Shown piece after piece: positions 1 through 64,000 of a stretch of DNA of 64,000 bases. The DNA is taken from contig OZ316892.1 in the NCBI GenBank assembly GCA_973895155.1, positions 19,197,457 to 19,261,456 on the forward strand. Direction: 5' to 3'. The stretch is from Marsupella aquatica. Its lineage: Eukaryota > Plantae > Marchantiophyta. The stretch's first letter is position 1. Every line of letters starts with the position of its first letter. The translations under genes and the position numbers were made by a program. The notes beneath the pieces are model-generated. The model had not been told where the DNA came from, did not search any database, and was given only the letters and a program-made list of their open reading frames with translations.

Positions 1-2331
1 TCCGTCTGTTATTTCAATCAAACGAAACGTTACTTGACGTTAGACTAATTACGCGGACGACTTCTTCCAAGTAGGACGTTAACAACACTTGGCGCTGAAA
101 GAAATATCAATACTGTAGACATGAACAGGTCTCGTATCCTCCAATTAGAATGGCAGCAAATGTTTTCTTTCCTTACAGAGACCTCTCATAACTCACATGT
201 ATAGAGGCTAGGCAATTTCGGGTCTCGTCAATCAAGAAGAGAATGCACGGGGATCTGGCTGGCCATTCACCCAAACAATGCCTCCACACCCTCAGAATGA
301 ATACGTTCAGGGCTTAGGGGATTTTGGGTTTCGTCAATCAAGAAGTCCATTCGCTGGTATCTGGCTGGCCACTCACTCGTAGACACTCGAATTCATGTCG
401 TTCACGCAATGATGGCAACGTATGGAGATGGCCAGCCTGGGGTCTGTCGGTTAGAGATTGCCATTGACATTCTCGATGAGGTTAATTCAGTTGCACATGC
501 GATGTAACCTCGGAAAAATCTGATATTATCAACTCGGCATACTCCTACCAAGGTGGACTTCTGCGGAACTCTGTGCGCGCCGTGCACAAGTGAGCTGTAC
601 CGACGTTCTTTGCACGACGACATGCGTTAGAAGAAGAGATATTATACAGTGGACGCTTTTTGTCTTGCTTAGACATGCGTGAAGATCATTCGTTGTAAAG
701 TCCTGAACAGAAATAGAAGGATGGATTCATTCGTTGTAAAGCAATGAACAGAAATAGAAGGATGACTTTTCCTGGTCTCCAAATGTACGTAGTTTAGGGT
801 TTAGACGAACAGTAGTTCGTTCCAAATCACGACGGTTTGACTTGCACGAAGAATTGATTCGTTGTCGGGTCAGTAACCGAAAAGAAGGAAGGTTTTTTGT
901 AGGTCTCGAAAAAGTACTGTAGAAGATGAGAAGCTCGCTCCACGTCACAACGGTGGCATAGAATTATGTAGGGCAGGGGTCCCACAACAGGGGAAGGTTG
1001 CACATGGACCAACAATTGCATGTCCATCCCGTAAATTCCTTGTAAAGTCTCAGTAACCGAAACTGAAAAGGAGGCTTTTCTCTTGGTCTCCACAGAAACT
1101 GAAAATGCAGATGATCAGTAGTAACAAAACATAACTTCTATGTGCTGTCAGTGACAGGAACAGAAGGAGGACTTTTTCTCGGTATCCCAAGACAATGTAG
1201 AAGATCGGCAGTTCGCGGCGCATCACAACGGCGACTTACATGTAGAGGGCACTGCAATGCCCTCCTCTAAGGGACCCACACAACAGAGGAAGGGATCATC
1301 GACACGGACCCAGGCAACATTGCATGTCGATCACATGGCCTGTACCAGAAGAATCCTAAGATTACACGGAACCAGGGGAGCCTGCATGTTTATCACATGG
1401 CCCTGTACCAGAGTAACGCAGAGCTTGGACCAAGGGCTGAACTCGGATATGAACCCAGCCCGACCTTCCACCACGAGAAGGTGAACTTTTCGCCTCCCAA
1501 GGATCCAATGCCATCACTGCACGGCATGCACTCTCTCCACAGTTCCAGAGTTTAGGAGTTAGGACCACGATCGCCATTTCCTGCAACGATTGGGGATCCG
1601 TATCCTCTGATTGCCACCCGTCCTGCGCGCCGCACGGTCTACTCCCTCTAGGCCCAACAGAGTAAAGAATGCAATCCAAACCCAATCAATTCCATAGCTG
1701 CTCCGACTCAGAGCTCCGACTCCGCAGACACCCAGACACCCAGGCTGGAGCCGACGGCAGCCTTCATACGTGTCCAATTAATTACTCACTTCCAGCAGCA
1801 GCACCACCAGTAACTTGAATGCTCCGACGCAATCTGAATCTACTGTAGAGCGGCGGCGAGACCATCGACCTACTTAATTCCATGCAAAGCCTGTTAGCCT
1901 GGGAATTCCCTGATATGGGGCGGCATTTGTAAGGTTTGGTCGCATCAATCATAAACTTTCTGGCGCCGCAAGTACATTTAGTTGAACGAGTATGCTGCAC
2001 AGAGAGCTACCATTCTACCAACGCTTCCTCCAATCCTCACCACTGTAGGCCCGAGACCACTCATCACTTGGTTCGGTGGGAGCGGAGCTGCTGAGCTGAG
2101 TGAGCTGAGTGAGCTGAGCTGAGCTGAAAAAACTTGCAGAATGATGCAGATTATAGAGGAGAAGCAAAGCACCGACCCAGTCATCAGATCAGTACTGAAG
2201 ACATGCCCAGGCCTGCTCTGTCTGACAAAGCTGTTCTGGGTGAGGGCCAATGCTAAGGGTTGCCTTGTTACATGTAGGCAGTCTTTTCTTTTGCACTCCT
2301 AAACTTAATGTTGGGTACCCAGGTATTGCTT

Positions 2332-2411
2332 GATGGGACCTAAAATGAGAAGATGGGACCTAAAATGAGAAGATGGGACCTAAAATGAGAAGATAGGACC
2401 TAAAATGAGAA
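2332..2411. repeat. 20-bp tandem repeat (GATGGGACCTAAAATGAGAA x4)
   Basis: Units start at 2332, 2352, 2372 and 2392; the last has one mismatch. Confidence 0.95.
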
Positions 2412-2667
2412 GTTTTACTTTTGATATGCTCGTTGATTCAGGGTCCATCAACAGCCTGGATCATTGAGGGGTTCTATGACTTCTATCAAATAGTGCTTTT
2501 CATTTTAAGGTCCCATTAAGCAAATAATACCTCTTGGGTAGCACAGGTGCCTTGATTGAAGGTCTAGCAAGGTCTAGCTTGGATCATTCAGGGGTCCTAT
2601 CAAATAACACTTTGCATTTTAGGGTCCCATCAAGCAATAACCTGTTGGGTAGGATATTGTGCAAGAA

Positions 2668-2806
2668 GAATTTTCCCTAAAGTTAATGTTGGGTACCACA
2701 TTATACAAAGGGAATTTGCCCTAAACTTAATGTTGGGTACCGTGTTATACAAGGGGAATTGCCCTAAACTTAATGCTGGGTATCATGCTATACAAGCAGA
2801 ATTTGC
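2668..2806. repeat. ~44-bp minisatellite (GAATTTGCCCTAAACTTAATGTTGGGTACC...), about 3 copies
   Basis: Units start at 2668, 2712, 2756 and partially at 2799; a related stretch occurs near 2300. Confidence 0.9.
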
Positions 2807-3864
2807 TCCTTGAACCCCCTCATTAGGGAAGCTTAGAGTGGGGTTCCATGCAGGTACGGGCAGGGAGTGCCCCTCCGCACGGACGCCCCAGGAACCGAGG
2901 GCTGTCTGCCACGCTATGGCCGTACGCGTCAATAGGGAGTGCGGGGGAAGGAGGCCGTGGGGAGGCTGGCGAGCCCTCCCGCCCCTTGCGGGGTACCCTC
3001 GCCCCTCATGGGCAACGGGCTTGCCCCGGTGACTAGCCCAAGACAACCGCAGTTTGGCGGTAACTCCTTCACGCCGGCCCGGCTGCTGCTCGTGCCTGAC
3101 CCGGCTGCGGCGACCCGGCTGCATCGGCGACCCGACTGCTCCTTGCTTGCGCGGGATCGTGCGCCTCGGACTCTCCCGCTCATGGAATTTTTTTAGCTTC
3201 AACGCAGCCGCCATAGCTTTTCGTCGCTTTGAGGTCCTAGCTGATGCTTCCACCATAGCTCCATATGCTGCTGCTGCTACCACTGCTGCCGCCATCACTC
3301 GTCCACCATTCTTGCAGCACTACTCCAATAGTTTTCAACAGTTTGAGGTGGATTGTGAGCTCAATCGACGGCAGATTAATCAAGAGCCATTGGTGGACTG
3401 AATAGAAGAAATCTGAGATATCTAACCGGGCATTCGTCTACGAAACAGTAATGTTTGATCTATAAAATCCTCATTGTCATTGGACACTGTGAACTATTAA
3501 TGTGGACCTTTCTGAAACTACAATTCCTCTGAATTCCCACATTCCATTTTGCGTCATGCAGCGACTGCCAAAATTGCATTTCTCTTACAGAATTCTTATG
3601 TTATATCTCAATAGACATTGCAATCTGCTGCTTGCCAATTGTGTCTCTCTGGTTCTGAATTCATTGAAGCACAACCAGAAAACTATCAATACGATATTTG
3701 GCTAGACAGTGCAATCTGCTTCTGGCGAATGTGTTCCTCTCTGGTTTTTAATTCAGTACGTGAAGTAGAACAAAAATTAGACATTGAATTGTGTAATTAG
3801 ACTGAACTGGAATTAAAACTGTGTAATTAAACTGAACTGAAATTAAAAACTTTGTGGGCTGTAG

Positions 3865-4917
3865 ATGGTAGAGGACCGCATGGGACGAACTGCTCAATGG
3901 GAGACTCGAGAACTTCTGGTCCTTGTGGATAGCAAGAAATACCAGCAAGATCAAGCTCAGCTAGATTCATCCAGAGATCGAATTCGAACAGCTGAGCAAA
4001 GGTGGAAAGACATTGAAGACAACTGCAAGGCCAACAATGTTCAAAGGGGCTAGAAGCAGTGCAAGAAGAGGTGGGAGAAATTGCTCACAGATTTCAAGAA
4101 GATTTATGATTTCCAGGCTCACACTCCCTCTGGCGGTGATGGGTACTTTCAATTGTCAAGGTCTGAAAAGAAGGATCGAGGCTTGCCCACTACTTTCCAG
4201 GAAGATATATATGAGGCTATGGTGGTATTTGTCCCAGCCAATAGAGCTGTCCATCCAGATCCCAATCAGTATGTTGACAGTACAGCAGATGCTGAGGTTG
4301 AAGAAGCTGTCCGTCATTCGATGGATCCAGGATCAGGAACAACTCCTGAAGGCCAACCATGGTCCTCTACCAATTCAGACATGGGTGGAGGTGATACAAA
4401 TCAAGAAAGCCCTGATGCTGCATATGAAGACCTAGATGATGATGCAGAACCTTTTAATACCTCATACATTCCACCATCAACTACTCGAGATCCGCCAACT
4501 CCTGCTGAGACTGGTCATACAGGTAGGGATCGAGGCACACCATCTCAACCAACCACCTCCCCCAACCCAAGCCCCATGGGAACAAGCCCAGCCTCTGTCA
4601 CTGGACAGCAGGATCCTGGTCCATCAACCACTAGGGGCTGGAAACGGAAAAAAGCATCTAAGAGGACCCGAGATGAGATGCATAAAGTGACCGACCATTT
4701 TGTGAAAGCCATTGCTGAGGACCGTCTGGCAAGAAGGGAGGAGCACAACGAACTCCTCACCTTCAACAACAGGAGACATGTTGATGTCTTGGTTGCTCAA
4801 GCTGAGGCTACTCGATCTGCCCGACAGACTGGGATTGATGTTGCGAATGCTCTTGCATTCATTGCGGACTCTGTTAGGTACCTTACAGATGGACTCAGGC
4901 AGTCAACAGACACTTGA
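3865..4917 (+). pseudogene. Harbinger Myb/SANT-like (trihelix) DNA-binding protein with one in-frame stop
   Basis: ORFs 3865-4053 and 4081-4917 share a frame: W-ETRELLVLV...RWKDIEDNC...QRG*KQCKKRWEKLLTDFKKIYDF, which is the Myb_DNA-bind_4 Trp pattern. Single TAG at 4051-4053. Confidence 0.88.
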
Positions 4918-5354
4918 GAAGTTGATATGTTTTGAAAGCTCTATGTACATCCATTGGGACAGAAATCTCAGCTTGATAGTGAGAAATACATTCAGAACAG
5001 GTTACACTTCAAAACATGGATAAAACAATGCTTTTGCAGCTGATGCACAAGTTTTTGATGTTTTGTAACGACAGATTCAATCTGCACAATTTTGAACTTA
5101 ACTTTGTTTGCTTCTATGGAAGAATTCATCATATATTTGAATGACATGAGAACAATCAAGTTGCATGCTCCATGCTTGCTAATGTATTTTACATTTCAAA
5201 CTCCAAAGTAAATTTGAGATTAAAGGTGCTGTAATCTTTCTGCAAAAGAGAAGAATTGCATTATAAAAACAAATGGCATTACAATGGTATGAATGGACTA
5301 AATAATGAAGGCTGAGAGCTTTGAAGTGGCCATTTGCTAAATCCACGACCCTGA

Positions 5355-6800
5355 CTATCCTACATGCTCCATCAAAGCCATTCGTGCCTCTGGCCCCCCT
5401 CTATACATTCTCCTGTTGGGACGAAGGACCCCTGCATAGCCTGGTGGGTGAGGTGGATGATGCTGCCAAACAACATTTGGCAGTCCATCATTCCTATCTA
5501 TAATGAGATTATGAAGAACACAACAGGAAAATATCATCGGTCCGAGTCGTTCAATACGAGGCTTCCACAACACCCTACTCAGAATTCTCCATGTCCCTTT
5601 CAATCTTCCAAAAGCTCTTTCCACACACATTCTCGTACTGGATAACTTGTAGTTAAAAGCATCTGTCTGTTCAGACACACCTCTTGGAAAAGGAACAATG
5701 AGCCAAGGTAGAAGAGGATACCCTGCATCCCCAATGATGTACTCTTGCAGCATCCTGCCATCTTCACAACGGAATAGAGACCCACTAAATCGACTATGCT
5801 GCTGTGTAACTTGGTAATAAAACCGGGACATCCTCATCAATCTAGTATCTTGAATGCTTCCCGGCAGCCCACAACATACATCTAAAAACCTCAGTTTCTG
5901 ATCACAAATTCCCTGCATGGAGACTGGGAGCTTGTGCTTCCAATCATAGTATTGAGTAGAGTCCTCACCAAATGGCAACTCAATAGGCAAGTGAGTGCCA
6001 TCAATAGCTCCACAGCAATTGGGGAAACCCCATCTGTCCTGAAATCCTTGTTTCACTTCACGAAGGCCTGCCTCATCTGGCCATCGGATTACATGAGCAG
6101 CCCTCCTTCGCAATGAGGAAATGAACTTCCAAGTCACTTTCACAGCAGAACTCTTCGAAACTCCAAACAATTCACCTATTGTCAAGTATGTATCACCAGT
6201 AGCCAGACGTCTCAATGCAAGAGCAACTTGTCTCATTACCAACAGTTGTCTGTTCGGCAGGATTCTCAATGAAATAGGAGGATCTGTGATCATATCATCA
6301 TGCACAATCTCACAAATATAGAAAAACAGAGGAGGACTAATTCGGAAAAACTCTTGAAAACGGTGAGGATCCTCCCGAGGTGTGTCATCAATCCAAATGA
6401 TTAATCTCTGTCGTGTGCGGGGCTTAATATACCACTGATCTATAACCTGTCTTGGTCGAATATGAACTAACCCAACAGCTTGCAAAAAGGAGGGAACTAT
6501 GTGAGAAAACAATAGTGCTCTGCAGAGTGTTGACTGAGTGAGTGAGTTGTTGTCCATGGAGTCAAGTATTGAATTAGTGGGACTGTCAAACCAGGGCATC
6601 ATCAGGTGGACGACAGTGGCAATAGAGGCCATCAAGGAAGCCATTGTTCTCAGTATTGAGTGGAGTGCTTGTGGCCCAGGACCAGGTTGGAACCTGCGAG
6701 GAGGGGGTCTGCCCTGGGCTATTGCAGCGTGAACAGATTGGTTGAGATCAGGCAGCTCTGGGTGTTGTGACACATCCTCATCTAAATTAACTCCTTCCAT
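5355..6800 (-). CDS. PIF/Harbinger (HARBI1-like) DDE transposase, 481 aa
   Basis: Motifs FQEFFRIS, HTH (ALALRRLATGDTYLTIGELFGVSKSS), and catalytic triad CCGAIDGTH / IIGDAGYPL / TRMCVERAFGRLKGTW, then CCVLHN. Uninterrupted frame. Confidence 0.95.
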   Translation of the reverse strand: MEGVNLDEDVSQHPELPDLNQSVHAAIAQGRPPPRRFQPGPGPQALHSILRTMASLMASIATVVHLMMPWFDSPTNSILDSMDNNSLTQSTLCRALLFSHIVPSFLQAVGLVHIRPRQVIDQWYIKPRTRQRLIIWIDDTPREDPHRFQEFFRISPPLFFYICEIVHDDMITDPPISLRILPNRQLLVMRQVALALRRLATGDTYLTIGELFGVSKSSAVKVTWKFISSLRRRAAHVIRWPDEAGLREVKQGFQDRWGFPNCCGAIDGTHLPIELPFGEDSTQYYDWKHKLPVSMQGICDQKLRFLDVCCGLPGSIQDTRLMRMSRFYYQVTQQHSRFSGSLFRCEDGRMLQEYIIGDAGYPLLPWLIVPFPRGVSEQTDAFNYKLSSTRMCVERAFGRLKGTWRILSRVLWKPRIERLGPMIFSCCVLHNLIIDRNDGLPNVVWQHHPPHPPGYAGVLRPNRRMYRGGPEARMALMEHVG

Positions 6801-7795
6801 GAGAATTATCCTATGAGAGCTTTAATTTGCCTGTCATGAAGAAACAGAGAACTCTAAGAATGAGATCCTATAATTGTTAATTGTTGAGGTCTGAAGAACA
6901 GACAGTCTATCAATTGCAATTGAAACAAGGGCAAGCTTCAATTTGAGCACTTTGTGAGAGCTATTTGTTCTCACATTTTAAGAAATTTTACCAGACCAGC
7001 AAACACTCTGTGTAATTTAAACAATGAATCCAACAATGAGTTCAATAAGGAACAAGTAATGTATAAACCTGAAATGAATTTTGTAGACTCAAGTGCCCAA
7101 TCGAAGTCTAGCCTGGAAAGCGAAGAGTTGCTCCATGTCTCCCCTGTCGATGCAGCCCATCTAGCTTCGCAGATCTGCAGCCCATGTAGCTATCCAACGC
7201 TCTTCATGTCTATGGCAACAAGCTTGTAACAAGTATGAAGGAGAACTAGTTCAAATTGAATTTCAATCAGATTTGATTTAGGTTTGGGACCAGCACACGA
7301 CATTATTTCTGAAGCACTCACCTTTGTCGCAGAGTTTTTGCGATCAAGCCGGGCAGGTCGCAACGGCACTTAGAGTGGATGCCAAGCTTTTGCTATTGGC
7401 TGCATTCAGCACGACCAGTCCGGGTGATTTTCGATCAAGAGCTGAGAAAAGCTTCAGGGCCCGAGCTATGGCATCGGGGTCCAACAGCATTTTTTTGTTT
7501 GTGGCTTGGCTGGAGGCAGTCGCGAAACAATGCGGGGTCCGGGTGGAAAGAAGGCCGGGCCTGGGGCAAGCAGTCCGGTCGGCAGCACAGGCGCCCGGGC
7601 TGGGCGACCGGAAGGTAGGGGGGCAAGGGGTGGGGAGGAGCTGCATGCGACTGTGGCAGGCCCCTGGACCTGCCGCGCCAACAACCTCCCGCAAAGTTGG
7701 AGGCGAGGGCTGCGGGTACAGGCGCTCCGTGCCCCTAGCCACATGGAACCCCTCTCTTAACTACCCCCTCAGTATGCAGGGGTCGCTACCGTATA

Positions 7796-8150
7796 GAAAT
7801 GGGGATCCAAGGGCAGAGGCTAGAAGCCTGCAATCCTGACCTTTGAGAAAAGAAGAAAGACAAGAAGAGAAACCATTATTCACATGAGGAAGTGCCCATT
7901 CAGCAATTCTAGGGGTCTGTTTTCTCCGTGTCAGCTGACAATTAGCCAATTTCTGCTTGGACCTCCTGGGTAGGTAGGCTTAGGTATGGCTAAAAGTGGA
8001 GATCCAAGGGCCAAGGTCAGAGAAGCCTTGCAATCCTGACCCTTTGAGAAAGACAAAAACAAAAGGAAAGACGAGAATTCAAGTGATGGAGTGCCCATTC
8101 AACAATTCTAGGGGTATGTTCTCCCAAGTGTGGGCTGATACCTAGCTGGA
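7796..8150. repeat. Diverged direct duplication (~195-bp period)
   Basis: GGATCCAAGGGC...AGAAGCC.TGCAATCCTGAC.TTTGAGAAAG...AGTGCCCATTCA.CAATTCTAGGGGT occurs from about 7800 and again from about 7998. Confidence 0.8.
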
Positions 8151-11100
8151 CCATTGGATTTTGTGATCCATGACAAGTCACTTTTTCCTGGCAGTTCAGG
8201 ATGTTTAAAAGGTGAAAAACGTTACGGTCACCTGCATGTAAGACCCTAAATCTTGCATATATGGAGATTGCCCTGAAAATTCTGGCTCTTAAAAGCCCCA
8301 CAATTTGGGGATAAAGCCTTGACTACAGGACCATGGGATTGTCTTGTGTTTTGCAACAGTAAGGATACAAAGGCCGTTGGGAACATTGGCCTCAGTTTCC
8401 CACTTAGGAAGCCACCTAGCCTGGGCAAATGAGGCGTTTCTGGCATGATTTTCTCCTTAAGTAATGTGTTGCCAGAACATTGGTTTAAGGCTGCATATTG
8501 AAGGGCCCCATATGTGCAAGACAACTTTAAGGCCCAGCTCGGATGTGAGCAACCCTTCACATTGCAGCCCTAATTCTCACACATGCCATCATATCACTGA
8601 GCATGAGATACCCGGCTGAACCTCCTCATGTGCCAGGCCTGACTGCAGAATCCTTGCATTCCTAAGGCAAGGGCTGGAAATTTTTCAGTCCTTGCAAGTC
8701 CCTACCTTTGATTGACAAATAAAGCAAAAAGGTGAGTTAGGAACTCAGCTGAGATCGGGCGCACACATGACACATTTCATATTTAAAGATTGAGTAGATA
8801 AGCTTTTTCCTAAACTGTTGTGAGGGCAAAAGGGCCGCAAAACACAGAGCCGCTCACATGCCAGGTGGCCCTAAGGGTGGCCTCTGAAGGTAGACCAGAC
8901 AAAAATATTTTGAAGAAGTTCAATAAATACAAATTCCTTACATGAATGAGCCAAAGTTTTTAAAAAGTTTGGACCACCTCCAAGACTTAGTCTATTTTAA
9001 GTGCTTGTTGACAGTGGGCACTAAGCATGTGCGGCTCAATTTTTCAGGAGCTTTTCTAAAGAGCTCAACTACCAAAAAAAAAAATCAACTAAATGTGCAC
9101 TGGAGTTCATATTCCTTTGTAATGTAACATTATTTTTACATTTCTGACCAAGTGAAACCTTTTCATCTTTTCCTAACAGAGTGTGCATGGATGAATCACA
9201 TTATGTTTTACCACAATGTGTATTTTTTGCATTGTTACCAAAGCACTACATTAAGGGTGGCTTTACAATACAGGGGCTTGTTGCTTCTTTCTAGTAAGCA
9301 CTACAGTTAAGGGTGGCCTTTACAAGACAAGGGCCAGTTGCTTCTTCTTATTCCCTGTGAGATTAAATCTTGAATTTGTAATGAGTGGAAAATGAAAGGG
9401 CAAGGTTTTTTCTGTGAATTTTGTAGATATTTTTGGCAAAAAGACCTCACTATAGGTACCCTACCGAGATCATATGCCGAGAGGTCCCACTACCTTCTTT
9501 TATTGTTCAAGTCTAAAGACTAAATTGTAGATAGATTTAGTGAAACCTGAAAAAATAAGCTTATGCATATTTTAAGAAATATTCTAAGCTTGCTTTTAAA
9601 GTTAGAAAATAAATTTCAGAGAGTTGTTTTGGATTATGCTGTAACCTGGACACGAAAGAAATTCACTTTTGGTATAGGAGCTACGTCAGTATTTCAACCT
9701 GAATGCCACTAAAGTATTTCATTACTTTTACTGACTATCAAAGGTTTATAGTTAGCATCATTTTTGGATTTTCTAACACATGTGATACCTCATATACAGT
9801 CAATATTTTGTTTCGATTTTGCCTGGGAGTGAGATCGAGCTTAGTGGGGATGACTTCACTAGGTTAGAGTACCAGAGGAAAGCCAAATTCATCCTGAAGA
9901 TAGAGTCACACTTTTGGGGGCTAAACAGGTGCAAATTTGTCAGATCCTTATCAAGGATTGGGGCTGGTTACCAATGCAAAGGTTCCATTTCTTTCTAGTT
10001 TTAGACCCTAGTTGCCAAATCTAAGTGCATTCCTTGAAACCCAAAAGATCTAACAATGCACATTAGATGTGTCAGATGGACCTCTTCCTGGAAGTGTCAC
10101 AAATTATCTTTCTCTGACACAATTCCTGCTCTGTCTGACACTGGTTTTTTGGTTGGGCCCTATCCTAGAGGAAGACTAGTGTAGGTGTGCCAAACTTCTT
10201 CCCATGAGTTGAAAGGGGGATGTCCTTATGGAATGTCTGATGGCCATGGTTGCTGAACACAAGTGAAGCATGTAACGGGGCCCACAAAAAGGCAGCCATA
10301 TATTAAGCTCACATGACAATATAGATGCATATTAATGCATAATCCTGTAGGACCAGGGAGGCAGTTGCCTGCCGTCCATAGCCATTGCTCGACGGTGATA
10401 GCTATATTTGTACACAATGTGAATGAGGCCTGACATGGAGCAGAAGTTGGGTTACCGGTAGAGAAGCAGAGTGGGGCTGTGCAGGTGAGATGTTCAATTC
10501 TGCTAAGCCGCAGAATTCTGTGGACGCAAACTCACCCCAAGGTGGGGTTCGTTCACATACTTTCACACTTAAAACAATTCAGTGTTGCAGGCAGGAAGTG
10601 CTATAATAATATCTTTTGCACTGAATCTCCCTATCTTGCGAGTGAGCAGGTGAGGGAGGGTATAAAATATGCAAAAATATGAGGGGGATGTAGAGGGCAA
10701 CAAGAGAAGGGAGGACGGTATGATCAAGGGAGGGCGGTCTAGAGGGGGAGGTGGAACAGAATGATAGGGTAGCCCTGAAACTACCCTTCATAAGGTGTTT
10801 GGGTTGTGTTTGGTGTTAATGGTTCATGTACAAAAACCTGTCGACACTAGATGCAATATACATATAACATACTTTCAAGTTGTTTGGGACTTGGCAAAGC
10901 ACCAGAAACCCAACCACAACCCACCAAAGCAAATGAGGGCACTCACAGCCCCTACGTAGATAGTGGTGCCAATAGAGAAGGAGCACCTAAAGCTCAAGGT
11001 CCATCAACCCCCATACAGTCTGGCAGTAAACTAAAACAATTGAGCCCTAAAATCCACATTTGCCTAACCTGTAGTTGTCACACCATTATGGGTGCTATTA

Positions 11101-11263
11101 GAGTATATTGTGTTGTCTGAGTTCAAAGTTTTCACATGTGTTCTATTTGAGCATTTTAGAATTTCTCTATGTTTGGAGGGTTAACTAGAACTAAGCCGTA
11201 GCCAAACAGGAGTGAGTAATCCATATACAAATAGTCACACATTGTTAAATAACTCTACTTGCA

Positions 11264-12657
11264 CTACAACTGCAAAACCTGCAAAGTAGCACGGTGTCTT
11301 GAGAAACTCTCCAAAGGAATCACTTTGGTAAAGGCATCAGCGGGATTGAGCTTTCCATCAATCTTGACTAGCTTAAAAGTTTTATCAGACACTACTTGCC
11401 TGATAAAATGGTACCTGATATCAATGTGCTTCACCCTGCTATCCATCACCTGGTTAGCAGCCAAGTGAAGAGCACTCTGACTATCACAGTTTAGAGACAT
11501 TTTGCCATGCTCTAAACCCATCTCCGCGATCAACTTGTCCAACCAAATTCCTTCCTTTGTTGCTTCTATTGCTGCTTCTGTAGTAGACTGAGATATACAT
11601 ACTCTGCTTCTGTAGTAGACTGAGATATCCACTTTTGCAAGGTAGATTTCCAACTGATACATCCTCCTCCAAGAGTAAATACAAAACCAGTTGTAGAGCT
11701 CCTTGTATCTAGACAGCCTCCATAGTCAGAATCTATATAGCCAACTAATGTTCTATCTGATCTTGCATCAAATAGTAACCCATAGTCCTGTGTACCCTTC
11801 ACATACCTGAGAATCCATTTCACAGCTTCCCAATGTACCTTCCCTGGATTTGACATGAATCTGCTAACCTTGCCCATCGCTAGGGCCAAGTCAGGCCTAA
11901 TACAAGTCATCAAATACATCAGACTGCCTACTGCTTTCTCATAAGGAATCTTAGCCATTAGACCTTTCTCCACAGCATCCATAGGAGAGAAAGCCGATGA
12001 TAACTTGAAATGTGAAGCTAAAGGAATACTCATTGGCTTACAGTTCTCCATGTTGAATCGTGCAAGTACCTTCCTTGCATACTTGCCTTGACTCAAGCAC
12101 AACTGTCCAGTATCAGAGTTCCTAAAAATCTCCATCCCTAAGATCCTCTTGGCCTTACCAAGATCCTTCATCATGAATTCAACACTCAATTTCGCCTTGA
12201 GACTATTAACCTCAGATTGATCTTTAGCCACAATCAGCATGTCATCCACATAGATCACCAGAATGATGAAATCAAATACATCATTCTTGACTGATTTTGT
12301 ATACACATAAGGATCATACACCATCCTTGTAAAACCTTGAGCAAGCATGAAATCATCAAACCGCTTGTTCCACTGTCTGGGAGATTGCTTCAATCCATAC
12401 AAGGACTTGAGCAATCTGTAAACTAAGTTCTCTTGGCCCTTCTTCATAAAGCCTAGTGGTTGTCTCATGAAGATCATCTCTTCCAAGTTCCCATAGAGAA
12501 AAGCAGTAATAACATCCATCTGATCCATCACCAAATTAAAAAACACAGCAAGTTGACACAAGATCTGAATTATGGAATACTTAGCCACCGGTGAAAATAC
12601 CTCATTGTAATCCACTCCTTTCTCCTGAGTGAATCCCTTGGCAACAATCCGTGCCTT
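11264..12657 (-). pseudogene. Copia reverse transcriptase and RNase H (frameshifted)
   Basis: Motifs KARIVAKGFTQ, QMDVITAFLYG, SLYGLKQSPRQW, YVDDMLI, GYIDSDYGG, STTEAEY, CDSQSA and KHIDIRYHFIR. A local duplication (CTGCTTCTGTAGTAGACTGAGATAT at 11572 and 11604) shifts the RNase H frame. Confidence 0.95.
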
Positions 12658-12980
12658 CACTAGAAGAATCCGAGGTGAACTGAGACCGCAATATATGACT
12701 CATTTTGGCTCATGTGACTTCATTGTGACTCAACGTGACTTGACCCACGCTGTGACCCTTGGAGTTGCAAAAGTTGAGACCAAAAAATGGAAGTCACTAT
12801 TGATACTGGGCTTTGCAACTTGCTTGATACCCATTTGTGACTGATCTGTGACTTTATTGTGGAGTCTAGCCTTGTTTCGACGTGACTGCAATATGACTTC
12901 AGCGAGTCACATCGTAAATCACATACATGACTTACCCGCATTCAACAACGACTAGCGTGTGACTATTTAGTGTCACAGGA
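12658..12980. repeat. CACTA subterminal repeats ((T)GTGACT / AGTCAC motifs in both orientations)
   Basis: Dense GTGAC(T/C) motifs at 12695-12975. Left GAGACCGCAATATATGACTC is mirrored by GAGTCGCATATTTATGAAGGTCTC near the right end (about 30828-30851). Confidence 0.8.
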
Positions 12981-13512
12981 GAGACCAATGGAGACCCTGG
13001 CCCGCGTCACACAACAGAACCATTTGGGACTCTATATACTCATGTTTATAACTAATAAGGATCACATGCAAGTTATAACCATGACTAATGAACACAGAGG
13101 GACAGTTCATAAGAAGAGAGAGCACTCGACATTACAATACATAGAAACCTGATGTTCTAACTTTAGAAATATAACACATTGAATACAAGAAATGAACATA
13201 GCATGAATGACATCCACATGAAACAAAGCATCATATAAGCAGATCCTACATAAAACATTCATAAGAATTAAACACAATCACAATCTTGCTAAAAAATGAA
13301 GATCATTTGAATTCCAATGGAATAGTTTACAATGTGATCAATGTAATTTAGACAAAACAGGAACTCATAATTGATGACTGTAGGATGAGATAACTGAAAG
13401 CACATGCATGATACTATGAATCTCCAAGAGGACATGATTCTTGTACTGTTTCTTGACATCTAAAATCTACATAACATGACTCGCACTACAAACAAATAAT
13501 GGCATGACATTG

Positions 13513-16500
13513 TTATGGATCCTCTATGAACTTGCTTGGCCATAATACCAAAGAACCTGCAGCATCTCCAAGTGTCTTTTGAGGAGGATCATCATTTGTG
13601 TTTGGAATGGGAAGGACAGCTTTAGGTTTCACTAGTAATGTGACTAACACTACTGAATAACCTGGGGGAATCCTCTTGCCATGGAACGTTGTGGAACCAA
13701 CCTGCACTCTGGCAAATCCTACTCGTGTTCCACTCTCATCAACAGCTAACAAGCCACTTTGTCCCTCAGCATTAGGTGCTTTCCCCACTTCCACCTTAGA
13801 TCTTTCTGCCAGCACTGTTCTTGGAGGTTTGTATGAAACCTTTGACGTGGCTCTGCTCCCACCAGCAGACTTGCTTCGTGTGCGCATGCTTCCTCTCTTC
13901 ACAGTAGTGAAGCTAGGCTCAGTAGGTTCCTCTGTTAGGACTGTCACAGTAGCAGGTTCATCACCTGGGAGTGTCATACCAACTAACTCTTTGGTTGGAT
14001 TTATCTCAACAAGAGGCACACCTGTCATTGAGAATGATACATTCTGCAAATCATTTATCTCTGCAATGGAGTCAAGATCTACATAGCATGAATCTGGCTC
14101 AATGGTATCATTGTCATGCTTGCTGATATCCTCATTTGCCCCAACATTGATATCATCCACTCCCTTGCCAATGTCATCCTCATCCAAACATGGTTGACTG
14201 CCCTCTGTCAAACAAGTTGCTTGTACAGACTGCAACTTTGTTGCCTCTAAATTACAGCGAGTATTTGCCAGGTTCTCATACTTCTTCTCTGTAGCACCTG
14301 TCTTATTCTCTATGGACACAACAACCACAATATATGTTACTGAAAATAACACATTCAACAAACAATGTCAATTCAAACTATACATTTAATAATCATATCC
14401 CACACAGTTGTAAAGGCCTTACCTTCAAGCCTACATGTCGTTGGCATGCCAGAAGAGTGCATCGACTTTGCCACCTCAAGTGGTGATGGTGGAACTCCTG
14501 CAGAATTGGAATCAATTTTATCTCTCACCGACACAACAGCTTCCATTAATGTCTTGAAGTTCACATGGAACAAGTCAGTCAATGAATTCAAACGTTCATT
14601 GATCTCTGGAAGACATGTTTCGACAGCCTTCAAACGACCACTTATCTCTGTAAGTGAAGATCCACCTCCCTACATGACACAGGGGTATAGGTTCAATCAC
14701 TCCATATGAAATGTTGGGCAATATATGCACAATCAATGTTATATACAGTGTACACCTGAAATTCAACGCAGGTCATTCAATTACCAATCAGAACTCATAT
14801 AACTTACATGCTTGGAGGATTCAGATGCACCCTCTTGAGCCCGGGTGTTCACAATTTCAGCCCTCAACTCTTCTTTTGAAGGGCTTTGCCCCAATTGGGC
14901 TTTCTGCACATGCATGGCAAACACAAGTTATCGATCAATATTCAGGGAACGTACACTAAAAAACAAAGTTTACATGTAGGGACAGTACACTAAAAAATAG
15001 TACATAGTGTAGCATAAATTACATAGCTAGGCCATTCATTCTTACCAAACGTTTAGCTGTCGGTGCAGTGCCGGTCCTTCCTGTCAGATTAGGGTTCTGA
15101 ACACTCAACCTGGCCTCGGTCATCTGTGAACTCTTCTTTTTTGAAGCATCTGTTACAAAATAAGCTACTAACCTTGCCCACACTTTATCATCACAACTGG
15201 CTGGTGGAGGCATATCTGGCTTCTCCCCACCTTCCTTCCAAGCCTTATGCATTCTCCACCTCTCTTGCTTGATAATTTTACCTGCTGTACTCTCTAGGCA
15301 ACCTATGTCCACGCCATCATCACTGCCCACATAATTCCATTTGGCAGCAACATTTTCACATACAGTCTTCCAATCTTTTGGATGCTGTTTTTTAAAATTA
15401 ATAACACTCACATCTAACCAACGCAATACTTCAGCTTTCAAATCAGCATGCCATCGGTTCTTGCGAGGACACTCAGCATCCACCCATTGTCTCTCATTCA
15501 ACTTTACGTTCCCTTTCTTTGTCACCTCCCCTCGTGCACTGCTCTCGGTAGTACTGGGCGTTGTATTGGCCACCCCTTCATTCACCCTACCTGGGGTTCT
15601 GAAGCCACCTGGGAAAATACAATGCCATTCATGCTTGAGAACTACATATAGCAGAATGGATGACGGCAACATTCAATGCTTCACTTCAAGAAAAATTCTT
15701 CAAACATACATACCTGTAGCTCTGCCTGTAGATGCCTGTGCAGGGACTGCACTCTGAAATTGTTGCGACCCTGGACCACCTGTCCAGCCTAGTACAGGGG
15801 CCGGATGATGTCACTTTCTAGGTATGTGTGTGCAAACATATGTACTGAAAACTAAGTACAAACTGTAGGAAAACAACTGAACATTCACCGACATACCTGT
15901 CCCCCTTCCGTGCTGCATCTGCATAGGGGCATTAGTGAATACTTGAGTCGATGGTTCGACTGTCCAACCTGCACACATACATTTTCTATCATTATACATG
16001 TGCAGAGTCCCCCCCACGTGAATGGACTCCACATATAATGAGTTCTTCCATTGCTGACAAGATCAGACATTACCTGCTCCTCTTCCAGCGTTTGTAGGTA
16101 CTGAATTTTGATATCCCTGCCAATTACCTTCACCACCTTCCCAACCTTGTTCATTCCACGACCCACCACCATCCTCCCAACCTGGTTCAACCCATGTCTG
16201 TCCTTGTGGACATTGCAACTGATCATTACTAGCATTTGCCCAATCAGGTTGGGCAGAATCTGCATGCAATGGCAGGTGGACAGAATTTCATGTTGTCTGA
16301 ATCCAATACATCCCAAACAATGTCAAAAATTGATATGCAGTCTGAAATTCAGGAGTGCCATGCCTTCACAAAGAACTGGCATATAGATATATACTCACAT
16401 CCCCACGGTTGAGGTGGACGTCCATACCCACGAGATTGTGGGTTTGGACCTGCTCTGCCTCTACCACGGGCATAACCTAGAGCTTGCCCCCTGCCATAGT

Positions 16501-17220
16501 ATTGGGCACCAGCCTGGGATCTACCACTACTACCACCTCGCCAACCTTGATCAGAGGTCAGCCCCCCCTGCTGGTATGGTGCATGCACAGGCTTCGAAGG
16601 CAAAACAGAACTGGCAGGACGCTGCATCACATCACCAACTACAATGTCAGGAACTAAGCAAGGTACATATGTGTAGTACTGAACATATGAAACCTCTAAA
16701 CAAGAGTTTTTAACTCAAAACCTTGTTGGGAAAACTACTTACATGTTTCTTTTGGGGCTGCTCTGCAATGTATTCATCTTCATAACCCCCATCCTCATCC
16801 ATTTCCTCTGGAAAATACTCATCATCTGCATCTTCTTGTCTAGTGTCTGCACCCACCTGTGCAGCATCAATGTCATCTCCACATTCTGCCATTGTAGGTA
16901 CGACCTTCTTGCTCAACCTGTCACTCCGACGCACAGGCCCAGAGATAGTGCTGGTCACCCTTCTTGCGTACTCCTTTTGTTTCTTTGAAAATGCTGTGGC
17001 TCTGCGACATTCCAATATGAGAATACAGTCACAATTTCAGTGCCACATTGAACTATTCATGTCACACAAACTCAGCGGAGGGGTGTAGTTGAGAATCGTT
17101 CCCTTACAATTCAGCCACATCCTTTTCCAGATCCAGTTCTGCGATTTTGGCTTTCACGTATGCTCGTTGTTCCATAGCTTTCCTTTCATACTCACACATC
17201 TCTGTGTCACTCTGTTCCAT
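13513..17220 (-). CDS. CACTA TnpA/ORF2-like multi-exon gene (exon boundaries approximate)
   Basis: Starts MEQSDTEMCEYERKAMEQRAYVKAKIAELDL. Several GT-AG flanked short exons. PTTA/Transposase_24-like core at 15019-15672 (PPASCDDKVWARLVAYF...KKKSSQMTEARLSVQNPNLTGRTG). C-terminal Tnp1-like motif FHGKRIPPGYSVVLV...LPIP...TLGDAAGSLVLWP at 13513-13720. Confidence 0.78.
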
Positions 17221-17376
17221 CCTACTGGACCACAAAAACATGTCATCTATGGTCACCCCGTATAACACAATGCAACCACAATCACCAGGCATCCATCCAT
17301 ACATCTGTGTTGCTTCAGAATTACTTTATTACACATCCTTCCCCTCACTAATGTCTATGCAAACAATTCACATTAC

Positions 17377-20300
17377 TCATGGCACAGGCACACTGTTGGC
17401 ATCTGCATCTCTGAATTCGCCTCCTTCAGCAAATGCATCTACCCTTGTCACAGGAATGAAGTCCCCGCTATCATGAACTACAGGCACTTGGTCTGAACGC
17501 CGACGATCAAAGGCACTATGAGAGTGTAAATGAAACTCAAGGTTTGATCCTTCCATCCGGCGTTGCCTGGCCTGTTTATGACACACTACACGCCAACCTG
17601 GGGAGTCTTCCACATCCAGGAAGAAAGCTTGCTCCACCTGACTAGGAAACACAAATGGCTCAGACCATTCGGGCAATTTCCCTCTGAAATTGGCCAGCAA
17701 GAAACCATCGTTGTCTCTCTTCATGGTAGCCCTGTTACCAAGCCAATCCTGCCGCACCCATGAACCTTTCATAAGAATCACAGGACTGGACACCGCCCCA
17801 TAGTCCAGAGCCCATATGTCAACTAATTCTCCCACATATCCCATCTCCATCCAGGCCCTGTCGTGATTGTGGCTCTGTTGCTCAAATACAGTGATGAGCC
17901 CGCAGTCATTCGTCACCCTGTAGGCACTGTCACCATCCTTCACTCGGAAGTGATTCCCATATGCTCTCATCCGTTTGTAAGTCTTCACTTTCAGGCTAGG
18001 GGCATTAGACAGTAGGTAAACATCTGCATCCATGTCTGGGTGGGTCTCGTGATGCTCTCTAATTGCCACTCTGATCCACTCCATGAAACCTGGAAAAGTT
18101 GTTCCTGCAGTGGGATGGGCCGCCTTCAATGACTCATACTCCCTGAACGAACAACCACACAGCATTAGCTTGGGTAAACATGAACAGGCTGAAGGAGAAA
18201 ACCACACGAACACAACATTTAAGCTCATGAACTGGATTATAGCACATGTATGCACTCACTGTATCCAGGGTTCCATCACCACAGTGTTGTGCAATACAAA
18301 GTCATGTGCCAAGTCTCTCATAGATATGGTCAGGTTCTTTGTGGTTGCAGCCCCTTCCAGTACTTCACCTACCACCCCTTCCTCCTCATCAGAATTCCAC
18401 ACCCTGGTCTTCACATGCTCATATTGTGCTATGTATTCGGTCAGAAATCCCAGAGTCTCATCCTTGATGTAACCTTTAGCCATGCTTGCTTCAGGTTTGT
18501 AATATGTTCTCACGTGACCTTTGAGTAGCTTCATGTACCGTTCCAAAGGGTACAACCAACGAGCACTCATAGGCCCAAATTGGTGTAGCTCTTCCACAAC
18601 ATGGACAAGTAGGTGGGTCATGACATCAAAAAATGCGGGAGGAAAATAAATCTCCAGGTCACACAGCACCTGAGCGACATCTTCTATCAGTTGTGGGAAG
18701 TGTGTTTCATCCCAAACCTTCACACAAATACGACGAAACACATCACTGAGTCGCATGATCACAGTACGAACAGGCTTCTGCAACAGGCCCCTCAAGCATA
18801 AAGGCAACACCTGTTGCATCAACATATGGTAGTCATGGCTTTTCATACTACCAAGCTTTCTAGTCATGATATGCTTCTTGAAAGCACTGCCATAGTTTGA
18901 AGGAACCTTCAAAGAACTCAACCTCTGCACAAATAGTTCCCACTCTGTGTCTGTCAGAACATAGGGCGCTTGGTACTTCAAGAGCACATCAGCTCTGTGG
19001 GCATGTGGCCTCAACCAAAGATGGGGTTTCATTCCCCTCTGTTCAAGATCCAATCTCACTGAACCAGTGTCTTTCTCTCCACACAAGAATCTGAGTAGAC
19101 TCTCACAAATATTCTTTTCAATGTGCATAACATCAATGTTATGTTTGCTTGGCTCAAACTCCTGCATCGTTGCAATGCAAAAGCGTCAGGAAATGCCTCA
19201 AGTTTAGTCTCTCTCTTCGAAATGAATGCACATGCTCTGAACCAAAACATGTATCCCAATTAGCATCAACTCCAAGAGGCTTACCCTCCAGTACTTGAGC
19301 TCCAAGTCCAATATGCTCAGTCTTTTTACACCATATCGCTTTATTGGATCACTCACTCCATCTTCCCTGCCCCCTCGTTTGATATAGTCATCCCTCAGTG
19401 CTCCCCACTGCCTGATCTCCTCTTTGGTCACTCGTGCCGGGGGTCCACGTTGCTCAATCTCATTGCCAAAGTGTGCAATCAGTGCCTGTCTTTCTCTGTA
19501 AGGGTGATCTGTCTTCAGAAAACGACGATGGCCCATGTATATCACTTTCTGCAGGGCTCTGGAGTACTCACTGGTGACATTGCGCCCACAGATAGTACAA
19601 GCACAATATCCTTTTGTTGTTTGGCCTGATATCATCCCATGGGCTGGGTAGTCAGCTATAGTCAGAATGACAATGGCTCTAAGGATGAATGGGTTTAACC
19701 TCCCAAGCCTCTGTAGGACATCATATGTGAGAACTCCTTCCTCCCAAAGCTTTCTCAATTCCTCCACTAGGGGAGCCAGAAACACATCTATGTTGGCAGA
19801 TACAGCACTGTCTGGCCCTGGTATCAGTAGGACCATCAGAACAAAAAATCGCTTTGTAGTCATCCAAGGAGGAAGGTTATAATTCAAAATAGTTACAGGC
19901 CAGCATGAAAATTTGTTGTTCTTGTCTCCAAATGGGTTTACCCCATCCAATGACAGCCCAAGTCTGACATTCCTCGGCTCAGCAGCAAATTCGGGATACA
20001 TCTCATCTATGAGTTTCCATTGCCTTGAATCTGCAGCATGTCGTTGTAGCCCATCATCACTTTTCTTGTCAGTTGCCCAAGTCATCATCTCCGAGATGGC
20101 ACGGCTTCTGAACATCCGCTGAAGTCTGGGAATGAGTGGAAAATGACGAAGTACCTTGGCGGGAACCATAGACTTTCCTGAGTTCCGATACCTGTGCTTC
20201 CCACACTTAGGGCATGTCAACGATTCTTTATACTCCTTTCTGAAAAGAACATGCCCATCAGGACAGGCATGGATCGAATCATAGTTCAATCCAAGATTAG

Positions 20301-21108
20301 ATATGCATCTTTTTGCCTCGTACATGTTCTTGGGCAAAATATTACCATCTGGTAGCACAGTTGTTCGCAAGAATGCCAACAACTCAGAAACCAAAACGTT
20401 GGGGACATTGTGGTTGCCGCAAATGTTCAGGAACATGATGACAAATCCCAGTTTAGAACATTTGCTACCGGGGTACAAAGACTTCCTGCCTTCCTGTATT
20501 TGCAGGGGAGAGCCAAACATCCCATCATGCCCAGGGGTTTCCTGCCCTATCTCAAACTCATCAAGAGGCTCTTCGACAGGGGGCACACTTGCATCTGCAG
20601 CCGTATCCTCTTCATTGTCCAGCCCATCATGAAATGCATCCAAGTCTTGGAAGATGTCTCTCACCATCTCTTCCACATGAATTCCTTCGTCACGTGGTGC
20701 TGCCTGAGCACCATCCCGTTGGAGAGCTGACAACCCACAGAGACCAGCTACAACATTTTCAAATGCACCAGGCAGAACCTCACTTGCCCGTCTTGCAGCA
20801 TTGGCAGCATCAAATTCTAACCTCCACTCCTCGTCGGAAGAATCTTCCTCTGCAGGATCATTCCAAACTCGATGTCGTGGATCTCTTCCATGAACCGCGA
20901 TATGCCGCCAAACCTCATTCAGACCCCTGGTACGGGATCCTTGGCAGATTGCACAAGGACATCTCATCCTACTGGCTCCTGAAAGTCTGGTTCGTAACCT
21001 TTCACGCTGCCAAAGCTTATTATCATGGCGTGATATCCTTGTGGGATGATGCAAAGGCAGTGCCTGTGCCCTGGGCTGGGTCTGGGGAGGGTGGTGACCA
21101 GGGTGCAT
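17377..21108 (-). CDS. CACTA TNP2/TnpD transposase, 3 exons (21108-19285, 19161-18260, 18142-17377), about 1163 aa
   Basis: N-terminal CPCAIC; IHACPDGHVLF...CPKCGKHRY; LRHFPLIPRLQRMF; RNVRLGLSLDGVNPF; ADYPAHG; YMGHRRFL; DVMHIEKN; MKSHDYH; FPPAFFDVMTHLLVH; RWLYPLERYM (DUF4218); EPFVFPSQVEQAFF (DUF4216). GT-AG introns join in frame with no stop. Confidence 0.93.
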
Positions 21109-21541
21109 TGTAACAGGCTGGGAGCTCTGCAGTCATGGACAGCAGTGAACAAGGATGCCTAATGGTGGTATTTGTGTTCCATATATCCCTGACTGTATCT
21201 GCCAAAAGAGTTAACATAACGTGTACTAAATTCTCACAAACCCTAAACCACCCCAAAAGAAAAAAACAGGTTCGCAAGTAGTGTACCTATTGTCAAGTGA
21301 ATGACACAAAATTTCTAAATGTTGGAGGGTGTCACCACCTCCTCCGCTGTCCTCAAATGTACCGCCTCTGCATGTACGTTTACAGTGACACCCCCAGGCA
21401 GCAGGAAACAACAATCCGCCAACAGTAAAATAAGCCCAACTGCCACCAACCATAACAAGGTACATTAGTTCAAAGATCACATTTATTTCAATGATCTGAT
21501 TTATACAAAAAAACTTGTGTCCAAACTGATGCTACTACTCC

Positions 21542-22420
21542 TCACTCTGATTCAGAATCGCTAATGACCCATTCCTCACTTGTTGTCTCATAGTCCTCTC
21601 TGTAAGGATCCTGACCCTTCCGTGGCCAGGCCTCAAAAAGATCATAGTCCATTGGGTTTTGACGCTTCCCAGCTGCTACTGATTCCACAAGCCAAGCATA
21701 TGAAACCACAAACACATTATGGGACATGACATAAAAGCGAATGTCTCCCTTCCCAAACTTGCGGCAGGCTTTGGGATATGACTTAGTAATGACATGAGTG
21801 GTGTCCTCTGTTATATTCTCCTCCACTGTCCCACCTAGGTCAAGCACTGTGGACTTGTACACTTTGCACTTAACCTCTCCAATTCCCGCCTCCACAAATA
21901 CCATGCTCAGCCCTTTCAGAATGGGGGTTGGTTGCTTCGTCTCCTCAGCCAACATACTCTTCAGCCTTGTAGAGCTCTGTCCTTTGTTGAGTACAGGTCC
22001 ATATTAGAGATCAGCAAGCCGTGCCTTTGCTTCCCAGACTTCTTGTTCAGCCCAAGCTGATGCAGTAGCTTCTTCATCCTCCCACAACTCATATTGCTCA
22101 GTATCCTGTACAATCTTATGTGCTATGGAATCTGTGATCCAAGAGGCCTCAACTACTTTTAGGCCTTGCTTAGTAATTGCAGAATTCATGTAGGACCATG
22201 ACCACTTCTTTATCACTGATAGCCATGTCCCTGCAACAACATGTGTAGTCTCTGGAGTGATGTCCTGAACTACAGTGCCATGGAGCTCAGAGAATCGTTT
22301 CTGTACAGTTGGCCAATGCACTTTGGTCAACCCATGCTGGCCATGGACCAAAATCGCTCTGACCCCTGTAAACACTGCTGGGTGGTCACACTTTCTACGT
22401 TTACCAGGCTCCATGTACAC
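21542..22420 (-). pseudogene. Tandem BRCT-domain ORF (DNA polymerase lambda-type BRCT x2) with a single in-frame TAA
   Basis: ORFs 22004-22420 and 21542-21955 are in the same frame, separated only by TAA at 22004-22006. Each has BRCT hallmarks (F/L-x-G-V/L, GG/HG-TV, TTHVV/TTHVI, W-I/L-x-D/E-S, Y-x-L). Confidence 0.85.
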
Positions 22421-23007
22421 ACACCCTACGTGATGACAGTGAATTTTGGAAGAATGGGTTCACCTGACAATACAAGGACAACAAAATTCCTGCTTTTTGA
22501 GTTGATCTGGCCCACTGGTGCTCAGGTCCGATTTTGATAGGTACAAGGGATATGTCACACAATACGTACTAGGCACCTGCACGGATGCAGGACATTGTTT
22601 GAATATATACTACAAAATCCATATCCGTGGTGAAATGAAGTGCAACCAACTTGTCATGGCACATACATATTTTGTTGTAAAGGAGGATACATTCAATGAC
22701 AAACTTATAGGGCAATTTGATTAATTGCATGCCTGATAATTTATACGCTTACAACTTAGAAGTCCTGTTTTAATTTAGCAGTGTGATGAAAGTGTTTATG
22801 AAAATGACCACTCAGCCTAAATACTTCCAAGAAGGCTTGTAAGGATAAGTTTGTATAGGCATGTACCCAGCCACTGACGCCAGAGCACAAGATAAGTGCT
22901 GCCTATATAAACTCGCCTACCCAACTCCTTTTCAAAATTGGAATCTCTGCAATCTCAAAAAATAGTACATCCACATCAGGTGCACTGTGCATGTACAATG
23001 TTCAGCT

Positions 23008-23688
23008 TCACAGCCAAGATATGTGATCTCTCACAGGAGTGCGCGAGGTAGGATCAATGGCATGGCGATGACAATAAAATATCCATCGATCAACACCATG
23101 TGCAGAGTGATCATAGATTTCTCTGTCACAAGCATAACCCTCTGCTTGATGATCTTTCAGGCAATGATAGTGCCACATAGTGGGACACCTAGCACAGTGG
23201 ACTATGTCAGTCCAGTAGTCATCATCATGCTCACCACATGCCTTGCACCTATGAAGTGGGCAAGCTGTGGCATGAGCAGGCAAACACTCAAAACAGAAAA
23301 ATCTCACACAAAAACGGTCTGGACATTTCCTAACATTTGCTGCAGCATCAACAGAGCCCTCATAGGACCCCAACTTCCCACACTGTGCACACTTAGCCTG
23401 CTTCTCCAAACAATCAGTGCACATCCAGTCTCCCTGGTGTGTTGACGGGAGGCCCACCCCTGGACAGTTGTTTTCTGCAGCAAGGTCAGACTCCGGGTTG
23501 AGGTGGAAATGCCTCATGCAAGGGCCCTCACAAATGACCAGGCCCCCACCATCGTCACAAATGGCACAACAATGAGCTGCCTTCTGGAAAATCTGACTTG
23601 CAGAGAAGTTAGTAGCATCTGCCCCAAGTACACCTGTGTTTCTCACCTCTGTCACACGCTTTTTGGCTTGAATTTTAGGCCGTGCCAT
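23008..23688 (-). CDS. EDM2-type composite PHD finger protein (stand-alone), 226 aa
   Basis: CAICDDGGGLVICEGPCMRHFH...WMCTDC...CAQCGKLGS...CPLHRCKAC...CARCPTMWHYHCL...IFYCHRHAIDPTSRTPVRDH. Order and tail match the PHD region of plant EDM2 as I recall it (CAICDNGGEILCCEGSCLRSFH...CPLHKC...CRRCPKSYHRKCL...IYCQEHEIDEELLTPVRDH). Intact ORF with a basic N-terminus. Confidence 0.88.
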   Translation of the reverse strand: MARPKIQAKKRVTEVRNTGVLGADATNFSASQIFQKAAHCCAICDDGGGLVICEGPCMRHFHLNPESDLAAENNCPGVGLPSTHQGDWMCTDCLEKQAKCAQCGKLGSYEGSVDAAANVRKCPDRFCVRFFCFECLPAHATACPLHRCKACGEHDDDYWTDIVHCARCPTMWHYHCLKDHQAEGYACDREIYDHSAHGVDRWIFYCHRHAIDPTSRTPVRDHISWL

Positions 23689-23699
23689 GCCTGCGCATG

Positions 23700-23843
23700 A
23701 GATAGACTCTACAATTTAGCAGACTGCACAGAAAGTAATATATATTTAGCATTTAAGGTACAAAGGCATTTAGATAGACTCTACAATTTAGCAGACTGCA
23801 CAGAAAGTAAAATATATTTAGCATTTAAGGTACAAAGGCATTT
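23700..23843. repeat. 72-bp tandem duplication just upstream of the PHD ORF
   Basis: AGATAGACTCTACAATTTAGC...GGCATTT at 23700-23771 and 23772-23843, one mismatch. Confidence 0.95.
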
Positions 23844-24458
23844 GCTACTGCAATGAATTGGAATGGCCACACAAGGATGCAGAGCACACATACTTTTGGT
23901 ATGTTGAGCCCACACACAAAACTGATCCCCTAATACAATTTCTCCACCAACACCTCAATTTTAATTGTGGCTATGATTCACCAAAGGAGATCTGCAACAA
24001 CATTTCATGCATTTGAATCACATACAATAGTCGTGACATGTAAAACAGGCATTCTTCGAAGAGGATTGGTATGAAGCAGTGTCATAAGGGTTGAAATTTA
24101 TACATCCTAAATAGGTTATGATAGTGGCTGAGACAAATAAGTGAGGCATAAATCATTTTGCATATTATCACATGGCCCATTAATTCATTCAACGTTGCAA
24201 TGTTCACCAGGTTAAAGCAGTCATGAAAGCAGTCTTTCAATAGAGACTTTTATGCGAGTTTGCTAGCCTCTTAAATTAGGATATTTTGCTTAGTGCAGGC
24301 ATAATAGGATATAAGTTATATACTGTTGACCCTAAACCCTGGACCCAAAATTGCTCATACATCAAAATTTTAAGTAAATATCCTCTGTGTTGAAGTCAGA
24401 GTGTTAAGCTATAGGTCAATGGTATCTGGTCTGTGCATGCGGTGTGACAAGTGGTCCT

Positions 24459-24908
24459 CTAGAGCATGTGATCCAAACATGTGTAGACACCAAAGTCACC
24501 GGTGGTGGGGTCTGGGAGGGCAGGACAAGTGACATCACCAGGCACACTGCAGGATGGCGAGTGGTTCCAAATGATACATTGTGCTCTATGCAAAAATCGG
24601 CATCCAAGAGAACGGTCATCCAATTCTGGGCCAGAAGCCCTACAGGCAGGACAGTCATATTGGCAACTGTGTACACACCCTTGGCACCTAATTTGTGGCG
24701 GGTCATGTACAAGAGACACAAATACCAAGGATGTCGGGAAGGGTACTGAAGCAAGTAGAGGCCGGCTGTAGTTGTTCCTGGAAACAACAGGGTACTCAAA
24801 GTACCATGCAGACTGGGCTGGAAGGATCCCAAGTCTGACATACTCAAGGCGCAACATCTCTGCCTTGCGTGCAAGTCGCACATGTTCAGCGTTGCGGGTC
24901 CTCACCAT
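24459..24908 (-). CDS. Hypothetical Cys/His-rich (putative Zn-binding) CACTA accessory protein, 149 aa
   Basis: ATG-initiated and co-oriented with the other cargo ORFs; contains CQGCVHSCQYDCPAC...CRFLHRAQC...TCLDH. No family recognised. Confidence 0.45.
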   Translation of the reverse strand: MVRTRNAEHVRLARKAEMLRLEYVRLGILPAQSAWYFEYPVVSRNNYSRPLLASVPFPTSLVFVSLVHDPPQIRCQGCVHSCQYDCPACRASGPELDDRSLGCRFLHRAQCIIWNHSPSCSVPGDVTCPALPDPTTGDFGVYTCLDHML

Positions 24909-25903
24909 AAGTGTTGCTTTTGTTGTGATGTCCTCTGTTCACGTCCTTTGATGAGCAAGGTGAGCAGGAGGTCGACTTGCCTCGCCAACAGCAACCACCT
25001 AAACTAATCAGTTCCCACTCAACTACAGGTCATAGTATACACATAGCATGAAACGTGCATAGTACATATTTGATTCTGAGTTTATGAGTTTCCTAAGACA
25101 AAGAGCTTGGTGATAAACCCATATTCTCGATGGACATGTATATCAATCGTATTAAAATCCTGTTTTTTCATCCAGAAAGACCGAAAGTCTCACCTTGCAG
25201 GTTGCAGCAGAGAGAAAATTCACTGGTTGTCGTGTTGTGCAAGTGAACCTCCACTGATGCCCCCGGTGTAGCCCCTCAGATGCAGGTGACACTTACCAAC
25301 TCCCAAGTTGCCTGGTCTAACAGAAAATGCTTATATCTTCAGAACTTTATAGAGCAAGTACATGATCACATACTTCTGGATCTATTCATATTTGGAACTC
25401 TTGCCAACTACAACTCCCATTATGCACAAGCTCACATCAACAGAGAAAAATACAGAATGCATACTTACTATGGCTCTAAGCACCTTCACTACCTTGTTGA
25501 ACCCAGTCCTGAAGTCTTTTCAGCGTGTTTGTTGTGCTGTCTCCTTTGGCACCCAACACCTTAGTCCTTGATGTAACAGAATGCGATTTTACAAGTTAGA
25601 TGCTTTGGAACCTTCTATGGTCTTAGCTGAATTGATGTCATCGTAAGTGGTGAAAGACAAGGAAGACGAAAGCTGGTTGAAGAGCTGTGGACAACACACT
25701 AGCATGAAGTGCTTCAACCAATCCACTGCCAAACGGAACTCTTACACAGTCACATTCTTTCAGTAAACAGAAACTCAATCAAACTTCATAATCAAAGTAC
25801 AGACTCTGAAGGACCAAAGGAGGATGTTGTGAGTTTCTCTGTTGTTTAATGTGTTACCCTTCTAGTTTCGAAGTTAGCAAATGCTGAATAATGTGTCTAC
25901 CAG

Positions 25904-26243
25904 ATCTTCGAAAAGAAGCCCACCACAATTAAGAACTTTGGTATCTGGGTGAGGTATCAGAGTTGTACAGGTTATCCCAACATGTACAAGAAATATTGTG
26001 ATACCACATTAAACAACCACACAGCAGATGTATGATGAGATGGCTTCTTGTCATAGAGTTCGGTTCCCTTGCATCCAGATCATCAAGACTACGACAGTCC
26101 CTGTCTCTCTGTGCAAGCGAGAAAGTACCAAGCAGTTCCATGATTCAAAGATCAAGTTCCCCTTGACGTACCGCAAGATTCAACCTCCATCGCGAAAGCT
26201 AAAGACGACTTACAAGGCCACCAAGCCCAACACATTTGTTTGA
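25904..26243 (+). pseudogene. RPL18A: Captured last exon of 60S ribosomal protein L18a (eL20), frameshifted
   Basis: After acceptor CTACCAG: [37 protein letters not shown], then a frameshift near 26015-26025, then [22 protein letters not shown]...[18 protein letters not shown]...[19 protein letters not shown]. This is the plant RPL18a C-terminus. Upstream exons are absent. Confidence 0.93.
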
Positions 26244-28082
26244 GTAGTGCGGGTGTAGGTTCCCAATTTTGAAACAATTTGGCTCATTTTATGTCCCGAG
26301 GGACTCCAGGAGTTTATGTATTGAGTTTCTAGGTCAAGATGCTTAATATAAGGAAATTCAATTATCACCTCGTTCCCAACTTCTATTAATTGAATATACA
26401 CAAGCTGGAAGCAAGAAGACAAGCCACAATCTAGCATCTTAGCCAAACACAATCGTCCCGACAAAGCAAAACTCAGCTGGACAGAAGTCACTCGGATCCA
26501 CAAAAAATTGAAGATTCACCTCCAAGCCGGAGGCCGATCACTTCAGTACAGCAGCTTCTGGACGGAACAAACTCTGCTCAGCCCCACAAAAACACAAATG
26601 TTAAGGCTCCAAGTCAGAGCTCACAAACAGAAACTCAGATAAATAACATTCAAAATCTGTCCAGGTTTGTGCAAAGTGTACATATTCATTCTTCTGGAAT
26701 GAACACGCAATGCATACATCGCCTAGACACAGTCATTATAAATCATTGGGCAATTGGGGACCACTAAGCAGGTGTGTTCCTATTTCGAGGCTACAAGAAA
26801 GGATAGAGTGACACCAAACTGAAGAGTACACCAAAAGAAAAACAGCAAGAACCAAAGTCAATAATGTGTGGATATTTTGCACATGGGAAGTTCCCCTGAA
26901 GAAGCACCAGTTGCTAACATTGTCACCCGAACCACACCCAGTTTATTACCTCAATGTCTTCAGCCTCAATATCCAATCCTCAGCCCCCTGGTGCTTCCGT
27001 GTTTGTTCTGAAAATTTCTGTGATGAAATAATTATTCAATACATTCAATAGCAAAGAGAACTCAATCACAAAAGAAAAATAGTTAGTGTGAATGCTAATT
27101 TCTCAACACTTAACTAAATTCAAACCACCAATTCAAGTAGTAAGTTTCAAAAACTTGCCTTTACATGAAGAGAAACCAATTGGCCATGCATGTTACTAAA
27201 GCAATAAACAAATAATTAGGCTCAACCCCGGGCTCAACACACAGGCAAACTACTCGAAACATGCTGCTGAGAAGTAACATTTTTTGAATGTCAGACTATG
27301 TGTAAGTGCCATGATCGTGCTCCTACGTTTCACAAGGAGGGCTGGCCCGAAAGGGAGAAGCAACAATGTGGAGTCTATACACGTAGCACAAATCCCAGTT
27401 TAGAAGGGTGGATGAAGTTCAGACAAGAGTTCAGAACTTGCCATTTGAGATTGCCAATCTGAACTTCACATTCAGACAGGACTTCATCCAGTTCAGGAGT
27501 TCAGATAGGAGTTCAGACAATCTGAAGAGGACTTTGGACTTGAATGAGGGACAGCGTGGCCATATAGTTATCCTTGTGGCCTTCAGCTGCGTGTCTCAGG
27601 CTGAATTTCACTTTCCAGTTTCGAGAGTTCTGAAGGTCTAGTTTTAGTAACTTCCTCCTGACTCGACTTGGGAGCATTCTCCCTATTTGCTAGCTTGTAG
27701 TTAGCTTTGACTCCTGTGAGCTTAGTTGACGACCCTCTTGAGATATTAACAATTAGAACAAACACAAGTTGTCAAGACAGATTCCACCGGAGCAAAAAGT
27801 CCAAAATCAGGTGAAAGAAAACCTAAGGAAAGTCCATAAGAACGAAAGTAGGAAGGCAGGTGCACGGGCCACCGAGAAAAGTAAAGGATGCATGTGATTA
27901 GTGGGGAGGGATCTTAGCAAAAATAGGGGAAAGCAAGGGAACTTGCTGCTAAAATCAGCTGAACGATTGCACGGTTCCTATAAATTTAGTGGACCTTAAG
28001 GCCGTCTGTTCAGCCCCCCACCCCATTGCCAGAGCACGGGGCACAAGGCATGTTCTGATACAGGGAGGAGCAAAACAGTCAT

Positions 28083-29128
28083 GTCAAGCAAGAAATGTGG
28101 AGAGACCAATCAGTAAGCAAAAATAGGGGAGAACATACATACATGATCAGCAGCAGCAGGAAACAAGAAAGATGATTTTGGGTGGCATCTTAGGGTCGGG
28201 GACACCACTGCAACACCGGGACTTAGGATATGAGTTGTTCTTAATCTGCTAGTAGCATCCGGCAGGCCGGCGACCCATGGCAAAAGGGCAGAGCAACAAT
28301 CCGCTAAAACTACCGAGTCTCACCTTTGCGCTACTGACTGTCACCTTTGTCCAAGGTAGCTAGTAATAGCAAGTTGAAGTCCCGCTCCAAGTTGTCGGCT
28401 TCCACTCCAAGCTCCCTAAAAGATTGTGGCCTCAGGTCCAAGTCGTTAGCTCGCACGCGCAACTCCCTAAACCTACACACAGCGGAAGCTTAGCTCACCA
28501 ACAACTTGCAGAAACAATGACCTCCCCTCTGAAACTGATAAAAACACCTGAATACAAATAGTGAAGCACGAGGACAGAACAGGGAGAAGCGTTTTGCAGT
28601 TTGGGACGACAATGCTAGGAGTGTATACACTTCGGGCAACAGGGAGGTCCAATAATAGTTTGAATCTGACGGATGAAGCTCTAGGCGAATGAGCTCCAGG
28701 AGATTGGGTGCATGATTGAGTAGGCAATTGTAACAGCAGGCACCTGGCGATTGAAGGAAGCAGCATTCGGCAATGGACCTAGGCAGCTCGCGAATTTTGC
28801 TCAGCAGCGATGTCACCTAGACCCTAAACACGCAATGCATACATCACCTAGACAACTATACTTGCAGCCACGAGGTGAGTCCGCGATAGGGGATTGAAGG
28901 AAGCAGCAAGTCAAGCAAGAAGCGTGGAGAGACCAATCAGTAAGCAAAAATAGGGGAGAATAGACATACATCAGCAGCAGCAGGAAACAAGAAAGATGAT
29001 ACTCTGTTCCATCTTAGAGTCGGGGACACTACTGCAACACCGGGACTTAGGATATGACTTGTTTTTAAACTGGAGATAGCATCCAGCAGGCCGGCGACCC
29101 ATGCCAAAAGGGCAGAGCAGCAATCCGC
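28083..29128. repeat. ~220-bp dispersed direct repeat inside the CACTA (about 28083-28305 and 28910-29128)
   Basis: GTCAAGCAAGAA..GTGGAGAGACCAATCAGTAAGCAAAAATAGGGGAGAA...CACTGCAACACCGGGACTTAGGATATGA...GGCCGGCGACCCATG.CAAAAGGGCAGAGCA.CAATCCGC is present twice. Confidence 0.9.
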
Positions 29129-30904
29129 CATGTAGCGATAGGCGAGAGCAGCGATTACGACGATGAAAGATGGTCAAAGCTGAAGCAAAACCCCTAAAGA
29201 TGCAGCTTGGCCATACTCTCTTTCCTCACCTCATAGCGCTAGGCATTCAACCTCCCTCTTCAATGAACCTCACAACAGCTTGAAGGTCGATAGATTTTAC
29301 CTCGTCTCCTGAGCAGAAACGTCTGCATTAGCTAAACAGAGCCCGGAACAGAGCTATCGCATTTAGCCTCCCGACTCCAAAATTGAACGCAACACAACCT
29401 CCAACTCCCAATGGCAGCTCAGTAGGTTGATCAGCTCGGTCAATGCAGGTCAGTCGACCTCAATAGCCACACTAGAAGCTCACCGCAAGTCACTCAAAGG
29501 TCAGACTAGAAGCTCCGCCGCCTTCACACCGTAGCAAAAAACAATGAGACCAATATCGAGCAAGGCGACCCTGTTTGAATATTTGGCGACCATCAGGCTC
29601 CACCCCTCCTTTCTCGCTACCGTTCCCCCATGTGATGGTTAAGCTTCTGAGGACACAATCAATCGCACAAATGTAGCTTAAAGCAGGACCTCACTAAGCA
29701 GACTATTGGTTAGGACCTTATAGACATAGAGATAGATAGGTCAATGCAACCTTACTTGGGCCGATGCAGCATGTCTCTTCACAATGTGAAGCAGCGCAGC
29801 ATTCCTCCACCTAGCTCGCAATGATCCTCCGCCTTGCTTGCAGTAACCAGCCTCCGCCTAGCTAGTTTGCACTGTCACGGCTGCAACTTTTTGTGCAATG
29901 ACTTGGCCCTCCTACCAACTACGAGCTCCCAAAAGTATGTCGAGCAGATGTACACTCAGGCACCACCTCGTAGAGCTCAACTCCAAGTCGGCAGCTCTCA
30001 CTTGAAACTCAATAGCAGCTTAGCTCACCAGCAGGTTGAAAAGCGACAATGGACTCCCCTCAAAACTGATTGGCAGACCTCCACACTGACGCTCGTAGCA
30101 GGCCCAATCCTAAACACATTTGCACCCTAAAGTCCAGTCGCGCTCAAACACTTTCAAACGACCCTGCAGGAAGTTCGCGAAGAGTGCAGCTGGAATGAAG
30201 GTCGTCGACTCCCAATTTCCCTCGCAAAACCAACCTCTGCGGCACACTGACCCTGAACACTTAGGGCAAGTAGTACCCCCAAAATCTCTCGCAAAACCAA
30301 CCTCCAAGGTACACTGACCCTGAGGGAAAGTAGTACCCCTCACATGTGGGCAGCCATCGAGTGACTTAGCAAACAGGTTGGTTTGGACATAAAAGAACCA
30401 ATGCAAATGACTTAGCAAAAAGTTCAATGTGGGGAGAGTGCACTTTGGTCAAGAACAAGGCCAAATATAGTCAGGTATGAATCCACATTATAAGTGAAAG
30501 TACCCACCATTCTGATGAAAACCCCCATATTTATACCCATTATATTTGGACTTATTGAACCATGAGTGTGCAATATGTAGTTGCACCGGGAGTTGCATAT
30601 TAGGGATTGGCATCCGAAATTGGCTAATGGGGTATGCATGCTGACGGAATTTTAAAAAATGATGTCCAATTCATATTGCACTATTGTGGAGTAACTAACA
30701 TAACTTACCTATTTCTTACTTACTAGTGTTACAATAGCGACATTGGATAAAGTTGTAAGCATGACTTCCCACAACCTCACCAAAACTTAGTTGGTATGAT
30801 GTAACTAACATGACACCCACAAACTTGGAGTCGCATATTTATGAAGGTCTCGCACAAGTCACATAGGGGAGGGTCTCAGAATGGGTGGTTTTCTTCTAGT
30901 GCTT

Positions 30905-33583
30905 GTAGATCTTATCTCCACCCTCTGAAGGACTGTCCTTCAACTTGTAAATCCACTTGCTGTCCACCACTTGCTGACCTCTTGGAAGCTCCACCAGCTC
31001 CCATATCTTGTTGTCACTCAAAGATTGCAATTCCCTCTGCATTGCTGCATTCCACTCATGCCTCACTGTATGAAGAAGGTTCTCCTTCTTCCAAGATCAA
31101 AGCCTTGTCATCATCATCAGGTGCAATGTCAATATCATCTAGCTTAGATGAGTCTGCCCATTGACCATACCTAGTAGGAGCTCTAGTAGAACGACTGGAA
31201 GTTCTTCTAGATGACTCAGGCTAATCTGCTGCTGTTGCAGGTTGAATTTGAGGTACCTCGGCAACAATCTGCTCCTCTTGTTCCATCATAAGAACCAGCT
31301 CCAAGCCCGAAGCTTCTCCATCTCTCCTTCCATGAACAGCATCATGACTAATCTCCCCCTCAACCCGATCCGGGATGAGAGATTTTCCCTTGTCAGTATG
31401 GGAGTCCTGAGAATTCTCCCTTTCCTTTGATGATCTGGATTCATTAAAGGACACATCTCTACTGACAATTAGTTTACAGGTTACTGGATCGCATAACCTA
31501 TAACCCTTCACACCTTTTTGATAGCCAAGGAAAATGCACTTCTTTGACTTGGACTCTAGCTTGGATCGAAGTTGGGAAGGTGTAAGCACATAAGCATCAC
31601 ATCCAAAAATCCTCAGATGTGAGTAATCTGCTAGACGCCCGTACCTCATTTCAAATGGCGTCTTTAATCCAATAGAACTAGATGGAGAAAAATTTACCAA
31701 ATAAGCTGCAATATTGACAACTTCAGCCCAAAACTCATGTGGTAAGCATGATTGACTCAACATACTCCTCGAGCGGTCCAACAATGTTCGGTTGAGTCTC
31801 TAAGAAATACCATTCTACTGAGGAGTATAACTTGTTGTGAGATGGCGGGTAATCCCCTACTCCTTACAATACATTCCAAATTCCATGGAACTGTATTCAC
31901 CATCGTTATCCGATCGAAGATATCTCATCTTATTACCAGTCTGATTCTCAACTTGGGCTTTCCACTCCTTAAAAGTGGCAAAAACATCAGACTTATTGTG
32001 TAGAAAGTATATCCACAAGAGTAATCGTCTATGAACGTGACATAGTATAATCATCCAGAATGTGAGGGAGTAGGGGCTGGACCTCACACATCACTATGTA
32101 CATACTCAGGTACCTCCTTGCTGGTGTGAGTTCCAACTCCGAAGGGTTTCCTGTGCTGCTTCCCTAGCACACAGTGCTCACAAAATTCCAACTTACAAGA
32201 TTGCAAATTAGAAAGTAATCCTTTCTTCTGAAGAATAACCAAACTTTTTTTACTCATGTGGCCCAAACAGAAGTGCTAGAGCCGGGCCGTCTACTCATGA
32301 GATAAGGTTACATTGGCTTCATCACAGACTACACTGTCCTCCAAAACGTATAGATTGCTAAATCTCTTTCCCTTCAATACAACTTTAGTACCAGTTGAAA
32401 CCTGAAGGACACCATTAGCAGAACTCCACTGATGGCCATTTGCTTCTAAAACTCCAAGTGAAATGAGATTTTTCATCATGCTAGGAATATATCTCACATT
32501 CCTCAACGTTCTTACAGCACCATCAAACTGTATCTGAAATCTTACAGATCCAAGTCCAACAACTTGACATAGGATTCCATTTCCCATCAACACTGAACCG
32601 TTAGAATCTGTGTAAGAACTTAAAAAATCTCTCCTAGAGCAAATGTGAAAAGTACATGCACTATCTAGAATCCAGTCATCATTACCTGGATTTGACACTA
32701 CGTTGAGAGCATAACCTTGACATCATAATATGTCATCATCATCGAGTAAATCTACCTCATGCGAGCTCGATGCTGCATTAGCAGAGGCAGTAAGGACCTT
32801 TACTCAACAATCCCTTTTCACGTGGCCAGGCTTGCCACAATTCCAACATGCAAGAGGCTTCCTCTCTTGTGATTTCCCCCTGGATTTAGATCTCCCCCGT
32901 GATGTAGATCTAAACCTGTTCTATCCATTTGAGCGTTGCGCTGCTCTCCCCTGGTTCACGTTCAGTGTAGTGCCAGAAGAAGATGCTGTCTATGATTGAC
33001 CCAGCTTCTTCTGAGCATCATCAGACAATAAAGAGCTCACCACCTCATTATACGAAATGGACTTCAGATCTCTGTACAAGAACACTTGTTTCAAGCCCTG
33101 ATATGATGGCGGTAAGGAGCTTAGCAGAAGCAAGGCCTTATCCTCATCTTCAACTCCTTTTCCCAGGTTTGACAGATCCACCGCTAGATTATCAAATTCA
33201 TCCAGGTGATCCTGCATCTTGCTCCCTTCCTTGAGCCTGAGGCTCATCAAGAGAGACTTCTTGTACAGCCGGTCTGACGCATCTTCCCAGTAGTACTTCT
33301 TTCTAAGGGCCTTGAAGAGTGATGCACAGTCGTCATAATCATCCAGTTTCTTGATGATATGCGGCTTCAGATAAAGCATCACTGCATTAACAGCAATCAC
33401 CTGCTCTTGTCTCCACTGCTTCACAAAAATCTCCTCCTCTCCATCATACTGCTATCGCGATGAAAGCAGATGAGCTAAGCCCATGGCCTGTAGAACACCC
33501 TTCACTTGCTTCTCCCACAGCAAGTAATCAGTACGACCATTGTATTTTTCCACCTCAAACTTCACTCCTCCAAATCTAGCCAT
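30905..33583 (-). pseudogene. Copia gag-protease-integrase region with stops, frameshifts and deletions
   Basis: gag start MARFGGVKFEVEKYNGRTDYLLW; LLLLSSLPPSY; zinc knuckle CWNCGKPGHVKRDC (about 32805-32850); protease WILDSACTFH; HHCC remnant GHMS...CEHC; integrase LRSDNDGEY, FWAEVV, FGCDAY, KCIFLGY, SRDVSFNE. Confidence 0.93.
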
Positions 33584-35245
33584 CTCCCTCTTCTTCCCTA
33601 CTAGCAACAGCTCTGGTAGTAGTACAGCTTCCTCCACTGCACGCCGCACCAGTGATTGTACCGGTGTTACAAGTTCCTCCTCAAACGGTAGTAGCTCCTC
33701 CTCAGAGTCACCGTCTGATTGTCGCGATTCTGAAGCTCCACCGACGCCAATTCTTCCAGTATCCTTCGAGTCACTCATATGAAACAATCACGAAAAAACA
33801 TCTTTTTTTGAAACTTCTCACAAAACTCAAAACTCAACACCGCCGCGTAGCCAACAAAGCAAGGAATCCAATACTGAAAGCCAAAATCAAAATCAAAATT
33901 CGACGGAAAAGTTATTCAAATTTTGGTCGGGGTGGGTAAAACCTTGGAAAACTCCCCCGTTTTGACCACCTCGGAGAATAACCAAAATACCCAGTACAAC
34001 CCATCGTCGGAATCGCAATGTGATCGGTGCATCGCATTGCTAACTCCAGTGGCAACGTCCTCACCAAAAAAGAACCAAAAAAGTTACCGTTTGGCAGATT
34101 GAATCTTTGTCGGACGACCAAAAAATAGCTCTATGTTTTTCAGGAATATTCTCGTACAATCCGATAGGTCTCATAGGGGGCCGTTCCCCTTGTCGAAGCG
34201 GTTAAAACAGAGGGTGGCAGGTCCCGACATCAAAGAGAACAAAGAAAGGGAAAAAAGAGGCAAAAAAAGAGGCTCTAAAGGGGGTACTTAGTATCCCTTA
34301 AATCTAAATACACCCCGTATGGGGTCGGGGATCCAAAAAGACGATTACAAGGCGTGTACCCGGGCGGCTGCGTACGCAGCCGCGTACACATGAAAAAAGG
34401 CCGGGGTTTAATTCCAGAGCGAGGGCAGGCGGCCGGCAGGAGCATAGGGTGACCGACATGTCACAAGGCCGCGAGGAGACGCGAAGGGGCGGGGGGGGGA
34501 CTATGCCCGAAATGTGTATACACAACAAAAATATTACCCTAATGTAACCCCAAAAATAATGTCGTTTAAAAAGAAAGCCGGTTACACACCTAAACCGCCG
34601 CCATTTCCAACGAGTAAAATGAATGCAGCCGACGGTAAATGTTGCCAAATTTCACCGACATAGTCTGCCGCTTCAGCTGAGTAAACAATTGCCCCCGCGT
34701 CGCCTTCAGTCCGCATCAAGTGCCAATCCCGGGCTCAAAACGACCGCGTTGCCGCGATCAAACTGTTGAGCCGTAGCACTTCGCGTCTCTTCCACCGAGT
34801 CGGACGTCACAAAGAGAAACCCGGTTCAGATGGGAACAAGCTCTATAGCTTGTGAAAAAACCTAAACGCCTCCTTCACTCGTCACGACGCACTCGGTAAC
34901 AACTTGGCAGCAAACCAACTACCAAAACGACCAGCTCGCTTCAACCTTCAACTTGAGCTATAATGTGAGATCCCTCCCACACCACACAACTTACACCGTT
35001 GAAAAACACAAACTCTGGTCTCTCCCTTGAAAACCGTCGAACACAAATAAAACCTGAACGACGCAAACTTCAATTCCTCCGCACCACGGATACCGATCAG
35101 CGAGTTCTAACCACCGTCGCCCTCTCACTAACCTATCCGCACAGCCACACACATTTGAGTTTCATGTGACGGAACTCCAAATGTGCCACCGACAATGAAT
35201 GCTGGAAAAAACCGTCACAAAAAAACCTCGTCACCTCCCAGGCAT

Positions 35246-35257
35246 GCTCTGATACCA
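35246..35257 (-). promoter_or_regulatory. Primer-binding site for initiator tRNA-Met
   Basis: GCTCTGATACCA is the reverse complement of TGGTATCAGAGC and lies 2 nt from the LTR edge. Confidence 0.92.
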
Positions 35258-35259
35258 CT

Positions 35260-35604
35260 TATTGAGCATAGACGACATTCGCAATTGCAAGCCCATGAAC
35301 CATCCAACGCACAAGAGTCAACACAGAGAGATACGTGGTTCACCTCCACATGAGGCTACATCCACGGGAACACACAAGAGCTTTACTGCACTCTAGGCCG
35401 ACCGGCCATACCAAGAATCCATAGCACAAGCTCTCCCTATCTCTCAACTAGCTCCGTAACAATGAGCCTAAGTTCCACCCAGGGTCTGGTATCAGCCCTG
35501 GTTATATACACAACAGCACTACCGCTAACATTAGCTAAGTCCTAACCCGAGTTAGCCTAACTGTAATTAGCTCATGAATCACAAGACTAGAGCAATATCT
35601 AACA
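35260..35604 (-). repeat. 5' LTR of the Copia element (about 345 bp)
   Basis: Minus strand begins TGTTAGATATTG at 35604 and ends ...CTCAATA (canonical CA end mutated to TA) next to the PBS. TATA-like GTATATAA near 35501-35509. No partner LTR is available to confirm the outer edge. Confidence 0.72.
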
Positions 35605-36564
35605 GAGGGATAGTTGTCCCTTGTGGTGGCTTGGAGGCCTCATCTTTCAATGTTGAGTCTTCAAGCATGAGCTTTGGCGGTTATGGTGTGGCCTGCCAGA
35701 TTTGTGTGTATAAACGTGGATTCCTTGAGTGCAAGGTGCGTGTGGCTTGACATAATTATGTGTGTGGTCGGTTGTGTGTTGTTGACATCGATCGTCATTC
35801 GATTCTTGTGGATTTTGAACATTTGTGGACATGGGTTTCTCTTGTATTTCATTCTCTTATGTTTGTTTGTGTTTATGTTTGGATGTGTGTGACACAATAT
35901 GTATATTGTGTAGCTATGTGTATGTTCACAACAAAGTAAATCAGATGTTTACAAGACCTCAACTATTCAACCCTTTCAGGATCAATGCATTCCTTGGCCC
36001 TGAGTAATCGAGTGTGTTTCCTGCCTGTATATAAGCTCGCAACTTTCCGTAAATGTGGTCAACAACCTCTAATAAGGTCAGTATAACATCAAACTTAAGT
36101 TTGCCTCCCAGCTGAAACGTGTGCTCATTCCCGACCAAGCTTTTTTTCGCAGTCACCTCTATTTTACATTCAAAGAATGGATAATTAAAGCTGAAAGAGA
36201 AAACTAGTACTAAGGAACCATTTTTTTTCCCAAGCTTTTGTTTTGCGTTCACCTCTATTTTACGTTCAAGGAATGGGTTAATCAGGCTAGTCCACTTGAA
36301 GTTGCGCTGAAATAACAAACGGCTCAGATCTTGCCCAAAATTCTTGGAGATTAAAGGCCTAGTCTCTCTGAGGGCTCATGGAACACTGCCGATACTTTGT
36401 AATCGGCCCTCAAGCGTCCGTTCCCGAGTTCGATAGCTGTTTTGTTCACTGGGAGGAAAACGTTGAATCGTGCATCGTCGTCGGCAAAGAGAAACGAAGG
36501 ACGAGGAAAACATCGAAGCTCTGCGGTGCAGTCTGCAGCTGGTGCGACAAGTTGTGAAGCAAGC

Positions 36565-37807
36565 ATGGGGATCACGGGCAATCTGCGTGCATTCATTGCC
36601 AGAGATCCCGTAATCTCAGCAGCTCTCATCCTCTCCGTCGTGGGTATGTTACACTTCAAGCTCTGTTCGCGGATCTGAAATGTCATTCTGTGGTTCCAAG
36701 CCTGGCTTCCTTTCTTTATGCCTCTTCTAGTATGGGAACCTTGATAGCCTTGATCCGCGGAGGCTCAATGGGGAACACGAGTAATTGCAATCTTTAATGA
36801 CGTTTCTGTCCTTTTATTCTTAGTTTGTCACAGAACTCTGAATCGCAACTTGATTTCCATGTGTAACACTTTTTTAATTGGGCAAATTGAGTTTACTTCA
36901 TTTTTTTCCCGATTGATTCTGATGCAAATGGGGTCCCTGAGTACGCTAATCTAAAACGCTCGATGTTTCATGGAGAGTTCACGGAGAATTAGAAGTGGCG
37001 TTGTATGATTGGTTTGTACGTAACCCTAAAATTCAATCAATTTCGGATATTGTCTTGGTAGGAAACTTCTTCGAAAATCGTAAAAGTCGGATCGTACTGC
37101 GATCCTTGGCTTAAGATTCATCGAAATTCTAGCCGGTTGAGTGAAATGATGAAGTGTAATTTACTGTTACTTCAGTATTCGTCAGGTCCCTGAATTGGGT
37201 TTGAGGCTCGTCTGTAGGAGATTCTGTGGGACGGCAAGTCGTTTTGGCTAATGCTTCATGTGACCTTCGTGCTCAGGGTTGGCGCTGCCAGTAGTGGTGC
37301 CTCCGGTTAGAGATGCTTTTTCAGGAACAAAGCCTATCCCACCTCCCAAGCTGTCGGAGGTAAGAGAATCTCCTTCTACAAAAGTGGCATCTTGTCATTG
37401 TTCTCCTGCTGGGAGCCAGAGTCGGAGGACAGGAGTTAGGGTCTTTGAATGTAAGTTTGCTAGACGGGCTCTGTGTTAAAGCTCAGGAGAGTTGATCGTC
37501 ACTGTTTGATGCTGGTTGTAGACTCTCATTCTCAAGGCCATTATGTAAATGCGTTGTTCAAACCTCGGCTTACTTTGGGCACTGGCTTGTGTACCCTGAA
37601 CACGTAGGAAAAGAGCGACAGAATAGCGCTGTTAGTGAATAGAATCACCCATGGTCAGTTTCGATTGGGCATGAGCACACGTACAAATTTTCCCTGTAAG
37701 CCCTACGTTGGAATTGTGAAAGGTTGCAAGACTTAAGCTGTTTCTGGCTTGTGGTTTGTATGCAGGTGGTTGAAGGCATGACTGGAAAGAAGCAAGGGAG
37801 CAGTTAA
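36565..37807 (+). CDS. NDUFA3: Mitochondrial complex I subunit B9/NDUFA3-like (plant Fb11-like), 67 aa; exons 36565-36643, 37277-37359, 37766-37807
   Basis: Spliced product MGITGNLRAFIARDPVISAALILSVVG|LALPVVVPPVRDAFSGTKPIPPPKLSE|VVEGMTGKKQGSS*. Canonical GT-AG sites with compatible phases (1, 0). One TM helix with the plant B9 pattern FI-x-x-(D/E)PV...G-L-x-LP-x-VV...VV-x-GMTGKK, recognised from memory. Confidence 0.82.
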
Positions 37808-39379
37808 ATGATGCTTTGGGCGGGTGGATGGTGGTTATCCAAGCTCGAGCAAGATTTCGTGAGAAGTAGTGCCACCAGTCGAAATGAACGTCCAAAAAAT
37901 GGTCGATTAGGGGCAGCAGCTCTTCATGTTGACAGTTGGTCTCTAACTTTAGTCCAGAAGTCATTACGTCAACCATTCTTTGCTCCGAAGGGGCTGCAAG
38001 TTCGTTACCGAGGTTGTTACGAAGAGGAACTTCCTACAACTTAAAAAATTGCCTTCGGGTTCTTCACAGGGTCAAGCCATGCCTACCTTATGTGAGAGGA
38101 AAATGTCAGTGAGAGGCTACAAACATGTTTCATTTGTGTGAGAGATTTGAGGCAGCAGTTTGAGCAAGCAATTATTGTAGGGATATTGCCAATATACAAT
38201 CTTTGAACGAGGAAAATTGCCTGCAAATCAGTCTGCCAGTACGGGAATGAAATGGCACTTGACAAAGTGAAACCAGCTTTTATTTGCTGCATGTGTTAGT
38301 TAGGGCTCAGAGCCTTGAGTGCCAGACCGGCCTGCTTTCTCAGGGGTATCAGAGTCTGCTATCTTGCATCTAGATGGAGACCTTAATGTCGGAGAGGCAT
38401 GTAATGCCTATCGCAAAAGGTCAGACTACCTGTCATTATATTCGTTGGATTCTCTGTTCACCAGCGGTTTGAGCGCTAATGGCCCAAGGATGGAAACTAC
38501 AGTAGCTAAATATCTGACACAGACACTATGTAGAAAGACTTCAATTCGGTTAAAGGCACGTACCAAAAGATGTTGAGGCACACCCCAAGGAATGTACAAG
38601 TTTTCCAAGCAATGCCATGAGATTTGAATTCCTATTCTGTTAAATTTGACATTTTCGAATGGAAATTTTCCATTGGCTGCCCCTGTCTTTTCCCTGTGTT
38701 CACTTTAAGAAGAACGGAAGTAATGGTGGGGGCTGGAATCTCGTTACTGAGGTCTAATGTCTGATTGCCTTATTTAAGAGACGCTAGTTGGATTTATCGT
38801 GGTGTACTTGATGGAGAAAGATCTCGCTAAGAACAGGAAGTACGTTGCTTTCGTTCATAATTCAATCACTACGAACAGGAAGCAAGTTGCTATCGTTCAT
38901 AATTCAATCAAGAAAGATTACCTTCTATGTACCAATCTAATTTCAGCCATGGAAATGCGAATTCTCAACAGAATGTGGTCATCATGGAAAGGCCTGTGTT
39001 TAATTTCCCAACTATTCATCTGCGAAATGCGACTCTTCAGAGGACGGGATCAACACATCGATGCAATTTGGAGAATAAATGCAAAGGTTCAAAATCCATC
39101 GTGCCCCACCTGGGCATTGGGTCAAGGAAGAAACTGAAAATTTCTTTCTCCAAACTTTCGGCAGAAAACACTTGTTTGGGTCCAACACTGACTTCCGAGA
39201 GTCAAAGGAAGAAATTGTAAATTCCTTTCTCCCAATTTTCAGCGAAAACACTTCTTTGGGTCCAACACTAGCTTCCGAGAATCAAAGGAATGAAAATTTC
39301 TGTCTCCAAAATTTTCAGCAAAACACGTCTTTAGGCAGCGAAGTTGTGCTTCGAAGGCTATTTGAATTCTGTAGCGAGA

Positions 39380-40795
39380 TCATTCTGTAGAACTCGGCTT
39401 AAAGCACTGCAAAGCCCTCTTCAAATATAGACGAAGTACTGCTCCTAGGGGAAATTGATATTTTGTAGCACGATAGAAGGAGACAGATGGTATTGAAGCT
39501 GACTTCTGCCCCCCTATATCGGTTGCCAGGGAAATAATTTTTCTTCTCGCGATGCCTGATGGTCCTGTAGATGATGATTTCTGGCCGCCAGTAGCTGGTT
39601 TCAGGGAAGGAATGTCTCTTCTTGCAATGCGGATAGAGCCAGATGGTACCGTAGATGACTTTTGGTCCCGTTTATTGGTGTCAATAACATCTGCAAGAAC
39701 TGAGCCCAGCTGAGAAGAATCAGGTGGTGATACATCAAGTGGCTTTTGGATCTCTTTGTTTAAGCCCAGAATTTCTGCGAGCCGTGACCCAGGGGTCAAA
39801 GATCGTAGTGACCCGGGTAGAGAAGGCTTCGCAGAAGAGGGAGAGGCATCAGGTGACAATACATTAGGTGGCTTTTGGGCTTTGTTTAAGCCCAACATTT
39901 CTGCGAGCCGTGACCCAGGGTTCGAAGCACGTGGTGACCCCGGTAGAGAAGATTTCGCAGATGAGGGGAAAGAATCAGTTGAATATCCGTCCAGAAGGAT
40001 GAAAGGGGATGATTCTGCTGCTAGTCTATCCTCTGTTGTGCATATGTTCAGATTTGATAAAATCAAGAAAATATGCACACCGACTAGTGTGCAGGGAGGT
40101 TCACGAAGGGAAGACGTGACTCTGTCCAATTCCTTCATCAGTGAGAACAGCAACAGCCCTGCCCAATCCACAGGTTCAATGGTTGCATGTATTACCACGT
40201 CCACTAGGACAGCAGAGATAAGGTGGCCGGGTGGCTTGAAACATATCAACCTGTTGAGAGCCTCCAGTTTCTCAAAATATGTGGGGTCCTTACAATCTCG
40301 AATATAGTAACCATTGCGTCTGGCTGTCACTGGATCAAACAGGGAAGAAACAGCCTCTTTCCCAACTTGCCTCTTCTTGTGTTTGTAACCAGAGGGTGAC
40401 AGATGAAAAGTGGAAGCAATGAGCTTCTTAGTGAGGGTGATCTTTTTTCTCCTCACACTTGAGCTCAAGCTCATTCGAGATGATTTCTTTTTCATATAGT
40501 TATTAAGAAACTCCGTAGCAAGTTCCACGTGGACCTGAGTCCAAGACAATCCCATGAACTCGGTCAATCCGATCAAGGCCATGAACTGGGCATGGCCCGA
40601 TTCTTGCAACTCTTGAAACAGGGGAGCCTCATATGTTCGGAAACTAACAGCTTTCAGGTTGAGCTCTTTGTTTGATTTTGGCTTACGCTTGTCCCCCTTT
40701 TTCCGTCCGGTGCTCTCCGATTCCGTGCAGGCCTTAGAAGCGACGAGGGAAGAATCAGAGTGAACGTCTTGACTCGACAGCTTTGAGCGTGGCAT
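39380..40795 (-). CDS. Uncharacterised 471-aa protein with an At3g58110-like / plant-transposon-associated helical domain and a repetitive Ser/Pro tail
   Basis: Intact single-exon ORF. GLTEFM...ELATEFLNNY...SSVRRKKITLTKKLIASTFHL...VDWAGLLLFSLMKEL...HIFLIL resembles that family from memory. Internal duplication PSSAK.SLPGS.R...PGSRLAE.LGLNK occurs twice. Confidence 0.65.
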   Translation of the reverse strand: MPRSKLSSQDVHSDSSLVASKACTESESTGRKKGDKRKPKSNKELNLKAVSFRTYEAPLFQELQESGHAQFMALIGLTEFMGLSWTQVHVELATEFLNNYMKKKSSRMSLSSSVRRKKITLTKKLIASTFHLSPSGYKHKKRQVGKEAVSSLFDPVTARRNGYYIRDCKDPTYFEKLEALNRLICFKPPGHLISAVLVDVVIHATIEPVDWAGLLLFSLMKELDRVTSSLREPPCTLVGVHIFLILSNLNICTTEDRLAAESSPFILLDGYSTDSFPSSAKSSLPGSPRASNPGSRLAEMLGLNKAQKPPNVLSPDASPSSAKPSLPGSLRSLTPGSRLAEILGLNKEIQKPLDVSPPDSSQLGSVLADVIDTNKRDQKSSTVPSGSIRIARRDIPSLKPATGGQKSSSTGPSGIARRKIISLATDIGGQKSASIPSVSFYRATKYQFPLGAVLRLYLKRALQCFKPSSTE

Positions 40796-42105
40796 TCTCT
40801 CCAGAACTAAAGATTGTATTGCTCAGTGTGTTGTGTGGAAACTGACGTTCCCGTGAAAGCTTTTTCTTCAAACAATAACAGGAATGTCTCTCCAAAACGT
40901 TGTAATGGCTCGTGAGAAGTAATTGTGCTCCTACTTACCATTCACATACGCGACCTCTATGTTGTGTGATCACTTGTCGGAATGGTTGGGACGATCTACA
41001 GAACTTCAATGACAATTCTCTAGAGCTGCAATTAGTAGCTGCGGAACATCTCAAAATAATTCCCCATATTCATGTGATTACTTGTCCAGACTTCAATGAC
41101 AACGTCTACTGCTGAAAAATTACTAGCGGCGCAATATCTCACAAAGAGTCCCGAATCTCTTCACCATGCTTGACTTCAATCCAATGCGATTCTTCGTGCT
41201 TACCAAACTGGCTTTTTGCAGCCATTGATAACATTTGAAGCCTGCAGTACTTGTAGTTACGAGGAGCTGGTGTAATAACAGAATTCTCTGTTGTTGAGAA
41301 TGTGTATCAACGCTGGAGATATCTCAGCTCATTTACATGTACGGCTGTAGTGTCTTCACTTCGTAAAGTCTCGGGAAACTGAATTATTTCCCGGAAACTC
41401 CTTTTTTCAATGTAATCTCTGTTAAGGAAGAGATAAGTAGCGAACAGGCATCTGTGTACTCAGAAAGCAAATGTGTTTGATCAAGTTCGACCTACTTGCA
41501 ATTTAGACACGACGAATGGCAAGGTCTGAGCACCTGCTTCCTCTCGCATATATCTTCCACTGCAGGATAATTTTTCGACTCAATCCAGATTCAATCTGGA
41601 TGGTCGTTCGTGCCTTTGCGATGCTTCGAGCGCAGACCCGTTCAGAATCTTATGCTCCTAGTCAGATGGGGCTCCAGCAACGAATCCATACTCTCCAAGC
41701 TTCTGTCGACTGTTCAGATTCGTCCTTGGCTTCCAAGTCTGCCCATATGTACGTGCCCGCGTCCGCTAACGCACTCTAGTATTGAATCTTGTAATGGATG
41801 CATGCAAGTGCTCAATTTCTACTGTCTTTAGGACGTTATCCAGAACCTGTGCCGTATAAAACTTTGTACACACTCTCAACAACAAAAGCAGCAGCGAACG
41901 GGAAAACATGCGTTTGTAAATGCGTTATCTGATACCGAGGGATAAAGTATAGTGTTCACAATACTTCTAACAATCCAGATGGTCCTTCACGAAATCCTGT
42001 AAAATCGTTTTCTATTCTTGACTACCCGAACTCCTTCGCAACGAAGCCGCTGTTATGAAGAATGAACTCGGAGGTTTTTCTAGTAGTTGGGACATTCTTT
42101 CGAAG

Positions 42106-42718
42106 TCATGAGCGCTTGGTCGCTTCTTCTCTCCATTTCTCGAGAGCCCTGGCAGCTACCAGCCGTGCATCGGCAAGTTCACTCTCAGAAAACTTGTGCT
42201 CCACGATTCCCAAAGGCCCCGGATGCAAAACTTCGATGACCTTTTCTATTTCGCGCTCCCGTTTTCTACAGAAGAACAGAAACACATGACGACGACATCA
42301 AACAGAGGGACTGTCCAATAAGAACAACGAATGCACAAGAAAGGACACCCGATAATTTGGAGTCAAGCAATGGGCCGAACCTGCACGTACTATCTGCCTA
42401 GAAGAGGGAACTACAAGTCCAAACATATATGCCGAGGAGTCGATGCAATCCACTTGAAAAGGTACAACAAAACTGAGTACTCCAAACGTCGTCTTTCAAT
42501 TTAATCACATTGACACTATGTTCTCCACCGGCCATCAAAACGATACCCTAATTCTGCCACTTTGAATTCATAGAGCGCCATCGAATTTTGTAATGCTTGG
42601 CATGCAAAAGCTATGTGTCCCAGATGAGCAGGCAGGGGCTGCAGCCAAGCGAAACTAGGGGCATTACCAGCTGCAGGAGCGGATTAATGACAGGATTTCG
42701 TGGTATCACGGAAACCCC
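42106..42718 (-). CDS. Small conserved-looking plant protein (LHPGPLGIVEHKFS motif); exons ~42718-42668, 42397-42381, 42265-42106; start unresolved
   Basis: GT-AG joins give ...VIPRNPVINPLLQL|ADSTCR|KREREIEKVIEVLHPGPLGIVEHKFSESELADARLVAARALEKWREATKRS*. Phases are compatible only if the 17-nt micro-exon is used. Confidence 0.65.
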
Positions 42719-43667
42719 TCATTAATTTACGGTTCTCAGGGGCAATTACGATGGGCAATGTCAAGGGCCTCTCTCTCTTGCCAACGTACCCGACTTCCAG
42801 AAATTGAAAACGACATTCTCATCACGTCGAGACCCGACACGGTATGGATTGAACACGCGAAACGTACCGGAGGGAAGAGAGGGAAAATCGCAGTAACTCA
42901 TTCACAACTCCAATCGTCTTCATGGATTGCTCCTCGCACGTCCTCAGCCCGCGCCCAGATGGGTCAGATTGGTGAACTGCAACGGATGGATGATTGAAAG
43001 ATGGATTGAGAGGGGCGTCGACCAACAAACTGGTTGCGCTCTAGATCCGATCACCAACATTCAGCAAGCATAAACCAGGATCTGCTTCTCGAATTGTCAA
43101 AAATGTGTTCCGAATGTGCAACTTACTTGTGCATCTGTCATCGATTTTGTTGCGTCTTGAAGGGATTCTTTGCTACCAGAATGATGAGCCTGCGGCTGTG
43201 AGAGACTCCACCGATGCACGAGAGACGGCAGGGATCCCCACGAGCTTTGCAGCTTCTCATCAGGTGGGCCTCGTTCACTGTACTCTTTCTTCTGAAGACA
43301 TTTGTTGAACGACAGAAAGGCTTCATTTACAGTACTCTCTCATATCACGATGTTATTGGACGAAAGAAACCCCAATGTTGCGCATTTTCATTCACACCTT
43401 CGAACGGTGGTCTTTTACAAAACATTTGCAGTTTTGTTTACAATCTTTGAATGGCAGTGACACTAATAGAAAGATGTTCCAATGGTTAATGTTCTAATTA
43501 TTTTTATTGTATTTTCAATTCACGATTGTCACATATATGAAAATAGTGGAACATTTTTAGAAATACAATAAACCAGTGGTAGTATTGTCAATGAGAACAT
43601 ATTTAGTGGCAAAATAGTTAATTAAAATTTGTTTTATTTTTAAATCCTAAAAGTAAAGTGGTCAAAG

Positions 43668-44070
43668 TTTACAAAAAAGGGCCCAAACAAAAGATAATGA
43701 GGGACAGCAAAAGAGGTTCCAAGCAGACAAACACTGAACTATGAAAGGAAAGCAGCAGAGGGTCAAGACAGACAAACACTGAAGAAGAGGCAAATAGCCA
43801 ACCCCCAGGATCTAGAAAGAGGAAAAAAGAAAACAAGGGGGGCAAGGGCTAACACTCCAATAGTGTGAGGAGCTAATGGTACACATATAATGCAACAGTG
43901 TCTTAAGTTGATGGTCCACATGTTTATGGTTCATGTTTAGTGTCATGGCTAAATCTACAAGTGGGACATGAATGTACTCTAAGGGAGCAAGCTGCAGGGG
44001 CTCACACTAGTATCTACAGCTAGAGGTTTACAATAGATCACTCTAGGTTAAGCACATTGTAATGTCACTG
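43668..44070 (-). mobile_element. Degenerate 3' fragment of a CRE-type LINE (relative of 59890-60760)
   Basis: Minus translation SVTLQCA*PRVIYCKPLAVDTSVSPLQLAPLEYIHVPLVDLAMTLNMNH aligns to SVTLQRAQARAIYRRSLTVGASVPPQRLAPLEDVSIPLADLVLTLDVDH at 60150-60300. A similar pyrimidine-rich 3' UTR follows. Confidence 0.75.
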
Positions 44071-44159
44071 GAAAGCGCGGGGAAAATGCATGGTCAAAAC
44101 AGATAATTGTGGTCCTATTGAACCCACTCTTCTTCCATTTTGGTATTTTCTTCTTTTTC

Positions 44160-44395
44160 AAATCACAAGTTTGCATATAAAGTATGTCAGATAACTCATA
44201 GTATTCACTCCATATACAGTATAATTGTGTATATGAAATAGTATATCATATTTTGGGAATGTCCAAGTGTTGTCTCAGTATTTGCTATAAAATCACAAGT
44301 TTGCATATAAAGTATTTCAGGTAACCCTAAGTATACATTCCATATATGGTGTAATTGTGGACATACATAGTATACCATATTTTGGGGAATGTCCA
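44160..44395. repeat. ~130-bp tandem duplication
   Basis: AAATCACAAGTTTGCATATAAAGTAT.TCAG.TAAC... at about 44160 and 44290, each ending ...TTTTGGG(G)AATGTCCA. Confidence 0.85.
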
Positions 44396-46074
44396 GATAG
44401 TAAGACGAATGCCAAACTCAAAAGGAAAGGCAAATGCAACCCCAAATTACCTAGAAAACACTTTTGTTACTTAATCGTTTTGAAGAAAATGATACTCTCA
44501 CAGCTACTAAGGTTGTGTAAGGTTGTGTAGGTTGTACAAAGAACCAACCAAATTGGAATTACTGAGATACCACAAGGTATATATGTACAGAAGCAAAACA
44601 ATTCAGCAAAGGTTCTTTTAAATATTAAGGCCGGGTTGCAAAAACCTATCTGGGCATGTTGGACAAAGTTGGATGCCATATAGGTTTCTTCTCAGAACCC
44701 TGTCTTTGCTTCTGGAAGCTGATGCCCAGATGGGCCATAACATTTAACTTAGGTACTGAAATGGACCACACTTTTTAATGGATATTCATATTACAATATA
44801 TTTCTTCTGAGTAAAATATAAAATTTCATAAAGGGTTATGGAGGTTCACCTGGGTTCTCTGTTAACCACTTGGGCTTATGTTTCTTACTTACACGTGTGT
44901 TACTTATCTACTCTTTTGTTCCATAAGGGAAACCTGAAAACTTTATCTACTTTTTAGTTACTTGTTCATTGTAGGTATCCCAAATGATCACCCAAATATT
45001 GTGCAAAGAGGTACATATATCATTAAACATCATATGTCAATTTCTTCTCAGAATGAAATCATTAAACATTAAGGTAGATTAATATTTGTGGTCATGATAG
45101 CAACGCCTTACAGATACTGATAATTGCTTAAGTATAAATTCAGGTAGAATCTTTGTTATATTTAATATTAAATTTCAATACATGTGCATGTAAATATTAA
45201 TATAAGAAACGCCTGAGTGAGGGACTGGAGAACCCATCTATGCTACTGACGTACATAAACTACAATCCTGGGAGCCATAAGCTCAGATGGGATCCATCTC
45301 CTCCAAGTTAAAATAGACACCAGCCATAGATTCCATGCAAGCTTAAGGAATCTTATCCATTAGCAAAAGCAATTAAGCTCCCAAATGAGCTTGTAGCTCA
45401 TAAATGGAGCTTCACTTGGTGGGTGGTATGAATCACCATGTCAATTTGTAAATTGTTCTTCTCAATAGTTGACATTTTGATTCAAGGATACTAGCTAAGT
45501 TCTGTAAAACCAATGATGAATCAAGGAACAGAGCCATTTAGTTATGTATTCAGGAAATAATTCAGTCCTACTAATGTATATTATTTAGTGATTATTTATA
45601 CTACTTTGAGAATTTGGCTCGCTTTGCAGAAGATGGGCATGCAGACAGCTTAGCTTGCATTGTATTCATCCCCCACCGGATCCTGCAACAAGCCCACCTG
45701 TTGATTCCATAGGAAAACATGCCTTCAAATTTTGACATGTCATCCAGGTGGGTGGCTTTAGTGATTTGGGGTGAATTTGATATAATTTAGTGCAGATTTA
45801 ACACTCCCCTAACGCAATACAAAACTTGAAGTTACTATCTTTGAGTTGCCTAGATTGGAGTGGGGAACAGTGGATATGTCCTTTTCGAGAACTGCAGAAA
45901 TTATAGGGCTCCTTTAGTGATTAATTTTGGAAGACAATTGTTCCCGTTTAATACCAAGAGATGGCTTGGTATTTTGACAGACAACCATGCACCAAAATGG
46001 TCATCTAACATCTTGGTTTGTCAACAAATTCATGGCCCTGAGTAAGTATTTCATTCACTCAAGTACAACATCTC

Positions 46075-48228
46075 ATGGGAGACAGGAGACAAAGTTCAGT
46101 TGAGGTTGGGGACAAATTCTCGCGCAATAGTCCAGTTGATGAAGAGAACAACTATAATTTGAAGGCTCTAACTCAAGCATGGGACATTATAAGGCAGAAC
46201 AGTGAGCCTAATCCACTGGGCAATGTACTGCGACAATATAGTCAAGTTGAAGGGAGACTTCCTAGTAACCAAAGGACCCAAACTAATGTAAGAAATGATC
46301 TTAGTGCAAATAATGAAATTGATTCATGGGTCAATTTCATGCAAAAGAATCAAATCAATGACTTGAACAGGCTTAAAGCACAGGCTCAGCCCAATAGAGG
46401 GGACATGTTAAGACGAAAGAGTGAACCTAGTGGAAGGAAAAATGCTAGCCCAAAAAGTGGAGCTAATCCATGGATCAATTTGACACAAAATGGCCAAGCT
46501 GATGAGTTCAACAAGCTTAATAAAGGAAAGGCCCAAATCATTGGAGGGGATAATTTAAGACAAAAGAGAGGAACTAGTGTAGGGAACAATGCTAGTCCCA
46601 AATATGAAACTGACTCACTAATCAATCTTATACTAAAGAGCCAAGCTGACAACTTGAACAAGAGTAAAGGGAATGGCCCAACTGCTGCAAGGCAATTTTT
46701 TAGGCAAAAGAGTGAGTCTAATGGAGGTGACAACTTTGGGCAAAATATTGAACAAAATGGAGGGGACACTATAAGGCGAAAGAGTCAAGCTGAAGACTTC
46801 AATAACGATAATGGATATGAGCCAAGAAAAGTAGAACATAATGTTTTCCAAAAGAATGAGCTCAATGGACATGAATTTTTTTGGCAAAAAAGCAATAGTA
46901 ATGGGGATGAGAATTTTAGGCGAAGGAGTGAAACTAATGGAAGAGACAGATTCAAGCAAAATAGGGAAGCTTACGTTGGAGAACATTTTATTGAGCCAAA
47001 GAGTCAAACTTATGGAGGAGGCAGTCTTCACCAAAATAGTGAGAGATATGAAGGGAACAACTTTCCAGCAAATACTGAACCTAACAAAGTGCAGCAAAAC
47101 TTTGATTTTGTTCATCCAGATCGCTTTATGCTTAGCAACCCACTCTTTCATCAAGCTGCACTGCGAGAGAAAACATTTGAGCCAGATGTTGAAAGCTCCA
47201 CATGGGAAGATAATATTGGATCATCACAACAAACCTTTATTCAAACCCTTGGGCAAGTAGTGGCAGAAAGAGCTAGAGCAGCCGCAAAAGTACCAGACGG
47301 ATATGAAGTAAATTACAAGGGTCTCTTTGTGAAAAAGAAGCCAGTTATTTCAACTTTGCCTATAGACAAAGTTGAAGAATTGTGTGAAACTCTTAGCTCT
47401 ACAAGGGTTATTGGAAGATTTCCAAATTGGAACCCTAGTATAAAAGACATCGAACCATGGATCAAGGAAATGAATGAAAACGGCTTACCTGTGACATTCA
47501 ATAGACTTATGGGAAATGGCTACTTCATGATGAATGTCCCTGATAAGAAAACTCAAAGAGCGGTCATTGGATTAGGACCACAATTCATTGGCAATCATCT
47601 TTGTTTGCTACATAAGTGGATACCAAACTTTTCTCCCACATCCCCATCTAAAGCCAAATATGGGATATGGGTTTCTTTGCAATACCTTCCAGAAGAAATG
47701 AGGCCATTCATAGGGGACCTGCTTAAGCCTTTAGGGGAGGTTCTTGAGGTTATCCCCAATGTGGGTGATGGTATTCACTCTCATGCATGCATTGCCACAG
47801 ACTTGGAAAAATTTGATCCAGACATTGCTATTACAGGACCTGGAGGTTTTGTATACAAACAAAGTGTTGACATACATGGGATACCCATAAGATGTTGGAT
47901 TTGCAAGTCTCCATCGCATGGCTCAGAGAATTGTCCGAAAGGGCTTTCAGGCGGATTTCAAGGTGATGACAAAGCTGAGAAGGGTTGCAATTGTGAAACA
48001 AATAGCAGAGAGTCACACGACAACGAGGACTTTACTGGAGTTCACAAAACACGACTCAGTTTCCTGGATCAGAATAGTACCAACTCTATGGGGGATAGCA
48101 TTCATTCTCACACTTGCCTTTCATCAGGTTCAAATAACTATTGCAAGATTAAACAGGTGCCAGGTAATGATCACCCTCATGTAATCATAATCTTACCTCC
48201 CCTTGTCAGTTTCAAACTGGTGTCATGA
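46075..48228 (+). CDS. LINE-1 ORF1-like protein (DUF4283 RRM plus CCHC knuckle) with a long N/G/Q-rich N-terminal extension, 717 aa
   Basis: VIGRFPNWNPS...WI...MGNGYFMM...GPQFIGNHLCLLHKWIPNFSP...IWVSLQYLPEE...LGEVLEV...PIRCWICKSPSHGSENCP (C-X2-C-X4-H-X4-C). No stops. Confidence 0.85.
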   Translation: MGDRRQSSVEVGDKFSRNSPVDEENNYNLKALTQAWDIIRQNSEPNPLGNVLRQYSQVEGRLPSNQRTQTNVRNDLSANNEIDSWVNFMQKNQINDLNRLKAQAQPNRGDMLRRKSEPSGRKNASPKSGANPWINLTQNGQADEFNKLNKGKAQIIGGDNLRQKRGTSVGNNASPKYETDSLINLILKSQADNLNKSKGNGPTAARQFFRQKSESNGGDNFGQNIEQNGGDTIRRKSQAEDFNNDNGYEPRKVEHNVFQKNELNGHEFFWQKSNSNGDENFRRRSETNGRDRFKQNREAYVGEHFIEPKSQTYGGGSLHQNSERYEGNNFPANTEPNKVQQNFDFVHPDRFMLSNPLFHQAALREKTFEPDVESSTWEDNIGSSQQTFIQTLGQVVAERARAAAKVPDGYEVNYKGLFVKKKPVISTLPIDKVEELCETLSSTRVIGRFPNWNPSIKDIEPWIKEMNENGLPVTFNRLMGNGYFMMNVPDKKTQRAVIGLGPQFIGNHLCLLHKWIPNFSPTSPSKAKYGIWVSLQYLPEEMRPFIGDLLKPLGEVLEVIPNVGDGIHSHACIATDLEKFDPDIAITGPGGFVYKQSVDIHGIPIRCWICKSPSHGSENCPKGLSGGFQGDDKAEKGCNCETNSRESHDNEDFTGVHKTRLSFLDQNSTNSMGDSIHSHTCLSSGSNNYCKIKQVPGNDHPHVIIILPPLVSFKLVS

Positions 48229-48483
48229 TGCAAATGAGGGCATTCAGTCTCATACTTGCAATCCATCACGTTTACTATAGGACTAGTTTGCGGGTTAGCA
48301 GCCTCCAGTACATTCAAGTCTTGAATGGAACTCATAATATTATACCCTCTTACCCATTTTAAACAGAATACCCACCATGTAGATGATGGTATTCACAGTC
48401 AACCTGCCCTCCTTCAGTTTGGAGAAGGACAGCAAAGTAAACAAGCTATCTAGAATTTAACCACCACCCTAGAACCCATTAAA

Positions 48484-48624
48484 TTGACACCTACCTATGA
48501 CCTCTACATTGCCAGAACACAAAGCAAGACAAGGTATTTGTGAGCCACAAATCAAGAGCTCAAATGAATGTGTGCCTTGGTTTGTGTTCTGGAAATATAT
48601 ATAGAGGCCACAAATAGGTGTCAA
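48484..48624. repeat. ~140-bp imperfect foldback (MITE-like / hairpin)
   Basis: TTGACACCTA...ACCTCTA...CCAGAACACAAA.CAAG pairs with CTTG.TTTGTGTTCTGG...TAGAGG...TAGGTGTCAA. Confidence 0.8.
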
Positions 48625-48771
48625 CTGATTTGACAGAGTAACACTCTAGTATGCTTCAAAATATTGTTCCCTTTCCCTCCTTCAGAATAACTTCCCAACA
48701 CCAGTGATGGAATTCATTCTCATGCCCACTATGTGCCATGTTAGAGAAAAAATAAAAATAAAAAATATGCC

Positions 48772-50511
48772 ATGTTAGAGAACTTTAGTTCAAGCGTTAC
48801 TTGTAAGTTACCTGGGCCGTCTCACCTTGCAAGGGCTTGTACATATCCTCCAAGTGAGGTCATTTGTTCTTGTGCTTGCTTGACACCAGACTTGCAGGGA
48901 CTCAATCAACACTTGGGAGATAACATAATGCATATGCATTATGATTCTTCCCATGAACTAAAGCATTGCCCTCGAGAGCCTGCAGGTGAGGACAGTGCAT
49001 ATTATGGAAATGTATTTCAGGACAATCATTGTAGGAGGCATTTCTATCAGATAAATGGGACACAAGACTCCAATGCAAAATTTTTACAGCAAACAAAACA
49101 ATCAACAACAAGAAAACCTCAAATGAAACGAGACCCATGGATTCCACCTGGAGCAGGTAGGCCAAATTTCAATGGGAGGCAGACCCAGAAGTCCAGCTTC
49201 CTCAGGACAAGGAATATATCAAATCTATCCGAAGAGAGGCTGTCATATATTCACAACAAGCCTCAAAAGAAGGTTTCCTTGAAGTTTTTTGGAAACGTAA
49301 AAGACTTAGAGACTAGACAAAATATATGCAATGCTCATTCACAACCTATAGCAAAGCGAATAGTTGCTTGTGTTGGAGTTGACCAGCAGGCGCTGGGACC
49401 AGGGAATGCTTGTCAATGCGTTGGTGTACAAAAAACCTATCTTCCCACTATTCCTTCATGCACAACAGAGGACAATTTGGGCAAGAAGACATCAATCCAA
49501 GTTGACCTGGAATTTGGAGAGCAACCAGATATTTGTGGCTTGAAGGAAAGTATGAGTGATTTGGAACCCTCAATTTCAGGTCCCCTACCTAATATGGCTC
49601 CTCAAATTTGCAATACTCTCAAAGAGTGTGAGGATTGTCAACACAACCCATGTAGTGAACAAAGTGGCCATTGTCTTCTAGATTTGCATCCACCAAATAC
49701 ACACGGATCAAATGTGAGCAATGCATGCAGAGAATGTGAATTGATATTAAACCCGCATAATATGGCTGACGATAACAGGATGACTATTCCTATACATTTC
49801 CATCCAAGACCTGGAGTGGGCTCTGAATTGGATAACGAGAGAATATGCCCTTCTCTAACTTTCAATGAAGAAAACAATTTCCCTTCAAGCTTGTATTCAA
49901 GACCCATGGTGGAATTTAACATCACCAATGCACATGGAAAAAACAAAGAGTATTCTCAATACACTAGTCACTTTGACATGGCTAGTCTCCCTCCTATTTT
50001 ACAACCAAGACCTACAATGGATTGTGAGACGAATACATCTCGTGAAAATATGTTGGAGGATCAGGATTTGACCCGCATGTGTGACAAGAAAACCATGTCC
50101 CCAGAATCCTATGCAGAATGGACAAGAGATGGTCCATTGAGCAATACATATAATCTCAATAAAGAGGGTTTTGGAAACGTGGGCACTAACAACTTGAGTC
50201 AATCCCAAGGACCTATATTGAACTCTCAAACAAACAATACTCTTGTCAGTGAGTCCACACAAACTCAGATGGGCCCAAACACTGATAATTGGCATTGTTG
50301 GTCATGCTCAAGGCCCAAGCACCCAATTGTTGTTAGTGGAACAATATACAAACAGGCTTCAATCAATTCTAGCACTAACCAAGATCCACCTCCCCCCACA
50401 TTTGGTGGAACAAATGGTAACAAGCAGGTTGTGGTCAATTCAAGTGGCAACAAAGACCCTTCTACAATAGACAATACAAAGAGGAATTATAAAAAGGGGT
50501 TTTGTTGCTAA
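48772..50511 (+). CDS. Hypothetical low-complexity Cys/Asn-rich 579-aa ORF, possibly a spliced continuation of the ORF1-like gene
   Basis: Long open frame with a degenerate knuckle near the start (CKLPGPSHLARAC), CxxC pairs (CEDC, CREC, CWSC) and repeated P.F/L(H/Y/Q)(P/S)RP motifs. No APE or RT motifs seen. Confidence 0.5.
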   Translation: MLENFSSSVTCKLPGPSHLARACTYPPSEVICSCACLTPDLQGLNQHLGDNIMHMHYDSSHELKHCPREPAGEDSAYYGNVFQDNHCRRHFYQINGTQDSNAKFLQQTKQSTTRKPQMKRDPWIPPGAGRPNFNGRQTQKSSFLRTRNISNLSEERLSYIHNKPQKKVSLKFFGNVKDLETRQNICNAHSQPIAKRIVACVGVDQQALGPGNACQCVGVQKTYLPTIPSCTTEDNLGKKTSIQVDLEFGEQPDICGLKESMSDLEPSISGPLPNMAPQICNTLKECEDCQHNPCSEQSGHCLLDLHPPNTHGSNVSNACRECELILNPHNMADDNRMTIPIHFHPRPGVGSELDNERICPSLTFNEENNFPSSLYSRPMVEFNITNAHGKNKEYSQYTSHFDMASLPPILQPRPTMDCETNTSRENMLEDQDLTRMCDKKTMSPESYAEWTRDGPLSNTYNLNKEGFGNVGTNNLSQSQGPILNSQTNNTLVSESTQTQMGPNTDNWHCWSCSRPKHPIVVSGTIYKQASINSSTNQDPPPPTFGGTNGNKQVVVNSSGNKDPSTIDNTKRNYKKGFCC

Positions 50512-52932
50512 AGCTAACACAACAAGTTTGACCAAAGTGACCTACATGGGGATGCTTACAATTCTGGCTTGACCCAATCTTATCAAACAAAGGCTTGGTT
50601 AACAACACACTCAATTTTGACATATCCATTTGGCGCCACACAAATTGACGTTTCCTGACAATCATCCACATTCTCATTGGTAAGTGCCAGTGTCTTGAAA
50701 CTAGTTTGTTTTTGATACAAGCTTTGTGAATGACATTCAATGTAAATTTACAATCTCAAAGTGGTGCCCATTCAGCTAGGCTCTTTCGATCCACCGGACG
50801 AAAGATCCATCTTTCGGTCCACCGGATGCCACCTCTCCATGTTTTGACTCCCTCGAACCGAAACTACTCCTGGCCCCCCTCTCCATCTTTTGGATCCCTT
50901 GAACAGGGACTACTCCTGGCTCCGGGCTCCATCTTTCGGTCCACCCCCTGGCCCCACCTCTCCATCAGGGCGTCTCAACCCTGCGCGTTCTAGGACTCCT
51001 TCCGGTCACCCGAATGTCTCTGGTCGCCGCCCGATATTGAACACCGGTACCCAATATCGGGTCCCAAAAAACCGGGGTCTGAACTTTACCTCGCACCTAA
51101 AAGGAGTCCCGGCACGGGGTTTTTCCAAAGCAAAATTGTAACCAAAAAAACCCGGTAAAAATTTTCCGGTCACCAAATCGGTGGGCCGACCACCTGATCC
51201 GGGCGGCCCGCGAGTGTGAAATCCCGGGTGCCATTCGGAATTCCAAATGCTTAAGTTTGAGACGCCCTATCTTTTGGCTCCCTCGAACCGAAAATACTCC
51301 CGGCCCCCCCTTCCATCTTTCTGCCCACCCTCGGACCGTCGCGGGGGCGCCCTCACCCCCGTTTCTAAAACCCTGCCGAACGTTCGACGGATTTCAGCCT
51401 TCGAGCACAGTGGTGGAGCTTCTCGATGTCGACCTCGACATTGCTGAAGCTCAATGCTCGACCTGCTCGACTCCATTATTGAACTGAAGCTCGACGTTAC
51501 CTACTCGACCTGCTTCTCGTGCTTGCACTGATCTGATTTAGGGCTCTGCTCGAAACCTTGAGGCACGTCGAGTGCGGCATTTTGATTCCATTCCCAGGTC
51601 AATTCACATTACTGAGCTGGGTCATCGAGCGTACAGGTTTCACAGAGATCTGTCCGCGTTGCGGTGTGGCCTGCTGCAAGGTGTTGAATCGAGGTGTGTT
51701 CGATGTGCAAGGTGATGAAGTAGCTCTACAAGGTGATCGCCTGTTGCTGCGATATTGTTCCGGTAAGCTAATGCGAGCAAATGAGCACATTGCTCGACCT
51801 GGCAATCACGATTTCCTTGAAGATGTAAGGACTTTTAGTAAGTCGACCCTCAAGTCTGTTCCCTTGCATTAAGATCGTCAGCTACGCTTCAGTGTCAACT
51901 AAATGCTCAAGTTCAAGTTAGGGTTTCGAATGTGATAAAGGCCCCGGGTCACATCGGATGGAAATTGTCATGGAAGGAGATTCGAGTAGCCTGAGTTGTC
52001 TCATCCTGAGGCTCCCGGCGAACAGTCGGTCACCACTTTAGAAAATCAATTGTCGATCTCAGAAGTTCAACGACACCTACTAGTTTAACCGAGGAGGATC
52101 ATGCCAATCCAAGCTTTAGATGACCATGAAATGTACAATTATGTATTGGAGAGTTATCATTTATATGTAATGATGCTCCTTACGGTGAGGGAAATTGGCA
52201 ATTCTAGATGAAAGTCAGAGCTGTGTTAATCCTAGCAGCTAAGCTGCACTTGAGAATGTGCAGTCTTTGAAACCTCGCACAATTTGTTCAGTTCTTCGAA
52301 ATTGCAGCACATAACTTAGACTCCGAGCCCAAGTTCCTTCTTGTTTCAATTTTGCGTTCATGATTCTCGGACATTCAACATAGAGCCCAAGTTTCATGCT
52401 GGTTTTCATTTTTTCATGATTCTCGGACATTTTAGCAGGGACAGGGGCAACAAATTTGCGACGGAGCCCTCGCGATACATCCCCAAAACTGCGACTCCTA
52501 GATGCAAAGGTGACCGTCGGCTGGTACTGTAGCAGCTCCAACGGCAGAGAGCCGTCGTCCGTTGTTTTTCAGCCGTCCTCAGAATTGACCTTTCGATGAA
52601 ACATATGGTACAACTACTTCACAGGAGGATGCAACTGAAGATTCCTCGGAGCCAGTTCTGAGGACTGAGGACTACAGGAGCGAAATGCTGTGAAATTTAT
52701 TCAGCAGAGGAGGGCATTCTAAGACAAAGTTCCAGCTCGTGTGAGAGAGCTCAAAGGCTGCCTCTAGCCTCTCGACTTGGCGCAGGGCAGTAAGAGCCGC
52801 CAACCCAAAAGGCTGACTTCAGCGTAGCCTCTGCTGACATTCACAGATGATTTCTTGTCAGACAGAACTGGCTTAGTTATCACTGCTCCTCGTCTTTATT
52901 TTGGTGCTTCCTCTGCTGGGCGCCGTGTGACG

Positions 52933-54982
52933 ATGTTCACTCAATCGGCTGTTCCGAGGACATTGCTCCGGCAGGGTTTGCATGGGCTGTTGGGGTCAGG
53001 CGAAGGAGTAGTAGGAGGGCTTGTGAGTGGCCAAGTGCAGAGGCTGCGATGGGTTTCCTTTGCAGGGTATTCAGCTGCACGCATTTCCCTGGACAGTGAT
53101 TGTCTCTCGAGAAGTTTTGGTACGAAAGCCAGGGGTCGGAGAAAGAAAGACGGAGAGATAGTCTCTGGGGAGGGTGTCAAACAGAAAGCTTCTAAGGCGA
53201 AGAGAGGATCTGTGGAGGCCACTGGAGCGCATATGTCTCCTGATGAAATTGCTGGCGCGGAGGATGCTGCCAGGGGTCCATCCACGGACAATTGCGGGGG
53301 TATACACGTAATTATAGGCCCCATGTTTGCTGGTAAAAGCACTGCGCTTCTGCATAGAGTCCAAGAGGAAGCAAGCGCTGGCAGGTATCCTCTTCAATTT
53401 TCTGTCATTCTTCGTTCCTCTGGTGAAAAGATGAGATGGTTCCGTTACTTGGCACATTGCAAAATCACATACTTAAGAGGGTCGTAAGGGTTTAGGATCT
53501 ATTTATCGAAAGGGTCTTGGGGTTGGGATTTTTGTGCAGGCTGTGCAAACTATAGCTGGAAGTTGCCTGTTTTGCTTTTCAGACCTCAATGTTAATCTCG
53601 TGCACTAGGAAATCAGGTCATAGAATGTCTCGATAAGATTTCCTTTCCAGGCATTTGAAGAGTCGTCATAAGATCACAAGTCAGCAATTTCAAGCATCCT
53701 GCACTCTCATGCTCTGGTGCTTCTTATTCAAATTTAGACTTGATATATATGTGGACCTCATGCGGCTTGAGGGACTTGGAAACTGAGAAACACCTGAATG
53801 TTTTGGTTCGTAGATGTCAAATGTCCAGTCAGTGCCTTCTTCAACGCATGTAGATAAGTGATTTCGTTTGTTCTGTTTTGATCACTTTGCAAGGTATGCA
53901 GGAAAGTGGTTCTGGTCAAGTCCGACAAAGACACGAGATATGGTCTGTCTTCTATCGTAACTCATGATGGCCTCCAAATGCCGTGCTACGCAGTGCCAGA
54001 TCTGGCAACTTTTAAAACCAAAGTAGGAGGCAAGTTTTATAAAGAGGTATGTCCGTACGGGCTTCTTCTACTATCTCCCTGTCACTTCCACAAGTTCTAC
54101 CTCTGAAAGCTCATGCAGAAATCGAACATAAATCGAATAGAAATCGTGCATATTATCTGTCTAAGAGGTCAGACCTCTGTTTCTCATTTTGCTTCTGTGG
54201 GTTTCTACAACTTGCCTTCCTGTGGCAGCTGGATGTCATAGGTATTGATGAAGCACAGTTTTTTACCGACCTGTATGAATTTTGTCAACACGCTGCTGAC
54301 TTCGAGGGCAAGACAATAATTGTCGCTGGCCTGGATGGAGATTTTTTGAGGTGAGGATTGCTAATTCACCACCAAATTCATCAGTTATACTTGCTCATGC
54401 ATTACTCACTATCCTTATTAGGAATGCAAGACAAGTATAAACAGGACTGTTCATTTTTCATTTTAGACTACAAATGCTACTGGCGCAATCGAACGGTTCT
54501 TTTGTATACAGCGTGAATTGGTTAATGATAAGTTACCTAAGAGATTAGAGTTTTGTCCTATTGCTGAGAGCTTACTTTGCTACTTTATTCAGGTTCCATT
54601 GTGCTCTTTATCTGGATTCAGGGTTTGACCCCACAAGTTTTGGGTGTGAGTATCAGTCAAACATGAAAAGCCTCCTGATCAATTCAAGTTCTTGAGTGTA
54701 CTGATCCTTTCGTATGACCTTTGTAGACGAAAGTTTGGATCGACGCTCGATTTGATACCAGCAGCGGACAGCGTGGTGAAGTTGTCGTCACGGTGTGAGA
54801 TTTGTGGACGTCCTGCGATCTTTAGCTTTCGGAAAACATTAGACACACACACAGAACTGGTAGGGGGAGCAGATGTGTACATGCCAGTTTGCAGGCAACA
54901 CTTTGTCAATGGTCAGATTGTTGTTGAGACAGCATCCACTGTGATTGGTGCTCGTCAAGTGGCTCAAATGAACAATGAGTAG
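52933..54982 (+). CDS. TK1: Thymidine kinase (TK1 family) with an N-terminal organellar-type extension; exons 52933-53384, 53902-54046, 54229-54350, 54727-54982
   Basis: P-loop [49 protein letters not shown], Zn sites CEIC and YMPVCRQH. All introns are GT-AG and phase-compatible. The roughly 120-aa Arg/Ser-rich leader suggests a transit peptide. Confidence 0.96.
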
Positions 54983-57900
54983 ACAGTTCATAAAAAGAGC
55001 AACGGATAGTTAATATATTTGGTGATCAATGGATTGTGCAAGTTTATCACAATCCTTAGTTATGAAGGTAACTGATATATCTGCCAAGCTGGAACCATTG
55101 AAAGGGATCGGTACCGGTGGCCTGTAGTTTAGATTAAACATGATATCCTCCTGTTCTGTCATCTCAGCTTTATGTACCGCAAGATGCGGAACTTTGGATA
55201 ACAGACCAGTCACCTCATCGTCCTGTTGCAGTTCCAATTGGAGATTCCAGCATCTTCCATTTGCTGCCTATGTTGAGTAGTGAAATTCGCCTGAAGTTTG
55301 GAACCTAGAAACACTTCTCTCCAAGTGCCATGGCAAAGAAGTGTTTTGCTCGTGTGCCACAGAAATTTTCCCTGTGGATTAATGACTTCTTCGAATTTTG
55401 TATGTCTTTAGCGTCAATCATTGCTACTCTCAATTATTACGTTTGTCTTTTGCATTGCCTTGAAAGAGTAGTAACGGAATCCATTTTACTCTTCAGCTTA
55501 GGAATTTTGTAATGTAAATTGGTAACCAACCAGTCTGAACTGTAAATAGTTGTGCATTTACTGAGGGTGATTTCACAAGATATTGGGGGGCATTGCTTCT
55601 TTCTATTCCCTCCAAGATTAAATTTGGACTCTACAATAAGTGGAGGCAATTGAAGTTTGCTTTACAAGAACTTGGGGGCCCATTTGGGTATGGTGTGTGC
55701 TGATCTTACATGGCAAAGCATTGGGGCCCAAGTGGATGGTGATGTGGAGTGCTTATTTTGTCTAGAATTTTAGACCACCTTTAGATTTAGTCCAAACATT
55801 TTCAAACTTTGGCCACTTCATTCAAGTTATTTGTATGTATTGAACTTCACTTAAAAAGGAAAATTGGTCCAAGTATGACCCTTCGAACAAGAAGTTGTCT
55901 TCCAGTTTGCTTTGGAGAAGAAAAATACAAGTGCCCCCTATGCCTTGTAAAGCCACTGTGTATTTTTGGCCAGTGAGAAAATGGGAGGTCCAGGGCTTTA
56001 CTCTGTATTCTTTAGCTTCCATGGTGTGTCCCACGTTAAGCTCACTAGTTCTGTGGGTTTTGAAGTCAGTAAGGTTCTCAAGTTAGCATGCATTGTGGAA
56101 TCTCCAAGTAAAGCTTGTGAAACAATTATACTAGCAAACGTTTTTGGGAACCCAAAACTCCTGCCTTTGCATCAGGGCTTAAAATCCAGGAGAATCAGTG
56201 CGTGAAACCCTAAAGCCTAAAGGTCAGACATGCAATTTGATGATGGTCCCAAGGTTTTCTTCACCCATTTGTGTCTAGCATTGAGATAAAGTGACAAACA
56301 GTGTTTTTTTAGTGACAACATTTTGCCAACCTCCACCTCAATCAAAAATCTTCCCCACTTTTGGTAAAACCCTACCCTCTGTCTTTCTGGTTGCCTGCGC
56401 GCCAAATCTACATTTTGGTATTGATGATGTTTAGGGTGTCTCAAACCTTCCAGATTTGGCTCTGGTCAAGGTCATGCAGGTTTCCTGGAAACCACTTGTG
56501 ACCAACATCCAAATCTGATACTTTGGGGCCTGATTTGTTTTTGCATCCCTTCAGGTTTGAGGCGCTCTATTGGGGTCATGCCCCTACATGGGTGCCACAG
56601 CATTTGCATCAATGCACTACACTGAATAGATCCTCATACCATCTGGGTTACACTCCTCCAAATGACTTGTCTTCTACCACAACTGCACCTATAAAGAGCT
56701 ACGGGTTACCCAAAGCTCTCATTACAAAGTGCACAGATCCACTTTCATTAGGAATGGACTTGAGCTCCACCTTTTGTGGTGAGTACACTCTTCAGAGGGG
56801 AGATAGGGAATAAGGCTTTTATATGGGCAGGTGTGATTTAAACAAACTCTAGCAATCACCTTAATTTGAACAAATGAGTTTACTAATTTATTTGTCAGTT
56901 TGGCATTAAAGTAAACAAAATCATTATGCCCTGTAATTACGTAGTTACTCCATTCCAAAGCTATGATTATGTTCCTTCATTGTTTCTATGCAATTTTTTT
57001 ATTAACAAATTATCCCTTGTTACTTTCATAACGGAAATTATACTGCTTTTGTTAAATGCCAAACACATACTTAATACATAATTTTCTAATACTCAATTGG
57101 TTCTCCTAAAACTTTCTCAAATGAAACTCTTGCTTGCGAGGGAGAGACACTGCCTGGGTGAGAGATTGCCACCCCTCCCAAGAAATGTTTCATGAGGTCG
57201 CCACCCCTCCTTAGGATACGCCATAATCTCAAGTTACCTAGAAACCTCAGGAGGGTTTAGGGCAGTGAAATTCTGCCAAATTCTTACCCCAGGCTCTGGC
57301 TAGTGACTATTACAAAGAAAAATATATAGATTCTGTGAGTAGAAATTGTCAGAAAATTACTTGGCCGATGGGGTAAATAGTCTGATATGACGCTACTCCT
57401 TAAATCTTGGGAGAATCAAAATGCTCATATAGCCTTGTAAGAAAAATCAGGGCAACAGGTACTTCCCAGTCCCCACCTACCCTCGTTCTCAGGCTTATAG
57501 AAAAACCCCTGGCTTAGGGATTAACCATTAAAAAACACTTAATCGGTTACTATTATCCTTGTATGTGAGTATTGGGACAGTCATAATTATTGGGACAGTC
57601 GTGGGTTTTGCCACTAGTGTAGACAGTTTATGTTTGACTTCTACAGTAACAGTCAAAGCGTAATCTTGCTGGGAAGCGTACCTTCCCAAAAGGACACGGT
57701 AACAACATTATCGTATCTCTGGCAGTGAAGGACTCAAGACCCTTTGGCACTTGTGGCGCAGAGTTCTAAAGTACAGTCTTTAATCCTTAATTCCTTATTG
57801 ACATGTAACCGGAGATCGGCTCCCAGCTGTTGCTTTACTAACCTGCAAAGTCTAGTCATATGGCATTTGAATGGTAAAAGCACTCCCAGTGGTCCGCTAT

Positions 57901-58679
57901 TGGCCCATGCTGGGAGCAAATGTAGGGTGACCAGCCCATTTTCTAAACCCCCAGTATGCGTTTTGGCCGGCCAGCCTCCCAAGACTGGCAATCCTTCCCT
58001 CCACAAGCTAGCTAGACAAGCCCTGCTAAGATGGATCGCCTACCTTGATCGGAGGTCTCTGTAGCTGCTCTGTCGAGTGCACTCGATGCTTCAGCTTTTC
58101 TTGAGGTTTGAACCGGCGCTAGCTATTTCTGGTGAGTGTGCAACACGGGATGGGTAGAGAACCCTTAGTCCCACTCAAGAACCCAGATGGGTGTGCACCT
58201 CACCGGCTCACTAAATCTCCACCAGGGCCAGGCTGTTTGTTGTATAGGTGGGAGTAATCTACACCCCCAAAAAAATCAATGACAATTAATTTTTATATTC
58301 CACCTCCCTAAAAAGTTTATTCCATTTTTTGACAAAAAATTAGCCAGGCTATAATATGGTTATTTGTACTGATCTAACATCTATCCTTAAATCTATGGAG
58401 ATATCACTGTTGTCTATAAATTTAGTAGCATTTTCTTGTTCAGAGCAAGATGAAAGTCACCACCGTGGGAAAACGTGAGATAAACCTTAAAAAACAAACT
58501 GCTCTAAATGTTTTGGCGGTGTGAGGGTCTGGAAGGGCAACACCAGATTTTAACTTGATGATTGCTCATACTTCACAATGGATCACCATAGACTGTATTG
58601 TACAGATCAGGGTCCTGGACACCACTATGGTATTTTATATGTCATTACAGGTACCACGGTGGGTACATTACTTATATCA

Positions 58680-58985
58680 AGGAGAGAAAAGAGGAGAGAA
58701 AAGAAGGGGAGGTGAAGAAAAGAAGTCAAGGTGAGAAAAAGATGTAAAGATCAGGAAAGGATGTCAAGGAGAGAAAATATGTTGAGGGTGACGGAAAGAT
58801 AAATTGTAGTGAGATCAAGATGTCAAGGTGAGCAAAAGGTAAGATCATGTCGAGTAGAGGAAAAGATATCAAGGAGATGTCAAAGAGAGAAAGAATGTCA
58901 GAGGTGAGAAAAAAATGTTGTGGTGAGATAAAAATGTCAATGTGAGAAAAATTGGTGAGATGAGAGAAACATGTCAAGATAAGGT
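58680..58985. repeat. Purine-rich degenerate repeat (GATGTCAAGGTGAGAAAAA-like units)
   Basis: Recurrent ATGTCAAG and GGTGAGAAAA motifs in an A/G-rich tract. Confidence 0.65.
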
Positions 58986-59889
58986 AAGGTAAGATTGTTA
59001 TGGTGGTGTTTCATAAATTGTTCATTGCACATAGAAATTGGAGACGCGAGATAACAGCCACCGTATCTATTCAACCCATGTTTATTCTTCTACCCAACTT
59101 TTTTTTGGCCTCCCTATTGTGTCCCCCCTCCCCCGCGCCCCTCCTATCCCCTTCCTTTCTTTCCCTTGTTTTCCCCTCTTTCCCCCTTTTTCTTCCCTTT
59201 AACACCATTAAAAGTATTTAAAAAGAGTAAAAATTGGGAAGAGTAAAAACCAAAGTAATTTAATGTCAATCTATTCTACTTCCCCTTAGTGCTCCCTCCA
59301 AAAACCATTATTTCAAGTGAATCTATTTTCACTTTAATGTTCCATGCCAAAATATATTTTAGATAGACCATACAATAATCTACTTCCACTTTAATACTCC
59401 ATGTCAAAAAGTACTATAAGTAAGCTACAAAATAAACCATGAACACATTCAAATACTCTATACTCTATGATATAATATACCTACTCTGTACTATAGCTTA
59501 TAACCCAATCTTAGATACTCTTTCTCAATCCAAGAATCTTATATAATTCTAGAAAATATCTGAAGGCTGAGTATTGTTCACTCTTTTTTCACTTTTGTAA
59601 CAGAAGATTGACTAAACTTAAAGGGATTAGTTTTTTAGTAATAAGATTATATTAGTACATATTCTTATGTTTTATGTTGAATTAATAGAATGTTTAATAT
59701 GATTAATTTGCCATTTCAATATAGTTTATGAAACTCGGCAAAATGAGTCAGAGATACAACATTATTTCAATGTTGTTTAGTATATATTCTACATCATACT
59801 TTTGGGTACCAAAATTGACCTATGAATCACTTTTGAAAGGCCTTTACAAAGAGGAGGAATATATCAAATATTGACAACTGTGAAAAGTT

Positions 59890-60760
59890 ATAAAAAATAA
59901 AAAAATATACACACTTTTTATATACAAAGGGACCAAACAGAGTACAAATGAACAAACAAAAGAGGGCCCAAGTGGACAAAACCAATCGAAAAAGAAGTGA
60001 GCAAAAGGGAACCACTAAACACCAAGAAAGAGGAACTAAAAGTAAGAAATGAACAATAGGGAACCCCTAAAAACCAAGAAAGAAAGAGAGACTAAAACTA
60101 ACCCAAGCGGACCGAGGTCCTCATCATTCCTACCGATTGTGGCAAAAAGCTAATGGTCCACATCAAGAGTCAAAACTAGATCGGCAAGTGGGATTGAAAC
60201 ATCCTCAAGGGGAGCTAGCCGCTGCGGAGGCACACTAGCACCCACTGTAAGAGATCGACGATAGATGGCCCGAGCTTGAGCACGCTGTAAGGTGACTGAA
60301 ATGCGTTGGCGAAAGTGCGTGGTCAAAATAGAAAGCGGGGGTCCGGTGGGACCCATTCGGCCATGAACATCCCGGGCAGCTTGCCGAAGAAGCCCATCAA
60401 ACTGAGGATGAAGACGCCCAAATAGCTCCACAGCAAGGGGGAGGAAGCTGTCGGATGAAGCTCGTGCAGCATATTTGGCCTCCTTCGTTGTTGTCGCACG
60501 TGACGCTGCTGCCCCTGCCGTAGTTGCCGCTGTCCCAATGATGTCTTGGCGCAATGGGTTTGCCACCACAACATCTGCCAAAGTACGTTGACCCTCACGG
60601 ACCATGGTAAGATCCACCCGTAACCGCTGTGATGGAGGACCAGGTAACTCGAGTACCACCTCCCGCCGCACGCATACCAAAGAGCCAGAGAGAACCTGAG
60701 CAGTCGCATCTCGCACAGCGTCGTGAACAATAATGGTTTCACCTCCCAAACTGCACCGAA
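59890..60760 (-). mobile_element. 5'-truncated CRE-clade (R2-group) non-LTR retrotransposon: restriction-like endonuclease domain plus 3' UTR
   Basis: ORF 60150 to about 60760: C-SLGGETIIVHDAVRD, RVDLTM...TLADVVVANP, TKEAKY, FLPLAVELFGRL, RQRISVTLQRAQARAI. This is the post-CCHC (R)HD, PD..D and K..KY RLE signature. GC-rich up to about 60760, then an abrupt AT-rich flank. Confidence 0.82.
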
Positions 60761-60769
60761 AAGACTTCA

Positions 60770-62950
60770 AAAGATTTAATTTTGAAAACAAAGAAGTACA
60801 GTAAGAGTATATAATGTAAGAGGAACAACTCATCCCTCTAGCTACATTAAGTCTCTCCATATAGCCACATATAAGAGTCTGCTATTACGCAATGCTCATC
60901 TATCTTCCTATCATCAATTACTACTAGACTAGGCTTTACAGGTATGTGATTCTGTTCACTATCTTAAATCTCACTCTATCACAATAAGAATCCTATTCAT
61001 GTATCTTGTGTATCCTTTTACTTTCTTCGCCGTCTCACCCATGCACCTGTGATGGAGATGCATTTGTGATACCTCCATCACCCTGGCCTCCATAGCCAAT
61101 TCAAGCTGCAGTTGCAAATGTTCAAAATAGTTAGAACTCACTATACGTGCAATAAAAACAAACTGAACACTAAATATGTGAAAGAGTAAACAATGAATAC
61201 TTACATTATGAAAACAGAATTCAGCTTGATGCACACTGATTGATACAGGACATTCTCTGTCAAATCTGATTCAGTTAAGCATATGGGAAATAGAATGATG
61301 AATGGCCCAAGTATCCCATGGATCAAATCTATCTCTTTCACCATCACTCCTACACTCTCTATTCCTTCTCAGCAATTCTAACCTGTCTTTCCATCTCTTG
61401 GCTTGGGTGTTCCAAACAGAGCGTAAAACTCTTCCTTGAGTACTGCCAAAAGTTTGAAAACACAACAGCCATAGACTGTTATTAATCAATAAACAATGCA
61501 AATGATTATAAAACAAATTGCATATAATACTTACATCAACCCAATGACTGGTGAGCTTGCAAATAGAACTTACCCTCAAGATGGCTCCTTGTCTATCCCG
61601 AATATTGTCAAAAACCTTCCCCATAATTAATACTTTCTTGACCTCCTTTCCCCCATTGATTGTGTAAAAACTTGTTCCACTTTATCTCTGTCATTCATGC
61701 CAACACCAAAAGCTTTCAGAATTTTGGGAATAGATTGATTTTCAGACGGATATAGTGTACACTCTGCATCGGAGCCAAGTAAGAATGAGGAAACCAAATC
61801 AGTCAACACGTTATTGACACATTCCCATCTCCATAGTTGAGGCAACTCCACAATGTTATGTAGAACTTCAGTTTGGATTCTCTATAAGTTGGCCACAGTG
61901 CTCTTATAATCTTTTATTTGTTGTATCATTGCCTGGTAGTGCAATCTCTCAAACGCATCTAAAATATCTATTCTTTGGCTGCACACCACAAAAACAACTG
62001 TTGTATCTTCATCTTTTTACCAAAAGTGTCAAGTCTAAAAACCAAGCTTTGTGAATCTAAAAATTAGATGTTCACATATATAATGATCTTTACCTGCAAG
62101 AACTCTGATTAGCCATATCGTGCTCTGATTAGCAATATCATCAGGTTGTTGTCTACTTGGTCTGTTCAGATTTCTGCAGCTATCAGGCCCTGCTTGGATC
62201 TCTACAGCTATGAGGAGCCTTGCTTGGATTTCTGCACCTATCGGGAGCCATGGTCTGGTCTCTACAACAGATTAAGAAAACCTATTATTTATTTTACAAT
62301 ACTAAACTTTACATAATCTGATAGAGAAAAGAGACTTGCATAACTTACATATTTACCTAATAGGTCCTTCATTGTTCACATAGTCTCTTCTTTGTACTTC
62401 TGAATTCCTGGTCTAGGAGTTTCCTCTCTGCAAAAGATTTAAGAAAAACCATGAGTTTACAATTATACTAAATATTAGATATTAATCTTCTACATAAAAG
62501 AGACTTGTATAACATGGTTACTCATAGGTCCTTCATGATCCTTCATAGAGTCTCTTTTCTGCACTTCTGGCCTTCCTGGTATAGGAGTTTCCTCTTCCTC
62601 TCTGCATTTAAACAAAATGTGAATGGTAGATTACTAAATGGTCTATTTCAATATAGTTCACAAAATTAAGAAAATAAGTCAAGAGTACAATGTACCTGAG
62701 ATTTGCCTCATCAGCCAGATCAACATAATTCCTTCTCCTGGTTGTTGCAAGATCTGGTTCATTCTCAATGGTAGACTTGGGCCTGGGTGCCCTCTGTGTT
62801 TGAAATCTACACAATCCCAAGAAAGAAAAGGTTAAATAAAATCATATAAATCTAGATGATCGAGCTCAATAACAATACATTTTTTAAAAACACCTTGTAT
62901 CTCATGTAAGGTGATTGCCTTCCACTGCCTTCATCTTCCTCTAGAGTTGT
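60770..62950 (-). pseudogene. Decayed multi-exon coding relic of unknown family
   Basis: Series of exon-like blocks with GT/AG-like borders and multiple stops (e.g. LKEEFYALFGTPKPRDGKTG*NC*EGIESVGVMVKEIDLIHGILGPF). Duplicated exon-intron unit at about 62330-62600. Confidence 0.4.
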
Positions 62951-63464
62951 TTCATTAGTGATGGAAAGAAGCAATCACCAGAAACAAAAAATTGGCTAAA
63001 AATATAGTCACACTTAGTCTAACAAAGGATAAAACTACCATACAATCAAAGAAAGGTCTAAACACTAGTCCAAAATGACCTGATGAACACAAAGTGGAAA
63101 CAACAGATCCTAACAAATCCATTCTCGTCCCTCATATGATAGTCATCCCATGGTATCCAAAATTTGGTTTTCCGGCCATATTGTGACGCAAAGAAAAACT
63201 TTGTTATAACAAATTCCAAGCATCACTCCATTTAGCTCCAAAGACTAACCTGTGACAAGTTACATGAGACGGATGAGTTAGACAAAGAAGCGCATACCAC
63301 TAGGTATACCGCCAGACAGATTCATAGGTTATGTTCACAAAATCCTGTACATTGACGTTGTAGTAAGAAAATTAGACTATATGAAGAATAACTTGGTTTT
63401 TTGTGAAAATATTTATGTGAAAGTAGATTTTGACTTCTACCAAAGTAAAATTATAAGTATTGGT

Positions 63465-63640
63465 AATTTTCAGAAATTACCATGGTGAAAAATAATTTCT
63501 AGAATCTACCATAGTAAATAGTGAATTCTTAAATTTACCTTAGTAAAAAGGTAAAATTTTGGTAACTTATAGAATTTACCATGGTAAAAAAGTAAATTCT
63601 AGAATTTGCCGTGGTAAAAAAATTAACTCTAGTAAGTTTT
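63465..63640. repeat. ~30-bp tandem array with palindromic core TTTACCATGGTAAA
   Basis: AGAATTTACCATGGTAAAAA-like units recur about 5-6 times. Confidence 0.85.
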
Positions 63641-63659
63641 AGTAATTTCTAGTATCTTC

Positions 63660-64000
63660 TAGGATACTCTTGTAAAGGGATGAGCGTGGCCTGGCTCCAA
63701 CTATAAATAAGAGGAAGGCTCGCCCTCCCAGGGGAGTCCATTTTCTAGCATTTCAAGTGTATGAGTGCGAAGATAGAGAGTGCATAGAATGTATAGAGTG
63801 TGCATTAGATTTGCATTGGAGGAATGCTTGAACATCGGTTTTAGGACTAAATAGAATGGCTATGCTACCGGTTTCTATGGTGGAAGGGTTCTAAGTTTCA
63901 TAATTTTTGGTCATGAAAAGCACTGCCACCACTCGAGTACCTTGAAGATAGAGCTTTGAATTTGGCAAGGTTGGCTATGTCGCCAATATCATAGATATAA
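63660..64000 (+). mobile_element. Possible LTR U3/R region running off the window end
   Basis: CTATAAATAAGAGGAAGG TATA context at about 63700, downstream of a repeat array, as is typical of plant LTRs. No boundary or coding evidence. Confidence 0.35.

Follow-up and report, generated by a model that had tools for sequence, protein, structure and literature searches.

A CACTA transposon lying within a 64,000-nucleotide stretch of the Marsupella aquatica genome (the whole stretch analysed, referred to here as the window) contains three open reading frames (ORFs) upstream of its transposase gene and on the same strand. The arrangement raises the question of whether these ORFs are genes of the element itself, and if so what they contribute to it, or are host sequences or shared transposon genes that happen to reside there. 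The account we favor, with modest confidence, is that they are accessory genes long conserved within a CACTA family of many copies, one encoding a PHD protein that would act as a decoy or mimic and another a BRCT protein that would dock on the repair machinery.

The CACTA element and its ends

The element is 18,244 bp long, is bounded by 11 bp terminal inverted repeats (TIRs) and a CTT target-site duplication, and is inserted in a Copia RT. Its features outside the three ORFs are as follows.

12655-12657: target-site duplication CTT, left copy
12658-12668, plus strand: TIR CACTAGAAGAA, the element's 3′ end
12680-13020: subterminal AGTCAC/GTCACA word cluster, likely TnpA-type binding sites
13513-14367, minus strand: 284-codon open frame without a Pfam match, likely the last exon of a TnpA-like gene
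15019-15672, minus strand: TnpA-like exon (Transposase_24, PF03004; E 1.5e-4, under the cut-off)
17377-21108, minus strand: TNP2/TnpD transposase, introns 19162-19284 and 18143-18259
25892-26243, plus strand: captured RPL18a (eL20) 3′ coding fragment, frameshifted and antisense to the three ORFs
28080-29128: direct repeats in the element's 5′ region, spaced by about 825 bp (repeat families D1 and D6)
30891-30901, minus strand: TIR CACTAGAAGAA, the element's 5′ end
30902-30904: target-site duplication CTT, right copy, where the Copia RT is interrupted by the element

The ends are real, since contigs that skip positions 12655-30901, joining 12654 to 30902, occur in 4/4 runs; with both CTT copies also located, the TIR- and duplication-bounded CACTA element described in the initial annotation is borne out. 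The TIR sequence has just two matches in the window, which are the TIRs themselves, and the Copia flanks have RVT_2, SH3, and gag matches. Short TIRs beginning CACT(A/G) and a 3 bp duplication, both present here, are shared with the maize En/Spm and Arabidopsis SPM families (TnpD, TnpA), as is the order of a TNP2 gene followed head-to-tail by a TnpA-like gene. Splicing the transposase across two GT-AG introns yields an open frame of 1,163 aa, matching PF02992 (E 2e-70), PF13963, DUF4218, and DUF4216, and the DDE, C(2)C, and H(3-4)H motifs used to define TNP2 transposases in the account of PMC12730594 can all be located in this model. The second gene is TnpA-like, with its PF03004 match under the cut-off, and subterminal repeats are present as repeated words at the left end; AGTCAC occurs 17 times in the element, nine of them in the left 400 bp, and a 20 bp tandem occupies 12696-12741. 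A search of Rfam gave no match, and Pfam identified no further domain in 24950-30901 besides L18A.

Variant contigs together cover the entire element (30/30 bins in 4/4 runs), with likeness ranging from above 99% to under 90%. Low-depth, near-identical 151-nt pieces in runs X7-X9 were not counted as evidence of other species, and uncovered parts in runs X8 and X9 were not taken as absence. Summed depths, which are higher over the PHD and Cys/His genes in several runs, are unable to rank genes and were not used.

Arrangement of the three ORFs

What sets this element apart from the maize En/Spm and Arabidopsis SPM families is the presence of three extra genes upstream of the transposase.

21542-22414, minus strand: tandem-BRCT gene of 290 codons, with a TAA at codon 137 (22004-22006) in the linker
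23008-23688, minus strand: stand-alone EDM2-type triple-PHD gene, 226 aa
23659-23685, minus strand: the PHD protein's N-terminal nonapeptide ARPKIQAKK, read as H3-tail-like in spacing (A1, R2, K4, A7, K9)
23700-23843: 72 bp tandem duplication shortly before the PHD start codon
24459-24908, minus strand: Cys/His-rich gene of 149 aa, of no known family

The three ORFs are intronless, all are on the transposase strand in the order Cys/His, PHD, and BRCT, and the transposase ATG lies 433 bp downstream of the BRCT gene. This co-oriented cassette, as first annotated, is confirmed, with the correction that the BRCT gene has 290 codons with a single TAA rather than 292. Each cassette spacer contains TATA-like words. 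For splicing from a shared leader, the candidate acceptors before PHD, BRCT, and TNP2 rank 124, 29, and 29 of 266 YAG sites, no better than the two real acceptors (124 and 70).

Two circumstances named at the outset as fatal to an element-borne cassette were looked for. First, there are 113 inverted pairs, and the 25 longest include no candidate for the termini of a separate nested element around the cassette. Second, the ORFs are not confined to one copy, being represented in variant contigs and in relatives. A 1,381-nt contig from run X6, whose source copy is diverged by about 5%, connects the BRCT gene with the transposase 5′ end, and another bridges the spacer and the Cys/His 3′ end. Indels within the cassette interval fall in spacers in 7/7 and 9/9 of those listed in two analyses, and some contigs skip portions of the cassette ORFs.

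These linkages bear on whether the cassette is instead a local assembly of accessory genes that move among several transposon families and are only loosely tied to the CACTA lineage. Gene order and linkage hold in the close subfamilies represented by the two bridging contigs, and the BRCT and Cys/His relatives have diverged similarly (54-60% identity), both of which argue against this alternative. On the other side, the distant relatives come without shown CACTA linkage, contigs less than 95% alike fall on the PHD gene in runs X4 and X6, and fungal TET/JBP genes are described as moving between DNA transposon superfamilies (PMC12730594). The only distant locus with DNA, L001, is a 41% relative with a TAG, and its 1.9 kb contig has no transposase, BRCT, or Cys/His homology. 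Overall, we consider a loose assembly of this kind improbable.

Conservation of the ORFs

Intact relatives of the same length were found for all three proteins, at 37-82% identity for PHD, 54-60% for BRCT, and 54-56% for Cys/His, through protein searches that are biased toward open frames. In simulations of neutral decay, 0/300 frames remained open for PHD at either 53% or 38% identity and 0/300 for BRCT at 60% or 54%; for Cys/His 12/300 remained open at 56% identity and 0/300 when indels were included. Because simulated neutral decay seldom or never left intact relatives of the same length, the ORFs are in all probability selected genes rather than fresh captures, and we regard purifying selection together with residence in the element as very probable. 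The earlier proposal that the ORFs are old, selected, and owned by the element is thus upheld by the distant intact relatives, the simulations, and the variant contigs. Counting against selection, only 4/8 of the best-supported substitutions listed for the cassette are synonymous vs 12/15 in transposase exon 1, counts that are not dN/dS values.

The RPL18a fragment is what captured cargo looks like: it is close to plant eL20 (E 2.5e-33), partial, antisense, and decaying, with a frame change near 26013-26035, as the initial annotation had it, and alone in the element fits the Pack-CACTA pattern. The three ORFs, in contrast, are whole and intronless with their own starts and stops, no close host source was found for them, their relatives are intact at 37-60% identity, and the PHD proteins form a long separate branch. 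That the ORFs too are passive cargo, recent pieces of host genes in decay, is thereby very unlikely, even given that this element did capture an RPL18a piece, that the BRCT gene has a stop, that L001 has its TAG, and that several relatives are shortened or frameshifted.

Equally remote is the idea that these are ordinary genes of an unsampled plant lineage, conserved by the host and picked up whole. The relatives do derive from assemblies without context, and short EDM2-like host proteins exist. However, when 21 short relatives were checked (P0001-P0007, P0009-P0014, P0016, P0018, P0050, P0068, P0107, P0127, P0145, and P0158), not one proved to have a record from NCBI or UniRef, broken members are frequent, and whole, co-oriented capture of three unrelated host genes is unlikely. 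The base composition also matches transposon DNA, with CG observed/expected ratios of 0.23-0.40 in the cassette, 0.36 in the transposase, and 0.17-0.39 in the Copia flanks; being as CG-depleted as its surroundings, the cassette has not stayed methylation-free. Pattern searches confirmed 0 of 93 matches in viral contigs and 1/147 in metagenome contigs.

A stand-alone EDM2-type PHD protein

In Pfam, the PHD protein is matched by three models of the NSD/EDM2-type PHD at E 5e-5 to 4e-3, none reaching its curated cut-off, and it shares a three-finger module and C-terminal motif with EDM2 of the ASI1-AIPP1-EDM2 complex and with NSD-type proteins. Alignment of the module with a Calypogeia protein by hhalign scores 99.9% (35% identity), and other matches include Selaginella EDM2 and NSD2/3. 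It is not a full EDM2, as the 226 aa lack the RFD, the long C-terminal region, and any other EDM2 domain; DNMT1-RFD is present in 4 of 26 scanned matches, long hosts each time. Finger 2 is about 20 residues shorter than in EDM2, a compact form seen in 13/20 stand-alone proteins vs 0/114 long hosts. Eleven stand-alone PHD sequences make up one side of a branch of length 1.12 with support 99/98, and by sequence the protein is a derived, stand-alone EDM2-type module on its own branch. As to its donor lineage, a grouping with the short liverwort proteins is neither rejected nor supported (p-AU 0.364). The cysteines are strongly maintained (18-22 of 22 kept), with other residues kept at from 55/183 to 158/199. 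A two-copy complex prediction was uninformative (score 0.00).

Does this module read chromatin? All zinc ligands are kept along with the acidic D-D/E-G-G and C-D-G segments of finger 1, and this finger is net acidic in 9/11 members. These features, and the insertion of the present copy in a Copia RT, would suit a true reader directing the transpososome toward heterochromatin or toward other transposons, the three genes being selected and the basic N terminus of the PHD protein serving only in nuclear import. A single insertion site is weak evidence in a window so full of repeats, however, and the acidic residues preceding the first cysteine of finger 1, present in 66/68 hosts, are missing in 19/19 stand-alone proteins. 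This acidic stretch has a role in H3K4 binding, and plain heterochromatin reading is, judged from these alignments, doubtful. The motif described next is moreover anchored at residue 1, and we rate a targeting reader as unlikely.

The N terminus resembles the histone H3 tail, with A1, R2, K4, A7, and K9 in the corresponding positions. An A-R-x-K start, a motif noticed post hoc, is present in 8/20 stand-alone proteins vs 3/127 long hosts, and K9 in 6/20; 12/20 stand-alone proteins have no A-R-x-K, and M-A-R starts also occur in 18/127 long hosts. Shuffling gives P values of 0.0001-0.006 for the tip in six chosen members. Between members, residues 1-9 agree at 3-7 of 9 positions, and residues 10-18 at 0-2 of 9 in 27/28 pairs. 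A search of PDB and Pfam with the 22-residue tip found nothing. The tip had been overlooked in the first reading of this DNA. It lies about 40 residues from finger 1, and as a basic segment it could be a nuclear import signal. Short H3-tail-like motifs are known in non-histone proteins such as influenza NS1, DNA ligase 1, and G9a; here A1-R2-x-K4 (with K9) stands at a free N terminus, is joined to a PHD module, and is transposon-encoded. We tentatively suggest that the PHD protein may serve as a decoy or mimic. PHD pockets grip A1, R2, and K4 of H3, according to PMC9640981.

The BRCT and Cys/His proteins

Both halves of the BRCT protein score above the PF00533 cut-off, and intact relatives of 294 aa (60%) and 295 aa (54%) are present. 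Against the accessory-gene account, the stop codon occurs in a copy with an open transposase and a perfect target duplication. Tandem BRCTs of the BRCA1 type bind phospho-peptides through a Ser/Thr-Gly plus Thr-x-Lys pocket in the first repeat and have a short linker; here the linker is about 50 residues, and in a low-confidence alignment to BRCA1 the pocket Ser and Lys positions are not kept. The fold model is low-confidence (pLDDT 35), Atlas matches are all under 0.9, and the best solved-structure matches (Rtt107, BRCA1, and LIG4, the last at E 0.004) are tied and weak, singling out no end-joining protein. Repeat 2 may resemble plant Pol lambda. The BRCT of plant Pol lambda is described as binding LIG4 and XRCC4, with a role at excision sites (PMC4444747). 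A repair adaptor is a possible role for the BRCT pair, at something short of even probability, and end joining as its pathway is plausible only.

The Cys/His protein has relatives of 150 aa (56%) and 200 aa (54%), both retaining 7/10 cysteines. Its structure model has pLDDT 60, and searches of Pfam, of known folds, and of the Atlas identified neither a family nor a finger fold that would back the zinc-finger label of the initial annotation; Foldseek returned no match under E 0.001, and the best Z in a comparison with 48,161 chains was 4.0, results that do not amount to a novel fold. It is probably a small metal-binding partner.

Relation to other transposon accessory genes

Separate tandem genes are reported in SPM2, 5, 6, and 9 (PMC13547354), and TnpA itself is presented as an anti-silencing factor (bioRxiv 10.64898/2026.08.24.746577); the words PHD and BRCT are absent from the main texts of both, and our literature search found no paper pairing CACTA with BRCT. 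Close parallels are VANC and KIU/Ulp1 of VANDAL MULEs, in which a host-derived chromatin or protease domain forms a separate conserved element gene (PMC13317346, PMC13547354), although both superfamily and domains differ. VANC is a sequence-specific DNA binder causing hypomethylation, whereas the cassette has a long methylated history, its CG depletion giving no sign of lasting methylation escape, and no DNA-binding domain was identified in it. TET/JBP genes of fungal EnSpm, Plavaka, and other DNA transposons are likewise anti-silencing-type accessory genes in complete CMC elements (PMC12730594), but are catalytic demethylases of fungi, unlike these non-catalytic binding modules in a plant.

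Under the accessory-gene account, the PHD protein would work as a cut-down copy of the EDM2 reader of the host, drawing the host's H3-tail enzymes and readers away from the element with its histone-like tip, and the BRCT pair would bind break-repair proteins of the host where the element excises or inserts. The genes would likely help the element cope with host silencing and would help repair its DNA breaks. A more ambitious version holds that a plant CACTA lineage drew on host parts to assemble a kit against silencing and for repair, in which an H3-tail mimic on a captured EDM2 PHD module, a tandem-BRCT adaptor that brings in end-joining factors, and a new Cys/His fold have stayed together since ancient times. 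It is rather unlikely in full; if true, viral histone mimicry would have a transposon counterpart.

Accessory proteins give transposons ways to counter or exploit host chromatin and repair, and in CACTA elements the known examples are few apart from TnpA and the fungal TET/JBP proteins. As reported in PMC7529245 and PMC9910501, host EDM2 binds H3K9me2 and ensures that transcripts crossing heterochromatin reach full length. A selected EDM2-derived module with an H3-like tip, together with a BRCT pair, directs attention to two specific pathways of the host, break repair and H3K9me2-linked transcript processing, and the proteins are small and expressible and so open to testing. Because EDM2-like proteins of basal plants share the M-A-R start, the cassette may also reveal which parts of EDM2 matter.

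The CACTA element and its insertion site

The cassette lies in an 18,244-bp CACTA element with 11-bp terminal inverted repeats. The arrangement of the window is as follows.

3965-6821: Harbinger-like element; DDE_Tnp_4 transposase (488 aa, - strand) facing a 287-aa ORF that is Myb-like by eye
11264-33787: Copia-type retrotransposon (gag, SH3, RT), split by the CACTA element
12658-30901: CACTA element
17377-21108, - strand: CACTA transposase
21542-22414, - strand: BRCT-BRCT ORF, intronless
23008-23688, - strand: PHD ORF, intronless
24459-24908, - strand: Cys/His ORF, intronless
39380-40822: internally repetitive 480-aa ORF, unmatched in Pfam
46042-50511: LINE ORF1-like frame (DUF4283, 728 aa), then an unmatched frame of 588 aa
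52828-53487: exon 1 of a thymidine kinase gene of the host

Inverted arms at 2826-2871 and 7721-7766 are possible ends of the Harbinger-like element, and the 480-aa ORF is possibly a retrotransposon accessory gene.

The sequence CACTAGAAGAA has just two matches in the whole window, inward-facing at 12658 and 30901. CTT flanks both termini, the flanks are two halves of one Copia RT, and contigs lacking the entire 18.2 kb are present in all four runs aligned. The transposase matches PF02992 (E 2e-70), and a model with two GT-AG introns gives a stop-free protein of 1,163 aa with motifs at the expected places; a TnpA-like exon (PF03004, below the cut-off) lies downstream. The cassette spacers are 770, 593 and 433 bp. 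All three ORFs are present as the initial annotation described them, apart from the BRCT ORF, which is 290 codons long and is interrupted by TAA as codon 137. That the cassette might be a separate nested element is not borne out: of the 113 inverted pairs, the longest 25 include none that resembles nested termini. The protein nearest to the element's RPL18a segment is plant eL20, which places the host among land plants. The 5′ region of the element (26800-30500) contains repeats spaced 825 bp, is rich in contig joints and has short frames resembling coiled coils (e.g. 28331-28489, - strand); it gave no match in a Pfam search, and may be a second decayed capture.

Variant copies in sequencing runs

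Nine of the 11 runs listed contain part of the window, five of them at least half its words; these runs carry three organism labels, and the best is possibly the window's own source. The element is fully covered (30/30 bins) in four runs, by 1,332 to 17,213 contigs ranging from more than 99% to under 90% alike, and the concern that the cassette is confined to one copy can thus be set aside. One 1,381-nt contig (run X6) links BRCT to the 5′ end of the transposase; over 922 letters it differs at 44 and has a single gap. Indels in the cassette interval fall in spacers in 7/7 rows listed (85 rows lie beyond the listing) and in 9/9 listed from a further alignment set (23 more), the rows representing about eight events and the spacers 47% of the interval. 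Speaking against a selected cassette shared between copies are contigs missing ORF parts (21416-21624 and 21924-22039 in X6, 23416-23489 in X7 and 23944-24766 in X4) and the synonymous share of substitutions, 4/8 in the cassette versus 12/15 in transposase exon 1 among rows listed, counts that comprise the best-supported rows and are not a dN/dS. In the second of these X6 gaps (21924-22039), 114 bp of the BRCT linker are missing or exchanged without a change of frame, and the window copy's stop lies in this stretch. Such a stop would mean that BRCT comes in trans or that the element can do without it in the short term.

Age and selection

Word searches recovered five PHD relatives (217-245 aa, 37-82% identity, from 123 candidates), two Cys/His relatives (54-56%, from 23) and two BRCT relatives (294-295 aa, 54-60%, from 1,247), the latter open across codon 137. 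Under simulated neutral change the PHD frame stayed open in 40/300 trials at 82%, 28/300 at 75% and 0/300 at both 53% and 38%, the BRCT frame in 0/300 at both 60% and 54%, and the Cys/His frame in 12/300. Because the relatives come from protein searches, which are biased to open frames, the simulations show selection along most of the path and not in each copy. PHD cysteines are retained at 18-22/22, well over background, and Cys/His cysteines at 7/10, a slight excess.

CG observed/expected ratios are 0.23-0.40 in the cassette, 0.36 in the transposase, 0.17-0.39 in Copia and 0.46 in the RPL18a segment. The low cassette values, like those of the transposase and Copia, point to long residence in methylated DNA, with no sign in CG o/e of a lasting escape from it. 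Transposon DNA throughout the window is poor in CG and CCG and rich in CAG/CTG, which suggests a host with little CWG methylation.

The PHD protein and its relatives

The PHD protein is an EDM2-type module (hhalign 99.9%; a Calypogeia protein is 35% identical) without other EDM2 domains. A profile search returned 564 proteins; among the best 150, short modules that stand alone make up the top tier, and long EDM2-like hosts come next. Several of the short modules are truncated or continue into unrelated sequence. The best-scoring named relatives among the matches listed are liverwort and Selaginella proteins, from which a non-seed plant is inferred as the host. A transposase domain is absent from all 26 matches scanned. 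In a 31-row tree (11 full-length stand-alone rows and 20 chosen hosts; truncated rows were dropped, as were the two branches that were longest in a wider quick tree), a branch with support 99/98 and length 1.12 separates the stand-alone rows from the hosts. A topology test neither rejected nor established a grouping with the short liverwort proteins, a candidate donor lineage (p-AU 0.364), and the quick tree placed five other short rows among hosts. One distant relative (41%; contig L001) is intronless with one in-frame TAG, and its flanks (528 bp upstream, 667 bp downstream) have no transposase, BRCT or Cys/His homology. Since L001 is the one distant relative seen in its DNA context, an old three-gene CACTA unit is shown for close subfamilies only. 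Positions 1-530 of L001 hold a decayed opposite-strand frame 5′ of the PHD ORF, by eye RNase H-like as in retroelements, without a Pfam match.

Two features separate stand-alone modules from hosts. First, finger 2 is compact in 13/20 stand-alone proteins versus 0/114 long hosts, and of the host form in 107/114 hosts versus 0/20. Second, an acidic residue within five before the first Cys, a position that binds unmethylated H3K4 in other PHD fingers, occurs in 0/19 stand-alone proteins versus 66/68 hosts that match the search pattern (unmatched in one and 46, respectively).

An H3-like N-terminal tip

After its Met the window's PHD protein reads A1-R2-P-K4-I-Q-A7-K-K9, spaced as in the H3 tail, of which A7 is likewise a residue. 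PMC9640981 names A1, R2, K4 and K9. An A-R-x-K start is found in 8/20 stand-alone members (six also with K9) versus 3/127 long hosts, counting members with a usable Met, the best being chosen (one row has none). In six chosen members, shuffles of the first 15 residues reach the H3-like score at P 0.0001-0.006. Among the eight carriers, residues 1-9 match at 3-7/9 (three by selection) and residues 10-18 at 0-2/9 in 27/28 pairs. The tip was spotted post hoc, and the rows compared are related. Since 18/127 hosts also begin M-A-R, among them proteins from Marchantia, Riccia, Calypogeia and Selaginella, the stand-alone tip may be inherited and then sharpened. Six EDM2-like proteins of these genera (P0017, P0019, P0020, P0022, P0023 and P0029) begin M-A-R-(T/V), similar to the start of H3, so the EDM2 of basal plants may have a tip that binds to itself.

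The BRCT and Cys/His proteins

The BRCT repeats share 24% identity and are joined by a linker of about 50 residues. Matches to solved structures are weak and on a par with one another (Rtt107, E 9e-4; BRCA1, 3e-3; LIG4, 4e-3), and BRCA1 phosphate-pocket positions are apparently not retained in a low-confidence alignment. Repeat 2 may resemble the plant Pol lambda BRCT. The Cys/His protein had no match in family and fold searches.

Possible roles of the cassette

The PHD protein could act as a decoy or mimic on the host H3K9me2/EDM2 pathway, such that the element would be transcribed, and BRCT may be an adaptor for repairing transposition breaks. The main rival reading makes the PHD module a targeting reader. 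PMC6446971 describes a PHD finger inside Rehavkus transposases, and PMC9640981 treats PHD pockets and also a plant PHD with no H3 binding. Other papers cover EDM2 (PMC7529245, PMC3632883, PMC9910501), Pol lambda (PMC4444747) and transposon accessory genes (PMC13317346, PMC13547354, PMC12730594). Full-text search found no paper on a CACTA with BRCT, or with a PHD finger plus BRCT, and no element-encoded BRCT appears among the BRCT/transposase papers listed, judged by title and start of abstract. A preprint (10.64898/2026.08.24.746577) surveys 962 Spm proteins and mentions further accessory domains that its survey text leaves unnamed; its figures and supplements may bear on the novelty of the cassette.

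The anatomy, conservation, domain identity and N-terminal motif of the cassette are direct observations. Judged from sequence, this CACTA family carries a real, selected accessory gene set of putative function, of which the H3-like tip is one unexpected feature.

Follow-up and report, generated by a model that had tools for sequence, protein, structure and literature searches.

The window analyzed here, a 64-kb stretch of Marsupella aquatica DNA, contains a complete CACTA/EnSpm transposon with an ORF that codes for two BRCT domains; judging from conservation at the protein level and from the open frames of sibling copies, this ORF represents a maintained accessory gene that is broken in the present copy. 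We regard it as quite possible, if short of probable, that the intact gene specifies an element-carried, polymerase-free double-BRCT protein, likely captured from DNA polymerase lambda (Pol lambda) and then duplicated, which docks on the end-joining machinery of the host.

The element occupies positions 12658..30901 on the minus strand (18,244 bp) and sits within a Copia LTR retrotransposon, parts of which are recognized by Pfam on either side of it (RT at 11566-12657; SH3/gag pieces at 31221-33451). Both of its ends are formed by CACTAGAAGAA, which starts at 12658 and whose inverted copy finishes at 30901. The 3′ terminal inverted repeat (12658..12668, plus strand), perfect over 11 bp, and its 5′ counterpart (30891..30901, minus strand) are each bordered by the target duplication CTT (12655-12657 on the 3′ side, 30902-30904 on the 5′ side). 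The transposase (17377..21108, minus strand) is of the TnpD type, with Transpos_assoc, Transposase_21, DUF4218, and DUF4216 regions in a frame that is open for 1163 aa once two GT-AG introns (19284-19162 and 18259-18143) are spliced out; Transposase_21 and DUF4218 are matched at E values of 2e-70 and 6e-27, TAD and DUF4216 are matched weakly, and the nearest Atlas clusters are mostly streptophyte. With inverted ends that start with CACTA, a 3-bp target duplication, and a Tnp2-type transposase, the element is a member of the CACTA/EnSpm group. Putative exons of a TnpA-like second gene (13513..15672, minus strand) include a weak match to Transposase_24 at 15019-15672 (E = 1.5e-4, below the Pfam cut-off), and the motif AGTCACA occurs seven times in 1.2 kb of the element ends (a raw count, without a shuffle control). 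The order on the minus strand is a Cys/His-rich ORF, an ORF with three PHD-like fingers, the BRCT ORF, the transposase, and then the TnpA-like exons. The first-pass annotation of this DNA had placed the BRCT domains next to a transposase; more exactly, they lie inside a complete CACTA element that carries it.

The double-BRCT ORF (21542..22414, minus strand) runs for 290 codons from an ATG at 22414 to a TGA, with no intron needed, in a minus-strand frame (22459->21542) of 306 codons with one internal stop. When the 1.1-kb region was shuffled, an open frame of at least 150 codons arose in 24 of 1000 shuffles and one of at least 290 codons in 0 of 1000. The predicted protein comprises a basic N-terminus (a predicted NLS), BRCT1 (22082..22378, minus strand; residues about 13-111), a helix, a flexible linker, BRCT2 (21632..21928, minus strand; residues about 163-261), and an acidic tail; the ORF ends 29 codons past BRCT2, and the lyase and polymerase domains are absent. 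Both repeats score above the PF00533 cut-off of 21.3 bits, the Pol lambda-like BRCT2 with 33.4 bits and the more diverged BRCT1 with 24.8 bits. An AlphaFold model of the read-through protein, made with 11 sequences (mean pLDDT 72, pTM 0.43), displays two confident, separate BRCT folds (VIA Z up to 14), a helix at residues 114-138, a disordered linker at 134-161 (pLDDT under 50), and a disordered acidic tail. By profile match and by the predicted fold, a beta-sheet with three helices, both domains belong to the BRCT superfamily. Translation, Pfam, and the model bear out the earlier description of two same-frame BRCT domains split by one TAA, and the linker and motifs quoted with it are present in the minus-strand frame; of the acidic stretches described behind each repeat, the one after BRCT2 is disordered and the one after BRCT1 corresponds to the predicted helix. 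The two repeats of the window copy are 24% identical over 99 residues, with no likeness found between them at the DNA level. None of seven window proteins had an exact-sequence match in the protein collection, and the Atlas matches for BRCT2 all lie under 0.9.

Codon 137 of the window ORF is a premature TAA (22004..22006, minus strand). The region is present, in full or in part, in nine public sequencing runs, one of which may be the window's own source; five contain at least half of the sampled words. The stop and the variants were checked in four of the nine (three organism labels, three studies), X6-X9 (shares 0.10-0.24) being left out. In all four, position 22006 is G at the entire covering depth, corresponding to CAA (Gln), in 1, 9, 9, and 3 contigs (22 in total), and the window's own base has zero depth; one 380-nt sibling contig differs from the window at this place only. 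The TAA at 22006-22004 is private to the window copy among the sibling contigs of these runs. The first-pass guess of a CAA>TAA change is in agreement with this, and the sense codon whose presence at 22004-22006 in siblings was to be checked is found in the 22 contigs. Contigs drop rare variants, and therefore other stop-bearing copies may exist; a further possibility is that the TAA is an assembly error in the window. The sibling ORF is open from ATG to stop, and an intron that would remove the stop is unneeded, as the siblings read through. Two single-BRCT proteins, the other arrangement considered, are ruled out by the CAA of the siblings together with the intact double-BRCT homologues described below. 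The window copy itself would yield only BRCT1 and its helix.

A 2.6-kb stretch, 60% of which is made up by the BRCT and PHD ORFs, is represented by 137 to 2545 contigs per run at identities from under 90 to over 99%, and such numbers of contigs at varied identity indicate a repeated family (contig depth was not taken as copy number). Neither ORF is hit by any of the 12 indel rows listed, from 15 in all, a sparing with p of about 3e-4 if the indels are nine independent events. The other ORF variants, among the 40 of 268 rows listed, comprise 4 synonymous and 5 amino-acid changes, counts from which selection is not evident. Low-depth sibling contigs skip parts of BRCT1 by deletion. Separately, run X1 has a contig of high depth that passes over the linker (21886-22028), with indeterminate letters in between; a second subfamily whose linker has diverged would account for this.

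A search with the BRCT2 half over 1.84 billion representatives recovered 17 matches, the top six and one more of which are members of the same family; P0023 was added to them by a profile search. Six clusters are intact double-BRCT proteins of 264-321 aa with 25-60% identity to the window protein (P0002, 60%; P0023, 55%; P0003, P0004, P0005, and P0020, 25-30%). These homologues match BRCT families and no other Pfam domain, and they come without an informative name or accession. P0001 and P0008 span BRCT2 only and may be fragments. With the window copy, the intact proteins make up an unnamed double-BRCT family of seven clusters, one member of which resides inside an intact CACTA element. Identities to P0002 amount to 67/99 residues in BRCT1, 9/25 in the linker, and 61/99 in BRCT2, and those to P0023 to 59/99, 6/25, and 59/99, respectively; the domains are hence far better conserved than the linker, which argues for a maintained gene. 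Columns specific to the family include W-x-x-V-x-x-x-W-S-W in BRCT1 and Y-x-x-A-C in BRCT2. Scans of metagenome and viral contigs with the family alignment returned none among 10 candidates each, and a scan of contigs with P0020 returned one among 34 candidates, L001 (1404 bp), a 98% relative of P0020. This contig has a TAG (389-391) at a Gln codon of the inter-BRCT linker, its cluster mate P0020 being intact; the two independent stops in the same linker, in the window and in L001, may be due to chance, or split forms may be tolerated. No other parts of an element were found on the 1.4 kb of L001, and transposon context is established only for the near-identical siblings of the window copy.

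Profile comparisons suggest that both domains probably derive from Pol lambda, whose N-terminal BRCT is their best outside match. The comparators were mostly drawn from matches of the query, and the set is without plant REV1, LIG4, XRCC1, and CPL domains. In profile-profile comparisons, repeat 1 and repeat 2 of the family score 122 against each other, above every outside class, and as each other's closest match they point to an old duplication within the family; the duplication, which the first-pass annotation took to be TE-specific, is family-specific by that score. Against the family profile, Pol lambda sets score 92-104, BRCA1-type first repeats 75, TOPBP1 61, a triple BRCT without a name 56, and FCP1 50; with BRCT2 alone, the BRCA1 type (80) ties with a 62-row angiosperm Pol lambda profile (81). 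For the family HMM, the highest-scoring outside domain is that of a Mesotaenium protein, at 63.6 bits, against 39.7 for the best domain not of the Pol lambda kind. This protein is itself of the Pol lambda type by score (82 bits on a plant Pol lambda HMM), its gene model being without a polymerase. That HMM, built from 61 proteins (62 rows) gathered with a single Pol lambda fragment as the seed, gives 37.3 bits for window BRCT2, 35.7 for snail Pol lambda, 25.0 or less for other classes, and only 11.0 for window BRCT1. Pol lambda is also the pairwise best score for 14 of the 16 family domains. Further, a basic N-terminus before the domain is common to both: P0002 and P0023 begin with MAP and then basic residues, at a distance from the domain similar to that in plant Pol lambda, 51 of 61 of which start with MAP or MPP. 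The helix 1 pattern of Pol lambda, G-I/V-x-x-x-basic-x-x-hydrophobic-aromatic, is in register in window BRCT2.

Other methods draw this line less sharply. Sequence searches of the PDB rank BRCA1 and Rtt107 (by whole-chain scores over several domains) and, in one search, REV1 above human Pol lambda, and fold searches, which do not separate BRCT classes, place PARP4, XRCC1, and TopBP1 at or above the Pol X domains. In two trees, the second omitting 17 of 52 rows (long branches, near-duplicates, and two single-domain pieces), the deep forks are unsupported and BRCT2 does not form a single clade in either. AU tests reject neither a grouping of the family with plant Pol lambda (p = 0.36) nor one with the BRCA1 type (p = 0.12), and this is as far as the phylogeny proposed as a check on the class goes. 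The Pol lambda likeness first noted for BRCT2 is thus upheld by profile, pairwise, and reciprocal scores, but trees, AU tests, and folds do not settle its class.

The BRCT of human Pol lambda binds the Ku70/80 bridge, with R57 and L60 as key contacts, the isolated domain is recruited to damage via Ku, and dead Pol lambda hampers gap filling in human cells unless R57 is changed (PMC12056208). In Arabidopsis, the Pol lambda BRCT binds LIG4/XRCC4, and the enzyme has been implicated in mending transposon excision sites (PMC4444747, citing other work, Roy 2013 / Huefner 2011). At the positions of human R57/L60/F61, window BRCT2 has K/V/Y, a conservative set, and BRCT1 has H/T/V, in which the contacts are not kept. 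Arg occupies the R57 position in 61 of the 62 plant Pol lambda rows, and K or R does so in 5/8 BRCT2 and 1/7 BRCT1 domains of the family; the L60 position is hydrophobic in 3/9 family BRCT2 domains, and the triad is complete in 2/8. The window protein differs from Pol lambda in lacking polymerase and lyase, in having two BRCTs rather than one, and in an invariant Arg that is replaced by Lys or lost.

The first-pass annotation suggested an adaptor or inhibitor of repair, and such a role stays conjectural. We propose as a possible, still tentative mechanism that the protein acts as a decoy on the end-joining complex. A BRCT would have been captured from the 5′ end of the Pol lambda gene and then duplicated, and the basic N-terminus would take the product to the nucleus. 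There, BRCT2 would take the place of Pol X on Ku70/80 (or on XRCC4-LIG4) while bringing no polymerase, so that the empty donor site is joined more slowly; a second contact, possibly with a protein of the element, would be made by the diverged BRCT1. Slower joining would favor repair of the gap from a template, as in P and Mu elements, whereby the donor copy is restored and copy number rises.

Among the alternatives, we consider it unlikely that the BRCTs have changed partners altogether and now form a repurposed scaffold, for instance one that works with the PHD protein to target chromatin or to evade silencing, or else bind DNA ends directly. Such a change would suit the degenerate Ku positions of most members, with the family-specific columns kept, as well as the PHD ORF in the same element and the chromatin or protease functions of the CACTA accessory genes described in the accessible texts; yet the pocket by which chromatin-reading tandem BRCTs bind phosphopeptides is absent. 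The phosphate pocket motif of BRCA1-type tandem BRCTs consists of S/T-G plus T/S-x-K. The T/S-x-K part is found in 0/16 family domains versus 3/3 BRCA1-type controls, and S/T precedes Gly in 1/15; the family lacks this hallmark of canonical phosphopeptide-binding tandems. Also against such a scaffold, the two domains fail to match the arrangement of a canonical tandem, the rmsd to solved tandem BRCTs being 13-19 Å (in the model with a pTM of 0.43). The BRCT pairs of BRCA1, MDC1, and TOPBP1 likewise place two domains in one chain and score similarly for the second half of BRCT2; the window protein differs from them in the lack of the phosphate pocket, in a 50-residue linker of helix plus disordered segment, and in having no fixed packing in the model.

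It seems distinctly unlikely to us that the protein is a positive adaptor, which would tie the transposase complex to Ku/XRCC4-LIG4 and so speed up the sealing of excision sites and of the 3-base gaps at insertions. Two domains with different surfaces, joined flexibly (pTM 0.43, linker pLDDT under 50), suit a bridge, and there is a precedent in Paramecium, where Ku is purified together with PiggyMac and cleavage depends on Ku80c (PMC4148214). However, the protein is without a catalytic part, a catalytically dead Pol lambda has an inhibitory effect in human cells (PMC12056208), and few members of the double-BRCT family retain the Ku triad. It is improbable, too, that the ORF is passenger cargo, that is, a double-BRCT gene that this CACTA family picked up, in Pack-CACTA style, from a host in an under-annotated plant lineage, the protein-level conservation reflecting the host gene: gene capture by CACTAs is common (PMC8978399), the element context is established only for near-identical siblings, with no transposase on L001, and the sibling variants do not demonstrate nucleotide-level selection, but the whole sibling ORF is open and spared by indels, the homologues lack a named or annotated genome record, and the distant relative occurs in intact and nonsense copies (P0020 versus L001), as expected of repeats.

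Returning to the decoy, the Ku-PiggyMac pair offers a functional analogue in that a transposase system is tied to end joining; in Paramecium it is the host Ku that is specialized, whereas the window element would supply its own repair-binding protein (PMC4148214). Plant CACTA/EnSpm elements (TnpD plus TnpA) share with the window element the CACTA ends, the 3-bp target duplication, the TAD-tnp2-DUF4218-DUF4216 architecture, and, putatively, a Transposase_24-like second gene. Their extra domains include Transposase_24, Peptidase_C48, SANT, and a few others (PMC8978399); in contrast, the window element carries, upstream of its transposase, individual ORFs for a double-BRCT, a triple-PHD, and a Cys-rich protein, and BRCT goes unmentioned in the accessible part of that account. 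Closer in organization are the Plavaka elements of red algae, in which PAG1-3 are likewise stand-alone accessory ORFs beside an EnSpm-type transposase (bioRxiv 10.1101/2025.02.11.637652), and the multi-ORF En/Spm elements of Chondrus, 16-20 kb, which are likewise large and bear accessory ORFs (PMC6431247). The accessory genes of these red-algal elements are of the methylase/SET and ParB/oxygenase kinds, unlike the BRCT of the window (PMC6431247; bioRxiv 10.1101/2025.02.11.637652), and BRCT and PHD have no mention in the accessible text on Bostrychia (bioRxiv 10.1101/2025.02.11.637652), nor does BRCT in that of PMC5751038. Our search found no literature joining BRCT with CACTA, its scope being outside subscription journals, Repbase, and supplements, which could contain such an element.

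The widest form of the decoy proposal is possible, though less likely than not: a plant CACTA lineage would have turned the Ku-docking domain of host Pol lambda into its own doubled, polymerase-free end-joining modulator, which steers repair at its excision sites, for example toward a restored donor copy. If true, eukaryotic transposons would have an equivalent of the anti-NHEJ proteins of viruses. A conserved gene with a DNA-repair domain would represent a different kind of contact between element and host from the chromatin, methylation, and SUMO accessory genes described in the accessible literature, and it is relevant to the ways in which cut-and-paste elements multiply and to the question whether they control the repair of their own breaks. 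The protein is small, with defined residues, and hence testable in a plant excision assay; should it block end joining, it might serve as a tool to favor templated repair in plant editing.

Besides the BRCT ORF, the element has two further candidate accessory ORFs upstream of the transposase. One (23008..23688, minus strand) codes for three NSD-type PHD-like fingers, recognized by weak Pfam matches under the curated cut-offs, and is possibly a second accessory gene for a histone reader. It is open, and in sibling copies it has many substitutions and no indel among the rows listed. Upstream of it, a Cys/His-rich ORF of 149 codons without a Pfam family (24459..24908, minus strand) is a possible third accessory gene, coding for a zinc-binding protein. 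An acceptor-like AG lies 2-19 bases upstream of the start codons of the transposase (21108), BRCT (22414), and PHD (23688) ORFs on the minus strand, a sequence feature that points to alternative splicing, in which a common leader would be joined to separate mRNAs. An in-frame fusion of the BRCT ORF to the PHD ORF or the transposase is rejected by the stop codon that each ORF has of its own; among the 66 longer matches from 7997 scored candidates, there were neither fused forms nor family members carrying a polymerase, which is weak evidence. A 72-bp tandem duplication is present at 23700-23843, and the 5′ part of the element (25000-30700, ~5.7 kb) is without a long ORF and contains an internal duplication (28080-28304 and 28907-29128, 84-89%).

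Outside the CACTA element and its Copia host, the window has other recognizable features. A PIF/Harbinger-like pair at 4054-6821 consists of a DDE_Tnp_4 ORF (5355-6821, minus strand) that faces a second ORF (4054-4917, plus strand). At 46042-50511 on the plus strand, a LINE-like ORF1 with DUF4283 (728 aa) precedes an ORF of 588 codons that matches no family, and at 52828-53487, also on the plus strand, a host gene for thymidine kinase (PF00265) has its first exon.

Follow-up and report, generated by a model that had tools for sequence, protein, structure and literature searches.

An EDM2-type triple PHD finger gene beside a twin-BRCT gene in a plant CACTA transposon: a possible chromatin-adaptor cassette

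EDM2 is a host factor that handles transcription through heterochromatic transposons. PMC7529245 names an RFD, acidic stretches and a methyltransferase-like (ELP) domain among its domains, and further EDM2 literature includes PMC9292364 and PMC10241880. On the transposon side, the known plant counter-silencing factors, VANC and TnpA, work via DNA sequence and DNA demethylation. According to PMC13547354, En/Spm TnpA has co-opted a domain of a heterochromatin regulator, and accessory proteins can derive from chromatin regulators. Both this co-option of host chromatin domains by En/Spm and the fusion of PHD fingers with transposases are already known.

The gene studied here lies in a stretch of 64,000 nucleotides (64 kb, hereafter the window), the content of which suggests a plant host (Table 1). 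Translation of the minus strand from 23688 to 23008 yields 226 aa followed by a stop, starting with MARPKIQAKKR and ending with IFYCHRHAIDPTSRTPVRDHISWL; the plus strand of the same interval is interrupted by a stop. The product contains 22 Cys and 16 His, and 24 zinc ligands make up three complete fingers between residues 41 and 209, bearing out the original prediction of a 226-aa reading frame with a basic start and a Cys/His array. Directly before the ATG lies an AG acceptor-like site (predicted 5' intron). The observed/expected CpG ratio within the ORF is 0.25, a depletion that fits a methylated history or methylated chromatin.

Pfam returns weak matches to three NSD-like PHD models, and the best single-finger match is AIRE PHD1. 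Finger 1 retains the D[DE]GG-L-x-C-[DE] strand and the G-x-W-x-C pocket, presumably as in H3-binding PHD fingers such as AIRE PHD1. AlphaFold2, run on a 17-row alignment, predicts residues 1 to 26 to be disordered and gives a mean pLDDT of 79, with PHD/PZP and NSD tandem PHDs as the closest folds, at modest scores. This confidence, the PHD-type best folds and the five homologues of the first search (217-245 aa, 37-82% identity, E 1e-36 to 1e-130) lift the assignment above chance. When residues 27 to 226 were modelled in complex with an H3 tail of 31 residues encoded on a viral contig, controls not folded, the prediction scored 0.50, 0.09 and 0.05 in its runs (median 0.09; mark 0.34). Judged by its sequence, the product is likely a histone H3-tail reader. 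Beyond the basic N-terminus and the three fingers the protein contains nothing else, and Pfam recognises no DNA-binding domain in it.

Table 1. Features of the CACTA element and of the Copia retrotransposon that hosts it (positions within the window)
Feature	Position	Strand	Basis and remarks
Host Copia retrotransposon, reverse transcriptase and RNase H side	11264..12657	minus	Pfam/ORFs
CACTA (En/Spm) element, 18,244 bp, carrying the PHD ORF	12658..30901	minus	TIR/TSD scan, empty site
3' TIR CACTAGAAGAA	12658..12668	plus	TSD CTT at 12655-12657; clustered GTCAC/GTGAC subterminal motifs next to it
TnpA-like multi-exon gene	13513..17036	minus	Transposase_24 match and ORF pieces; position fits
TnpD transposase, three exons open	17377..21108	minus	predicted GT-AG introns 19284-19162 and 18259-18143
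Twin-BRCT ORF, 290 codons, basic N-terminus	21542..22414	minus	next to PHD ORF
Stand-alone EDM2-type triple PHD ORF	23008..23688	minus	226 aa, single exon, basic N-terminus
72-bp tandem duplication	23700..23843		just upstream of PHD start
Third candidate accessory ORF, 149 aa, Cys/His-rich	24459..24908	minus	status uncertain; many contigs cover it
Frameshifted intron-free fragment, ribosomal protein-like	25900..26246	plus	in 5' part of element
5' TIR CACTAGAAGAA	30891..30901	minus	TSD CTT at 30902-30904
Host Copia retrotransposon, gag to integrase/SH3 side, in-frame stops	30902..33787	minus	Pfam/ORFs

The carrier of the PHD ORF shows the features of a CACTA element: CACTA-type TIRs, a 3-bp TSD and clustered subterminal motifs. 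The scan for CACTA ends returned a single pair (12658 and 30901), with an 11/11 match between the TIRs and a CTT/CTT duplication. The empty site is represented in contigs of runs X1, X3 and X11 (organisms coded A, B and H), which join 12654 directly to 30902; the 18,247 bases skipped at this joint correspond to the element plus one duplication. The element interrupts the Copia retrotransposon between its integrase side and its reverse transcriptase, and no LTR pair of this Copia was found across the window. The Copia itself is ruled out as the carrier, since the ORF lies inside the CACTA ends. The original prediction of a transposon-borne gene thus gains exact CACTA ends, and its placement of this copy within a retrotransposon is amended: the CACTA carries the gene and in turn sits in the Copia. 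Along the minus strand the order is ∼6 kb of variable 5' sequence, the 149-aa ORF, the PHD ORF, the twin-BRCT ORF, TnpD and the TnpA-like gene, so that the PHD ORF is on the same strand as TnpD/TnpA and upstream of both. No Rfam family was found within the element and no tRNA in the 64-kb window.

Other sequences were recorded in the variable 5' part and elsewhere in the window. A 225-bp direct repeat (28080-29128, 88% identity, ∼825 bp apart) in the variable part is possibly a nested element. Outside the element, a Harbinger-type transposase (5355-6821, minus, DDE_Tnp_4) faces a partner ORF (4054-4917, plus), presumably Myb/trihelix-like. A 480-codon open frame with no Pfam match (39380-40822, minus) contains an internal 42-residue duplication; 46042-50511 (plus) contains a LINE ORF1-like frame with DUF4283 and a zinc knuckle and, after it, a frame of 588 codons with no Pfam match, and 52828-53487 (plus) holds a probable thymidine kinase first exon (Pfam TK match, 23 residues).

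The transposase genes of the element are recognisable. TnpD matches Transposase_21 (E 2e-70) and DUF4218 (E 6e-27) in Pfam, its two predicted introns preserve the frame, and three motifs are present that we take to be the D, D and E sites of CACTA transposases. The Transposase_24 match on the TnpA-like gene is below threshold (E 1.5e-4, 22.3 bits, under the Pfam cut-off of 28.7).

Adjoining the PHD ORF is a twin-BRCT ORF that the original inventory of the element overlooked. In this ORF and in two relatives, a pair of tandem BRCT stretches is recognised, with E values between 2.6e-13 and 1.4e-15. The ORF contains one stop (22004-22006), where every contig of X1, X3 and X11 that spans the site has a sense codon; the twin-BRCT gene is therefore intact in other copies of the element. 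Intact relatives of 294 and 295 aa (60 and 54% identity) are unnamed. Weak matches connect the protein with the BRCTs of Rtt107, BRCA1, ligase IV and microcephalin. A Ser-Gly position, presumably equivalent to the phosphoserine pocket of BRCA1 BRCT1, differs among the three twin-BRCT sequences aligned, and the pocket residue is not clearly retained. A PHD-BRCT fusion protein was also considered and, rare splicing aside, rejected: the stop after DHISW is conserved in the PHD family, and the BRCT relatives are separate proteins (294-295 aa).

The 149-aa ORF has no Pfam, PDB or profile match, and its single-sequence model reaches a pLDDT of 37. By eye only, its ligand spacing is PHD-like, and in runs X1 and X3 a larger number of contigs falls on its bin, as on the PHD bin, than on TnpD. 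The fragment at 25900-26246 resembles what we take to be ribosomal protein L18a, and its intron-free state suggests a captured mRNA copy.

The window, or part of it, was found in 11 sequencing runs of nine studies, one of which runs may be the window's own source; five hold at least half of its words. The 13 runs listed include no RNA run. In run X1, the main contigs reach depths of 1,554-1,950 over TnpD, the BRCT-PHD spacer and the 3' part and of 340-950 in the 5' part; depth is not copy number, so these values establish no more than the existence of many similar copies. Both the PHD gene and the BRCT gene are a property of the element family, not of this copy alone. No small indels occur in the PHD ORF among the rows listed (12 of 14); three internal skips are each confined to a single contig, and there are gaps in some pieces. 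Synonymous changes account for 6 of the 11 variants listed in the PHD ORF, with 21-27% expected (p 0.015-0.047), a weak test that rests on 11 sites from the rows listed (40 of 202). The BRCT ORF shows no such excess (2/8). At 85% likeness, run X9 covers TnpD and hardly the PHD bin, and run X7 covers the PHD ORF far deeper than its flanks, depths that in neither case are interpretable.

The PHD protein belongs to a family of short proteins. At least 19 short relatives, unnamed and with about 29-82% identity, were found: besides the first five, the best 150 rows of a profile search contained 15, some of them assigned by eye and one already present among the five. Seven of the 19 are full or nearly full length, and 12 are partial or end midway. 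Across eight homologues, zinc-ligand positions are identical in 187/192 cases versus 611/1,252 at other positions. Start and stop positions are conserved, all 11 members examined have Cys in place of the finger-2 His together with a 7-residue gap, and the family forms one clade (support 100/99 in a 39-row tree). The single clade and the retention of 187 of 192 ligands indicate that the family has been kept as a protein under selection. That the gene is a passenger, a piece of host sequence multiplied along with the element after its capture and of no present use to it, is accordingly quite unlikely. The ribosomal protein-like fragment in the same element, the many broken family members and the bias of the searches toward intact ORFs all agree with a passenger, but ligand conservation on ∼30-40% background identity, together with the family-wide His-to-Cys swap, the fixed gap and the conserved start and stop, is a pattern that neutral decay cannot give.

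The surrounding DNA was inspected only in this element and in copies nearly identical to it; the distant relatives may lie in CACTAs too. NCBI and UniRef contain no record for any of the eight family clusters queried. A metagenome scan returned 11 loci, all outside the short family: transcripts of grass-like EDM2 and of short EDM2-like genes, and PHDs of unrelated kinds. In a viral scan, none of 42 candidates belonged to the family.

Several features tie the module to EDM2. The top long matches of the family profile are EDM2-like proteins with both RFD and PHD, a combination confirmed by Pfam, some of them named ENHANCED DOWNY MILDEW 2. The finger-1 loop has 12 residues here, compared with 8-13 in 17/18 EDM2-like proteins and 2 in 6/6 NSD-like proteins. 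The C-terminal YCxxH...TPxxDH motif is found in this protein, in 7/11 family rows and in 17/18 EDM2-like proteins, but in 0/6 NSD-like ones. These hallmarks uphold the EDM2-type module that had been proposed, and a plain NSD fragment is rejected by the same loop and motif. The same three-finger array, with its long finger-1 His-to-Cys loop and its C-terminal motif, occurs in the EDM2 module of Arabidopsis and of relatives in Marchantia, Riccia, Selaginella, Diphasiastrum, Ceratopteris and Zizania (27% identity for the Zizania protein). Among solved structures, the best matches come from the PHD1-3 module of NSD1-3, both by sequence (NSD2 E 2.8e-13) and by fold (NSD2 tandem PHD, Z 5.3, rmsd 2.6, 75 residues); no solved EDM2 PHD is among the PDB matches. 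The protein lacks the SET and PWWP domains of NSD-like proteins.

The departures from EDM2 are equally consistent. The RFD, the methyltransferase-like (ELP) domain and the acidic stretches are absent from the 226-aa ORF, in which Pfam finds PHD only, in line with the earlier view that EDM2's other domains are lacking. The finger-2 His and the long EDM2-type insert are missing throughout the 11 family rows, and the second finger is shortened as had been noted, with 7 residues between ligands versus 13-31 in 18 EDM2-like proteins (6-24 fewer). The 15 residues before finger 1 contain 0-3 acidic residues in the family, compared with 5-8 in ten full-length EDM2-like proteins. The reading of H3K9me2 suggested for the protein at first was carried over from Arabidopsis EDM2 and finds no support in a family lacking both acidic flank and finger-2 insert. 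The module, going by its sequence, is of EDM2 type, and the protein itself is not EDM2.

Phylogeny places the family on a long stem (1.05 changes per column) at an unresolved base beside algal and streptophyte EDM2-like clades, and next to the NSD-like outgroup at only 74/49; a 144-row quick tree, with nine fragmentary or repeated rows left out, agrees. In five AU tests, with groups picked after viewing the tree, grouping with fern or seed-plant EDM2 is rejected marginally (p 0.040 and 0.039), whereas grouping with liverwort short proteins (p 0.158), liverwort EDM2 (0.104) or lycophyte EDM2 (0.069) is not. A recent capture from fern or seed-plant EDM2 is thereby marginally rejected. The family forms its own clade and is not nested in these two EDM2 groups. 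It seems to stem from an EDM2-like gene that was captured long ago or has evolved fast, an old capture being its probable origin.

Short EDM2-like genes are also annotated in hosts (rice, e.g. Os03g0266600, wheat, Eleusine, Miscanthus and liverworts), likewise encoding PHD fingers without a methyltransferase-like domain; a stand-alone module is therefore not unique in itself. Liverworts and grasses each have a clade of such proteins (P0016, P0019, P0021, P0027, P0032, P0062; L002-L007). The grass proteins have a conserved GxxGWxxD tail and a basic start resembling that of the transposon family. The PHD protein scores 114 bits with the liverwort short clade profile, 105 with EDM2 and 77 with NSD-like proteins, and one member of that clade shares an F-S-x-x-E-V-N-type flank with the family. 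It is nonetheless very doubtful that the short family consists mainly of host genes, one of which this CACTA recently picked up. Such an origin would fit the annotated host genes, the grass ones also turning up in the metagenome scan, as well as the AU result for the liverwort short grouping and the fact that this clade's profile scores 10/11 family members above the EDM2 profile. Against it stand the lack of records for the eight clusters, the separate clade, and the many broken members and single-exon build, which fit repeats. The annotated host genes differ from the family in greater length and in retaining both the His and the insert of finger 2, and the family does not group with them in the best tree.

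The reading preferred here, put forward tentatively and rated a little short of probable, is that the PHD protein serves as an H3-tail-reading adaptor for the element's TnpA/TnpD on silenced chromatin, with the twin-BRCT protein as a link to repair. A cargo gene of the CACTA family would supply a protein with three EDM2-type PHD fingers, whose basic N-terminus would direct its nuclear import. The fingers would read H3 tails on silenced nucleosomal chromatin and dock the TnpA/TnpD machinery there, and the twin-BRCT protein would connect the transposon cut to host repair factors. The partnership with TnpA/TnpD is suggested by the consideration that a reader without DNA-binding or catalytic domain could serve its own element selectively only via that element's sequence-specific proteins. 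H3 binding is predicted from the finger sequences; the loss of the acidic residues that precede finger 1 in EDM2 may have altered or abolished it. In favour of the reading are also the place and strand of the ORF inside exact CACTA ends, its conservation as a protein, its CpG depletion, and the H3K9 methylation that Arabidopsis Spm elements retain under TnpA activation (bioRxiv 10.64898/2026.08.24.746577); the poorly retained BRCT phosphoserine pocket counts against it. With the twin-BRCT neighbour, the picture broadens toward a chromatin and repair adaptor cassette.

Two further explanations keep closer to the host factor. In the first, which is unlikely, the protein mimics EDM2: it would bind H3K9me2 over the element and recruit AIPP1/ASI1, and TnpD/TnpA transcripts would thereby reach full length instead of being polyadenylated early. 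The EDM2-type module and the distance of the transposase genes from the element's 5' end (10-17 kb) agree with this. So do literature statements: EDM2 is a binder of H3K9me2 at TEs that favours transcripts of full length (PMC7529245) and increases COPIA4 transcript levels (PMC3632883), and H3K9 methylation stays at TnpA-activated Spm elements in Arabidopsis (bioRxiv 10.64898/2026.08.24.746577). Yet the protein has none of the EDM2 parts outside the PHD and lacks both acidic flank and finger-2 insert, the DNA transposon Mu1 is repressed by EDM2 (PMC3632883), and the twin-BRCT neighbour would stay unexplained. The second explanation, a bare reader that takes up the histone marks or partners of EDM2 as a decoy and weakens host silencing genome-wide, is improbable. 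A reader stripped of effector domains would be the usual dominant-negative build, and loss of edm2 de-represses Mu1 (PMC3632883). However, a gain common to all transposons would be hard to keep under selection, and a competitor should track its target, whereas the family is far from every EDM2 sampled, as its long stem shows. The most far-reaching reading, which is rather unlikely, describes a CACTA lineage with its own chromatin toolkit assembled from host parts: a trimmed EDM2 reader supporting both the long transcript and the transpososome in H3K9-methylated chromatin, and a twin-BRCT protein handing cut DNA to repair. This would be the first transposon known with dedicated readers of both a histone mark and a damage mark.

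Among known systems, a stand-alone EDM2-type PHD or BRCT cargo gene in a CACTA was not found in the literature covered, which lies outside subscription journals, supplements and Repbase, and the form found here, in which the triple PHD and the twin BRCT each have their own gene next to TnpD and TnpA, appears undescribed. The words 'PHD' and 'BRCT' occur nowhere in the main text of PMC13547354 or of bioRxiv 10.64898/2026.08.24.746577. As described in PMC13547354, VANC of VANDAL and En/Spm TnpA (with an NDX-B-like domain) are also element-encoded helpers co-opted from host chromatin regulators. They are sequence-specific DNA-demethylation factors, whereas in the PHD protein no DNA-binding domain is recognised, and its gene comes in addition to an apparently normal TnpA. 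A PHD is likewise carried by the DNA transposons Rehavkus and Ginger1-9_HM, in their transposases (PMC6446971 and PMC2836005); there it is a single finger, fused to the transposase, in animals, and here it is a separate triple-finger EDM2-type gene in a plant CACTA with a twin-BRCT neighbour. Compared with EDM2 itself, the protein is without RFD, methyltransferase-like domain and acidic flank, is transposon-borne and forms its own clade. If the proposed role is true, a histone-reader gene taken from EDM2 would represent a counter-silencing route different from that of VANC and TnpA, and through its twin-BRCT partner transposition would be coupled to repair signalling. The module, with its 200 residues, would offer a natural minimal version for dissecting what the PHD of EDM2 reads.
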